This document shows, one piece after another, positions 1-64,000 of a DNA stretch of 64,000 bases. The DNA is from Podarcis bocagei. Taxonomy: Eukaryota. The notes beneath the pieces were generated by a model that saw only the letters and a list, made by a program, of their open reading frames with translations, was not told the origin of the DNA and made no database searches. The translations under genes were made by a program, and so were the position numbers. Position 1 is the first letter of the stretch, and every line of letters begins with the position of its first letter. The stretch lies in assembly GCA_964188305.1 (NCBI GenBank), contig OZ076894.1; one strand, written 5' to 3'.

Positions 1-1457
1 TGCCACAAGGCCTTGTATGCAATGTTACTAGGGGCTCCTGCTCCTGCTCCTGCTCACTCCACCCAGCAACCCCCCCCCATCCATCAAGCCCTCCCTTACC
101 CTCTACCTGGCCATCCCATACTTCCTTTTACACCTGACCAAACCCACTCCAGCGATATTCACCTAGGCCACCTGCCCCCCCCCTGCTTGCCTGTCTACCG
201 TTCTGTTGTTGCCGCTGCTGCAGCTATTGGCAGCCACCTGAACTGCAGCAGCATGGCAACAGATGTACAATTATATTATATAGTAAGATAAGCCTGTTTA
301 GCAGGGGGTGCTAGGTAACAGGTTCTGGAAGAGAAGAGAGAGACTGCTTTAAGATTTAGTAGGTTGGGCTTTGCCTTGGATCAGGCTGGTCAGGATATTA
401 CCAAAATGCATAGAAGAAGACATATGCCCTAATGACAGAATTCTCTGAATAGCTCCTGCCTCTTGCGTTGAAGGAGGAACTTTTATCAGGAACTTTGCAG
501 GGTGAGGTAGTAGTCCCTTTTTTTCTTAAATGGATATAAAGTTATATCATGCACTTACGCTACACTACAATACAATACACACTAACCAGTAAATAAGTTC
601 CAGTGAAAACAATGAGATTTACTTCCAAGTAGGCAAGAACAGGATTGTATTATTGGGGGGGGGGCTTTCTAAATAAGGGTTCTGCAGGGGTTTTTTTGGG
701 GGGGGGGAGAGATGTCTATACATTCATCGTTGCAGAAAGAATCTGCCAGATAAAATTCTGCCTCTTTTCCTCACATCTTCATGTATTTATTAATCCTTTG
801 AGTAGCAAGAACAATTAACCTCTAACTTCAGCTCTTTTTGTCTTGTTTTTCCTCTAGTCATTGTGCTGACACATGTTATTACATCCAGACCTCTGTTGTT
901 TGCTAGAAAGAGGAGCTCTTGAAACACTATCCTTTCCCCAAGGGCATCTGTCACCTTGTCATTCTGAGGTCTGTTCTACTAACTAATGTGCATTTGAAAT
1001 TTTAGCTTTTGATTCCGTGCCATTTAGCGAAGCTCCATTTTGCATTCCGGTTCATACGGTTATTGGGGGATGGAGAAAATAGGCAGCACGCAGGTTTATA
1101 TATATGCACAAGTTCTCCATGAATTAAATAATTGTGAGGTGACAGGGTGCCTGGTTTGGTGTTTCTTTGCAATCAGTTTCAATTAATGTTACTAACTGGT
1201 GTTTTCTGTCTTAAGTGGCAAACCTTAAATTGTAAGCTTAGGCAGTCTGATCTCAGACAGATCAAGTAGGAAAGGATGGGTGTGATGTCTAGCCACCTGC
1301 TCCACCTGTTTGCATCAGTGATTATCCCCACACCAGAGTCCTGATCTAATACAAGGGGAAGGGACATAGATCCTTTATCTGCATTACTGAACACATTATG
1401 GGAGGTGAGCATTTTGGCTTTCTGCGGGCTAAACAACATATTAGGTTATTTGCTATA

Positions 1458-1698
1458 CAGTGTTACCTTGGGTTACGAACTTAATTCGTTCTGGAGGTCC
1501 GTTCTTAACCCGAAACAGTTCTTAACTAGAGGCATGCTTTCGCTAATGGGGCCTCCCGCTGCTGCCATGCTGCTGCCACGCGATTTCCGTTCTCATCCTG
1601 GGGCAAAGTTCTCAACTTGAGGTACTACTTCCAGGTTAGCAGAGTTTGTAACCCGAAGTGTTTGTAACCCAAAGCGTTTGTAACCCAAGGTACCACTG
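1458..1698. mobile_element. Tc1/mariner-superfamily (Tigger/pogo-like) MITE
   Basis: TIRs cagtgttaccttgggtta / taacccaaggtaccactg, flanked by TA on both sides; homologous to copies at 16670, 44152 and 54356. Confidence 0.85.
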
Positions 1699-1788
1699 TA
1701 TATTAAAAAGCATGCTTAAACTAGCCGCTCTTATTTTGATGGGAGAGAGACTACAGGGGGCCCTGATCCAGAATGTTCTCCTGAGCCA

Positions 1789-2463
1789 GGCCCCATCTGC
1801 AGTGTATATTTAAAACAGCACCATAACACTTTAAACAGTTGTGGTTTGTTAAGGATGTTGAGAGTTGTTAGGATACCTCTGTTCCTTTCCCGGAGCTACA
1901 ATCCTCAGAGTGGTTTAACAGCCAGCCCCTCTTTCCAGGGAACTGTAGCTGTGTGAAGGAAACAGTGTTTTTTTAACAACTCTCAGAGCAAACCTAACAA
2001 ACTACACCTCCCAAGTTTCTCTGGAGGACGCCATAGCTGTTTACAATGGTATGATAGTGCTTTAAGATAAAGGTAAAGGTAAAGGGACCCCTGACCATCA
2101 GGTCCAGTCTTGACCGACTCTGGGGTTGCGGCGCTCATCTCGCTTTATTGGCCAAGGGAGCTGGCGTACAGCTTCCGGGTCATGTGGCCAGCATGACTAA
2201 GCCACTTCTGGCGAACCAGAGCAGCACATGGAAACGCCGTTTACCTTCCCGCTGGAGCGGTACCTATTTATCTACTTGCACTTTGACGTGCTTTTGAAGT
2301 GCTAGGTTGGCAGGAGCTGGGACCGGTAGCAACGGGAGCTCACCCCGTTGTGGGGATTCGAACCGCCAACCTTCTGATCGGGAAGTCCTAGGCTCTGTGG
2401 TTTAGACCACAGCGCCACCCACGTCCCTTATGATAGTGCTTTGGGTAGAGTGGAAATTGGGCC
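1789..2463. mobile_element. Old palindromic non-autonomous DNA-transposon-like repeat, interrupted by a Sauria SINE
   Basis: Imperfect inverted arms (ggcccc...agcaccataacactttaaacag / ctgtttacaatggtatgatagtgcttt...gggcc); a related right half occurs at ~30490-30620. Confidence 0.45.
2068..2427 (-). mobile_element. Sauria SINE, full length
   Basis: Reverse complement of the GGGACG..GGTGGCGCTGTGG head with box B (GGTTCGAATCC) and (ACCTTT)n tail; 14-bp TSD tatgatagtgcttt at 2050-2063 and 2429-2442. Confidence 0.93.
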
Positions 2464-4407
2464 CTACTAAGGCCCACATGCTGGTTTCCTGCCAAAATCC
2501 CCCTGACTCTTGTAGCATATTCTGGGACAGATAAACAGCAGCTCGGGGCAGTGCTGGATCTACAAATTCTGCTATGGAGGCAAAAGTCTGCTTTTCCCCA
2601 CTTCTGAATAAACTTTGCCGTGTGACTGTTCAGTACAACCCCACAGACTAAACAAAAATCAGGTGGAGAAGTGGAAGCCTCAATTAATTTTGATAGTAGA
2701 GGGATTCCATGGGCTTGGGTGAGTTAGCTCCCAGAACCCCTTCATCTGCCTCCTTCACAGTATCAGCATCACTGGCAGCAGGTTTTAATCTTTTGACCTC
2801 AGGTCAAACTGGCATAAGTAGAAGAGCAAGTCATTTAACCATACACTGGTGCCCAGTGTTGTCACCAGGGCATAAGACCAGAGCAGCTCAGGCACCCAAA
2901 GCACAGCAGGGCCAGCATTTCACATTTTTACGTAAATGAACATCTGTAGCTCTGTGATTTTCAACTTCTTCTATTTCTTTCATGGAAACTGGCAAGGAGT
3001 TAGTGTGAGTCTGGAATTCAGCAATTCAAGGGGCGAGAGTCTTCTGTATCTGCAGTGCCTAATAGTTGAAAAACTATGTGCTCCATTGGGAGCAAATCCA
3101 CTCTGGCATTGCCCTGTAGTCTCAAAAAGAGTATTACTTTGGTGACTAGTTTGGTCCATAGAGAAATATGCTGTAATTAAATTGTCTTTCGAGGTGTTTT
3201 GGACTCCCTCTTAAACTTGCGCGAACTAGCGTTTATTGATTTCTTTAATTTTAAAAAAGAATTAACTATTGCCTCTGACACAACATTTGCTTTCAAGGAA
3301 ATAAAACTGCACCAGATAAAGATTTTGTTGGTAGAATGTGAAAGCATTTCTAAAGGAAATAATGAGAGATTTCAGATTCATGGTGTGTATGAGTGATAAT
3401 TACTTCAGGTGCCTACAGTTCAGTTTAGAAGCGAGTCCGTTAAATAAATCAGCTGTACAAAAGGAACATGCCCTGAAAATGATTTTATTGGAATGGGTTT
3501 GTAAAAGGGAAAGCGTTTAAGGACATTTCCTCACTCATTGCTTCGTTTCATAAAATGAAAGTGAGCATGAATTACAGAATGTTTCATGAAAAGCTAATCT
3601 CAGCAGATATAGCCCACCACATTATTAGTATGTCTAGGAACGGGATTGCAAAGAGGAGTAAATGGGATGGCAAAAGGCAATTTAAGCAATCAAGGCCTAT
3701 AAATATTTCACAATAGTGTGCCCTACTTATCTGAACATTTTGGCTGGGGTAGTATTTCAAAAGGTTGATAATAAGCCTATAAAATACAGCTGGTTATTAA
3801 CAAAAATGAAAAGACTTCCTCAAATATTAATTGCTACATCATGGAGTGCATTCCATTAGTAACGCAGAGTGAACCTTTTTGTAAATTCGGTATTGATGGC
3901 TTGATAATTGCATTGGGAAACAGATTTTATTTATCAACCTGTTGTGAATTCCTCTGAAAACAATTAGAATAGTGTTCTCATGTGCTATGATCCTATCTTA
4001 AGTAAGGGAGTGTCTGGCTTTGTGGGAACTTTTGCTCTGTGCCTTTGTGGTTAGAGGGGCATCAGTAAAATAAAGCAGCTGTACGAAGAGATATATGCAC
4101 AGTGAACAAATTAGTATAGAAAAGGACTTATGAAGGAACTGAACATTTTATTGCTTTTCATAGGAAACCTGCTGTCTCTCTTTACCTTACGAGGGCAATG
4201 GTGATTTTGGCAGGAAGAGAGTAAGACAACGAGACAAGGAAGACAAGCGCTAGCAAAGGGTCTGTGGTAAAAGTTTCAGAAGCAAAGAATCAGACAAAAA
4301 CGGGTTAGATGTCACTTAAGGGAGCCCATTCACCCCTCCCTATATACAAATTTGTGAGCTTATTTCCCATGGAACAATTTCATGTCATTCTGCCACGGTG
4401 TCGTGTT

Positions 4408-4556
4408 GTGCCAGAAGCGGTTTAGTCATGCTGGCCACATGACCCGGAAATCGGTCTGTGGACAAACGCCGGCTCCCTCAGCCTGAAAGCAAGATGAGCG
4501 CCACAACCCCAGTCGCCTTTGACTGGATTTAACCGTCCAGTGGTCCTTTACCTTAC
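4408..4556 (+). mobile_element. Sauria SINE 3' fragment
   Basis: gccagaagcggtttagtcatgctggccacatgacc...cctttaccttac matches the 3' half of the other copies. Confidence 0.85.
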
Positions 4557-4599
4557 AACTTGGCAGGGCAAAGCTAATCTTCAGATGCTAGATATGACC

Positions 4600-4725
4600 A
4601 CAGGAAAAATAACCCATGGTGCTGGAACAACTCACCATGGGCACCTCCTTTGTTAATGGCAATGGTACCCACCTGAGAGGTGCCGGAACTGAGTTCCAGT
4701 GAGTTTTGGTGGGGGAAAAGCCCTG
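4600..4725. mobile_element. Short hAT-like MITE (family of 27866, 52427, 59540)
   Basis: Shared core atggcaatggtacccacctgagaggtgccggaactgagttcc and terminus aaaagccctg. Confidence 0.6.
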
Positions 4726-4945
4726 AAAATAACTGTTTAATTGGCTAGCTATTGTGGGTCATGATGTCTGCTGAACCGTGCCCTCCTCTTTCATTTTGCA
4801 GTCCCTGTCATTGTTTTTACCCAAATACTGTAGCTTGATGATGTTAGCATCTGTATTCTTGAGAAGAAAAGAGTTTTAATTCCTGAAAAATATTTAAACT
4901 CAGTGCCGAGTTTAAGTAGCTAGAGTGTAAATCATACCATATGCT

Positions 4946-5029
4946 TATTATTATTAAATTAATTTTATTATTTTTACCCTGCCCATCTGGCTGGGTTTTT
5001 CCAGCCACTCTGGATGGCTCCCACAGAAT

Positions 5030-5074
<45 letters not shown>

Positions 5075-5224
5075 AATAATAATGTGATAAAACATCAAAC
5101 ATTAAAAGTTTCCCTAAACAGGGCTGCCTTCAGGATGCCTTCTAAAAGTCAGATAGTTGTTTATTTCCTTGACATCTGATGGGAGGGTGTTCCACAGGGT
5201 GGGTGCCACTACCGAGAAGGCCCT
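4946..5224 (-). mobile_element. L2-clade LINE 3' fragment with internal (CAA)n
   Basis: Near-identical to 32241-32534 and 45037-45304; (ATT)n-type tail on the left; (CAA)n at ~5029-5073. Confidence 0.8.
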
Positions 5225-8221
5225 TGGCCTACAACATTTTGTTGTGGACCCTCCTTATAATCCCTTTATTTTTATTTCAAGAAAAAGAAGTACATCAGTT
5301 GCCTCCTGAAACTTGTCTGAGAATGCAATCTCAAACTGACTAGGACTAGATTCCAGTTGATGGAACTCTTCAAAATATCAGAATAATCTAGCATGTGTAC
5401 TATTGCCAAGCTAGCAAACAAATGCACCAAATGCACCAAAGGACTTGGTGATAAGTTCTAAAAATCAGAATTGATGGATTAAGGAACACCAAAGCCATGG
5501 GAGCTATTGCCTAATAGCTTACCTGCTTTGAAGTTTTGTTTTGTTCAATAGGGTTAAAAATTACACTTCTTTTTGTCTATTTCTTTGTAAGTATGGGGGA
5601 CTGTATTTAAAGCTGATGTTTCTACTAACCAATTTCTTGCTGAAAAACAGCTTCAAGTGGGTCTAAGTTGGAAAGGCTGAACAAGACTCTGGAAGACAAA
5701 TGGGTTGTTGGTCTGGTGTTTGTTTACCATAGAGTTAAAGGAGGACAATTATGTTGCACCAGGCTGTACTGGTTAGAAGGAAGACGGTGGTACCAGAGAG
5801 GCACAAAATTGGGAGTTTGGGGCAGCAGAGGGGATAAATACAAACTGCTGGCTTGTCTTCTATTGACTTTTTGACTCGGCTGACAAAAGTGACAGTAATC
5901 AAGTGCAAAAACAATAAAATGTTCAAAACGGTTACCATTACCGGCAAAATGGAAACAATTCCCTGTCACAGAAAGTGATGGAAAATATTTTCTGGAAGGG
6001 CCTTGTTGCTGAAGAAATCAATCACTGTCCATAGTACAGGTATTGGGCTGATGTGTTGCTTGCACAAAGTGTGCTGGAGTTGACAAGAGCTTTCCATAAG
6101 ACTTACAATCATTCTGGAGTGTACCACTTGTTTGACAATTTCCCCCACAGCAGTCTTAACAGCTATGAAAACAAAAAGGATGTTCTAATGTCTCTTTCCA
6201 TTAGTGTAGCTAACTTACCCCTTTATACTTTAAGGACACTCTTTGTGGGTCAAGGTGAGAACATGATGATGGTGATTTATTTTTTAAGTGTGTGCTTTTT
6301 AATAAGTTTAAAGTAGTCCACAGAACTTAAAATTATATTAAAAAAACAATTATTAGTTTTTATATAACGATGGTAGAAAGAAACTTAAAAAGAAACTTTA
6401 TATATACTATAGGGTATTAAATGTTTTTGTTATTAACTTTGCTTTAAAAATCTTTGACCTCTACAAATATTTCTATACATAGTGTGATTAATGCGTGTTT
6501 AATGGGGAATGTGCATAAACACAAAGAACTGCAAATTGCCTAAACGTTAGGAGCATGTGATCCTAAGTGAGTGAGGTGGAGGTGTCAAGTAAGTGTTTAT
6601 GTATCAGGCAAGAGAACCATGATCAAAATCCCCTATGGATTTTACACTCGCAACATCAACTGTATCTTAGTCATTAACCTGAGCACGCCAGTGAAGTCAG
6701 CGAAACCAATAAGAAGGTACTAAATTTGAATTCAGGGAACTACCACTTTAAGACTCTCCACTCCTTAGGAAGGGGGCGGAGCCTGAGAAATATCTACCAT
6801 CATGGAATCAAGGACTGATTTCTCTTGTTAGCACTGAAAGCAAACTATGACCACAGCTCTAGAATTCTTAGCATATCTGTTCCACCCAACTCAGGGCTGG
6901 ATAGCATCTGTTGCTAAAACGGGAAAATTGGCAATTGGCAATAAATTAGTAAAAGAAGAAAAACATACTAATAGCTAGATCTAAAACTGCTTCATTAAAA
7001 GAAAAAGAAAAAACCCAACCATATTTGATTCAGATGCAGTCATTTAAGATGTTCTGCTCTTCCTCTAATTGTTTTTAAAATGATGTTCAACCCTCTAAAC
7101 CATGAAAAAATCTTGGCTGAAGTTTGAATTTTAAGGCATTGACTCAAGGACTCTATAATTTGAAGTCTGCCCATTAGACTAAATATGGCTTAGAATTTGA
7201 TCCAAGACTAATGGAGGATGTATTACTTTCCCCATTACCTTACCCCATTATTGGGGGAAAAAAATTTTTAAGCACGCAAACACACACACAAACACATCTT
7301 AAGAGTGGCCAATTTCTCTCCATCATAGACAAATAATCCCATCCCTATTCAGACCTGATTTTAGCTGGGGGTGGGTGGGTTGTAAATATGATAAATCTCT
7401 TAGTATGTTCAGACAATAACATAATTATTTCGCAAAATTTTGTGGCACTCATACATACTTCATTGCCATTGTAAGGAACTGAGTATCCATTACACTAAGA
7501 ACAAGAATGTAATATTTGGTCAGATTCTCAACAGGAACTCCTCAAATATAGGTCACGGACTGTAATACATAAACAAGTAGATAAGGGCCCAAGACATCTG
7601 TTCTCAAGCTGATGTAGTAGTAGTACCTGGAATGGTCCTCATCTCAAAATGCAGAATAGAGAACTATATGCCTGTAAAACTCTAGGAATGAGAAGCACAG
7701 CAGCTCCGATGCTTTGGCATTGACATCTGTGCATGTTAGGCTTCAGGAACTTACATGGATGCATGGATGTTCTGGAGGAAGGGATCGTAGTGAATAGCAA
7801 GAGAAAGAGATAATAGAATTGTAGAGCTACGTTATAATATTTTGCATGCAATTTTGCATATAATTAACTGGTCTTTTGTAAAAATTGCATGTGTGCTTCA
7901 TTCATAAGCAGGTGCTTGATGCAAGAGGTGGCCCAATGCAGAAGAAGCTCCAACAGCTCAGAACTACCCCATTAAATCAGTGTATAAATCAGTTTTAAAC
8001 TTATCCACCCCTAATCCTTGTAGCAGACGAATCTTGTCTGATTCCTGTACAGCTTGTCCCCGCCCCCTTCCCTTTCAAATTTCATCATGCACTCCTATGA
8101 TCTTGGGTCAAGAATGTAATTAACAGAAATCACGCTGCATCACCCTGTTTTGAGCTGAATCTCCTTTCAAGGAATTGACAGGTCACACATGCAAAATTGT
8201 ATTGTATTATAACAGACCGTC

Positions 8222-8574
8222 GGGACACGGGTGGTGCTGTGGGTTAAACCACAGAGCCTAGGACTTGCTGATCAGAAGGTCAGCGGTTCGAATCCCCATG
8301 ACGGGGTGAGCTCCCGTTGCTCGGTCCCTGCTCCTGCCAACCTAGCAGTTCGAAAGCACGTCAAAGTGCAAGTAGATAAATAGGTACCGCTCTGGCGGGA
8401 AGGTAAATGGCGTTTCCGTGCGCTGCTCTGGTTCGCCACAAGCGGCTTAGTCATGCTGGCCACATGACCCAGAAGCTGTACGCCGGCTCCCTTGGCCAAT
8501 AAAGCGAGATGAGCACCGCAACCCCAGAGTCAGTCACGACTGGACCTAATGGTCAGGGGTCCCTTTACCTTTAC
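8222..8574 (+). mobile_element. Sauria SINE, full length
   Basis: tRNA-like head with box B, ACCTTT tail; imperfect TSD tataacagaccgtc / tacaacagactgtc. Confidence 0.93.
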
Positions 8575-9488
8575 TACAACAGACTGTCAACTGAATTAAT
8601 CTCTGAGCTGCTTATTTTTTGTTTCTTGTTATCTTAGGCTTCCTATTGATCAGTGAAATTTGGAGAAGTGTGAAATCTGATGGATAGATGAGTTCTGATC
8701 CAAGGGGTGAGGATCAGACCAATTTTTATAGGAATTTTGTATAGACTGAATTCCTCAAGAACCCCTCCATTCCGTTTAACAATACTGCCTTAGTCACACT
8801 TCATGGATGGGAAACTGAAGGATATAATGACTATTTTCCTCCTATAATTGAAGTGTAATTTTAAATATTTAAAGGTGCTATGTATGACTTGAATACTCAA
8901 AAGCCATTCATTAGCTCATCCTTTATTACCCTGTCCAATTAATGAGTGCCTATAAATTTTATATTAATATAGAACTCCTTTTGGACTCAAACAGTTATGA
9001 TTGTTCATGATGTGACGGTGACAGAAAATAAATACAATTGCCGGATGCATAAACAGTGCAGGAAATATTTATTACTTGCAATAAAACTGTCTCCAGTCAG
9101 CATAATGATACATTGAAAAGCAGTGCTGAGAGAGAAGAATCGTAAGGAATGAGTAGGTTAAACTGAGTTCATTGCAGTCTGTAACAAAGAAAGGTCTGAA
9201 ATTAATAAACTAGTATTCATACTGGGGCCTGTTGGGGAAATGTCTAGATCTCAGATAACATAGCAAATGGGTTGCTCCACACAACAGCCCAGGCTAAAGG
9301 ATCAATTCTAAATATGGGTAGCCAGGATTATTTATGTCAGCTTAAGTTACACCAGATCACTGCAAACGTACCATGTTTAGCTTAATGACACGTGGATTAG
9401 CCTTTTGCCACCCACCTGAAATCGAGTAAGCAGCCATTATCAAGCTCTCTGTTGTTGCCCATACAGCCTGATTGTCTGCATGCTTAAT

Positions 9489-9844
9489 AGGTAAAGGTAA
9501 AGGGACCCCTGACCATTAGGTCCAGTCGTGACCGACTCTGGGGTTGCAGCGCTCATCTCGCTTTATTGGCCGAGGGAGCCGGTGTACAGCTTCCGAGTCA
9601 TGTGGCCAGCATGACTGAGCCACTTCTGGCGAACCAGAGCAGCGCACGGAAACGCCATTTACCTTCCCGCCGGAGCAGTACCTATTTCTCTACTTGCACT
9701 TTGACGTGCTTTTGAACTGCTAGGTTGGCAGGAGCAGGGATGGAGCAACGGGAGCTCACCCCGTTATGGGGATTCGAACTGCCGACCTTCTGATCGGCAA
9801 GCCCGAGGCTCTGTGGTTTAACCCACAGCACCACCCACGTCCCC
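9489..9844 (-). mobile_element. Sauria SINE, full length
   Basis: Same consensus on the minus strand; 13-bp TSD gtctgcatgctta. Confidence 0.93.
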
Positions 9845-9921
9845 GTCTGCATGCTTACGCACAAGTAAATCATAGGATCAACTTAGCATGGTAAAGACTT
9901 TTAAGAAGTCATTGTTGTTGT

Positions 9922-10050
9922 NNNNNNNNNNNNNNNNNNNNNNNNNNNNNNNNNNNNNNNNNNNNNNNNNNNNNNNNNNNNNNNNNNNNNNNNNNNNNNN
10001 NNNNNNNNNNNNNNNNNNNNNNNNNNNNNNNNNNNNNNNNNNNNNNNNNN
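9922..10050. other. Assembly gap (129 N) next to a (TTG)n run
   Basis: Run of n in the sequence. Confidence 0.99.
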
Positions 10051-10653
10051 ACTCAGCATCAACTTTGTCACCTTTCATAGCTTTAAAATACACCACAGAC
10101 TTAAAACATTTGCAAAAGGACAAAACAGAGGTTAGTGATCTGAAGGATTCAGGAGGGCCTGAGAAAGGTGCAGTCATTTATCATGGAAGGGAAGGGAAGT
10201 TAGAATGGCTTATAATTGAGAAAATGACAAATGTTAGACATAGTTTAAAGTAATTAAGCCCTTTTCACATACAGGCAAATAGTTACCCAGTGGAGCTAAA
10301 AGGAAGTAAATTTTGAACAAATGTCAAGAGAACCTGTCTCTTACAGCAGCTAATCAGCACATAAAAGTCCTTGCTGGAGAATGCTGTGTACACCAAATGT
10401 GGTCTGAATTCTTTTTGAATAGCACCTAATTGTATTGTCTTTTATCTCAATTGTGGCTTTGTAAGCAAAGCAATAACAGTAGCCTGATATATACTCAGAG
10501 ACAGTTTTGACCGTGGGAGAACAGTACTGCTAAATTTAAGCAAATTTAATCAGTGAAAATGAGGGTTTAAGTTTCTTCCACTGAAATTGTTTGGAATCAA
10601 ACACACTTAATTTCATCTGAATTGTGCCCCATTTTCTTATGGATCATCTAGAC

Positions 10654-10807
10654 CAGTGGTTCCCAACTGGTGGTCTGCGGACTCTAGGGGGTCCATGTAA
10701 CCCATCCAGGGAGTCAGTGGCACAATTCACATATCAAAAACTACCATAGAGCTATCTAATTTTTGAAAGGTAGGGGGTTCATGGCTTAGCTAATTGGGAA
10801 CCATTGG
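10654..10807. mobile_element. Old hAT (Charlie-like) MITE
   Basis: TIRs cagtggttcccaa / ttgggaaccattg; degenerate NTCTAGAN-type flanks (atctagac / gtatagat). Confidence 0.6.
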
Positions 10808-13599
10808 TATAGATGGTTGCCTCGTTTTCCTCTAAATATTGCCATGTATGGATGTTTCATTCCCTTCCCCCAAACTGGATGAGATCTCAGAGAAGGATGA
10901 CCTTGCTGCCAGCACTTGCTCCTGCAGCAGACGTAGTCAACATGGTGCCCAGAGGCAGAGCTAGCTGCTCCAGCACCTGGAGTGGTACACATGCTGTGCA
11001 CCCAGGGGTGGGACTAGTCACCCATGGGGTGGGGCTAGCATTCCAGGGGTGCTCCACCCACAGCGAGCAGCAAGCATCCCAGGGGGGTGCGGCAATGTCA
11101 CCCTCCTCAGGGATGACACCCAGGGTGGACCGCACCCACCGCACCCCCCCTTCCTTCTCCAGTGATGGTGCCCTCCAGATGTGGTTGACCTCCAGAGCCC
11201 ATTATCCCCCGCCAGCATAGCCAGCAATAAGAGACTGTGGGTGTTGTTATTCAGCAGCAGCAGGAGGGCCCCTTCATATATAGGATTCAAGGAGAGTCAG
11301 CTATCAAGTGCCTTCTCCCAAGACTGTTACCTGGGTGGGAAGGTGCCCTGCTTTTGCAAGCTGTAGACTCAGTGAAAGCAATGAACCCTGAGTGGTTCAG
11401 ATCTCCTGGATCAGACCTGATTTGTGGGATGCATATATATAACAATACAGTCTCCACAGAGAAAAGAACATAACATTAAGTTTATGGCATCATTTTACAT
11501 GGTCTTAAACATTGTCATTCCATACAGGTTCTCCACATAACAGGTTTGTGAGGCTGGTGGGAGACGCTGGCTTTCTTTTTCCCTTATGTATGAAAAGAAG
11601 GGAGACCAGGTTTCATCAAAGGTCTTTTGCTTTATAACCCCCAGTTAATCATTCTGAACTAGCTATATCCCAAATATTATTGAACCTGGGATTGCCAGTG
11701 ATACCACTAGACATGTGGCGGTAAAAAAAAGAATTAAATCTTTATGCTGGGTTGTAGGATTGGAATCTGGATTTAGTGAAAGCAGAGTTAAAGCTGGGTT
11801 TGGCGAGAGAGGTTGTTTAACACTTTTTGGAGAAAATATTGAAGACCAAAATACGGAAAGAATTTTGCATTCCCACCAAGCATGAAAACACTTCCTCGGA
11901 CCCTTAAGCACAGTAAATGAACAGAATCCAAGACCCAAGGGTATGGTGCCCATCTGGCAACACAGGTCCTCAAGTCCCTGAGTCCTATTTTGGAGGAGAA
12001 ACACCAGATCCAACACATGTTCAGGCTCAGGCCTCTGCTGATACTGCAGGGAGAGGTGGGGCTTCAGAAAGGGGCGGAGCCTCAGGAGCAGTTACAGTTG
12101 GTTTTGCACAGTTGATGATGCTAAGCCTCACCTTTCACAGCTCATTGACCCCATAGCTGGGAAATAGCCATGTTCCTTCCAAATGTTGTTGGGCTCCAGC
12201 GTGGCTGGTGACCAAAGATGATGGGACTTATACTGGAGCAACACTGGCTATCCCTGATTTACTTCAACAACTTCCCTGCTGTCTATAAATCTTTGGTCTC
12301 TGACCTACTGAACACCTCCAGTAAAACATACCTTTGAGCCACAGTGCGAAAGTGGGGTTCTGAGCACATGAAGTGGAAGAGAAGCTTTCTCACATATTTT
12401 TCCCATTTCATGTGGAGAGTGTCAGTAGTGAAGGGGCCCCAAACTCCCACATAGATTTCTGTAATGGAACACATTTGTCAAATTTGACAACTGCACTCTG
12501 TTACAACCCTCTTTCTTAAAATATAAGAAGTTTGAGGCAAGTATGATTCATCACCATTTTCCTGTCTTCTGGGGAAGAAGACTTAACTCTCAACTAATCC
12601 TTTCTTTATGTAATTGTCTGCTGTGGAAGCTTCTGCTCATTTGTAATGAAATGACTGCATGTTGCAGAGACTCTGGGCGTACTCTAGGGCAACTCTTAGG
12701 TCAAGCAAAGAACTGCTTGGGCACTACTGTATGGTCTACCTGAAATCCAGGGTGATCTCATTTCGAACAGCGCAGGAACACAAATTGGAGACTGTGGTCC
12801 TACAGCTCCGATAAATGCAGCTGAGAAGGATTGGGGCAAGAGTGAAGAACTCTGTTGGGGTCATTTTACAGTTCTGCCTAGCGTTCTTTGTAAGGCATGC
12901 TTTGATAGTCTCCCTGATACAGTGTTCTCACTTCTGAATTACAGCAGGGCCCCTTTCTTGCTGCTGTTAGAAGGATTCTGAAGCTTCCTTGTTTGATGAA
13001 ATGAAGACAGATGCTCCATTGCTCCAGCCAGGAAAGGCCAGCTGAAATATTGGAAGTTGGAGCACCTTTGCTTAAGAGGAGAAGCGTTCAGGGCTTTTCA
13101 GTTTGTGGAGGCTGGAGATATACGGAAAGGGTAGAGCATGGTAGAATAATTATAAATGGTGTGGAGAGAGTGGGCAGATTTCTCTTCCTGTTCCCATAAA
13201 GAGTAGCATTTAGGATGTCAGCAGGTGAAATTGACTATAACTGTTCATAGGAGGGATGAAACGATCCATTTTATACATAACAGAGTTCGCTACCGGAAAA
13301 CATGATGGTCATCCTAACAGTTCTGCTGGATCAGAACAAAGGCGCATCTAGTCCAGCATTCTGTCTAAAGTAGACAAATCCACAAAGGCTAGGTATGCCT
13401 ATTAAGCCATGCTAGCTTAATACAACCTCTGTGTTCAAGAGCAGTTTACCTCTGAGTACAAAGTGCTTGGGACAAACCGGAGATTGGCAGTCACCTTCAG
13501 GTCCTGTTTTTGAACTTCTGGAGCAGGCATAGGAAACTATTAGTCCTCCAAATGTCATTCCATCTTCCTTGTTGGCCATGCTCACCCTCATCTAGAGGC

Positions 13600-14105
13600 A
13601 CATAGAATCATAGAGTTGGAAGGGATCCTGAGGATCATCTAGTCCACAGGCCTGTAAGACAGAGTTGTTCCGCCTGGCCTTTGGCTTGGAATCAACTTGA
13701 TCCCCTCCCCCTCTTTTCTTTTTCCTTTCTCCTTCTGTGATGGAACTCCCATTTGGGGACTTCCCTGGCTTTTTCTGGCCCATGTAGGACCAGTCTGGAT
13801 AGTTGGCCTTGGTGAAGACTTGACGTTTTCATCCCCAAAAAAGTTTTTGATTTGAGTTCCTACTGAAATGAGGCTGCATTTTAATGTTGTATTTTAATCT
13901 TGTCTTTAAGTTGTATTTCAATCAATTGTTTTTATACCTGGTGTTAGCCGCACTGAGCCCGGTCTTGGCTGGGGAGGGTGGGGTATAAAATTTTGTTATT
14001 ATTATTATTAGTCCAGCCCGCTGCAATGCAGCAGGAATATGGAGCTGTCTCTAAAAGTGATTGAACCTGGAACCTTGGTGTTGTCAGCACCATGCTCTAA
14101 CCGAC
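13600..14105 (-). mobile_element. tRNA(Ile)-derived SINE with CR1-type tail, split by an L2 insertion
   Basis: Minus strand reads ggttagagcatggtgctgacaacaccaaggttccaggttcaatc (tRNA-Ile-like), then ggactagatgatcctc...cccttccaactctatgattctatg (CR1 3' end). Confidence 0.7.
13647..14008 (+). mobile_element. L2-like LINE 3' end inserted in the SINE above
   Basis: 3' motif gttagccgcactgagccc...ggagggtgggtataaa plus (TTA)n tail; 7-bp TSD tagtcca at 13640-13646 and 14009-14015. Confidence 0.7.
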
Positions 14106-14399
14106 ATGACTAACTACAGTTGGAAATGTAATGGCAGAGATGATGAACCGTGGGTCAGACTCTGTTATTAAAAGAAGGACAGGATATTCTAGGTAATTAA
14201 TAAATCTTCCTATAAACAGATTAACATGTTTTCCCATAATTTTATTATGTTTAAATTTAAAACAGTTGAATGCTTATTTTTTTCAAACTCTAGTATTTTC
14301 TGGTAGTATTCCCACCAGTTCTAGGAATGACAAAAATCACACACATTTATTCTTTGTAGAGTAAATAAACTCTTGATGTGACACTGTCACTAATTGGTA

Positions 14400-14750
14400 G
14401 ATACGGGTGGCTCTGTGTGTTAAACCACTGTGCCACTTGGGCTTGCCAATCCCCATGACAGGGTGAGCTCCCGTTGTTCGGTCCCAGCTCCTGCTAACCT
14501 TGCAGTTTGAAAGCATGTCAAAGTGCAAGTAGATAAATAGGTACCACTCCAGTGGGAAGGTAAATGGTGCTTCCATGTGCTGCTCTGGTTTCACCAGAAG
14601 CAGCTTAGTCATGCTGGCCACATGACCCAGAAAAACTGTCTGTGGAAGAAGACAAATGCCGGCTCCCTCGGCCTTTAAAGTGAGATGAGCGCCGAAACCC
14701 CAGAGTCGTTCACAACTGGACTTAATTGTCAGGGGTCCCTTTACCTTTAC
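14400..14750 (+). mobile_element. Sauria SINE with internal deletion
   Basis: Consensus match and ACCTTT tail; part of the head is missing. Confidence 0.9.
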
Positions 14751-16555
14751 TAGATAATCCAAAGATTGAGGTGGAGTAAGCTATTCCTATCTTTTTCATA
14801 ATTGTTTGGGGTTTGGCACTTCAAATACAGTGTGTCCTACTTAATAGGCTCTGTCAGCCAATTTTATTCATTTTATTATTCATGCATAGTGAACAATTGA
14901 AAAAAATAAATATTTCTGGTCTAGCCTTGAGGAAACTATTCATCAAAATCCAAAAGCTGGCAGGTTTTTGCTGTACCTATGTACTGCAGCCTTCTAGTCC
15001 ATCTGGAACTGCCATATTTAAAACCAGGTATTTAGAAAAGGAGATGCTCACACACTCCACTCTGTCTGCAGAATGTACAGACTTTTTTATACAGACGTTT
15101 GAAGTAATACAGAGAAACAGCTTATCATTTTAGCTGTTGCAATGCCACTGTGTTTCTAATTACACTAATGAAGACGTACAGCTATATTCTTAATGGCTGA
15201 ACATTGTAAGTTTACTGGTAGGATTTTCAATCAAAGCATGTGGTGAACAGAAAATCCCAACATAAAAAATAAATTATTCAGAACAGGTATGAGAGCAACA
15301 CATTTCAGATTCTATCCCATCAGGCCATAGTGGTTTTATTTATAGTGCTTTGAAAACCATCACTAAAAGCTGAAACTTAATTTTGCAGATGCCATTGATA
15401 GCATGTATTTGCAATCTACACAATAAAATATGAATTCTCAAACATGGAAACCTATACTGAAATGTGATAGGAACTTGGTCTTTCTTTGGAACCAATTATT
15501 TATTTCTTTAAATGTGCATGGCTGCCAATTATTTATTTCTTTAAATGTGCATGGGTAACATTCTTTACATAGTTATCTTCAGTATTTTAAATACAACATT
15601 GCTTTCTCTGCTTGTCAGGAATGTTGCTGCTTGTTTGACAAAATAATCACACAAGACCAGCCCTCCTATTTTTCCTGTCATAGAACTGATCGGGTTCATC
15701 CTTCTCCAATTAAGCCAATGGATAATTGGGCATTTTGTACTTTGTTACAAATTTCTCTTAAGAACAGGAGTTCGGGAATCAAGCAGGGCATTCAGAAATG
15801 AACAGACACAATGAGGATGTCCCAACAGTTGCCCAATCTTGCACACCAAGCCTTTGAAGCACTCAATCATGATACTCACTGCCTTTATGGGAAAGTGAGC
15901 ATTGCAAATGTGCACTCCTCTAGCAGGTTTCTGTGTGTTGCCACTGTGCAGTACTTGGAGTCACAAGACTCTGTTTTGCATTCCAGACATTCCAGACTGT
16001 TGGAAGTCTCACGGAAGATGGATGTGACGTTACGGGTTTCCTGTTCCTTTGTTTCAGTCGCTCTCTGCCTTTCACAGAGAAAGGATGTAAATTCTTACTG
16101 TCTTCATAGTTAGAAAAATAAAGCATAGCGATGTAGCTCATATTTCTCGGCTCTTTCTGCTGTCTCTCTGCTGAATGGGGAACGTGCCTGGAGCCTTATC
16201 AAAGGCTCATGCCGTTAACCATCGTCGGAGGAGATTCCGAAGGCTCAACCGGAGGAGTAGCTCGGTCGTAGCGGATATTCCGACAGGGTCTGCTCCCATT
16301 TGTGCAGATGCTGCCTGTTTCTAGGCAACATACAGCACCCTCTTGTTCAGGGGGCCTGATCAGTTGCTGCCGCCTCCTGACTTGCCTCCCCATTCAGCTG
16401 CCCACAGCCCTTCACAGCCTCCACTGAGTGTCTCTCCTTTAACAATGGGTTGAGGGGAGGAGCCATCATCCTTGTTCCCCATTCCAAAGTGTCTGAAGTC
16501 AGGGCAGGATGGGGAAAATCCTCCTCCTCTGACCCCGGTTCCCACTAATCAGGCC

Positions 16556-17217
16556 CAGTGCCGGATTTACGTATAAGCTAAACAAGATATAGCTTAGGGC
16601 CCCACTCTCTTGGGGGGCCCAAAAAAAATTAAAGGAGAAAAAAACACCTGGATGTACATTTCCAAAATACAGTGGTACCTCGAGTTACACCCGCCTCAGG
16701 TTACAAACGCTTCAGGTTACAACTCCGCTAATCTGGAAGAGTTACCTTGAGTTGAGAACTTTGCCCCAGGATGAGAACGGAAATCGTGTACAGCGGCAGC
16801 AAGAGGACCCATTAGCGAAAGCACGCCTCTAGTTAAGAACAGTTTCAGGTTAAGAATGGACCTCTGGAATGAATTAAGTTTGTAACTAGAGGTACCACTG
16901 TATAAGATAAAAAACAAATAGAATAAAACCTACATACAGCAACAGTATTTTGTGTTGTCCTATGATGCAAGTAATGGGCCCCAACTGCTAGCCTGCTCCC
17001 TAAAATATCACTGGTTTGCTCATTTCTATATATAGGGTGCCTACATTCTGCATGTGCAAATGGCTTTAGATATCTCTCTGGTCTATAAATTACCGTATAG
17101 CATATATTCAACACAAAAAACAGTGACAATTTGTTGTTGACAAAGGACAGCTGGACATATAAAGGGCCCCATTACCTTCAGAAGCTTAGGGCCTCATCAA
17201 ACCTAAATCCGGCCCTG
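16556..17217. mobile_element. hAT non-autonomous element
   Basis: TIRs cagtgccggattta / taaatccggccctg; perfect 8-bp TSD atcaggcc (16548-16555, 17218-17225); second copy at 48998. Confidence 0.9.
16670..16900. mobile_element. Tc1/mariner (Tigger-like) MITE nested in the hAT element
   Basis: TIRs cagtggtacctc / gaggtaccactg with TA duplication; the empty site ttccaaaa-ta-taagat is seen in the 48998 copy. Confidence 0.9.
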
Positions 17218-18499
17218 ATCAGGCCCCTCACGTCTGTTCCTCCTCCACCTCCATTGGGGCCTGCCAAGACAATCCCATCCTGACAATGCTCTTTTCCTTG
17301 ATTGTTTTTCCTTGATTTCAGTTCCTTCCTCACCTGAAAAGATCATTCCCATTCACAGAGGGGACACGTTAGATCTAAACTGCTGAATTTCGTCGGTTTT
17401 TAGAAGAAAGCATCTTGATAAAATAATGTTCTTTTTTTTAAAAAAAGAAGCCACCTCAACACTGCATTAATTTATTGGTTTGCTAAATAGAAGTAAGCAA
17501 ACAAAGATGTTTTGCTGGAAATTACCTGAAGTTTATAAAAGCTTCACATTTTTTATTATGTGGGGTTTATTTGCATTTACATTGTAGTTTTTACAAGTTT
17601 TCACCTAAAGCAGCAATTTACTGCAGCTTGCTTTTCTCATTGAGGAAAATGAATGGTAAATAATTCATATTCAGATAAAGAAATAAATTGAAGCAAATAA
17701 AAATGTAAAGAAGTAGTTGTAAAAATTATTTTAAATACAGTTAGGTCACTGAACTCACAGTACATGGTCTATTTTTTATTTTAATTTTTTAAAAAACACC
17801 CATTTTCTGAGATAATTTAAAAAACCAAGAACTGCTTCCCAAACAATAGAACTGAAAGCGTATTTTTCTCTTTTTTTCTTTTTTGTTCTAAACAGAAGCT
17901 TGTAGCTTCTGTTAAGAAGATTAACTCTGAGGGAGAGTGTGACAAAGTGGATTTTATAAAAGCAGGCCAACAAAGTATTTGCATTTGAAGCATAATTATC
18001 ACATTCTTCAGTATCAACACTGTGTTAAATGTGCTTTAAAAAAAAAAAAAGAGCCAGCAGTGAATCACTGAATTCTCAGTTGTCAATGCCTTATATTTAA
18101 AGCTCCTTGGAATTTAAACCAAAGCTGTGTGTATCTATGTATTTTTTTGCTTGTTTTCTACATGCTGTTCATTCTTTCATTTTCTGTTCATTTTTCCTTT
18201 TGAGAAGCATCAAGCTGTTATTTATTGCACACTATTTTCATAACTCTATTGGGAAGTCTTTTAAACCTAGGGTCAGAGAGAAATGCCCCAAAGCAGTTGC
18301 TAGTATTCAGGGTTTTTTTACTCAAAACATAAAATAAACTTGTCCTTCCTAAGTCTAAATTACTGGAGAAATTGATCGCCATTGCTGGTATGCTGGTATG
18401 GTGTCTTGCGCAAACAGGTATGAATGCATTATGGGAGTCTGCAGTGGAAAGGGACGAGGCCAGGAAAGTCTTCCTCCATGACCACAATAACATATGAAG

Positions 18500-18657
18500 C
18501 TTACACATAGTGAATCAGACCACTGGTCCATCTAGCAGGACATGACTCTCAGGGGTTTCACAAAGCAGCCTCTCCTAACCTGGAGATGCCAGGGATTGAA
18601 CCTTTGACCTTCTGTAAGCAAAGCAGATGTTTTACCACTGAGCTATGGATCTTCCCC
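18500..18657 (-). mobile_element. Old tRNA-derived SINE (Squam2-like)
   Basis: Minus strand has box A tagctcagtgg and box B ggttcaatccc, then a gctagatggacc tail. Confidence 0.65.
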
Positions 18658-18913
18658 AAAGTTCTACTACCTCTTCTCAGGCTCCAATCCATTACACTGC
18701 CATGGGCATTATTTTCCAGTAGCTTTAACAAAAACAAACCAGAGTTCTTCTGTGTCCTACGGTTGGGCAGCCTCACTTCTTGCAAAACCCATGAAACTTG
18801 ATACACACAGACATATGTAGAAACTATGGAATAGAAGCAAAGTTACATGAAGCTTTGGGAGTGGCCCTGGTTTGACTTGGGGTGTTGCTGATGTGTGTGA
18901 GGAGGAAGGAATA

Positions 18914-19157
18914 CAGCGGCACCTTGGTTGTCAAATGGCTTGGATCCCAAACAAATCAATGCCAAAAACCCCGAGGTAAGCGTTCCGGTTTGTGAACTTT
19001 TTTAGGGAAACCGAACGTCTAACACGGCTTCTACGGCTTCCGACTGAGTGCAAGAAGGTCCTGCAGCTAATCGGAAGCCACGCCTTGGTTTTTGAATGGT
19101 TCCGGGAGTCAAACGGACTCCTGAAACGGATTAAGTTCGGCAACCAAGCTATCACTG
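18914..19157. mobile_element. Tc1/mariner (Tigger-like) MITE, second family
   Basis: TIRs cagcggcaccttggttg / caaccaagctatcactg, TA flanks. Confidence 0.75.
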
Positions 19158-19425
19158 TACGCAGAATCATCCTAATTCACCTTATTCTTCAGGTCCTACA
19201 CAGAGCTAAAGCACTCTGAAATAGTATTTTCCTATGTTTGATTCTCTGTCAGTCTTGTTAAGTGAACATCATTTTTGACTCTTCTTTCTTTTTAGTTAAT
19301 GAATATGTATGGCATTAATATTGAAGTTTGCTTTTCTCTTTTTCTGGATGCTAGATCAGCTACGCTACATATAGCCTGCTACATATTATTTAAGTAAAAA
19401 ATAAAGTTGCCACTATGACTATTTT

Positions 19426-19786
19426 TTGAATTATGGTGCTGGAGGAGACTCTTGAGAGTCCCATGGACTGCAAGAAGATCAAACCTCTCCATTCTGAAGG
19501 ATATCAGCCCTGAGTGCTCACTGGAAGGACAGATCCTGAAGCTGAGGCTCCAATACTTTGGCCACCTCATGAGAAGAGAAGACTCCCTGGAAAAGACCCT
19601 GATGTTGGGAAAGATGGAGGGCACAAGGAGAAGGAAGGGGACGACAGAGGACGAGATGGTTGGACAGTGTTCTCGAAGCTACCAGCATGAGTTTGACCAA
19701 ACTGCGGGAGGCAGTGGAAGACAGGAGTGCCTGGCGTGCTCTGGTTCATGGGGTCATGAAGAGTAGGACACGACTAAACAACAACA
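19426..19786 (+). mobile_element. RTE-BovB LINE 3' fragment
   Basis: Encodes RVPWTARRSNLSILKDISPECSLEGQILKLRLQYFGHLMRREDSLEKTLMLGK (BovB ORF C-terminus); (CAA)n tail; TSD actatttt (19418-19425, 19787-19794). Confidence 0.92.
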
Positions 19787-19864
19787 ACTATTTTCTAGTA
19801 CAACTATTGTACAATCATTTCATTCTGCAATATAAAATTTCCAAGGTGCCGTATTCAATGAAGA

Positions 19865-20016
19865 GAAGGTATGAAGCTCAGTGGTAAACTGCATACTGTG
19901 CCTGTAAAAGGTTCTGGGTTCAATTCTTGACATCTCCATCTCTAAAACCCCAGAGAGCCATAGTCAGTATTAACGCCACTGAGCTAGATGGACCTGTTAG
20001 CATAAGGCAGTTCCTT
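19865..20016 (+). mobile_element. Old tRNA-derived SINE (Squam2-like)
   Basis: agctcagtggt box A, ggttcaattc box B, gagctagatggacc...ataaggcagttcct tail; related to 18500-18657. Confidence 0.6.
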
Positions 20017-21288
20017 AATGAATAAAAACAACATAAAAATCACACATTATATAAAATAGTAAAATCTGACAAAACAATATAGTTTTTAAGAAGTTAACTG
20101 CATGGCAGCAGAGCCTTTCCTACAGCATTTTATTAGCCTGGCTGCCAAAATATGCAGAAAAAGAAGAACGCTGCTTCTTCTACTTTCAACTTCCAATTTG
20201 AAAATTTTGGCAGCTATTCTGGCTTCTGTTATGCTTTCTACAAATCCATTTATGGGTTCTGCTTGGGAGAATTAGCTTTCAGTATACATTCACAATGTTC
20301 TTTGATTCTGAAGCTCTCTCTTTTTTTCTTGTTGGTGCTGCGTCTGTATTCCTGCAAGGATTTTTACTCTGTGCCAAATCATGTTTTGTCTTGCAATATA
20401 TTAACCATTTTGTGTGTGAACAGCCAGACACTATTCAGCCTTAAAGCTACAGCCTTATAGCATGTGACTGCAGCTGAAAACTTGTATGGGGGAGGGAAGA
20501 AAGCATTTGATGACCTTCCTTAAAAGTAAATAACTGATATCAATAAATGAATGGGAATGCTGAAATATAAACTGGTAGTCAGACTTTTTTTTTGGGGGGG
20601 GGAGCTTATCTCAGAAAATTGGTAACCGAAAAAGAAAATTCACAGCTTCTACACATTTCTACTTTTTGAAAGAAATAAGATTGCATTTAGTCATCTGTGA
20701 ATGTTCTGCGGTTTCATTAAGAAGCCCTGAAAGATTCAGCCATCACTCACTCTGAGTTATCTAGATATTTGACATCTCTTGCTGAAAGAAAAAGCATCTC
20801 TAGCCATGGGTAGTAAGACTTGAAGGAATATCAACAAGCCATTTGCCACATGCTTCGCTGGTAACTTACCAACTCTGTATTCATTGACAGTCACCTTATT
20901 CGACTTTCAGATTTGCTAAACTGGGCTGAATAATCAGCTACCATTGTACAAGATTCTGCATTATGGGATGCTGCAAATAATGGTGCTGTGGGACTGGTGC
21001 AGATGATTATGACTGGGGGCGGAATGGGCTAGAAGAGTCAGAAGGCCAAGTCAACTTTCAGTGGTATCTTAAGATTGTTGCAGCACTTGAAGTGCTTTGC
21101 CAAGGTCTGCCCTCCAGTTCCCCAAATTGCTTGAGAAATTCTTTCCCCTACAAAAAGAGAAGCGTCTCTTTTCTGTCTCATTCTCAGGGCACTTTAGAAC
21201 TTATTATAATTTCAGTAGGTGTGGGAGCTTTGAGTTTACTGTATTATTGTGAAGTGGCCAGGTGTGTTTACATTTTTATTTTCCATTA

Positions 21289-21465
21289 CTGTATTTTTTG
21301 CTCTATAAGACTCACTTTTTCCCTCCAAAAAAGTAAGGGGAAATGTGTGTGCTTCTTATGGAGCGAATGCAGGCTGCGCAGCTGTCCCAGAAGCCAGAAC
21401 AGCAAAAGGGATCGCTGCTTTCGCTGTGCAGTGATCCCTCTTGCTGTTCTGGCTTCTGGGATTCA

Positions 21466-21517
<52 letters not shown>

Positions 21518-21574
21518 CCTCAAAAAACTAGGTGCGCCTTATGGTCTGGTGCGTCTTATAGAGTGAAAAATGTG
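21289..21574. mobile_element. pogo/Tc2-like MITE with internal hairpin and (TA)n
   Basis: TIRs ctgtattttttgctctataagac / gtcttatagagtgaaaaatgtg, TA flanks; ~34-bp internal stem at 21385-21461; (TA)n at 21468-21513. Confidence 0.75.
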
Positions 21575-23011
21575 TATTATTTTTTTCTCCAGCACACTGC
21601 AAAATCCTTGGTTGCCCACAGATCCTGATCTGGAAAAAGGTGCATGGGAGATGTTACATTCTGTCTTTCCCTGGGCTTTGACTGATCCATGGGTACCTGC
21701 ATAAGCTGCAGAATGCAGACTATGGGTGAGACGATTTGTAGAAGGAAAGAAAGGACTCTCTCAAAATACCCTGGCCACATCAAAAGTAAAGTAAGAGCAT
21801 CAAAGCCTCTGCTTCTGAACCATGAGAATTTCACCAAAATTCTTGCTCTCAATTGATAAATTCCAAACCTATTTATTTTTCTCATTAATTGATGGAGGAT
21901 GTTTGAAAAAATGCAGAAGATATTTCCAACACAACACTTCCTTCATTGCTTCCAGCCAAGCCCAGGAGGAAGTGTTTGAGGAATTTCAGAACAACCCAAA
22001 ACATATGTACATAAACATATCACCTTGAATTCAGTGTGATTTACTCCCAATTAAATGTTCACAGCGTTGCATTAAGTTTAAAAAGAGCCCTACCTGCCAG
22101 GAAGCCATGTCTTACATCCAGAATAAAATAAAGTTCAGCTTCTGTTTTGCAGAAGCATATTTGCTTCTCATTTTCTGAACTGTAACTGCTTGAACAAATC
22201 TTACCTTTTAGTGAATTAAGCCAGTCACAGTAAAATGTTTTCCTTCTTTAAAGTTGGAAATCATCAAATCATTTGTTGTGAAAAAAAAGAAAAAAGAAAG
22301 GTCATAAAAGGGGAAATGAAATATTCAGGACTTTAACTGTATTGCCATTAGCCTTTCTTTGAACTGAAAAATGAAAAGTTCTGTCTCACTCCAGGTTCAC
22401 TTCATGTACAAGGTTTGTCATTTAAGCTGTGCTTTCAATTTAAAATACAGTCTAGGCATATTTATGGAATAAAAAGGGGGGTATGAATTTTGCAGTGACA
22501 TGAAATGTGGCATGTCAATATGGGACACAATGTTGGATTGATTCCTGAAAGTGAAATATATTTTAGATAGCTGTGGTCATTGACAACAACACCTTTCCAT
22601 AAGTACAAAGAACTAATATCAATGGGACAACAGGTTCAATGGTGATGGAACTGAAAACAATTCATGGAGTAAGGTTAAAATAAATAAATAACCGAAGGCT
22701 CAAATGTTACAGTCCCATGAATCTTCATGTGAGTTCTGAGAGGAGAGCTGAAATGGTCTCAAGTGAATTAAATGGAGTGGATGCAGTTTCTGGCTGAAAG
22801 CTTGCCACATCAATCACTGGTTTCATTCTCCAACTGATGTCGCAAAACATGACTGTCCTGGGGGCAGGGCATGACTGAGTAGTCTGGAATGAGGATTTCT
22901 CTCTGTTTCATTATGGGGATATGTTGGGACCATCAGATTACTCAAGTTCTTGTATGGATTTTATAGGCAGAATAGGGTATGTTTTACAATTTATCTCCCC
23001 CATTACTCATG

Positions 23012-23579
23012 TGTGTGAACAGAATGTTTAAACTTAAAACAATTAGATAGCAGAGTTTAAAACACCATCCCTTGCATCATCCCTTGGAAACTTTGGGACT
23101 AGGCTGTGTAGGCTTGTTGCAATTTATCCAGACTACGGTAATTGACTGGATTTCTCCCCGCCCCCTTCCCTCTGAATTAAAAGAATAATGCGACAGACTG
23201 TAGATTAAGCAAAAAATAGTGTTTACTTACATAAAGTATTGCACTTGATTCCGGCAGTAACAGTAGCAAAAAGTAGGCTGGCAACGTTTATTTCTAGATT
23301 ATAAAATACATATTTGAGTTCAAATTGAAGTCTCTGCTTAAGCAGAGATCAAAACAGAAGACCATCTACCTGAGAAGCATGGTGGAAAAGAGACTTGAGT
23401 TCTGAGGCAGGGGGGGAGTATAAAGGGTTAAATCTTTTTGTCTTTTTCCTGCCAGGCAACTCAAGAGAAGTGACATCACACAGTGCCCTCTCTAGTAATC
23501 AGGAACTCTGTGATGTTTAACCCCTTCATATTCTTGTTTAGCAAAACATGCAAAGTTATTTTGACTTCAAATTCACACA
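23012..23579 (-). mobile_element. Possible solo LTR
   Basis: tgtgtgaa...ttcacaca termini and LTR-like composition, but the flanks (catg / ctag) do not form a clean TSD. Confidence 0.3.
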
Positions 23580-24958
23580 CTAGTTAGGAGGGTCACTCTG
23601 GAACATAGACTAACAGATTCAGTTTGAAAAGGTTTTTTCTTTCTTTCTCAAACTGTGATTTAAATATTTCAAAGGGACTTTGTAGACATCTAAATAATTA
23701 GCACATGAAATGATAATGGCTGCTTTAAAATGAGTTGAAACAGTCTCTAAAAATTGTCTTGGTGGTGGCACCTCCTCAGCAGACTCTCCCTTAATCTAAC
23801 TGATTTCAGCATTCAGAATATATTTTCTGGCAAATCAAACACCCTCTCCTTTATTTAAATCTATCCATTATTCTTCATTTGTACATCTTGTACTATTCTT
23901 TAGGGGGAACAGTGTGGCTTGTTACCCTAAATCAAAATTCTAGTGAATTAAATTCTAGTTTATAGGTACTTCAGAGCGCTGAGTGGTTGCAAGTCCCAGA
24001 ACAATAAGTTACTTTTTAACAAAAAAGACTTGTGAATTTGAATCCCTTTAAATTAGTTCCATAATGCTCAAAACACCGGATAATTGTACATTTGTATAGG
24101 AAATTGCGTAGTTTTGTTTCAGCACATTGCCTTGAACAAGAATCTGGATCTTTGTTAATTTCAGTCTCATGACAAAAAAGATGTTGCAGTGATTCTAGCA
24201 AGAGAAAGCCCATGTATTTAGGTTTTGGTGCAAATCAGTGTATTGTATCTGCATCCAATTGCAGTTGCTAATAAATCCGTAGCTACTTTTTCTTGTAACC
24301 CTAATTTATTATTTTAGGCACCAGGGCCACATTTTGCTAAACCGTTGTTTTTTTTCATACTTACAATCTTTCTTTGCCTCCAATATTTTGCATATAAGGC
24401 ACAGACGACATTTTCATCCTTGCTTGGACTACTGTGTGCAAGTATGTCTAGGGTATTCATTATTTTATTTTATTTTTCTCCTGACATCAAGACTAGGGAA
24501 GTAAGAACTTTGCGGAAATGAAATGGTTTATGCAGAGGAAAAGAAAAAAGAAGGGAGTCACTGTCAAATTCCTTCCATTTTCTGTGTCACAGCAGTAGCT
24601 GGTTCAAACATACCATGCACTTTTCGTCCCTTGTTAGTAATCTGGAAAAACATAAGTATCCTATAAGGTGATCTGAAGGGAAAAGACCCTGAAACATTTA
24701 CTGAGCGGATTTGCTACAGAAACAGTAGATGAACTCCTGAAGTATAAGCGTTTATAAAGCAATTTCAAGCCATTCTTTAGCAATTACGTCAAGGCTCTCA
24801 TACTATGCATTCATTGGATAAAATCTGGTGTTTTATCTTACACTGCCTCCCAAGAGAGATGGATGTCAACAACAATAATCTTTATAGCTCATTATATAAG
24901 TCGGAAGGCCTAAGTAGATGAAATGTTGGAGGATAACATTTGGATCTCCTTTTATATG

Positions 24959-25741
24959 TGTCAAGGCTGCCTCAGGTCCCAGCTCACAAAGGACCAACGC
25001 CAGTGTCTCTTTACATACAGAAACGTTTATTGAAGTTCATTGTCCGTTTCACAGCAGAGGCGCGCGGCCTCACGTCCGTAATGCTAGACCGCCGAAGTCC
25101 CCTCTGAGTCAGTCCCTCCCCTGCACCAGTTTAATAAGCTTGCGCTGCTCCACCTCTTCCTTTCTCTCCTTTTCCGCAGGGTCTTCCTGCCCGCTGGGGT
25201 TTCCCCCCTCCTGGATTCCCCTGACGCTGAATCCCCAGACTGCTCTCCCTCCCTCCTGCGGGCTTTGGGACCTGGCTCCTCCTCCGGGCTCCCTGTTCTT
25301 CCGCGCGCCTGCACATTTGAACTTGGCGCGCGCGCCCAACTTCTAACCTTCCTTTTGACAGTTACGCTACTCCCCTCAGTGCTCCCCTCCCCTTCTGGGA
25401 GGATGGCTTGCTCTGACCTCCCCTCCTTTTCTGCTGCCGGAGCTGCTTCCCCTGTCACACTGGAACCTCCTCCCCCTTCGCTGCGCTTTGGGGGGGAAGC
25501 TGGTCCTGACTCCCAGCTGCCACTTTGGGATCCCCTGCTGGCCCCTTGCCCTCGCTGCGTCCCCCCTGGGACTCCCCTTGTCCTGCCCACAGGCGCCCCC
25601 TCTTGGGAATCCTCAGATTCGCTGGAGAGGCTCATGGAATCCTCTGACCCACTGCCATCCTCTTCCTCGGCGTCCTGGGATTCTTCCCCATCGCTCTCCA
25701 TCTCCTGCCTCCCCTGTGCCTCTGTCCCTGAACCCCTGACA
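24959..25741 (-). mobile_element. Gypsy-type solo LTR (783 bp), young
   Basis: tgtca...tgaca termini; perfect 5-bp TSD atatg (24954-24958, 25742-25746); AATAAA on the minus strand at 25026-25031; CpG-rich. Confidence 0.88.
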
Positions 25742-26199
25742 ATATGCCTCAGAGTCCCTCAGTTTCCATCCAGGCCATTGTGCAAAGTAGAAGTGTCTAA
25801 TCCTTTTTCTCTGTGGTCTGGCATCGATCCAAATATCCCTCCCCGGTTGCTATGGAGGAAGATTTTTGCACTCTCTGCTTATGTGCTGCTTTTGCTGTCA
25901 GGCCCCGCCCTTCTGTGCCATTAACACCAAATAAATGAATCTCCTACTGTTGCATCCCACTGTTGCTTCAAGTGTGACCTTCAACATTCACATTCAGAGT
26001 ACTTCTGCTGAAACATTCGTTGCTCAGAAACAAAACAGAGCAAAACCAGTCTTGTGCTGCCAGGCTTCTGCAGGCAATTAAGAAAACAGCTTTCCGTATT
26101 TGTTAGCTGATGGTTTCTGGTTTTAATTTTTTATGTGTTTTTATTATACGTTGATATTATTTTGAACTGCTTTTATACTTTCCATGACATAAATAGTTT

Positions 26200-26200
<1 letters not shown>

Positions 26201-26239
<39 letters not shown>

Positions 26240-26242
26240 ATA
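26201..26242. repeat. (AAAT)n microsatellite, probably an old LINE tail
   Basis: Direct inspection. Confidence 0.9.
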
Positions 26243-26591
26243 GAAAGAACCAAGGCAGGTAACTCTTTTCTCAGGGCAAAGTTTTAGTGGGCATTTTGAC
26301 CATTTATTGCACAGTCCTAAAGAATGTAAGGATTGTGGGATTTTTTAAACAAATACACCTGCTCAAATGCACTTCAGAAATGGTAACTTGCCCAGTGTTA
26401 CACAGGGTTGAATCAGCTGAGCTCCTCCTTGTTCCAGACTATCTCAAGCAGAAACTTTTGCCAACCCTTGCTTTGGGGGGGTCAGAGTAAGAACCTCAAT
26501 TCCAGCTGAGATTCCTTGCTGGCACAGCAAGACATACTCAGGTAGAACTGGCTAGAACAATGCCTTTGCCTCATCAAACCTCCCTCTAGTG

Positions 26592-26727
26592 CAAACATCC
26601 CCAAACTTGGCCCTCCAGATATTTTGAGACTACAGTTCCCATCATCCCTGACCACTGGTCTTGTTATCTAGGGATGATGGGAGTTGTAGTCCCAAAACAT
26701 CTGGAGGGCCAAGTTTGGGGATGCCTG
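26592..26727. mobile_element. Palindromic hAT MITE
   Basis: Nearly the whole element is an inverted repeat; perfect 8-bp TSD ctctagtg (26584-26591, 26728-26735). Confidence 0.88.
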
Positions 26728-26946
26728 CTCTAGTGCAACAGATGGGGAGTCTGGATTCCTCTCTTAAGCAGTAGTGTACAGACCAAGCCCATCTGTTATT
26801 CTCTAGTACCCATTACACCTTGTCAACAGATAGATGTATTGTAGTTAAGGGATTTTTGGCTTTGTTTATAACTGTTGTGGGGTAGAGGGTCAAATTCTAT
26901 CAATAGTGGGACTGAACTGATTAAGTATGATGTAGATAATTGTTTA

Positions 26947-27293
26947 GGGATGCGGGTGGTGCTTTGGGTTAAACCACAGAGCCTAGGACTTGCTGATCAG
27001 AAGGTCGCGGTTCGAATCCCCGCAATGGGGTGAGCTCCTATTGTTCAGTCCCAGCTCCTGCCAACCTAGCAGTTCGAAAGCACGTCAAAGTGTAAGTAGA
27101 TAAATAGGTACCGCTCCAGCGGGAAGGTAAACAACGTTTCCGTGCATTGCTCTGGTTTGCCAGAAGCGGCTTAGTCCTGCTGGCCACATGACCTGGAAGC
27201 TGTACGCCGGCTCCCTCAGCCAATAAAGCGAGATGAGTGCTGCAACCCCAGAGTCGGTCACGATTGGACCTAATGGTCAGGGGTCCCTTTACC
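26947..27293 (+). mobile_element. Sauria SINE, full length
   Basis: Consensus match; 14-bp TSD tagataattgttta. Confidence 0.93.
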
Positions 27294-27865
27294 TAGATAA
27301 TTGTTTACTCAAAGAATATAAAAAGTATAAAGATGTCAGAGATTCGTGGATGTGATGAAAAGCTCATTCTTAAATATATCAGAACCTCTTCTATCATTAA
27401 ACATATGTGGGTTTTAAATTTATTAATCTTATTATATTAGCATCTACAAACAAATCTCATTTGTGGGCCTGGAAACTAGCATCTTAGTGCGTAAGGCGCT
27501 CCACTTGTTATATATATATCCATTTTAGATTCTACAGCTCTCAATCAGCATAATTTAGGATAAAGATCCTGTTAGAAATGTAAATGAAGCAGTAAAATAA
27601 TCTCTGTAAGAAGATTCTTTCAATCTGTTGAATATCTCAGTGGTAAAACATATGTAACTTAGGAAAACCAAGGCACAGGGATATACATCAGTTTCCTTTT
27701 TGCCGCAGTAGATATATTGGGGTTTGGGGATTTGAATTCTAAATTTGTGAGCTTATTCAGGGTTCTCTTTCTAGTTATTATCGGTAACAGAAAAGCCAAT
27801 GTGCCTTTTCCTTCAGAAATCCAGATCTCTGCCAAAACACTGCCACCACCTACAATCCCCAAGCG

Positions 27866-28001
27866 CAGTGCCATTTTTCTAGAAAAAGAGGTGCCAGAAC
27901 CACTATGAACGCCTCCCTCTTTCTAGTAGAATGGCAATGGCACCCACCTGAGAGGTGCCGGAACTGAGTTCCTGTGAGTTCCCCCTGGAAAAAAAGACCT
28001 G
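27866..28001. mobile_element. Short hAT-like MITE
   Basis: cagtgccattttt...aaaaaagacctg termini; same family as 52427. Confidence 0.65.
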
Positions 28002-28774
28002 CTCAGGTGGGCCATCTTTACACACAGTGGCCTGATCCTACAGAGAATGTCTGAGAGGAAAAGAAATAATATCAATGGATATTACTATTTATGCAAAATG
28101 TAAGAATCTCTTTCCCCCATACACACACATGTCACCACAAAAAATAGGGTATTTTGCACATAATGTTATGTCTTGAAATGTTGCGCCTGTTAATTAAGCA
28201 CTAGCCAAGAGGGATCTGCTTCTATCTTCCATTCCATGTCTGAAGTTTTAAGCTTGGTAGGGCATAGTTATCTTCTAGTGAATCAATCAGTGCAGCAGTG
28301 ACGATTATGAAACTTTGTTGGGGGAAAACAAGATATCCTTGCTGCAGAAAAGAAATGCTACAAAGAAGATGTTCACAACAGGTACTTTGAGATAGAGGAC
28401 CTCAACATGTGTATATTATGTGTCATTATTCTGACTGTTTTCACCTTGAGGTACATACTTTACATACTGTAGGCTTCAGAATAGGCTTTTGTCACGGAGG
28501 GCATGTTCTCCGCCTGCATTTTGCCTGTGCCACTTGTTCTTGCACCTTGCAAGATCAGGAAGATCTTTGTGCCCAGCAAAAGCAGAATGTTTTTACATTG
28601 TTTGCTCTGATGCCTTACCATAGTAAAGTCTGGTACAAATCACAAAGGCGTCTAGTAAGATGTTTGCCTCATCTTGACTTCTGTTCTTACTGACTTTTGG
28701 AAACGGTTGCCCTAGATTTCAAATAAGCCACATAGCTAAGCCGGGATGTTAAGAAATACTTCTAAGGTCTAAGT

Positions 28775-28885
28775 TACAGATAGGTAGCCGTGTTGGTCTG
28801 CCATGTATCTGAAGAAGTGTGCATGCACACGAAAGCTCATACCAAGAACTAACTTAGTTGGTCTTTAAGGTGCTACTGGAAGGGA
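28775..28885 (+). mobile_element. Penelope-like element terminal-repeat fragment with inverted 5' piece
   Basis: ctgaagaagtgtgcatgcacacgaaagctcatacc...ttggtctttaaggtgctactgga; the first ~28 nt look like an inverted 3' end; 15-bp TSD ttctaa(g/t)gtctaagt (28760-28774, 28886-28900). Confidence 0.75.
28805..28842 (+). ncRNA. Minimal type I hammerhead ribozyme motif
   Basis: gtat-CTGAAGA-a-gtgtgcatgcacac (self-complementary stem II)-GAAA-gc-TC-atac; stem I gtat/atac; palindromic AGCT replaces stem III. Confidence 0.7.
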
Positions 28886-28900
28886 TTCTAATGTCTAAGT

Positions 28901-29022
28901 CAGGCATAGGGAAACTCAGCCCTGCAGATGTTTTGGGACTACAACTCCCATCATCCCTGACCACTGGTCCTCTTGGCTAGGGATGATGGGAGTTGTAGTC
29001 CCAAAACATCTGGAGAGCTGAG
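28901..29022. mobile_element. Palindromic hAT MITE (family of 26592), right end lost at the CR1 junction
   Basis: cagatgttttgggactacaactcccatcatccct / agggatgatgggagttgtagtcccaaaacatctg. Confidence 0.8.
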
Positions 29023-30355
29023 GAGGGAGCTGCAGCCCAAGATAGGAAAAATGTAGTCAGGAAACACCTAGCTACTTTAAATGAATTCAAATCTCCAGGG
29101 CCTGATGAGCTGCATCCAAGGGTACTAAAGGAAATTGCAGATGTAATTTCAGACCCTTGGAGAACAGATGAGGTCCCTACAGACTGGAGGTGGACAAATG
29201 TTGTCCCCATCTTCAAAAAGGGGAAAAGGAAGACCCAGGTAACTACCAACCAGTGAGCTTGACATCAAAATCAGGGAAGGTCCTAAAACAGATACTTCAA
29301 CAGTCTGTCTGTGAGCATTTAGAAAAGGATGCTGTGATTACTAAGACCAGCATGGGTTTCTCAGAAATAAATCATGCCAGAACAATTTGATTTCTTCTTT
29401 TGATGGAATTACAAACTTGGTGAATGAGGGAAATGTGGACATAGTATATCTTGATTTCCATAAGGCTTTTGTAGCTGGTTGAGTGAATGAACCCAAAGAG
29501 TACTCATTAATGGTTCCTCATTATCCTGGAAACAAGTGACAAGTGGGGTGCTGCAGGGTTCTGTCCTGTCCTGTTTTGTTCAGCATCTTTATAAATGACT
29601 TGGATGAAGGAATTGAGGGGATGCTTATCATATTTCCAATAGGGACAAGTTTAAGGTTCTGCACTTAGGCAGGAAGAGCCAGAAGCACAAATGGGGGACA
29701 TCTGGCTTACTAGCAGTACATGTGAAAAGGATCTAGGGGTCTTGGTGGTCCACAAGCTTGGTGGTCCACAAGCTGTGTGATGCAGCAGCAAAAAAAAAGC
29801 TAACACTATTCTAGGCTGCATCAACAGAAGTATAGTGTTCAGATCAAGGGAAGCAATAGTACCACTCTATTCTGCCTTTGTCAGACTACACCTGGAATAC
29901 CATTTCCAGTTCTGGACACTACAGTTTAAGAAGCATGTTGACAAGCTGGAACGTTTGCAGAGGAGGGCAACTAAGATGATCAAGGGTCTGGAAACTAAGC
30001 CTTACGAGGAACACTTGAAGCAGCTGGCTATATTTAGCCTGGAAAAGAGGAGACTGAGAGGAGATATGACAGCCATCTTCAAATATCTTAAGGGCTGTCC
30101 ACATGGAAGAGGGAGGATGCTTGTTTTCTCCTGCTCTGGAGGATAAGACTCAAACCAATGGCTTCAAGTTACAAGAAAGGAGATTCTCACTAAGAATTCG
30201 GAAAAACCTTCTGGCAGTAGCAGCTGTTCGACAGTGGAACAGACTCCCACGAGAGGTTGTGGACTCTCTTTCTTTGGAGGTTTTTAAGCAGAAGTTGGAT
30301 GGCCATCTGCTATGGATGCTTTAGCTCAGATTCATCCAGGGGTTGGACTAGATGC
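29023..30355 (+). mobile_element. CR1 LINE, 5'-truncated, degenerate ORF2 with internal deletions
   Basis: Peptides SPGPDELHPRVLKEIADVIS, SREAIVPLYSAFVRLHLEY..QRRATKMI..LEKRRLRGD, WNRLPREVVDS; 3' UTR ggggttggactagatg. Confidence 0.92.
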
Positions 30356-32239
30356 ATTTAGGGAAGCTTAGATGTTACAGTTCCATGTTTCTGAGATCCC
30401 CGCAGCCTCAAGGCCAAAAACAGGAATTGTGAGGAACCTGGAAATTAAATATTGGTCATTTTCCCAGAGTTCCCCAGTAAGTGGCATTAATTGTTAAACC
30501 ACTCTGGGAATAGGGGGTCTCCTAGCAACTCTCAGAACCTTTCACAAATCACACTTCCTAGGAAGCCATGACTGTTTTAAAATGGTATGATACTGCTTTA
30601 AAAGTATAGAGCAGATGAGGACTTAAAATTGCAATTAATGCTTTCTACCACAACAAGAATATTCTAGAAAAACTGAGTCATATTTCTAAACGGGGGGGGG
30701 GGGTGCATTTTGTTAAGGAACTTAACATTTCAGAAATCATTGAGATTTCAGAAAATGCATAACTAATCTACTAGCATATTCCAGTATGGAGCCAGAATAA
30801 AGAATTTGCTTCCCAAGCTCAATTCAAACACATCTTTTTCAATTAACTTGCACAGCCAGCTAATATTATTGGCTTGCACAAATTGTAAAATGATGACATG
30901 GATTTCATATAAATTGAAAGTGAGACTTTGCCCACTAAAACTAAATGTTTTAATAATAAACAAATACAAAGCATGTACCCACAATGCACTGAGTGACTTG
31001 AGAAAAAAATGGGCTGTTTCAAGCACCCGAAATATCACTTGAAATATAATACAATATTGCCCAAACTTTCGCTCTTTATATTTACATAATGCACTCTATG
31101 AACACATTTCTTATACGTGGGGCAATCTCTTTTATGAGCCTATGTATAATTTTACATTATGAACAGGTGCAAATGGAAGCCTAAAGCAAATTGCCATTTC
31201 TTAGGTTTGTAGATTCATTTTCCATCTAAAAGGCTAGGTCTTCAATGTGTTATTTTTTGGTGGGAGGAAAGTCCTGTATCACATTTCAATTAACGCATAA
31301 GACAAATTATTTTGTTTCTAATCAAGTGCTTTGTTGCAGTGCAAGCTTGCATTATTCTGCATTCTATGAGAAAACCGGAAAGGAGTTCGCATTAATATTG
31401 GATTTCACAGTAATTTTTTTCCCTGAGGCTCTAATTGATTCCAGTGGGTTGAGCTGAGTTAAGAAATTCTTCCGTCAGCATTTATTTTCCCATTTATTTT
31501 TCCGTTCTACGTGGCCCTTACACAAAGCACTAGAGAGTCACTTAAATTACTACAAACTAATGTTCCTTGCTCTTATAAATTGACACTGCAATGCTATTAA
31601 GTGTTCCACTGTCCTCTGAAAACCAGAGTAAAATTAAATAAAAATTAGGGGGGGAGGAGAAGCCCTTGGAGAGCTGTAGTCAATGATGGCTGCTAATTTA
31701 AAATGCTTACCTAAACCACAGAAGCATGAATGTACCGTAGCTGCTAAGTGGTAAAGACAGCATTATTTAAAATGCTGTTCTTCATAATAAATGACCCACT
31801 TTCAGATTGATGGCAGCTTTCAATATACATGGGACAGTATGGTTTCCCAAATGTCTTCCTGTTTAGCAGGTGAGACCTTCCAGCCCATTGCCTGAAGTAA
31901 ATTCCACCATAATTAGAGCAGCATACTTGCTGGCACCAAACTTTATGACATGTCATTGGTGGTTTTGATCATCCCATGTCACTTCTGTTTTCATTTCAAT
32001 CACCTGCATTTTAACTAGAGGGGAAATGTGGATTTGGCAACTAGACAGAGCAAAGAACTTCATTAGAACAAGACTGACTTGGGCAAAACCGTTGAGTTTC
32101 TGGAGATATGGGCATGTGGTTCTGTGTGGTGCTTTTCAATTTGAGAAAGTGGATGGGCTGTCATGAATCTATGCAGTTATCGACTCACAGTGCAATCCTA
32201 ACCATGCCTTCTCAGAAGTCCTATTGAATTCACTGGGGC

Positions 32240-32240
<1 letters not shown>

Positions 32241-32285
<45 letters not shown>

Positions 32286-32534
32286 TTATTATTTATACCC
32301 CGCCCATCTGGCTGGGCCTCCCCAGCCACTCTGGGCGGATTCCATAAAAACCAAAAATACAATAAAATATCACACGTTAAAAACTTCCCTGAACAGGGCT
32401 GCCTTAAGATGTCTCCTGAATGTCAGGTAGTTGTTTATCGCCTTGACATCTGCTGGAAGGGCGTTCCACAGGGCGGGCGCCACTACCAAGAAGGCCCTCT
32501 GCCTGGTTCCCTGTAGCTTTGCTTCTCGCAATGA
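32241..32534 (-). mobile_element. L2-clade LINE 3' fragment
   Basis: ORF2 C-terminus RAFLVVAPALWNALPADVKAINNYLTFRRHLKAALF; long (AAT)n tail; TSD gggct. Confidence 0.85.
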
Positions 32535-32541
32535 GGGCTTA

Positions 32542-32892
32542 GTAAAGGTAAAGGGAGCCCTGACCATTAGGTCCAGTCATGGCTGTCTCTGGGGTTGTGG
32601 CGCTCATCTCGCTTTATTGGCCGAGGGAGCCGGTGTACAGCTTCTGGGTCATGTGGCCAGCATGACTAAGCGCTTCTGGCGAACCAGAGCAGCGCATGGA
32701 AACGCCGTTTAGCTTCCCGCCGGAGCGGTACCTATTTATCTACTTGCACTTTGACGTGCTTTCAAACTGCTAGGTTGGCAGGAGCAGGGACTGAACAATG
32801 GGAGCTCACCCTGTCAGGGGGAATCGAACCACGACCTTCTGATCGGCAAGTCCTAGGCTCTGTGGTTTAACCCATAGCGCCACCTGCGTCCT
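32542..32892 (-). mobile_element. Sauria SINE, full length
   Basis: Consensus match; TSD tcactggggctta, whose left copy is split by the L2. Confidence 0.92.
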
Positions 32893-33222
32893 GCTCACTG
32901 GGGCTTACTCTCAAGTAAGGCTAGGATTGCCAGTGTAAGGGTTTGCTTCAGTTTCCATACCTTTTTGTTATCGTTTGGTTTATGGGAGCAACCACAGAAT
33001 AATTAGAGTCCCTATTAGTTTGCATTCTCCACTTCTTGTAACCAGGAGGACGGTCCAGGGCTAGCCTTTTACAAGATAAGGAGCAAGCACTAGAGACATA
33101 TTTTTGCAGTGTATGTTTACATAACTATGTTGAACACCAAGGACAATTTGTTCTGCTTCTTGGTGACTTATTTTCAGTCAGCTGCAAAAATTCAAATTTC
33201 CTTCAGTGGCAACATTCAAGCA

Positions 33223-33400
33223 TGCACACGAAAGCTCATACCAATACATAGCTGTCAACTTTTCCCTTTTCTTGCGAGGAATCCTATTCAGAATAAGGGA
33301 ATTTCCCTGTAAAAAAGGGAACAGTTGACAGCTATGTACCAATAACAAACTTAGTTGGTCTCTAAGGTGCTACTGGAACAATTTTTTTAATTTTTTGTTT
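33223..33400 (+). mobile_element. Penelope-like terminal fragment, 5'-truncated inside the hammerhead motif
   Basis: tgcacacgaaagctcatacc...ttagttggtctctaaggtgctactgga; 13-bp TSD caacattcaagca (33210-33222, 33401-33413). Confidence 0.75.
33247..33336. mobile_element. 90-bp hAT MITE
   Basis: TIRs catagctgtcaac / gttgacagctatg; perfect 8-bp TSD taccaata. Confidence 0.88.
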
Positions 33401-34066
33401 CAACATTCAAGCAGTTTCTCTCCAGACACAATTTAAGCAGATGTGATTTATCCAGTAGACAGAAGGCAGTAACAATGGTACACCAGCAAAGGTATCTGGT
33501 CCACCTCACCTGTTTTAAGGAAGCATTGCCTCACCATCAGTGCATAACTTGGTTGTCATAACTGGAACCCTGCTACAAGACAGACACTGCCATTATAGCC
33601 ATTTCTCCTCCCCACCTCAGCAGCTCCTTGTTTATGTTCTGTAATTAACCAACAAGAAAGAATTTGCTTGCTCTTTGCAAATCGGCAAATACATTTCCTC
33701 ATCCAGCAAACCTGAGCCTACATAGATGTTATAGACCAGAGCTGGTATACCTTTGACCTGGCAGATGTTGTTGAACTTAAGCCAGGATGGCCAGTGGAAA
33801 GCAATGATGAGAGTCATAATCTAACAACATATGGAGTGTCATAGATTCCTCATCCCTTTAGAGACATTGGTTTTTTAGTGCGACCACCAGTAACTTTTGA
33901 TGTAGCCACCGATGTTCAAAAGCGGAAGTGAGGAGGACCATAAGGAAGAATGGAGTTGGGCCAAAGTACAAGAGTCAGAAAGATCAGAATAACTTTTTAT
34001 GGGGACACACTTGCCCCCGCCTTGAGTTTTCTCTGGGACCCTGTGCTGTCAGTGGAATGACAGATC

Positions 34067-34491
34067 ATTATTTATTTCTTTATCACCTTCCACATATGTC
34101 TCAAGGTGCTGTACAGAATACAATAAAAACAACTAAAACGATGTCGGTTTGAAACAATACAGAGAATAGCAGCAGATTAAACAAAAACAAAAACCCAACA
34201 CCAGTTAGTCACCCATGGCAGAGACCTATTCATCTAGCTGGGAAGGTTTGTCAGAGCAAAAAGTCTTCAATTGTTTCTGGAAAGCACAGATAGCGGGCAC
34301 CTGTTGTATTTTGGTAGGAGTGCTGTTTCACAGAATAGGCACAGCCACATTCAAATCCTGGCTCCAAGTTACTGTGGAGAGGACTTCTGAGATTTTTGGA
34401 ACTTGAAGGAGATGCTTTTTCGTAGATCACAGTGACCTACTGAGTGTTTAAGAGATAATGCAGACTTCCCAAGCAATCGGGTCCTGAGATG
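34067..34491 (-). mobile_element. Old degenerate L2 fragment (resumes at ~35330-35420 after the CR1)
   Basis: L2-type tail and body similarity by eye. Confidence 0.45.
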
Positions 34492-35303
34492 TAGAATCAT
34501 AGAATCATAGAGTTGGAATAGACCACAAGGGCCATCGAGTCCAACCCCCTGCCAAGCAGGAAACACTATCAGAGCACTCCTGACATATGGTTGTCAAGCC
34601 TCTGCTTAAAGACCTCCAAAGTAGGAGACTCCACCACACTCCTTGGCAGCAAATTCCACTGTCAAACAGCTCTTACTGTCAGGAAGATCTTCCTAATGTT
34701 TAGGTGGAATCTTCTTTCTTGTAGTTTGGATCCATTGCTCCGTGTCCGCTTCTCTGGAGCAGCAGAAAACAACCTTTCTCCCTCCTCTATATGAAATCCT
34801 TTTATATATTTGAACATGGCTATCATATCACCCCTTGACCTCCTCTTCTCCAGGCTAAACATGCCCAGCTCCCTTAGCCGTTCCTCATAAGGCATCATTT
34901 CCAGACCTTTGACCATTTTGGTTGCCCTCCTCTGGACACGTTCCAGTTTGTCAGTGTCCTTCTTGAACTGTGGTGCCCAGAACTGGACACAGTACTCCAG
35001 GTGAGGTCTGACCAGAGCAGAATACAGTGGCACTATTACTTCCCTTGATCTGGATGCTATACTCCTATTGATGCAGCCCAGAATTGCATTGGCTTTTTTA
35101 GCTGCCGCGTCACACTGTTGGCTCATGTCAAGTTTGTGGTCAGCCAAGACTCCTAGATCCTTTTCACATGTACTGCTCTCAAGCCAGGTGTCACCCATCT
35201 TGTATTTGTGCCTCTCATTTTTTTTGCCCAAGTGCAATACTTTACATTTCTCCCTGTTAAAGTTCATCTTGTTTGTTTTGGCCCAGTTCTCTAATCTGTC
35301 AAG
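34492..35303 (-). mobile_element. CR1 LINE 3' fragment, young
   Basis: Uninterrupted frame [26 protein letters not shown]...[15 protein letters not shown]...LTVRAV (ORF 34662-35327); (ATTCTATG)n tail. Confidence 0.95.
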
Positions 35304-35974
35304 CATTAGCACCTTATATGTGAACAAGCATATAGGGCCTTATATGTGAACTTGGCTTGGTAGCAGATTGGCATCTATTGCAAATCTCACAAACAGTGTG
35401 TTATATGTTGGTGGTAGTTTCTCCCAAGCAACCTCCTGATATTTTCCCAATATGTGTGTGTGGTGTATGTGGCTTTCTCTTCTCCTTTTTTTGGAAGCAG
35501 AGATTCACAGTCTATCCCACAGTCACAGGTTTTCTCCCATAAGTCTGTCTTATTTCTACATAAATCTGTGCTTTAAAAACAAACAAACAAAAAACACCAT
35601 AATAATCCTTTCTCTCAAAACATGCCATTCTAAATGTATTTTGATACATTTCTTGAGCCGAGAGCAGTATTGGAAGGCTAGGAAAGAATACTGTGGAATA
35701 ACTATAATTTTCAATTTTTGTATTAATCTAGAAGGCATAGATCAGGTCATTTCATATTTAAATTGCAAAGATTGAATTCTTCAAGCATCCTTATTTGGAG
35801 ATGGCAAGACCTGAAAAGTGATATATAAATGCTTGAATAAATAAATAAAATGTATTCAAGTATTTCTGAATCCCTGTGTAGTAGAGATGCAATAGATATG
35901 TATATTCTGTTCCAGTTAAGGTGTGTCTAAGAAGAACCAAGTATTTTCCATAGTAAAAAACACAACCCAAAAAT

Positions 35975-36348
35975 GTAAAGGACCTCTGGGCGGTTAAGTC
36001 CAGTCAAAGGCGACTATGGGGCTGTGGCGCTCATCTCGCTTTCAGGCCAAGGAAGCCGGCGTTCGTCCACAGACAGCTTTCTGGCTCATGTGGCCAGCAT
36101 GACTAAACCACTTCTGGTGCAATGGAACACCGTGACAGAAACCAGAGTGCACGGAAATGCCACTTACCTTCCCGCTGCAGCAGTACCTATTTATCTACTT
36201 GCACTGGCATGCTTTTGAACTGCTAGGTTGGCAGGAGCTGGGACAGAGCAACAGGAGCTCACTCCGTCGCAGGGATTCGAACCGCCGACCTTCCAATCAG
36301 CAAGACAAAGAGGCTCAGTGGTTTAGACCACAGCGCCACCCGTGTCCC
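35975..36348 (-). mobile_element. Sauria SINE (longer variant)
   Basis: Consensus match; 14-bp TSD tattttccatagta. Confidence 0.9.
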
Positions 36349-36539
36349 TCTATTTTCCATAGTACTTCAACAACAAAATACTGGTCCAAACAAGGGAGCA
36401 AATTAGTATTTTAGACTGTTCACTGAAAAGAGCAGAGGAAGGTGATGAAATGAAATTACCAAGTGGTAAAAGCACTTGGTATTGTAGTTCAGAGTGCAAT
36501 TAACCTCAGACCTTCCAATAAAGATCTTGATATAGGATA

Positions 36540-36546
<7 letters not shown>

Positions 36547-36588
<42 letters not shown>
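36547..36588. repeat. (TA)n microsatellite
   Basis: Direct inspection. Confidence 0.95.
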
Positions 36589-36592
<4 letters not shown>

Positions 36593-37285
36593 AAACCAAT
36601 TTGCATTAAAAGCCAGTAAGAACTTGAATTTGGCCTTCATGCTTGGAGCAAAATGAAGTTGTTTTCTTTCTCGTTGTAATCCGCTTTGCTGTCTCTCTGC
36701 TGCCTGTGTTGTCAGCATTTATAAAGCAAATAGACTAAATACCCTAAGACTAACTTTCCCTAGAGTAATGTTGCTGGGATTAAGCTTTACAATTTCTAGC
36801 CTTTGGGAAATCAAAGTCTTGAATTTTTCAGTGCAAGTGATTCATGGATTGCTTCGTCTGCTCAAATCTTTCCCAAGTAAGAATTTCTTACAGACATGAG
36901 ATCAGTTTTAAAGGATTTAAACTACATAATGGGGGCAAACGAGAACTGTTTCCCCCCTTTTCCATCTTTTTTTGTGGTTTTTTTTTGTTTAACAAACCCC
37001 CTCATCAAACCCCTGCAGTTGGTGATTGCCAATTACCTGCAACTGCAGGAACACTAGTAAAGCATCCCTTTAATTAGGGAGGTATTAAAAATGCCCTTGG
37101 GAACTAACCAAGCATAAATGTAGCTGAGAAGTTTTGTTTTTCCTGACAGGCTTCAGGATTAGTAGCCAAATCAGTGAAAGCTCCTAGCAGAAAATACCCC
37201 GAATCAACCTCCCTAGAACATGCTGCTGTTTAAATTAGGCAGTCATTTCACCTTCAGAAATAATTCTCCATCATTACAGGGGAGA

Positions 37286-37309
37286 TGTGTGTGTGTGTGT
37301 GTGTGTGTG
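37286..37309. repeat. (TG)n microsatellite
   Basis: Direct inspection. Confidence 0.95.
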
Positions 37310-38599
37310 CGTGCAGGCAGACAGAGGGAGTTGTTCCTGCAGTTCTTCATAGTGCTGGAATATCCCTGGAGACAGCATGTAAGTCCCTTCACTGTGCTAA
37401 AGCTACTGAGATCTTGGGGCCCGTAGCTTTTTCTAGAAGAGACGACAATATATTGTTGCTTATGTAGGTAGCCAAAAGTGCAGCTTCCATGCACAAGAGG
37501 AGAGCAGTACCATCAGGTCTGAGGGAAACATAACAGTTTGCAGAAGAAGAAGAAACTTTAAGGGGAAAACCACAGGGTGGAGATAACAGCCCGATGAGGA
37601 CGGAGTACGCTCAATAGTCATAGAATACTGGCTAGCTAAAGGCCCGACAGGAACTTAACAGTAAATGGAATGGAGCAGTTATAATCTGAAGCAGCAATAC
37701 TATGCTCTTCTACACCTTCTGGCAGATCTGTTTATGTCTACGCACAATGCTCATTTTAAAATGCTGGAGTTGCCCCTCCCCACAACATATCATAATATGT
37801 TTATAAACATATGTATAATTAACCAGAATTCACTAGTGTGGCATAGGGTGATGGCAACCTTCTTAGCTGGGTTAAACAAACTGGTTAAAGGGTGCTTGTA
37901 TAATGGTTACCCACTTTTGTGGGCTCTTGAGGCTCACAGCAGAAGTGCCTTGTGTTACAAGTTCAAGTAGTAAGCAGTGAATGTGCAGTACCATGGACAG
38001 CTCCACACATCCCTGCTAAGGCAGCAAGCGGAGATGTTGTCTCTGTTGAAAGCTAGAGTCAACTGACCAGGCCTCAAGTGTGGCAGGCTCTGCATTCCTG
38101 GAGGATCTGGCTGGCTGATGGCTCTCACCTTATTTTGTAGCCTTTGGTTTCTGAGAGACTAGGGAAGCAGGCACTGTAGGGGATGTGCCCTTTGAACCAG
38201 AGGGTGTAGATAGGATGGCGTCCCCAATAAGATATAGCTTGGTCTCCCCACCCCAGCCAAGGAACTAGTCTGACGCTTGACCTCAGCTACACATTGAAGG
38301 TCCTTGGATGGTGAGTCATTCCCTCCCCGTTTTCATGGTACAAGTTGTGTGTTCTCCACAGTCAAAATTTGGAGGCATTTGGGTTGGTTTTGGAGGCAAG
38401 GTATCATATCTTTCTTTTAGAATTTTAGGGGTGTCAGCGTCACTGGTAATACACTCCTGAGTTTTCCTGGTGTGATTCCTCATGGAAGTGATGATATGTA
38501 ATGTGGTGCTCTGTTTAAGGGGAAGTGGCTGAGACAGGGAAGTGACATGAAGTAGGAAGCCTTGGGAGAGTCTTGCCAGCATCAACCAATTATTTTCAA

Positions 38600-38924
38600 A
38601 CAGAGCCTAGGATTTGCCGATCAGAAGGTTGGCGGTTCGAATCCCCGCGATGGGGTGAGCTCCCATTGCTTGGTCCCTGCTCCTGCCAACCTAGCAGTTC
38701 AAAAGCACGTCAAAGTGTAAGTAGATAAATAGGTACCGCTCCGGTGGGAAGGTAAACGGCATTTCCGTGTGCTGCTCTGGTTCACCAGAAGCAGCTTAGT
38801 CATGCTGGCCACATGACCCGGACGCTGTACACCAGCTCCCTCAGCCAATAAAGCGAGATGAGCACCGCAACCCCAGAGTCAGTCACGACTGGACCTAATG
38901 GTCAGGGGTCCCTTTACCTTTTAC
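38600..38924 (+). mobile_element. Sauria SINE, 5'-truncated
   Basis: Starts at cagagcctagg; box B and ACCTTT tail present. Confidence 0.9.
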
Positions 38925-40707
38925 TAGTGTAAAAATAAATGCATACTTTGGCCATTAAATCCTGCCGTCCAGTCAGCGCTTCCCCTGCTCAGTTCTGCTT
39001 GGGTCTGTCCTGGGCAGGAAAACAGAGTCGCAGCAGTCCTGCCGTCCATGTGAGATAGAGGGATAAATCAAGCCCAGAGACAGTTTGTTGCTATCTCTAA
39101 AAGTGTTTATTTACACAGCAATAAATCCATCAGAACTTTCTCACACAGTCTCTCTGCTGCTTCTTTCAGTCTAAAGTGAAACCAACTCTCACAGACAACA
39201 CAGACAAAGCCTGTGACATAGGGCCCTGCGTCAGGCCCCTCCCCAGATACAGGACACCAAGGAGTTTTAACCCTGTAAACTCCAAACTCCACACCTACGT
39301 ACATAAATAAACCAAATCTCAGCTGTCTCATCTTTCAAGCTGCTCTGAAAGCATATAAATTTCACCAATCAGTTCAGAATTTTCTGGGGCACACCTTTGA
39401 GCGCCATATGGATATCCAGAAAGAGATGGGCCAAGCATGATTCAATGGAACCTGAATGTTCAGAGGCAGTCTACCTCTGAATACCAGTAACTTTTAAAGA
39501 GTGAATGGAGAGTTATGCTCAGTTAGAACAAGGGTCTGTGTACTCCTCCATCTGGTTTCCTACAGTGCCCAGCCAAAGACCTCTGGGAACCCCACAGGCA
39601 CGACATTAAGATATGACCCTTCTCAAGTTGCACACAGTTTTCCAAAAGGTAACACCAATTCATAATTCATAATAAAAAATCACAATAAAAACCAAGTAAT
39701 CCCCAAAATGAAAATAACTGTGAAAACAAGATAAAACAAAAACAGCAGCAATTTAAAACAGCACCAAGGTCAAAATTATATCCCATTAAAAGCCTAGGGG
39801 CACAGCAATATTTGCTGCCCATGACGTAACCAATTCCCATGGTGGTATTGCCACGGAAGTAAGACCTGTTTGTTTCAATAGGAACTACTGCCATCTAAGT
39901 ACTGTATACTTCAGATTGACTTAAAAGAAATAGATATATTTTGCATATTTGGCTTGCAGTTATATAAATATTGAGCAAATGTTATGGATATATATTTACT
40001 TACTGCTGATATAATCTTGGTTTCTTAACTGCTACTTTAGAATCTTATCTTTTGCATTTTTATTAAAAATTAACATTTTCCTTAAAGGGAACTTTAGAAG
40101 GCAAATTAAGGCACTAATGCTCATTTCTGTGGGCAAGTTAGGATGACAACAGCAAACTTTTGGAAGTAATTGGATTCTAGCTATAATATTTTCTATTTGG
40201 TGTTTTGTGGTTGCTTTTTAAAATTAAAAAAAAAACATGCACAGGGCATTAGAGGAATATTAATATCTTTTTAATTGGCCAACTTGCCATTCCACTTTTA
40301 ACCTTAATGAAATTCACAGTCATTAATGAGGATACGTTTCATCTCTGTGTAATATAAAACTGAAAATACCAGGTCAACTTCTTAACACCCCAACGTGCTG
40401 CTTGTTTGCAGGAAGTTGCCTCAGTGATATGTCAAGGTTTAGATTAGTACTCACTGTGGTACAATTACTAGCTGCACAACCTAAATGGGAAACTGAGTAG
40501 CTACTGATGCCTACACCATACGGCATGATTTCTGTAATGTCCATTCCTTCTCTAGTAGTGAAGCAAACCTCTATGGAGCAAGAAGCGAGTTGTTGATGTC
40601 TTCTTGAATCCCAGTCATAGGGCATCAAACACCATCTATGCTGCTGATCGTACAGAATGCCTGTGTGTATATAGATGTACACATGTAGGTGTCTTTTTTC
40701 AGACTTC

Positions 40708-41367
40708 CTTTTTAAAAAATAAATTTTTATTGGAAATTTCAACACAATGGTTTTATCAAAAATACATCATCCGCATTATTATTTTTTCCCTCCATTTTCC
40801 CCCTCCCCCTAAACAAAAAACACAACCTCCCACCCCACCCCTGGACTTCCCTTTCTCTGGTTTCTCAACACATATTTCTATCTGCCTGTTATAAAATTGT
40901 AAAGATCCTCAAGTTGTCTATCTATATATTACAATAAAAGGTTTGTGAATGTTTATTCAAAACCTGCCATAGAGTCCAGTTAGTTTTCTTGCTTCTTCAA
41001 ATATTTCATAAAAGGTTCCCATTCGCCTTTGAAGTCACAGTTATCCTTATCACGTAATTTGTGTGTCAGTTTTGTCAATTCCGCATAGTCCTTCAGTTTT
41101 TCTTGCCACAGTTCTTTCGTCAGGATCTCCTCATTCTTCCATCCTTGTGCTATTAAGACTCTTGCCGCCGTTGTCGCATACAAAAAAATATTTTTTTAAT
41201 TTCTTTGGCAGGTCTTTCCCCACTATCCCTAATATGAAAGCTTTAGGCTTTTTCATAAATGTTAAATGGAACATTTTCTTTAGCGCATTATATATCATTT
41301 CCCAGAATATTTTGATTTTACTGCAATTCCACCACATATGGTAAAAAGTCAGACCTCCTTTGAACAC
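40708..41367 (-). mobile_element. L1-clade LINE 3' end
   Basis: ORF2 C-terminal peptides TFYHMWWNCSKIKIFWEMI and AARVLIAQGWK..LWQEKL; AATAAA and A-rich tail at ~40710-40731 on the minus strand. Confidence 0.8.
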
Positions 41368-41745
41368 CTATGCTGGTGGGAACAGCTGTGGAGCAAGCCG
41401 ATTGGACACCTGGGGCAGTGTGCATGCCCTGTGCCCAGGGGTGGGGCCAGCTGCCCGTGGGGCGTGGCAAGCCAGGGGAGGATGCTGCACGGGGCCTCTG
41501 AGGAGTCTGCCTGCCTCCTCCCACTCAGCCGCCCTACAGCTGAGAGAGAGGAGGTGGGCGGACAGTTTGTGGCAGAGCGCTGCCTGCGGGTGCCCAAGCC
41601 CCCACATGACTCCCAGGAGAGACATGTGGCTCAGGCATGCTGCAGGCCCCATGGTGAGTGCTGCCCAATATTTGTCACACACCCCCAGTGGTGACACCCA
41701 GGGCAGCCCGCCCCCCACTGCATGCCCTTTCCTCCACCCCTAGGT
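41368..41745. mobile_element. GC-rich non-autonomous repeat, possibly hAT-like (related to ~10975-11165)
   Basis: Shared tgtcac..ccc...g.tgacacccaggg palindromic motif; termini not resolved. Confidence 0.35.
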
Positions 41746-43805
41746 GGGGAGGAGAATGGGACCAGCATAGTACAGTAACATAGGAACCAACTCCTAGGGG
41801 CCAAGGGGTCTTCGGAGCCCCAATAAAATATTTGAGGGGGCCTCCCTCTGGCTGTTAATGGTGTGAAGGCTGCCATGAAACAGATTTGCCCAGGACGCTT
41901 CCTACCAGGCTTCCAGCAGAATGAACACAGTCAGCGGCAAAACACGCACAGAATCACCCTGAGTCTGATTGACCAGCAACACAGGAGTGTTCTAGGCAGA
42001 TTACTTTATGGCCCGTAATTCAGCAAATCAGTTGCTATAGGCAGAGATAGTCCTTAATGGCTGTGGATCCCCACAGTAGCACATCGGCTTGCGTCCTCTC
42101 CCCAGATGAAGGACTTCAGAAAGTTGCTCACATAACGCAGTGCGCATGTCAATGCTTTCACTATCTTATCTTGCAGCTGTATATAAAAAAAAATATCCGG
42201 CTTCACAGAGACAGTTTTCTGAAAACAAATGACCAATACCCCCAACAGTTGATGGGCCCTGCCATTCAAATGATGTACATGTACCAGGTCATGTGATCAA
42301 TTATACACAGTGAAGTTTACCTGCCCCATATTTTATTCAAGTAGGCACTCCTGTACAGAGGTGGGGCCCTTATGAACTCATACTTCATATTTGAGGACCT
42401 TTATTCCAATTATGGCTGTCCTGCACCCAGGTGTGCCAACTCTAGGGGGGCAAAGGCACCTCGGCCCCCTCAATATTTGTTTTAAGGGAGCTGGGCTCCC
42501 CCCAAAATGAGGCAGCCCTGTGTGTGTTGTGCATGTGTGACATCACACCCGCAATGTACATTGTGTGTAACGTCACATGTGTGCCATTCGAGTCTGGCTC
42601 CCTCAGTCTTGGGGGCAATCTGCCACCTCTGCCTGCACCTGCCCTCTCATATTCAGCTTTAGGTTTATCCCCCAAAAGCTGACCCACTTCTTTTGGCTGT
42701 TGTTGTGTTTCCCTTTTGAAATGCTTTCTTTGGGAGGTCTTTGAACTGTATTGCTCTCATGTGAGAGAAATGAATCTGATATGTGCTTCCGGATTGGTTG
42801 TGTAATCCCACACAACCCTGTTTATGAAAACCATTGTCTGCTGAGGAGATGAATCAGCGGTGCCAAAATGGGGTACCAAACAGTCCCCCAACAAGTATGG
42901 ATTTTTCAGAAATATAAATTCTGAAGAAGAGAAAACACACTCTAATGGCCAGATGGTTGAATTCAATCTTAAACACACAAATAAACAGTGAAACCCATGG
43001 CATCTCTGTAGTAGGAGCACCATACCATTTCCGAGTGAGCCTATGTACATTTCTACTAAGTTCTGTTAACTTCCCTCCAATTCAGTGTGTATTGGACTGC
43101 CGCCTCAAGTTTTGCATCCAGTGCCTGCTTATTATGCTTAACGTTACTCTTCATCAGACTAGCCTGATTAAAGATGATGTCTTAAACAGTAATATTAGCA
43201 TCATTCAATATTTCCTAGAACTCATTTGTTTCAGCCTGCAGAATAAACTGAAAAAACCTGCCAATCTTCATCTTCCATGGCATCAGAGTTTAAATATGTC
43301 GCAATAAAACAGATTTATTACTCCTTTTAAACTTCAGAAATACAAATGACTGTTTCGTTATTAAAGTTATTGAAGAGAAATATACTTTTCATTTTCCAAA
43401 ACAACGATAAAAGTGCAATTATGAGGGTACACGCTAATACATCTTACTGATTGAAAGCATATTAAATATTTACCTGAACCAGCTGCAAATTTCTCTTCCT
43501 TTATTAAGCTAGATCTCTGTTGACAGCAGTAGTTTTTAACATTTCTATTCTAAGCTCCCCCTGCCATTCCATATTCCTACTGATGAAACTCAAGTCTAGA
43601 ATCCTCTTGTACCCTTTTGGCCACACAAATGGATTATTTGGCCACAACTCTCTAGGCAAGGAGCCAGTCCATTGCTAGGTGGTTCGAGGGTGCGAAGGAC
43701 AATCAGCTATTTGATGTATGAAGGATCATTTACCACATGCATCCCATATATACTCAGGAGGTCATTGTGATCTGTGGGAGACTTTGTCCTTCAAGTTCCT
43801 TCATG

Positions 43806-43870
<65 letters not shown>
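43806..43870. repeat. (AAT)n microsatellite, tail of a short L2-like remnant
   Basis: Direct inspection; followed by ttatatcccacccatct. Confidence 0.9.
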
Positions 43871-44151
43871 TTATATCCCACCCATCTAGGATATTATGAT
43901 TATTTATTGAATTTATATGCCACCCTATACCCAGAGGTCTCAGGGTAATAAATTATAGTTTATTACCTGCCCTTCACTCTAAGGTCCCAGGGCTGGTCAA
44001 AGCAATTTAAAATACAACCTTAAGAACATTTCCCACCCCCCCCCCCAAAAAAAACTTGCACTTGCAAAAAGTACAATCACAGAAATAACATCTAATAAAA
44101 ATAACAAGAGCATCTAATAACCCCCCCCAAAAGTTCACCCATTTGCTTATA

Positions 44152-44377
44152 CAGTGCTACCTCGGGTTAAGTACTTAATTCGTTCCGGAGGTCCGTACTT
44201 AACCTGAAACTGTTCTTAACCTGAAGCACCACTTTAGCTTATGGGGCCTCCTGCTACTGCCATGCCGCCGGAGCACGATTTCTGTTCTCATCCTGAAGCA
44301 AAGTTCTTAACCTGAAGCACTATTTCTGGGTTAGTGGAGTCTGTAACTTGAAGCGTATGTAACCTGAGGTACCACTG
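44152..44377. mobile_element. Tc1/mariner (Tigger-like) MITE
   Basis: TIRs cagtgctacctcgggtta / taacctgaggtaccactg, TA flanks. Confidence 0.88.
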
Positions 44378-45034
44378 TATTTAGAGTTCCAGTCTTTCTG
44401 TGTTAGAAATCTTCAAGGCCATTTTCTAAAGAGTGATTGCTTTTCCCATTTCATGATATGCATCTAGTAAGGCATCCTCTGGTACGGTTTTAAAGTCCAA
44501 CTGTTGTCTGAAAGTGGGAAGCCTGATCTAGAGCAATTAGGAAGATTCCTGGCCTGCAGGCTCATAATCGAAGGAAGACACACAGCCATGTGTACTTGAA
44601 GATTTGAGTTGTGGATATATTTAGGTATAGCTTTGTATTTTCAGTTCAGTTTTATAATCATAAGTTAGCAGGGGAGGGATTTCCTATATTTTGATACTCG
44701 CACTGGGTTAAGTGCCAGCTTGCCCTGCTGAACGAAGAGGTCTCGGTCATGGGTGCCTAACTGTTATTGTTATTTTAAAATTTTACTGTTTTCTGTGGTT
44801 TTTCTTCACTTTTTAAGCTGTTTTAAATCCCATTTTGCAATCACCTTGTGACATATATGGAAGGTGATTCCTAAATAAATTGATGATAATGGGGATATCC
44901 TGGCTGGTTTGTATCACACGCGTCCCTAAGAGTTTGCTATTCTACAGAACGTTGGCTGTCAAATATTCCTCATTCCTCTTAATTGCACCCCTACAAGGTC
45001 ATCCATCCACAAAAAAGGTTGGGTGTGTGTTCTG

Positions 45035-45036
<2 letters not shown>

Positions 45037-45094
<58 letters not shown>

Positions 45095-45304
45095 TTATTT
45101 ATACCCTGCCCATCTGGCTGGGCTTCCCCAGCCACTCTGGGCGGCTTCCAAAAGAATATTAAAATACTATAATACATCAAACATTAAAAGCTTCCCGAAA
45201 CAGGGCTGCCTTCAGATGTCTTCTAAAAGCCTGGTAGTTGTTGTTCTCTTTGACATCTGGTGGGAGGGTGTTCCACAGGGAAGGCGCCACTACTGAGAAG
45301 GCCC
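45037..45304 (-). mobile_element. L2-clade LINE 3' fragment with (AAT)n tail
   Basis: Near-identical to 32241-32534. Confidence 0.85.
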
Positions 45305-46172
45305 TATACAAAAATATACAAAAAGCACATTCCTCTCAGAAATTATGCCTCATACAAAACTAATGTCTAAGGCGGTAGGCCTTGCTCTTTCCCCAATACT
45401 CTTGATGGTCTTTACTGGGTGTAAATGAATTTATTTTCATAATGGCACTGCTCAAGTAACATTTCCTTGTCTGTCACACGCCCTAGGCTTTATTTGGACG
45501 AGCATGTACATTGTGTGCCTTGTGTGTTTGACGGAATGTTGTCTGACTTGCTGAACTAGGAGCCTGGGAAGGTTGCCATCCCACGGATATACTACTAATA
45601 TCATGGGGGGGGGGCATCTTAAAATGAAGCCAAGCACTATGCAACAAGTGCCCGTAATAGTTAAAAATTACTAGGTCAGCCAGGAAGTGCACCTGTAGCC
45701 AAATAAAAATCAGAACCATTTGCTGTGTTCTGTGAAAACTTCCTTGAGGGATTGATTAGGAAAGCGCTTGCAACAACCCTGTAGCACAGCCAGCAGAGGT
45801 GATGATTTTCTAATAAGTAGAGTAGCTCAGGGGCAGCCTTTATGACACCAATTACTGTGGTGTTCGGTGACTCATTGGTGCACTGTAGCTTGTTAAGTGT
45901 GTCAGCTCATGTGTTACTTAGCTTCCAGGAAGCTGGAGAGAACCAGATCCCTGCATTGGCTAAGTCATGCTAGATTGGTAACATATTCACTCAAGTCAAT
46001 ATTTTTCAAACTTTGTATATTCTGCGGACACTCTCTTTCTTAACACAGGCCCAAAACTACAAGTGATGGTGAGTAAGGTGACTTTCTTTTAGTGCCTGAC
46101 CTGTCCATATATAAAATTTGAATGGTGGGGCAGGGCTTGTTTTAACAGAAAATGGAACATGCGAAATGAAGG

Positions 46173-46997
46173 TTGCGCGTCGAGGTCCCCAAGCCACCCC
46201 AAATAACTCACACCTCACACAGAAATTTTTGTTTAAGGTTTTTTTGGCATAGCTTTTGGCCACAACTTTATTTAAATACAAAAAATGTGAGTGGTTGCTT
46301 AGGCATTGGTTGCGACTATCTGCTCCCGGTGGGGACAGACTGACATTTCGCAAGCCTGCGAAAGCCAGAAAAGGGGAATACATTTTGGGGATAGCGACGG
46401 AGCAGGGAACCTGCCCTCAGCCCTCCCCAAAAGCAACCAGGGGCTCTTGCGTGGCCCTAGCCCCTTGACAGGGTTTGGACAAAAGCAATGGTGAGCCCCT
46501 GTATTCCTTTAACAGAATACCCTTGCAACAGCAGCATTAGAGGGGCAGGCACAGCCAATCCATGCCCCTCAACCAACCAAACCAAAAACCAATGCCTAAC
46601 TGCAAACTTACAAGTTGTGACAATTTGCTACGCAGTAGGCAAAACCCAAATGGCACCAGCCAATCAGCCAAATGGACAAAATTCCTACCGGGATCCTGCC
46701 CCAAAAGCAGACGAACCCATGACAGACATAGCAAGGTCAATGCGAATAACCCTAAATATAGGGAGGGGGGACGGGCAATCCGATGCATGGAGTGAAAAAA
46801 GGAAGCTTTTGACTTCATGCAGGGAGTTTTAAGGTTTCAAGCTGTCAATCACAAAACGGCAACGTTAACTTCTTCCCAACAACAAGGGAAGCCCAATCAC
46901 AACAGTGGCCAATGATCAATTAGCCCGCCCCACAATTTTGGAGTGTCTTGTCGGTCCCCACCGCAACCCATGCTCTCCGTGAAGGAGAACACGCTTT
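46173..46997 (-). mobile_element. Non-coding structured element, copy A (probable DIRS/Ngaro-type tyrosine-recombinase retroelement repeat)
   Basis: Colinear with 56544-57388 end to end (aaagc...tggggacctcgac.cgcaa); no TSD beyond a shared AA; no TG..CA ends and no tail; aataaagttgtggcc near the 3' end. The family assignment is inference. Confidence 0.7.
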
Positions 46998-48840
46998 CTG
47001 TATCTCTTTCCCCATCCCAACATATTGCCTCCCCTCAGTCTAAGGTTCTAAGCACTTGCTTCTCGTTCTTGCTCACTTTTGATACTGGGGCTGGGAAGTG
47101 TTAGAAAACCAGGAAGAACCAAAAGTAAGGTGGTAAGGCATGAAACGAGGGAAGGTTCAGAATCCATCTCAGGTGTTTATTTTACTGTTGTAATAAGAGC
47201 TCCTCCATCCCTCCACCTCTTTATGTCTGACTGGAAAGATGCATGAATTGCAGCCCTTTGCCTTATTTACTGAGAAAGGGTTGTGGCTTCTGGGGTATGG
47301 CAGGCAATACTGTGACATATTTTGGATACTTGAGGAAATTGATTCCTGTGAATTCCAGTGCATACTGACCTAACCCACACCTCCCAGGGCAATGTACAGA
47401 TTGGAGTGTAATTAAACTTCAGATTTCACATTTCCCCAAAATTAGTCTTGCAGTTCTTGGCAAGTTTAGGATGGAGTATGTTTGTTAATGAGTACGTTGA
47501 AATAAAACATGTACATACGTAATGTGTAATAAGATAAGTATTTAAGTAAAAAGAATTGTGCATTTTTTTAAAAAAATGCAGATAATACACAAACACGACA
47601 GAACATAGTTATGAATGTGCAAATTGACACATGCAAGATGTGATTGATCTTTCCCTAGTTGTAAGGCACAATATGCTTACAGGATCAAATATAATTGATT
47701 ATAGTATGCACATTTTTCTTAGATGTCACACTGAATTTTAGGTTTTAAAAGTCCTCATGGAAATTGTTATTTAAATACTGTACCTACTTTATGACAAATT
47801 GTGTATTTTTAATGATTCCAACCATTTTTTCTTTCTACTATTCCATGAGAGTTGTTACCTTTTCCTTTGTGTACTGAATTATTGAATACATAATAGGCAA
47901 ATTAAGAGATAGGCATTACTGCTGCTGCATCTTGAATTCTACTCAGCGGCAAGAGGGCAAATTGATGATGTTGTATATTTTCTTCTTGGAGCTGACAGAA
48001 CACTGGAGTTTTGTGCCGCAGCACCCATTCCATGAATGAGTACCTGTAGATGCTTAAAGGTATTGGAAACAAATTGGAATCTGTAAGTCTCACCTGTTAG
48101 ATGAGACCCAGTTCTTAGTGCAGTTGATTTATACAACAGCAAGGATGCAGTATATGATGTTAGGAGATGAAAATATAACCATAAATTTGAACTCAATTTT
48201 GCAAGCTACTCAGGGTTTATTGCAGTAGAGATTCAGGAGCATGATTTGATATGCATGTATAGGCAGGACATTTATTTGCTTGTTTGCTAGTTTGCATTAC
48301 TCTGCAACCTTGAACTATAGTAAACAGGCCATCTGGAAATCCTAACTTATATATGGAGCCGTACGTTGCTGCCATACACTAGAGGGGCCCTGTGCTCCCA
48401 GTTGCATGCCCAGGGTTTTCCATGGACCTTTCCTAGTGTGCTGTATCTGACCAAATTAGGTTGCCAACCCTTGAAAGACAAAATGGTTTTAGTAACTTCA
48501 CTCCAGCTAGGTCAAAATCACAAAGCATGAACTAAAAATGCACAACTTACAGCTATTCTGTAACCATGGACAATTGGAATCCATGATTTGCAGATGCAAG
48601 AAAATTTGGATGAGTGGAGCAACTGAGCCTCAACTAGTTAGGTCAGTGTGGCTCTTGTTCACTATATTCTCCAACTGGCATGCCTTTCTGTCTTCCTTCA
48701 CTGCTACCTGCAGTCAAAAGGGATGTAGTGACTCTGTGACAACCAAGGCAAGGATGAGCAGTAGAGTACAACTAAGCATGGTGTGGTACAACTGGCCACT
48801 TGAATCTCATGGCGTCTCAGGAATTCTCTTACCTTGTTCC

Positions 48841-48875
<35 letters not shown>
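48841..48875. repeat. (TTGA)n microsatellite
   Basis: Direct inspection. Confidence 0.95.
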
Positions 48876-48876
<1 letters not shown>

Positions 48877-48997
48877 ATTCTATGCTGCTGTATCCATTCA
48901 GAAGAATCCCAAAGCAGGTTACAGACAACAAGTAGCATTAACACAAAAAACACAAGCACAGCACAAATCATATGATTGATTATGGGTGTATGGAGTG

Positions 48998-49425
48998 CAG
49001 TGCTGGATTTACGTATAAGCTAAACAAGCTTTAGCTTAAGGTCCCACTCTCTTGCCCCCCCCCCCAATAAAAAGAAAAAAACTGGATGTATATTTCCAAA
49101 ATATAAGATTAAAAAAACAAATAAAATAAAATAAAACCTACATACAGCAACAGTGTGTTGTGTTGTGTTGTGTAGGCTCCTATGATGTAAGTAATGGGCC
49201 CTACACATAGCTGTCAACGTTTCCCTTTTTTTAAGGGAAATTCCTTTATTCCAAATAGGATTCCTCGCAAGAAAAGGGAAAAGTTGAAAGCTATGGCCCC
49301 ACATATTGCATATATTCAACACAAAAAACAGCGACAATCTGTTGTTGGCAAAAGACAGCTGGACATATAAAGGGCCCCATTACCTTCAGTAGCTTAGGGC
49401 CTCATCAAACCTAAATCCGACCCTG
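48998..49425. mobile_element. hAT non-autonomous element (family of 16556)
   Basis: TIRs cagtgctggattta / taaatccgaccctg; TSD atggagtg / atggggtg. Confidence 0.88.
49206..49295. mobile_element. 90-bp hAT MITE nested in the larger hAT element
   Basis: Reverse-orientation copy of 33247-33336; TSD gccctaca / gccccaca. Confidence 0.85.
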
Positions 49426-49433
49426 ATGGGGTG

Positions 49434-49768
49434 TTAGGAAAAGGGTGGTACCTCTCATGGAAGACATCTCATGCTCCTTCTGAGGTAGTTTATCCACCTT
49501 TGGTCCCCACCCTGCACTCAGCGTTCACCTGTGAGTCTCAGAAGCTGTTAGCATATGACAGTGGCCACACCCTGGGAAATGGCTTCAACTGGCTGAGGGG
49601 AGCCAATGGGGCTCAAACCCTTGGTGAGTTAGGGACTTCCACTGCATGCGAAGACAGGCTCTTGTGGATTGAGTGGATTAGACCCATAGGGAGTCCAACC
49701 ACCAAGAAGGTGGTTACTGCAAGTGCTGTAGAGGGAAGTAATGGGGCTCGTCAACCTGGGAAAGTTAA
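49434..49768 (+). mobile_element. Possible RTE-clade LINE 5' UTR fragment
   Basis: Ends in atggggctcgtcaacctgggaa, which resembles squamate RTE 5' UTRs as I recall them; no coding evidence. Confidence 0.3.
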
Positions 49769-49937
49769 CTGTATTAACTTGGTGGTTCAAGTATCAATTT
49801 AACAAATACCTGATTAAAAACTAGAAAAAGGGGAGCCCTAAATCCTGCGTCCCATATGAAACTCCCTCCCCTCTAGTTCCGGCCTCTAATGAGTTCTCAG
49901 CACGGATTAATGACATTTGGAGAGGGGTGGTTGTAGT

Positions 49938-50298
49938 GGGTGGCACTGTGGTGTAAACCACTGAGCCTTGGGCTTGCTGATCGGAAGGTCAGCGGTTCAA
50001 ATCCCCGCGATGGGATGAGCTCCCGTTGTTCGGTCCCAGCTCCTGCCAACCTAGCAGTTCAAAAGCACATCAAAGTGCAAGTAGATAAATAGGTACCACC
50101 CTGGTGGGAAGGTAAACGGCGTTTCCATGCGCTGCTCTGGTTTTGCCAGAAGCAGCTTAGTCATGCTGGCCACATGACCCGGAAAAACTGTCTGCAGACA
50201 AACGTTGGCTCCCTCGGCTAGTAAAGCGAGACGAGCGCCGCAACCCTAGAGTCATTTGCAACTGGACTTAACTGTCAGGGGTCCTTTACCTTTACCTT
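49938..50298 (+). mobile_element. Sauria SINE
   Basis: Consensus match, (ACCTTT)n tail, short TSD gttgtag. Confidence 0.92.
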
Positions 50299-50380
50299 TT
50301 AGTTGTAGCTAGCTGCTGCCACCGTGTCACTTGTTATTTAATAAATTATCACTTTTAGAGTTCCTGTGTATGTTTTGCTT

Positions 50381-50623
50381 GAGAGCCAGCGTGGTGTAGT
50401 GGTTAAGAGCAGTGGACTCGTAATCTGGTGAACCGGGTTCGCTTCCCTGCTCTTCCACATGCAGCTGCTGGGTGACCTTGGGCTAGTCACACTTCTCTGA
50501 AGCCTCTCAGTCTCACTCACCTCACAGGGTGTTTGTTGTAGGGGAGGAAGGGAAAGGAGATTGTTAGTTGCTTTGAGATTCCTTAAGGGGAGTGAAAGGC
50601 GGGGTATCAAGTCCAAACTCCTC

Positions 50624-50685
<62 letters not shown>

Positions 50686-50686
50686 A
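50381..50686 (+). mobile_element. tRNA-derived SINE (Squam3-like) with (TTG)n tail
   Basis: Box A tggtgtagtgg, box B ggttcgcttcc, CORE-like gtgaccttgggctagtcac...cctcacaggg, L2-like 3' end; (TTG)n at 50624-50685. Confidence 0.82.
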
Positions 50687-51605
50687 TATAGTGGTGGCCT
50701 GCTGGGTTGGGTCTCCCTTTTGTTGCAACTTGCTCTCAGATCAATACAATGAAAAACATATTTGATAATATTTTAAAATATTATGCATTTGATTAAGACA
50801 TCCATTGGAAGCAATATAAATGCATGGAATAAAAGTATGCATATTTACCTGCTGAGAGGATCATTTTTCACCACTGCCTCTAGCACCATAAGTCTAGTGC
50901 AAGTCAGATTTGATAACTTCCCATGGAGCTTTTCACTTTCTTATCACTGTGAACGTTGCACACAGAGATAGTTGGATGCTATCCAATGGCATGGATGGAA
51001 CTGTGCATTCATTTGCTGTGACAGTCGACAAAGACTGTTAACATGTGCAAAGTTCAGGATGTGTTGATGCCTCACATGTGACTGTTTTAGACTTCAGGCA
51101 TTACAAACCAGTCCAACCAGTGGCTGCTACAGTCGAGGCAGATGTGAGACTCAGTCATGAACCACCCAATCAAAACATTACAATGTAACAAGGGGAAATC
51201 ATAGGAACAACATTCTCAAGTTTCATCTTTGCCCACTTATAGTATAAAGTCTAAAATAAAGCTCAGCAAAAAGAGAAGAGCCCTCTCCATTTTGCAGACA
51301 CATCTGTAGGGCTGGCACTGTAAGTGCTACTTAACTGTCCAAGATGGAGGCTTACTGAAAGTAGTAGCCAAAATGCATCTTTTTTTCTTGTGTTTTGAAG
51401 TTTACTTTCTCCCGCCTCTGCTTACAAGATGCAACATTGGTTTCCCCCAACCACTTAGAGAACAATGCTACATTGTGATGTACCATCATGCCAGAATATG
51501 GTTGGAAAAAAGTGATGTCATTTACACTAGGCTTCTCTCCCACTCCCATGTTATTCTCTCCTGCAGGTGGCTTGTGGTTTTGACTTTGCTTTTTACCCAT
51601 CCCTA

Positions 51606-51819
51606 CATCAAAGTGCAAGTAGATAAATAGGTAGCGCTCTGGCGGGAAGGTAAACAGCGTTTCCGTGTGCTGCTCTGCTTCGCCAGAAGCGGCTTAGTCA
51701 TGCTGGCCACATGACCCAGAAGCTGTACACTGGCTCCCACAGCCAGTAAAGCAAGATGAGCCCCAGAGTCGGTCATAACTGGACCTAATGGTCAGGGGTC
51801 CCTTTACCTTTACCTTTAC
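51606..51819 (+). mobile_element. Sauria SINE, 3' half
   Basis: catcaaagtgcaagtagataaatagg...(ACCTTT)n. Confidence 0.88.
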
Positions 51820-52426
51820 CCAAAACAAATTTGGAGAAAGGGACTAACAACAACAACAAGATTTGGATCATCACTAGTCCAAATTGACTCAGACCTTACC
51901 CACAGTGAGTGAGTTCCAGAAATCTAGGGGCCCCCGGAAATCTTGATGCCAACTCTGGACGCTAAAGCAGAAGTGAGGAAAAGAGAAAGGGAATTTCATT
52001 GCACCTTTACCCTCCACGCATCTTTGTTCCATTTGAAGCTGCTCTCTAAGTAGATTACTTCAACAAAACCAAACAAGGTAGTGTCCATACCCCTTTCTGA
52101 TAAGCTTTATTTGATTTGAAGGCTGTAAGCTGCAGAAATGAGCTGGCTTTGAAGACTCGTGACACTTTACATTTTGAAATGTATAAATCAAAAGCAGCTT
52201 TGTATCCATTTTTTAACATATCAAATGCTGAGTTGGCTTTGCCCCATAAATAATTAATACCACAAAGCATTTAAGAACCCAGATGATGAATGGCACTTGG
52301 CAGTAATAATGCATTGCTTTTTTGGGAGCCAAGCATACTTTTAGTCAAAGAGAGGAGAAGAAGCATCATTTGATTGACTGATGAAGAATCGAACCACAAG
52401 CTACCATCACACAGATGCCTTGGCTT

Positions 52427-52557
52427 CAGGGCTTTTTCCTCCCAGCTGGAACTTGCTGGAACTTAGTTCCAGCACCTCTCAGGTGGGTGCCATTGCCATA
52501 ATAAGAGAACAATTTGTGGTGAGTTCCGGCACCTATTTTTCTAGAAAAATAACGCTG
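52427..52557. mobile_element. Short hAT MITE
   Basis: cagggcttttt / aaaaataacgctg termini; 8-bp flanks cttggctt / cttggctc. Confidence 0.75.
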
Positions 52558-53179
52558 CTTGGCTCTTTCTTGAACTGAGCATTTGGCTGTGGTCAGAGCA
52601 GATCACTGCAGTGGGATCCAAGCCCCTTCCCATCCCCAGCCAGGTAGGTTGCAGCATTCATGGTATCAGGAGAGCAGCTCCACCTCCATCACACTGGCCA
52701 TTACTGTTGCGAACCACAGGGCACCTGCTTGCCCCTAGGCTTTTCCCCATTCTTTTTGTCACCACATGGCTGTGCTCTTTTATAGACCCCCTTCCTTTCC
52801 AGGCACAAACTTGTAAGCTCAGAGAGCTATTTCCTCAACAGCATCAAGCTGTGATGCTGCAGCTAGCCAGCCCCTTAAGAAACACTTCTCTCAGGTGAGC
52901 AAAAGGGAAAGTTATGCTCTGCCAAAGCACTGTATCCTCCCGTAGCCATCTACAAATGGAGATTTTCTTCCAACATTTAAGAGCCAACTGTTTTAATTCA
53001 GGGGAGAGGGCAGAGGTAAATGACAGTGGAAATAAAGAGCTGAGTGAGAAGTTTGATTTAAAATATAGGTGTATTTCCATATGTTTTCAAACATCCGGTT
53101 TTGATAGGAGCAAACAGAAATCCTGTCTTACATGTTTCAGGAAAGACATTTTTAGAGGACCGTATGTGAGACCATTATT

Positions 53180-53543
53180 GGGACGCGGGTGGCGCTGTGG
53201 TCTAAACCACAGAGCCTAGGGCTTGCCAATCAGAAGGTCAGAGGTTCGAATCCCTGCTACAGGGTAAGCTCCCGTTGCTCGGTCCCAGCTCCTGCCCACG
53301 TAGCAGTTCAAAAGCACATCAAGTACAAGTAAATAAATAGGTACCGCTCTGGCAGGAAGGTAAACGGCGTTTCCATGCGCTGCTCTGGTTTGCCAGAAGT
53401 GGCTTAGTCATGCTGTCCACATGACCCAGAAGCTGTCTGCAGACAAACGCTGGCTCCCTTGGCCTATAGCGCAAGTTGAGCACCCAACCCCAGAGTCATC
53501 TGCGACTGGACCTAACGGTCGGCGTACCTTTACCTTTACCTTT
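53180..53543 (+). mobile_element. Sauria SINE, full length
   Basis: Consensus match; 15-bp TSD tatg(t/c)gagaccatta. Confidence 0.93.
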
Positions 53544-54355
53544 ATGCGAGACCATTAGCTCTCTTTTCCCTCTTGGAACTGCCTTTTTTCGCTCCAGCAA
53601 TACAGGGAACCAATAGCCTTGGTGTTGGACTTGTAACAAGGAGACCTATGTTTGAACAGAGATTTCACAATGGTGTTCGATAGTGAGCAACCTCAACTTA
53701 CTTACATTATTCTAATAAGAATAAATCAGGAGAAATAAGTTTCAGATATGGTACCCTGAGCTACTGAGACAGAAAGCGAGGAATAAGTTTGCCCTGAAAT
53801 CCTCCGTCACTCAGTACGAATACAGCATCATTGATACAAGTTTAGCAATAACTGAACCTGTTGATTAAGGGTTACAACACCTCCCAAAGCACTTCTTATC
53901 TGAGTGTAGTTCTTGAGTGATACATCATTAGTGCATCTTCCCAAAGTGTATTGCAGGGTTGAATTTTTGAGAAAGAAGATGCTTGAGAACTCTTATTTTC
54001 CAAGTATGTATTTTATTTAACTGTCTGGATTTTTATTGCAAAACTATTGAATGCTAACATTAAAGTGTCATCTCCATTGTCTGCCATCTACAAAAGCTCT
54101 TTCCTCAGTTGATTTGTCAGTCTTTATAGCAGAGGACTTTCATTTCTTTATCTGTTTTGAAAGATTTTTTATCCTGTTTTTTTCTGGCCCCAAGGCAAAG
54201 GCAAAGTTGATTCTCATTTCAAACACACATTCACACACACAATTTAACCCAATGAAAACAGAACATAAAAATCACAACACAAATGTATAGAACCAGTGAA
54301 ACCCACATAGGAAAACAAGCCTGGTTAAATAAATATAAAGGCTTGAAAGTAAATA

Positions 54356-54586
54356 CAGTGGTACCTCAGGTTAAGTACTTAATTCGTTCCGGAGGTCCGT
54401 ACTTAACCTGAAACTGTTCTTAACCTGAAGCACCACTTTAGGCGCTTTAATGGGGCCTCCTGCTGCTGCCGCACCGCTGGAGCCCAATTTCTGCTCTTAT
54501 CCTGAAGCAAAGTTCTTAACCTGAAGCACTATTTCTGGGTTAGTGGAGTGTGTAACCTGAAGCGTATGTAACCCAAGGTACCACTG
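54356..54586. mobile_element. Tc1/mariner (Tigger-like) MITE
   Basis: TIRs cagtggtacctcaggtta / taacccaaggtaccactg, TA flanks. Confidence 0.88.
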
Positions 54587-54999
54587 TAATGTGGTTGCCT
54601 CCCAAATCAAACTACCAACTAGTAAGTTTGTCTAAGAGCTATGACCTCTATATCCAAAACAGGCTATTATTCCCTTATTGTTGTTTGCAATATAACCATG
54701 CAAAACATTTTCTGCTTCTGCAGGGAAGCAGGGAGGAGGGGTTAATGTGTGAGCCTCCTAATTTCACCTTAGCTCATGAGCATTTGGCTCATAAAGAGAT
54801 GGACTATTCCACTCTCATCTGCAGGTGTAGGGATTATTCTGTTAGGAAGGCTGAAAGGACTAGGTAGCGCAGGAGGGACAGTTAATCCCTTTACGAATTC
54901 TGAGCATCTTTATTCTGATGGAATATGATAATAATGCTGAAATTACTATGGTGCATAATAGATCTATTGCCTGCTATATGCTGCATGTTTAAATTAATT

Positions 55000-57960
55000 T
55001 CATCTGCACTAACTTGGAACGTAAATGAGTACTCCAATTAAAATTAATATCAAACTTAAAATACGAAGGGTATGGTCTACCCAGATAACCCAGACCTTAC
55101 TTTTTAAATAAAAGACATACTTTAAAAAGAAAAAGAAACACAACACTGATACATATCCCTTCCTCCTGAAACAAGGTGGAGATTGGTACACCTCACAAGG
55201 TACTTGCAAAACTAGGGAGTCAGCAACCTGGATTTCTCCTAAACTTGATTTTCAATTAAAAGATGCACTAAGTGACCCTAATGGAAGATTTATCTTCTTC
55301 AAAGGACTGTTAGATAACTCCTGGCTGACATTATGCTCTGTTTATGTACCTAATACCCAACAAGAACAATTTCTAGATGAAGCTTTTACATTACTGCACT
55401 CATTTAAACAAGGCGAAGTGGTGATAAGTGGTAACTTTAATCTTGTACTTAATGATTATTTTGATAGAAGCAGAACATCTCACCTGTTGCAAAACCCACG
55501 CAAACCACCCACTTTTAAAGCATCCTTATACAACATATTACATTAACACAATTACTTTTATGCTTGGTGCTTAGCCAATACAGAACTAATAAACCATACA
55601 CATATGTCAGCAAGGTACAAAAATTATGCCAGTTTGTATTATTATTCACAACTCAGAAATTTGTCTTCTTAATATCTTGGGCCATGCCCCTGTTAACAGC
55701 TAAACCTTTCTATTGGATATTTTTAAAAATATGATTTAAAATGTTCTGAATTATTTGGGGGGGGAGACATTTTATCAATATGATGTTGATCTATTCCTTC
55801 CTAACCCTGAAACCTCATTATCTGCTGTTATGCATCAACTTGTTATATCTGGCAAGATATCTGGGTTCACCATTAACTTCAGCAAATGTGGGTTGATTCA
55901 CTCCTCTAAAATTACAACTGCATTGACACAAAACAACTGGCCTAAAACACTGTAATACCTCCTTTAACTAACAGAGTGAATATATCTTAGAATCTATCTA
56001 AACTAGAAAAATTGAACCTTAAACCCCTGATAAAAGATTTAACAACTAAGCTCAAAAATTGGTCAAAACTAACATACTCATAGTTAGTCAGAGTGTCTAA
56101 AATAAAAATGATGCTATTGTCATACCTTCTTTACTTATTCAGAGTCTTACCAATAAGCATACCCATCTCTCAAGTTAATAATTACCAAAAGCTACTAAAT
56201 TTTATTCATGCCAACAAGAGACCTTGGCTATCTCATAAAACCCAAGAAACAATGAGGTAGAGTGATACCAAACCTAAAATGGTATAAAGACTCTGCTCAC
56301 TTCCAGAATATCATTTTGATTTTACTTCTAAACTAAACACAAGCCCCTTGCAGCACCAGAAATAAATTTTATATTGGGCTATACCATGTGGCTGGTTAGA
56401 GATACACCAGATTTTACATTTTCTAAATAAGCCAAATATAAGGATTCAAGTACTACACAGTTTAAATAGTTTTAGGCAACTACTCAACTCAACTAACCCA
56501 CCGGGGAAAGGAATAATCTCCCAACTATCTAAAATTCTCACACAAAGCATATTCTCCATCACGGAGAGCACGTGTTGCGGTTGGGGATTCCAAGACACCT
56601 TGCTGTTTCTGGGCAGATGGTTTGGCCAACTCGTAAGCAGGGGCGGGCTGTTACTGGGGAAAATTACATGTTGCCATTTAGTGATTGACAGCCCTATTTG
56701 GTAAATACAAGGCACGCAGCAACGGACGTCCTCTTTCGCTGCGTGCTTCGGATCAACCGCCCTCCCTTCCCTAATGTTAGGCTGTTTGCTTGACCTTGCT
56801 ATTGCCTGTCATGGGGTCGTCTGCTTTGGGGCAGGGGCCCGGTAGGAATTTTGCCATTTGGCTGATTAGTGTGTGCCACTTGGTTTTCACCTACCGCGTA
56901 GCAAATCATCACAACTTGTAAGGTTTGCGGTTAGGCATTGGTCTGGAATTGGTTGCTGGGGGGTATGGATTCGGCTGTGCCTGCCCCCCAAAATGCTGCT
57001 GCTGGTGGAGGGGTATGGATTCGGCTGTGCCTGCTGCTCCAAAATGCTGCTGCTGCTGCTGAAGGGTTTTACCGTTAAAGGAACCCAGGGGCTCTCCCAT
57101 GCTGTTGTCCGAAACCCCCTGGCAAGGGGCTAGGGCCACGCAAGCCCCTGGGAGCATGCTGGGGAGAGGTGAGTCTCCCCAGGTGACTTACCCTTCCTGA
57201 CTTTGCGGGGGGTGCAAATGTCAGAGCTGTCCCCATGCGGGGGCAGTTAGTGCTACCAATGCCTAAGCAACCACTCACATTGCTGTATTTGAATAAAGTT
57301 GTGGCCAAAATTATGCCAAAAAAATTAAACAAAAATTAAGTGTCAATTGTGTTTTCCTTTGGGGTGTATTGGGGACCTCGACACGCAATTAGCTATCCTT
57401 CCTCTCACTTTATTAAGACTTAAAATGGGGAAAAGATTTTGGAGAAGAACTAGAGGAACAACTCTGGGAAATAATTTGGAATAATCTACCATTTGCATCC
57501 ATCTTAATTAGAACATGAGAAGATGCTTTAAACATAGCACATCACTGGCACATGTGCCCAACCAGAGTATGCAGAATTAATCCTAACACATCCAAACTTT
57601 GCTGGCAGGAATGCAATTTTCCTGGCTCTCAAGTACACATGGTGATTTCCCCCCAAACTCAAAAAAGTTATGAAACAATTGATCAGACCCCAAATTAGCC
57701 CCCCTATCTTATTTTAATTCTTGGTGTAAGAACATAGCCAATAAAGACCTCATCCTCCATTTATTAACTGCAGTGATTGCAAAAAATAAATAAATGGAAA
57801 ACTTTAAATGCAAATCTTTTTGAAGCCTGGATTTCAGAAGTATGGAACATTTTGCTTCTGGACAAATTAACCATTTCACAAAATGAATATTGATCTGGAA
57901 AGGGAAAGACTCAAATCTTCTACATGACATGTTATCCTTTTATTTATTTAGTTAAGACAA
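55000..57960 (+). pseudogene. Heavily degenerate L1-clade ORF2 remnants, interrupted by the structured element
   Basis: Endonuclease-like DPNGRFI, VYVPN and GNFN; RT-like SGFTINFSK; A/C-rich L1 composition; many stops and deletions. Ends are approximate. Confidence 0.6.
56544..57388 (+). mobile_element. Non-coding structured element, copy B (probable DIRS/Ngaro-type repeat)
   Basis: GC-rich insert in the AT-rich L1; homologous to 46173-46997; GC box 56641-56648, TATA-like taaata 56702-56707, AATAAA 57292-57297. Confidence 0.7.
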
Positions 57961-59539
57961 TCAAACATGGTTTTCACCCTTCATTGACTCATGGATAGAC
58001 ACTTTAATTTGATTGCCTTTCTCGGAATGTCTAAAACTACAACCATCAGCTGGTGTTTTTTCTGTATAACTACTAAACTCTGTTTTCCTTGTATGAGCAG
58101 GTTTTGTTACTTGAAATTTAAAATCAATTTCAGAAAGTGCTTGCAACAAGTTTGCCCAAACAGGCAAAAATGGGAGGTGAGTTTTGGAGCATGAACTCAT
58201 ACGCAAAGGAGACATAATTTAGCCTCATCCGTTTTCCACAACCCCTGCAGGTTGGCAGGTCCCAGGTTATGCTTCCATAACATGATCCTTACAGTATTTT
58301 TTGGGCTAAGCTCTTAAACTCTCAATTACCACTTTTTAACTAGATATCTTCTTTTTTTTCTGAAAAGTATTTTACGTTTGCTAATAAAGTTTTGTATTAC
58401 AATTGTGAATTATGTCACATGGTGACATACACAAGCACTACAAATTGTATGTAGCTTGTTTCTTTGTTGGCAGTTGGATTAACCCACCCTATGACATGAT
58501 CATAATGCCCTTTAATAATCTCACTACATGCCCACTGTCTGTTGTGTTTTTCTCCAACAGCTGCTATCTTAATTTTTGGAGTATACGCACTGCTAACGCA
58601 CCATCAGCCAGTTCTTCACTCTCCAGGACTTTGCTTAAGCCATTTGCTAAAAAGCATATAATCAAACAGACCTTTAATGCAGTAATCCATCAGGCAAAGC
58701 CTGCAGATGAAGAAATGGCTGGAAAGAGAAAAGTCTTGCATGTCATATAATCATCACCATAGGGTGACTCTCAGAATGTCTAATGGCATAAAGCTGGAAG
58801 TACAAATAACACTATTTAAGTCTGCAACCCTTAAACCACTCACTCCATACTAGATGACTGCAAGATTTCAGCCCATATACTTTCACCTTTGTTTCAGTTA
58901 AAAAGAGAGACTTCAATAAAATATACATACCGAACCTAACAACTTGTATTTTGCCTGAAACAGCTAATTCAGCAAAGATGACTCTTCCTCACACTTTAAA
59001 TAGTCGTTTGTAGAAGAGAAAACAGCAGTTTGAGGTGAGCCAGGAGTTGAGAGATGAAGCCACAAGTCAGGGTCAAACAGCTACCCAACTGCTTAGGCAA
59101 GCTATGATATTTTCTATCATGTTGTCTTTAAAAAGCTGGGCAGATTTTCATTAGATAGGGTACCTGCAGGTAATATGTAAGCTAGATGCACATAGAACTG
59201 GGAGGAGATATGCTGTTACTAAATCATTGTTGTGTGGAGGAAGGATGGAATTCAAGGAAACCCAACGACAAACTTTCATTAATGCTCTCCCCTCGCACAT
59301 TGTGAAGTCCATGTAATTGGGTTTGATTGCAATAGTAAAAAGGAGAAGAGAGAGAAATAAGGGGGTAACAGAAAAAGAAAATGGGGTGTTCATGATCATC
59401 AGGGCTGCAAAGCATCAAACTCAGCCCTCTACAAACACCAACAATCAGGGCTTGCAAAGCGCCACATAGGGTGCTATGTATAGGGGTTTGCTAGCACCTG
59501 AAAACCTGTTTTTGGCACAGCTGTGTCTTTATCTGCTCC

Positions 59540-59650
59540 ACAGGGCTCTTTTTCAGCCAAAATTCAGTTCCGTCACCTCTCAGGTAGGCGAGAACAAGGG
59601 AGGCATTTGTGGTGAGTCCTGGCACCTCTTTTTCCAGAAAAATAGCACTA
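59540..59650. mobile_element. Short hAT-like MITE (family of 52427)
   Basis: cagggctctttt...cacctctcaggt...aaaaatagcacta. Confidence 0.65.
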
Positions 59651-59780
59651 ACTAACATCGTATGTGAAGTCAGGTGTAAGGGAGGTGAGGAGAACATGGC
59701 CAAGATGACCTTGTGGGCCAAATGAGGTTTTAGTGTGCCTCATTAGGTGCACAGGCCAGAAGTTCCCCATGACTGGCCTA

Positions 59781-59781
<1 letters not shown>

Positions 59782-59818
<37 letters not shown>

Positions 59819-59830
59819 TGTGTGTGTGTG
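59782..59830. repeat. (AC)n(GT)n head-to-head microsatellite
   Basis: Perfect 30-bp palindrome at 59801-59830 centred on cacgtg. Confidence 0.95.
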
Positions 59831-61611
59831 TTTTACAATGGGTTGGAAGAAAGTTGTTTTCAGACTTTGTCAGAACGCATAACAAAAGTCATACCAAAAG
59901 ACAACTTTGAAGGATGCTTCCAAAATGAGGGAGACAACGCTGCAATTGGCAACATGTTATTCATAAGGTTGATGTTGCAAATCAATAGGGCAAAGAGCTC
60001 CAAAAGGTTATCTTTAAGCGAGGGGAAAAACAACAAAATGGGAGATGTGAGAAACTCTCTTCTTAAGATAAGCTGATGAGGTCAAAGGGCTACACAGAAG
60101 TAAAACCATAGTGGAAAGTTCACTGACAATGTCAGCTTTCAGTGTTTTGTGGCAGTGAAATACAAACTCTGTATTACAAACTGTTAAGGAAGTGACCGGG
60201 GGGATGAGCATGATTATGTTTCTGATTTCTGATTTCTTTGCTAGTGAAACAGGGGAATTCCTTCTTCATTCTAAAATGTTCCTAATCATATGTTCTTCTC
60301 TGTCAGATTCTGAGAAAAGAAACTTTACTTTTAAAGCAATGGAAATTGCCTTTTCCCATAACTGAAATTTGCAAGTCAGTATCTCATCATTCTTGGGTCT
60401 TCTACATGCCAAAACCTCAGCCTTCTTAGCACTGGTGCCGGTTAGCCCAAGCCTAACCAAGTTGACTCATATGTAACAACATTGATTTTCATTATTCTTG
60501 CTTCCATTAAGTATGTTGAGGGCTACACCCGCAAACAGCTAAAAGTCTCCTAGAATAATTTATAGGAGGAATTTAAAACAGCAAACAGCATGTATCTCTG
60601 GTATACAAATGCCTTAAGGCTGTTTTTTTCAACAGTTGTCCCCCAAGCCCTTCACTTTTCATGTCCTATAATAATAAATAAGGTTCGTTCAAAGCACTCT
60701 GTGTGTGTACCCAGCAATAAAAATATAGATTATATTCAAGCCATAAAAGCTAGGAATAAAGGCTTTGAGTTCTTCCATTCCAATAAAGTTTTTGCTTCTG
60801 TTTCACTGCTGATAGAATGTCGTAAATTTTGTCATATTCATGACACAATTATAGCAAAACATCTGTTTGTGGTTATGAACCGACAAAGTATACATACTTT
60901 TTGCTGATCAATAAAATGTGCAATAAATGTCGGGAAAGTTGACATCATAAATTAAACCCAATGATAAGATATTTGGATTCAAGGACGGTTAGGACAAACT
61001 GTGATGCTTACAGCAGTGAAAAGGACAGAGACTAAAAATTGATTTGGGAGAACTTATCTATAAACCCTCCTAAAATCCTTCTTCATTGACACTCTTCTAA
61101 CTTTTCCTTATCTGCTTGAAGCATGGTGGGAATTGGTAAGGTAGAAAGACATGCCTAGCTTTGATTTATACAAGGTTATATTTGGAAAGATTTTCATTTC
61201 ATTTTGTAGGGAGCTCTGCTGTTATAAGAATTTTTCATACAATTAACACAATGAACAACCAAACATACATAATGTAACACCTCATTTAGCATGGCCAAGG
61301 GAAGAGTTGTGAAGATGAATGATGTTACTTATATATTTTTTTACATCAGAATAAGAAGTTACATGAAACCAAGCCTCACTATTCAGAACAGCCCAGCTTG
61401 CTTTTCAATTAATATCAAACAAGTTTGTCCTCTCCTGTTGCTTGTATACTGGTGGAAAGAGAGAGGATCAATGTTGCCTCCATCTCTCTCCCCATCCCAA
61501 GGGGCATAAAGTGATAAATGCATCCAGTATGGTTGCGTCAGTCCCTCTTGAGTTCTGAAAACTATGAAGCCTCTAGGCAAAAGATTCCTGCATTACAGAA
61601 ATAGCTAAGAG

Positions 61612-61726
61612 GACCAATGGTCAGGGATGATGGGAATTGTAGTCCCAAACATCTGGAGGGCTGGAGTTTGCCTATGCCTGGACTAGATGATTCTTTGTGG
61701 TCCATTCAAATTCTATAATTCTATGA
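61612..61726 (+). mobile_element. Half of a palindromic hAT MITE followed by a CR1 3' tail
   Basis: agggatgatgggaattgtagtcccaaacatctggaggg...atgcctg, then gactagatga...ttctataattctatga. Confidence 0.65.
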
Positions 61727-62268
61727 GCCTATGTATGTTCCCTGTGTTGGCTCCATTGGGTGATATCCAATTCTATACTCAGGGCAGACCCCTTGAAATC
61801 CATGGCCTCATTCTGGATATGATTTCACCCATCAAGAATCCTCAATTTATTCTCTGCTTATTCTTCTTCTTTCGGTAAGTGAGCCCACTGTATAGATCTC
61901 AAGTTTTGTTTCTTTCGGGATGAAATGCAAATGTTATAGTGTAGTAGATCCAACGCCATTTCCTTGATTTAATAAATCACCTACACTTTTGTGAAAAAGC
62001 ATTAGCGTCATCAACTTTCAAGACAAACATTAGTAACAAATGCTTAATCTTAATAATGTCACAATGGAAAGTGATTATTTTAACTGATTACTTCTGAGTT
62101 GGGAGAGAATGTTATATCAAACTTGACAAATGCAAATTTTTACTTCTCGAGAAGAGTTTAATCAGTTTAATGTGTCATTAAATTAACTGGCATTCCTCAA
62201 TACCCCAATGCAGCCACTGAAAGTCAGTCTGCTCATTCACCCAAAGCCCTGATATATTCAAAGTTAAG

Positions 62269-63021
62269 CTAAGATTGTTTTGGTAAAGGGAGTTGTATGA
62301 ACTTCTGAAGCTTCTGTAACAGAAAAATTTGCTTCTCATCTGTGAAAAGACAATCAATGTTAGCATCATGCATATTTTTAACCTTGTCACAAAACTCCTG
62401 AAACTTTTCTAAAGTTTCTTGTGGTTTCTCCATCAAATACACCCAAGAATAATTAGTGAAACAATCCACACACAAAAGGTAATATTTTGCATTGCCCCTA
62501 GATGGTTCTAGAGGACCAATCACATCAGCATACACCCGCTGAAATGCTCTGTCGACCTTCGGCACCTTCCGGGCGCTCTTGGTCACACCTGCAAGAGAGA
62601 TTACGTTAGAATCAGAAGAATTACATTTCATGTAATCACTTTGATCAAAAGTCAACAAATACAGTCCATCTTTCTCTTTGGCAGTAAGAAACAGTTCTCC
62701 ATCTTTGTAGATCTTGCAGCTTTTAGCATCATAGGACAGTTTCAGTCCTTTCTTTGCAATCTGCGACACGCTCAGCAGATTAAATTTCAGTTCTGGAACC
62801 AGGTAAACATCGCTTATAGTCAAGTTCAGACTCTCAAGATACACAGTCCCAATTCCAGTCGCTTCCAACTCTTGACCGTTGGCCTGTTTCACAGTGAAGC
62901 TTTGCTTCTTCAACGTCGAAAACAGTTCTCTGTGCGGGCATAAATGTTTTGTACACCCAGTGTCGATTATGAAGGCGTGGTTCCTTTCGCCATCATAGCC
63001 TTTGCAGGTTTCACCTGGCAC
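62269..63021 (-). pseudogene. pol: Copia pol fragment: aspartic protease plus partial integrase
   Basis: FIIDTGCTKHL (protease active site), VYLVPELKFNLLSVSQI, GLY, YADVIGP, YYLLCVDCFTNYSWVYLM; in the -1 frame relative to gag; similarity ends near 62295. Confidence 0.85.
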
Positions 63022-64000
63022 TTGGTACGGCTTTTGCCTGACGCCTCAGGCTTCGTAGAGCTGCTCTTTGCTCCTTTTGACTGTCGCGGCTTCTTACAGT
63101 TTCGCTGTAGATGCCCAGTCTGTCCACAATTGTAGCATCGGACAGCACTCAATGCTACACCATGCTCTCCAGTAGCACCATCAGTGGGGGAATTCGAACT
63201 CTGTTCTACCCTCCCCCTGTCCTTCACTTCCAGTGCAGCAAGTCTGTCGTGTTCGTTCAGGACCACAGCACACACTCTTTCCGCGGTTAGCTGAGCGGCA
63301 GGTAGGGAACCAAGCTGACTGGCAACAACCTTATAGGTGCGATTAAGGCTGTTTATCATCATGAAGCAAAACACTTCCTCCTGTAGACGGAAATTGCGTT
63401 CCACCATCTGTTGACGCAGAAACTTCATTTCTGTCAGGTGCGCTTGAACATCTCCATCAGGCGCAAGTCTCAGATTGGTCAACTTCTCAAAGTACAGCAA
63501 CGCTGAAGAACCAGCATCTCTCTGATGCGTTGTACGCAGCGTGTCCCAAACCTCTTTCGCATTTTCTAAATGCTGGATATGCACCAATTGCTGATCTGAG
63601 ACACACAGAATTATAGCAGTCCTGGCCCTCACGTTCTGTGATTCCCAACCTCCGGTTGGTGCTGCAGGGATGGGGTTTTCAATTACATCAAAAAGCCTCC
63701 GATTCTGCAGCAGGGCCTTCATCTTTACAGACCAAGATGAATAATTGTCATTGGTTAAGGGAGGTGGGTAAGGCAAACCTCCCCCTTTCTTGGCATCCAT
63801 CTTGAAGCCAAGCCTCTAACTCACACTGTCAAACAAGCTGTAAAATCCAACAGTTGTTTTTACCTTTCTCAGTCAGGCAGGCTGCAAGCTGTTTATGCTT
63901 TTAGCACCTGGCAGCTTGACGCTAGCTGCTATGGAAAGTCCCTTCCAAGAGCACGTAAACTTTGTAGCCAAAACATTCCGTGGCTTTGTTTCGCTTTCCC
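62295..64000 (-). mobile_element. Ty1/copia LTR retrotransposon, internal 5' part (3'-truncated; 5' LTR presumably beyond the window)
   Basis: Domain order gag - protease - integrase with no RT before the integrase, diagnostic of copia. Confidence 0.9.
62967..63800 (-). CDS. gag: Copia Gag (277 aa) with CCHC zinc knuckle
   Basis: LTNDNYSSWSVKMKALL, AKEVWDTLR (UBN2-type gag), CYNCGQTGHLQRNC. Confidence 0.88.
   Translation of the reverse strand: MDAKKGGGLPYPPPLTNDNYSSWSVKMKALLQNRRLFDVIENPIPAAPTGGWESQNVRARTAIILCVSDQQLVHIQHLENAKEVWDTLRTTHQRDAGSSALLYFEKLTNLRLAPDGDVQAHLTEMKFLRQQMVERNFRLQEEVFCFMMINSLNRTYKVVASQLGSLPAAQLTAERVCAVVLNEHDRLAALEVKDRGRVEQSSNSPTDGATGEHGVALSAVRCYNCGQTGHLQRNCKKPRQSKGAKSSSTKPEASGKSRTKCQVKPAKAMMAKGTTPS

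Follow-up and report, generated by a model that had tools for sequence, protein, structure and literature searches.

Two copies of an ORF-less repeat, both of them dead, gene-less relics of a mobile element, are present in the 64,000-nt stretch of Podarcis bocagei DNA analysed here (the window). The chances are about even that they represent solo, LTR-like terminal units (~0.83 kb) of an abundant lizard tyrosine-recombinase (YR) retrotransposon family with hairpins in its 3' UTR, and the family probably belongs to the DIRS order, as judged from the way in which one copy was integrated. The hairpins are real inverted repeats that have been preserved in both copies beyond random mutation placement, and the signal in the shared helices is one of conservation, not of covariation. 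The features under discussion are the following:

56546..57388, plus strand: copy B, an 843-bp ORF-less LTR-like unit (alignment to copy A and empty paralogous sites)
46173..46996, minus strand: copy A, a diverged copy of a different subfamily from copy B (alignment to copy B)
56543..56545, plus strand: target-side CAA, putative crossover trinucleotide (joint with empty paralogous sites)
57386..57388, plus strand: element-side terminal CAA (empty-site joints; kept in copy A)
56546..56585, plus strand: conserved 5' terminal block (family depth peak, bin 56535-56581)
56553-57 / 56563-67, plus strand: small hairpin tctcc/ggaga in the 5' terminal block (RNAalifold pairs)
56712..56746, plus strand: helix 1, a 9-bp hairpin in the variable U3-like part (string match and inverted-repeat search)
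56770..56957, plus strand: block 2, the most conserved upstream block of the family (summed contig depth)
56796..56904, plus strand: Y-shaped two-hairpin domain closed by ttgcta/tagcaa, the outer part of helix 2 (RNAalifold)
56840..56896, plus strand: 57-nt hairpin with an ENE-like shape (same predicted fold in copies A and B)
56931..56942, plus strand: 5' arm of helix 3, the 12-bp long-range stem, with an inverted CCAAT box (100% complementary)
56943..57254, plus strand: fast-evolving multi-hairpin domain inside helix 3, with helices 4-8 (depth, inverted repeats)
57255..57266, plus strand: 3' arm of helix 3, whose CCAAT box lies 36 nt upstream of AATAAA (inverted-repeat search)
57240..57380, plus strand: block 3, with the highest family depth (6e5 in bin 57287-57333)
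57292-57297, plus strand: AATAAA of block 3, with CA sites at 57306 and 57317
57307-57335, plus strand: A-rich tract of block 3, with a GU-rich stretch at 57338-57362

The initial annotation had described two diverged, colinear copies of a mobile element without coding capacity, and this description was borne out. Copies A and B show 72-73% identity by blastn (~77% over the non-gap aligned columns, 205 of 782 being different) and lie in unrelated flanks, one of them as a precise insertion, and they have no ORF in common, the longest ones (86-114 aa) occupying different frames. A protein search with the spurious 114-aa ORF of copy A gave no match, exact look-up of two ORFs from the copies found no record and pattern scans for the unit in viral contigs found no match, while a metagenome pattern scan returned four 20-nt chance matches whose likeness did not extend further. 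When the whole window was searched with nhmmer --max, and with a covariance model built on the Y domain, copies A and B alone were recovered; the match at 23395-23510 (14 bits) is an unrelated hairpin.

The integration event could be read from three empty paralogous sites, which show that copy B, 843 bp long, was inserted precisely at CAA and without target duplication. In these sites 56545 is joined directly to the homologue of 57389 and a single CAA is found; the joint runs from 56542 to 57386, where 3 letters can be assigned to either side, and any duplication is no longer than this. As element and target have CAA in common, the boundary of copy B can be moved by up to 3 nt. The unit ends in (CAA)AGC...GCGCAA, without TG..CA termini and with at most 3 bases common at the junction, and copy A, with CAA at its right junction and GAA at its left one, agrees with the pattern in 2 of 3. 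In YR integration the same trinucleotide flanks the element, one copy being provided by the target, and no target site duplication is produced (PMC3266345, PMC7192593). The early suggestion of a DIRS/Ngaro-like element agrees with this signature, with CAA at both ends of copy B and one CAA in the empty sites. A clean signature of this kind (CAA, no duplication, empty sites provided by paralogues) is a useful result in itself.

The DIRS order comprises the tyrosine-recombinase retrotransposons of the DIRS1-like and Ngaro-like types (PMC3266345, PMC9210276, PMC7192593), and the group is abundant in lizards, 775 DIRS1-like sequences having been reported in Anolis (PMC3266345). The unit resembles these elements in its precise insertion without target duplication, in the trinucleotide that is repeated at both ends and occurs once in the empty site, and in the non-coding nature of the terminal repeat module, but differs in that no RT/RH/YR genes are attached: an RT/RNase H or tyrosine recombinase ORF adjoining copy A or B was not found, and only solo units, no full-length members, were seen within the window. 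DIRS-order tyrosine-recombinase retrotransposons were reportedly treated by Goodwin and Poulter in 2004. DIRS1-like elements carry terminal repeats in inverted orientation as well as an internal complementary region matching both termini, whereas the inverted-repeat search detected no inverted repeat between the two ends of the unit, which is thus not a miniature DIRS1-like element; besides, the trinucleotide at its ends is CAA (TTG when read on the opposite strand), in contrast to the NTT reported for the DIRS1-like group. Ngaro-like elements have split direct repeats (A1...B1-A2-B2) around their ORFs, and membership in this type is probable on the strength of the junction signature.

The family is present in very high copy, with a summed contig depth in block 2 of 1e5-2.9e5 versus ~26-40 for single-copy contigs. 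Its members share three conserved blocks, one at the 5' terminus, one of 190 nt and one containing AATAAA, with fast-evolving stretches between them. Copies A and B show a mean column identity of 93% over 56790-56945, and AATAAAGTTGTGGCCAAAA in block 3 is identical between them. AATAAA (57292), already pointed out in the initial annotation, is kept in both copies and its canonical layout suggests a poly(A) signal. Family depth over 56943-57254 is 10-40x below that of the flanking blocks, and family reads cease matching right after 56942 and match again from 57255, that is, at the inner edges of helix 3; a 50-bp tandem duplication (56960-57055; TRF) occurs there in copy B only. The TATA-like box at 56702, which had been placed at the start of the structured region, is not kept in copy A and gives no support to a transcript defined by it. 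RNA reads (80% likeness) provided a few partial matches in both directions, confined to the conserved blocks; they derive from other family members, and neither starts nor ends were seen.

All eight helices proposed for the region were located in both copies at the coordinates given for them, and the inverted-repeat search independently recovered helices 1, 3, 5 and 6. The long-range stem, helix 3, is perfect over 12 nt in copy B and 13 nt in copy A; ~0.02 perfect inverted repeats of 12-13 nt are expected by chance in 845 nt, and each copy has one. Folding was better than that of dinucleotide-shuffled controls (z -3 to -5.8, equal on both strands; 6% of background 330-nt windows reach z<=-3), and the Y domain of copy B gave z -2.7, the own MFE of copy A being different. 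For comparison, a null was constructed in which the same substitutions were re-placed randomly within 40-column blocks, in a CpG-aware manner, and RNAalifold was re-run. The consensus energy was -175.5 versus -147±8 with randomly placed substitutions (P about 0-0.02) and 145 invariant pairs were observed versus 133 under the null, meaning that substitutions avoid the shared pairs.

Of the structural selection claimed at the outset, the better-than-random keeping of shared helices stands, but compensatory change is not above chance: 10 compensatory pairs were observed versus 17±3 under the null, a comparison of two sequences only and of low power, and double compensatory changes in the single-sequence MFE structures of copies A and B were at chance level. 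The "covariation" reported by RNAalifold was even higher on randomised substitutions than on the real pair of copies. Concerning the individual helices, copy A does show two C-G to T-A pairs in helix 1, together with one double mismatch, but these were not confirmed as covariation: both changes at 56715/56743 are CpG transitions (decay of CpG to TpG/CpA), as is the change on the 3' side only at 56720/56738. Helix 4 is not a compensation because copy A pairs in a shifted register, and what had been read as a paired C-G insertion in helix 7 is the majority C-G pair of the family (57204 T>C and 57216 A>G, 87-99% of family depth), which copy B lost when the CpG in each arm decayed. Where the two arms of a palindrome both lose CpGs in methylated vertebrate genomes, the outcome mimics compensatory change, which calls for caution. 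Self-cleaving ribozymes of retroelements include hammerheads, in Penelope-like elements and retrozymes, and HDV-like ones; the possibility of a ribozyme, also raised earlier, was rejected for lack of a covariance-model match (Rfam 15, E<=1, 45000-58500); the sole match inside the unit in that scan was SNORA44 noise on the minus strand (21 bits versus a cut-off of 55).

Since stability and conservation signals are equal on both strands, RNA is not favoured over DNA, and the preservation signal could equally come from a DNA-level constraint. It is indeed quite possible, although less probable than the 3' UTR reading, that the hairpins are incidental and that the conserved blocks correspond to a promoter/enhancer plus a poly(A) or core-promoter module of the LTR-like unit. 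The arms of helix 3 would then represent a single CCAAT-box (NF-Y-type) site that occurs twice in inverted orientation, and the palindromes would simply go back to the ancestor of the family and be undergoing neutral decay in dead copies. CCAAT/ATTGG is in excess, with 6 occurrences in copy A (P=0.006) and 4 in copy B (P=0.08) versus 1.6 expected, and the motif is found in each arm of helix 3 and in the 57-nt hairpin's loop, where copy A and many family members carry an inverted CCAAT box (CTGATTGG); the CCAAT at 57256, 36 nt upstream of AATAAA, has a promoter-like spacing. The strand symmetry of every fold signal, the number of compensatory pairs, at or below chance, and the origin of the clearest compensations in CpG decay affecting the two arms point in the same direction. 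However, the arms of helix 3 are complementary over 12-13 nt, more than the 5-nt CCAAT core, the edges of the conserved blocks coincide with the inner ends of helix 3 on both sides, and shared pairs are substituted less than random placement within 40-column blocks predicts, all of which argues against hairpins of no consequence.

Strand-symmetric stability would also suit a structure of single-stranded DNA (cDNA), in which the terminal hairpin and the pairing of the ends would act as an ICR-like splint that joins the ends so that a circle can form ahead of recombination, as in DIRS-1, for which the ICR is essential (PMC7192593). In each copy RNAalifold predicts pairing between 56575-56585 and 57377-57388, adjoining the 5' terminal hairpin, and the best partner of the 3' terminal CGCAA is, in both copies, the TTGCGG site at 56575-56580. 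Yet the energy of this pairing is not better than that of shuffled interiors (P=0.075 in copy B, 0.9 in copy A), so it was not retained as a supported feature; the middle of the putative splint mismatches the junction, and the proposal, which is improbable, would explain the termini only and not the 600-nt region. A conventional solo LTR, either from an integrase-type LTR retrotransposon or from an endogenous retrovirus, would account for the LTR-like size, the poly(A) signal with its GU-rich tail, the CCAAT boxes and the high copy number. The end chemistry makes this origin very unlikely, as TG..CA termini are missing and at most 3 bases are common at the junction instead of a 4-6-bp duplication. 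A Copia fragment does occur within the window, but it lies on the other strand, 4.8 kb away, and has no sequence in common with the unit, which was consequently rejected as its LTR. The least likely of these explanations regards 56931-57266 as an old nested TIR element (MITE) with the closing stem as its terminal inverted repeat: a perfect 12-bp inverted repeat does bound a hairpin-rich segment of 336 bp and TA is readable as its duplication, but other subfamilies retain the two arms along with a homologous interior that diverges faster (loose-end consensus before 57255), no copy precisely devoid of the segment was seen, and nhmmer found no free-standing copy of it within the window.

Returning to the reading of the copies as terminal units of a YR retrotransposon, a full element with such a unit at its 3' end would carry the hairpin-rich stretch in the 3' UTR of its genomic RNA, immediately upstream of the poly(A) signal. 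The 57-nt hairpin of the Y-shaped domain consists of a 7-bp G+C-rich lower stem, an internal loop (AAUUUU / UUUCA) and an upper stem, and folds into an identical shape with z -4.2 in copy B and z -2.4 in copy A; at 56840, C>T is found in 78% of family depth and gives U-G with 56896. An ENE is defined by U-A-U triples formed with poly(A) or an A-rich tract, which stabilise the RNA. Such poly(A)-clamping, triple-helix stability elements are found in KSHV PAN, MALAT1 and transposons of plants and fungi (PMC7583470, PMC12501189). The predicted 57-nt hairpin is similar to them in shape, as a stem-loop whose internal loop has U tracts on its two strands and whose flanking stems contain G-C pairs, and, being part of a retrotransposon, it lies upstream of both a poly(A) signal and an A-rich tract. 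It differs in that its U tracts have 4 residues per side instead of five, in the AA/CA spacers that set these tracts apart from the lower G-C stem, and in lying ~395 nt away from AAUAAA if helix 3 is not formed; the Rfam scan gave no match for it (Rfam 15, E<=1).

It can be tentatively proposed, as a rather doubtful refinement, that the RNA of the YR retrotransposon is protected by an ENE-like hairpin held near the poly(A) site by the 12-bp stem, which excludes the hypervariable domain. The hairpin could act as a clamp on the poly(A) tail or on the nearby A-rich tract, in an ENE-like protection of the 3' end; the long-range stem would loop out ~310 nt of variable hairpins and bring the conserved domain within ~70 nt of the poly(A) site, and the variable hairpins would constitute an expansion segment that is tolerated, not a fold under precise selection. 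If this were the case, it would be a modular 3' UTR architecture undescribed for DIRS/Ngaro elements or animal transposons generally. Should the 3' UTR reading be correct, lizard YR retrotransposons would join the plant and fungal elements that use poly(A)-clamping RNA structures, and the stem-bounded variable domain would be an example of modular evolution in the UTR of a retroelement. The unit is also comparable to the U3-R-U5 organization of retroviral LTRs, although the end chemistry differs, in that one repeat unit combines a poly(A) signal and a short tail with promoter-like motifs. A long-range stem that shortens the effective distance between functional parts is also a trait of retroviruses and LTR elements with a structured R region or 3' UTR. 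The RexRE of HTLV spans the interval between poly(A) signal and cleavage site, whereas the stem described here is located upstream of AAUAAA.

The unit is present in the window as two colinear copies, whose flanks are unrelated to each other:

56546-57388, plus strand: copy B
46173-46996, minus strand: copy A

Their identity is 72-73% by blastn and ~77% over aligned non-gap columns (205 differences in 782), in a window of 41.7% GC, and nhmmer at maximum sensitivity together with a covariance model built on the conserved hairpin domain detected no third copy there. In agreement with the initial annotation, no ORF is common to both copies (ORFs ≤114 aa, without a shared frame), and a protein search with the longest internal one (114 aa) gave no match. 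A match to a described RNA family, proposed as a check, was not obtained inside the unit by an Rfam 15 scan at E<=1, apart from a 21-bit snoRNA match that is noise. Elsewhere in the window, the bacterial sRNA family SorX matched at full length at 52406-52480 (plus strand; 32.7 bits against a cut-off of 46.6, E 1e-4), in a lizard genome almost certainly a chance match or the effect of a repeat hairpin.

The DNA flanking B (56300-56545 and 57389-57700) is itself a moderate repeat (summed contig depth ~140-720 vs ~26-40 for single-copy contigs), and contigs from other copies of this repeat lack the insert, as seen in joints. One of them links 56542 to 57386, three letters being assignable to either side, and two others contain 31-35 intervening letters colinear with 57389-57420. 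These empty-site joints define B as a precise 843-bp insertion into ...ACAA^TT.... The filled site carries CAA at both ends and the empty site a single CAA, while B's ends show neither TG..CA nor a longer target duplication; the junctions of A are GAA (left) and CAA (right). In tyrosine-recombinase retrotransposons a 3-bp junction recombines with an identical genomic trinucleotide and no target-site duplication is produced (PMC3266345, PMC7192593), the same signature as that of B. The DIRS/Ngaro-like carrier suggested initially is thus backed by this junction test, whereas the structural selection suggested with it is unproven. An ordinary solo LTR is a minor alternative, as the end chemistry that it requires is lacking. 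The Copia-type LTR retrotransposon fragment at 62178-63800 (minus strand), with a gag matching Retrotran_gag_2 and a zinc knuckle followed by a Pol beta-barrel domain, and with pol broken off below ~62180, was rejected as the source of such an LTR, being unrelated to the unit and on the opposite strand.

Reads and contigs matching 56300-57700 at 80% likeness came from a single DNA run, two raw RNA runs and one contig set that is possibly RNA. The family to which both copies belong is very abundant, its summed contig depth reaching 1e5-6e5 in three conserved blocks, against ~26-40 for single-copy contigs, and only 7e3-2.5e4 in the stretches between them:

5' terminal 40 nt: conserved block
56770-56957: conserved block, predicted by RNAalifold to fold as a Y-shaped domain
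56840-56896 (within the preceding block): 57-nt hairpin, the second arm of the Y domain; a lower stem of 7 bp leads through the internal loop AAUUUU/UUUCA to an upper stem
57240-57380: conserved block

In reads from other subfamilies likeness ends exactly behind 56942 and resumes exactly at 57255, which is where the arms of helix 3, the long-range stem, have their inner ends; in the loose-end consensus before 57255 a helix-8-like hairpin is still present with a different loop. RNA reads are few, run in both directions and are confined to the conserved blocks, 93-97% of them continuing into unlike sequence; they stem from other family copies, and no start or end of a transcript was seen in the two raw RNA runs over 56300-57700. 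Within the family, conservation is highest in the AATAAA block, whose layout is canonical (hexamer, CA at +10 and +20, A-rich tract, then a GU-rich stretch); past the likely cleavage site the unit continues for ~70 nt, like a U5. The TATA-like box reported at 56702 lacks conservation in A and is therefore not relied on.

Every helix string of the initial annotation was found at its coordinates, and helices 1, 3, 5 and 6 were recovered independently by a repeat finder. Helix 3 is a perfect inverted repeat of 12 nt in B (arms 312 nt apart) and of 13 nt in A (275 nt apart), where our own arithmetic gives a chance expectation of ~0.02 for such a pair in 845 nt. Relative to dinucleotide shuffles, folding is more stable for the 600-nt region and for the core enclosed by the stem (z -3.0 to -5.8), with a weaker excess when the 5' sub-part is taken by itself (z -1.1 to -2.2); since 6% of 330-nt background windows of the same DNA reach z<=-3, the region is unusually, but not uniquely, self-complementary. 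The z values are equal on both strands, and no fold statistic favours RNA over DNA. The extreme values of two background windows, 21201-21530 and 26601-26930 (-11.0 and -8.6), probably reflect long MITE-type inverted repeats.

Real and conserved as the helices are, the covariation claimed for them is unsupported. Against column-shuffled alignments (plus strand for the core), consensus energy reached z -3.2 to -6.2 and SCI z ~2-3, a signal that mostly reflects an ancestor already palindromic. A second control imposed the MFE structure of each copy on the other and drew its null by redistributing the observed substitutions inside blocks of 40 columns; pair retention exceeded this null only sometimes (P 0.0005-0.5 by direction and strand) and double compensatory changes were at chance in 11 of 12 comparisons (whole region, 5-7 observed vs 4.3-5.7 expected), the exception being the minus strand of the 5' part with the structure of A imposed on B (5 vs 1.1). 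The proper null for a covariation claim, in which substitutions were re-dealt CpG-aware and RNAalifold re-run each time, gave 17±3 compensatory pairs, compared with 10 in the real alignment. Consensus energy was lower than in this null (-175.5 vs -147±8 and -149±7; P 0.017 and 0.000) and invariant pairs were more numerous (145 vs 132-135; P 0.03), indicating stem preservation rather than compensation.

The most prominent compensations put forward initially do not stand up to inspection. At the helix 1 pair 56715/56743 both changes are CpG transitions, and at 56720/56738 a CpG change affects the 3' side only; in helix 4 the pairing register is shifted by two, which rules it out as a compensation. 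What was described as a paired C-G insertion in helix 7 is the C-G pair that most of the family carries (by family depth, 57204 T>C 87%, 57216 A>G 99%), lost in B via CpG->TpG on one arm and CpG->CpA on the other. A palindromic CpG decayed on both arms is complementary half the time, by a count of the four outcomes, and CpG columns differ between A and B at a rate of 0.43 vs 0.25 for the remaining columns. Matched changes can also arise neutrally when replication switches template within a hairpin. Inside the variable domain, B alone has a tandem duplication of a 50-bp unit at 56960-57055 (1.9 copies, 93% match); in a gggggg/cccccc hairpin its first copy has G-C, in contrast to the A-T shared by the second copy and A.

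Taken together, A and B may be read as solo terminal units that derive from a tyrosine-recombinase retrotransposon, with helix 3 and the conserved hairpin domain acting in the 3' UTR of the element RNA, a reading that has in our judgement an even chance of being correct. Helix 3, if formed, would remove ~310 nt and place the Y domain ~70 nt from the poly(A) site, and the hairpins it encloses would be a tolerated, fast-evolving expansion. The 57-nt hairpin, with identical predicted folds in A and B, may be compared with ENEs, triple-helix RNA stability elements that are stem-loops with a U-rich internal loop beside G-C pairs, known from plant and fungal transposons and a few others (PMC7583470, PMC12501189); its U tracts are one shorter than in the PAN ENE and do not abut the lower stem, spacers lying between. 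Conservation at the DNA level is the chief alternative, though less likely, to which the strand symmetry of every fold statistic lends weight, as does the enrichment of CCAAT/ATTGG (6 in A, P 0.006; 4 in B, P 0.08; 1.6 expected), found within each helix 3 arm and in the 57-nt hairpin loop; the CCAAT at 57256 sits 36 nt upstream of AATAAA, which is equally readable as a TATA-like box. Minor possibilities are a nested TIR element delimited by helix 3 and an end-joining splint in cDNA resembling an internal complementary region, for which RNAalifold pairs 56575-56585 with the 3' terminus beside a 5' terminal hairpin, although this end pairing is no better than in shuffles.

Other repeats were observed in the window. 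Two copies of a squamate-type SINE (44149-44379 and 54353-54588), beginning ATACAGTG.TACCTC.GGTTAAGTAC, are 91-98% identical and lie in direct orientation 10.2 kb apart; SINEs of this type mark the window as lizard DNA. (AAT)n microsatellites at 43800-43876 and 45036-45094, ~1.2 kb apart, are each followed by TTTAT. Three related repeats with a CCTTTACCTTTACC tail (49938-50299, 51611-51816 and 53187-53543; D2, D4, D5, D8), spaced 1.5-1.7 kb, probably represent a further SINE-like family.
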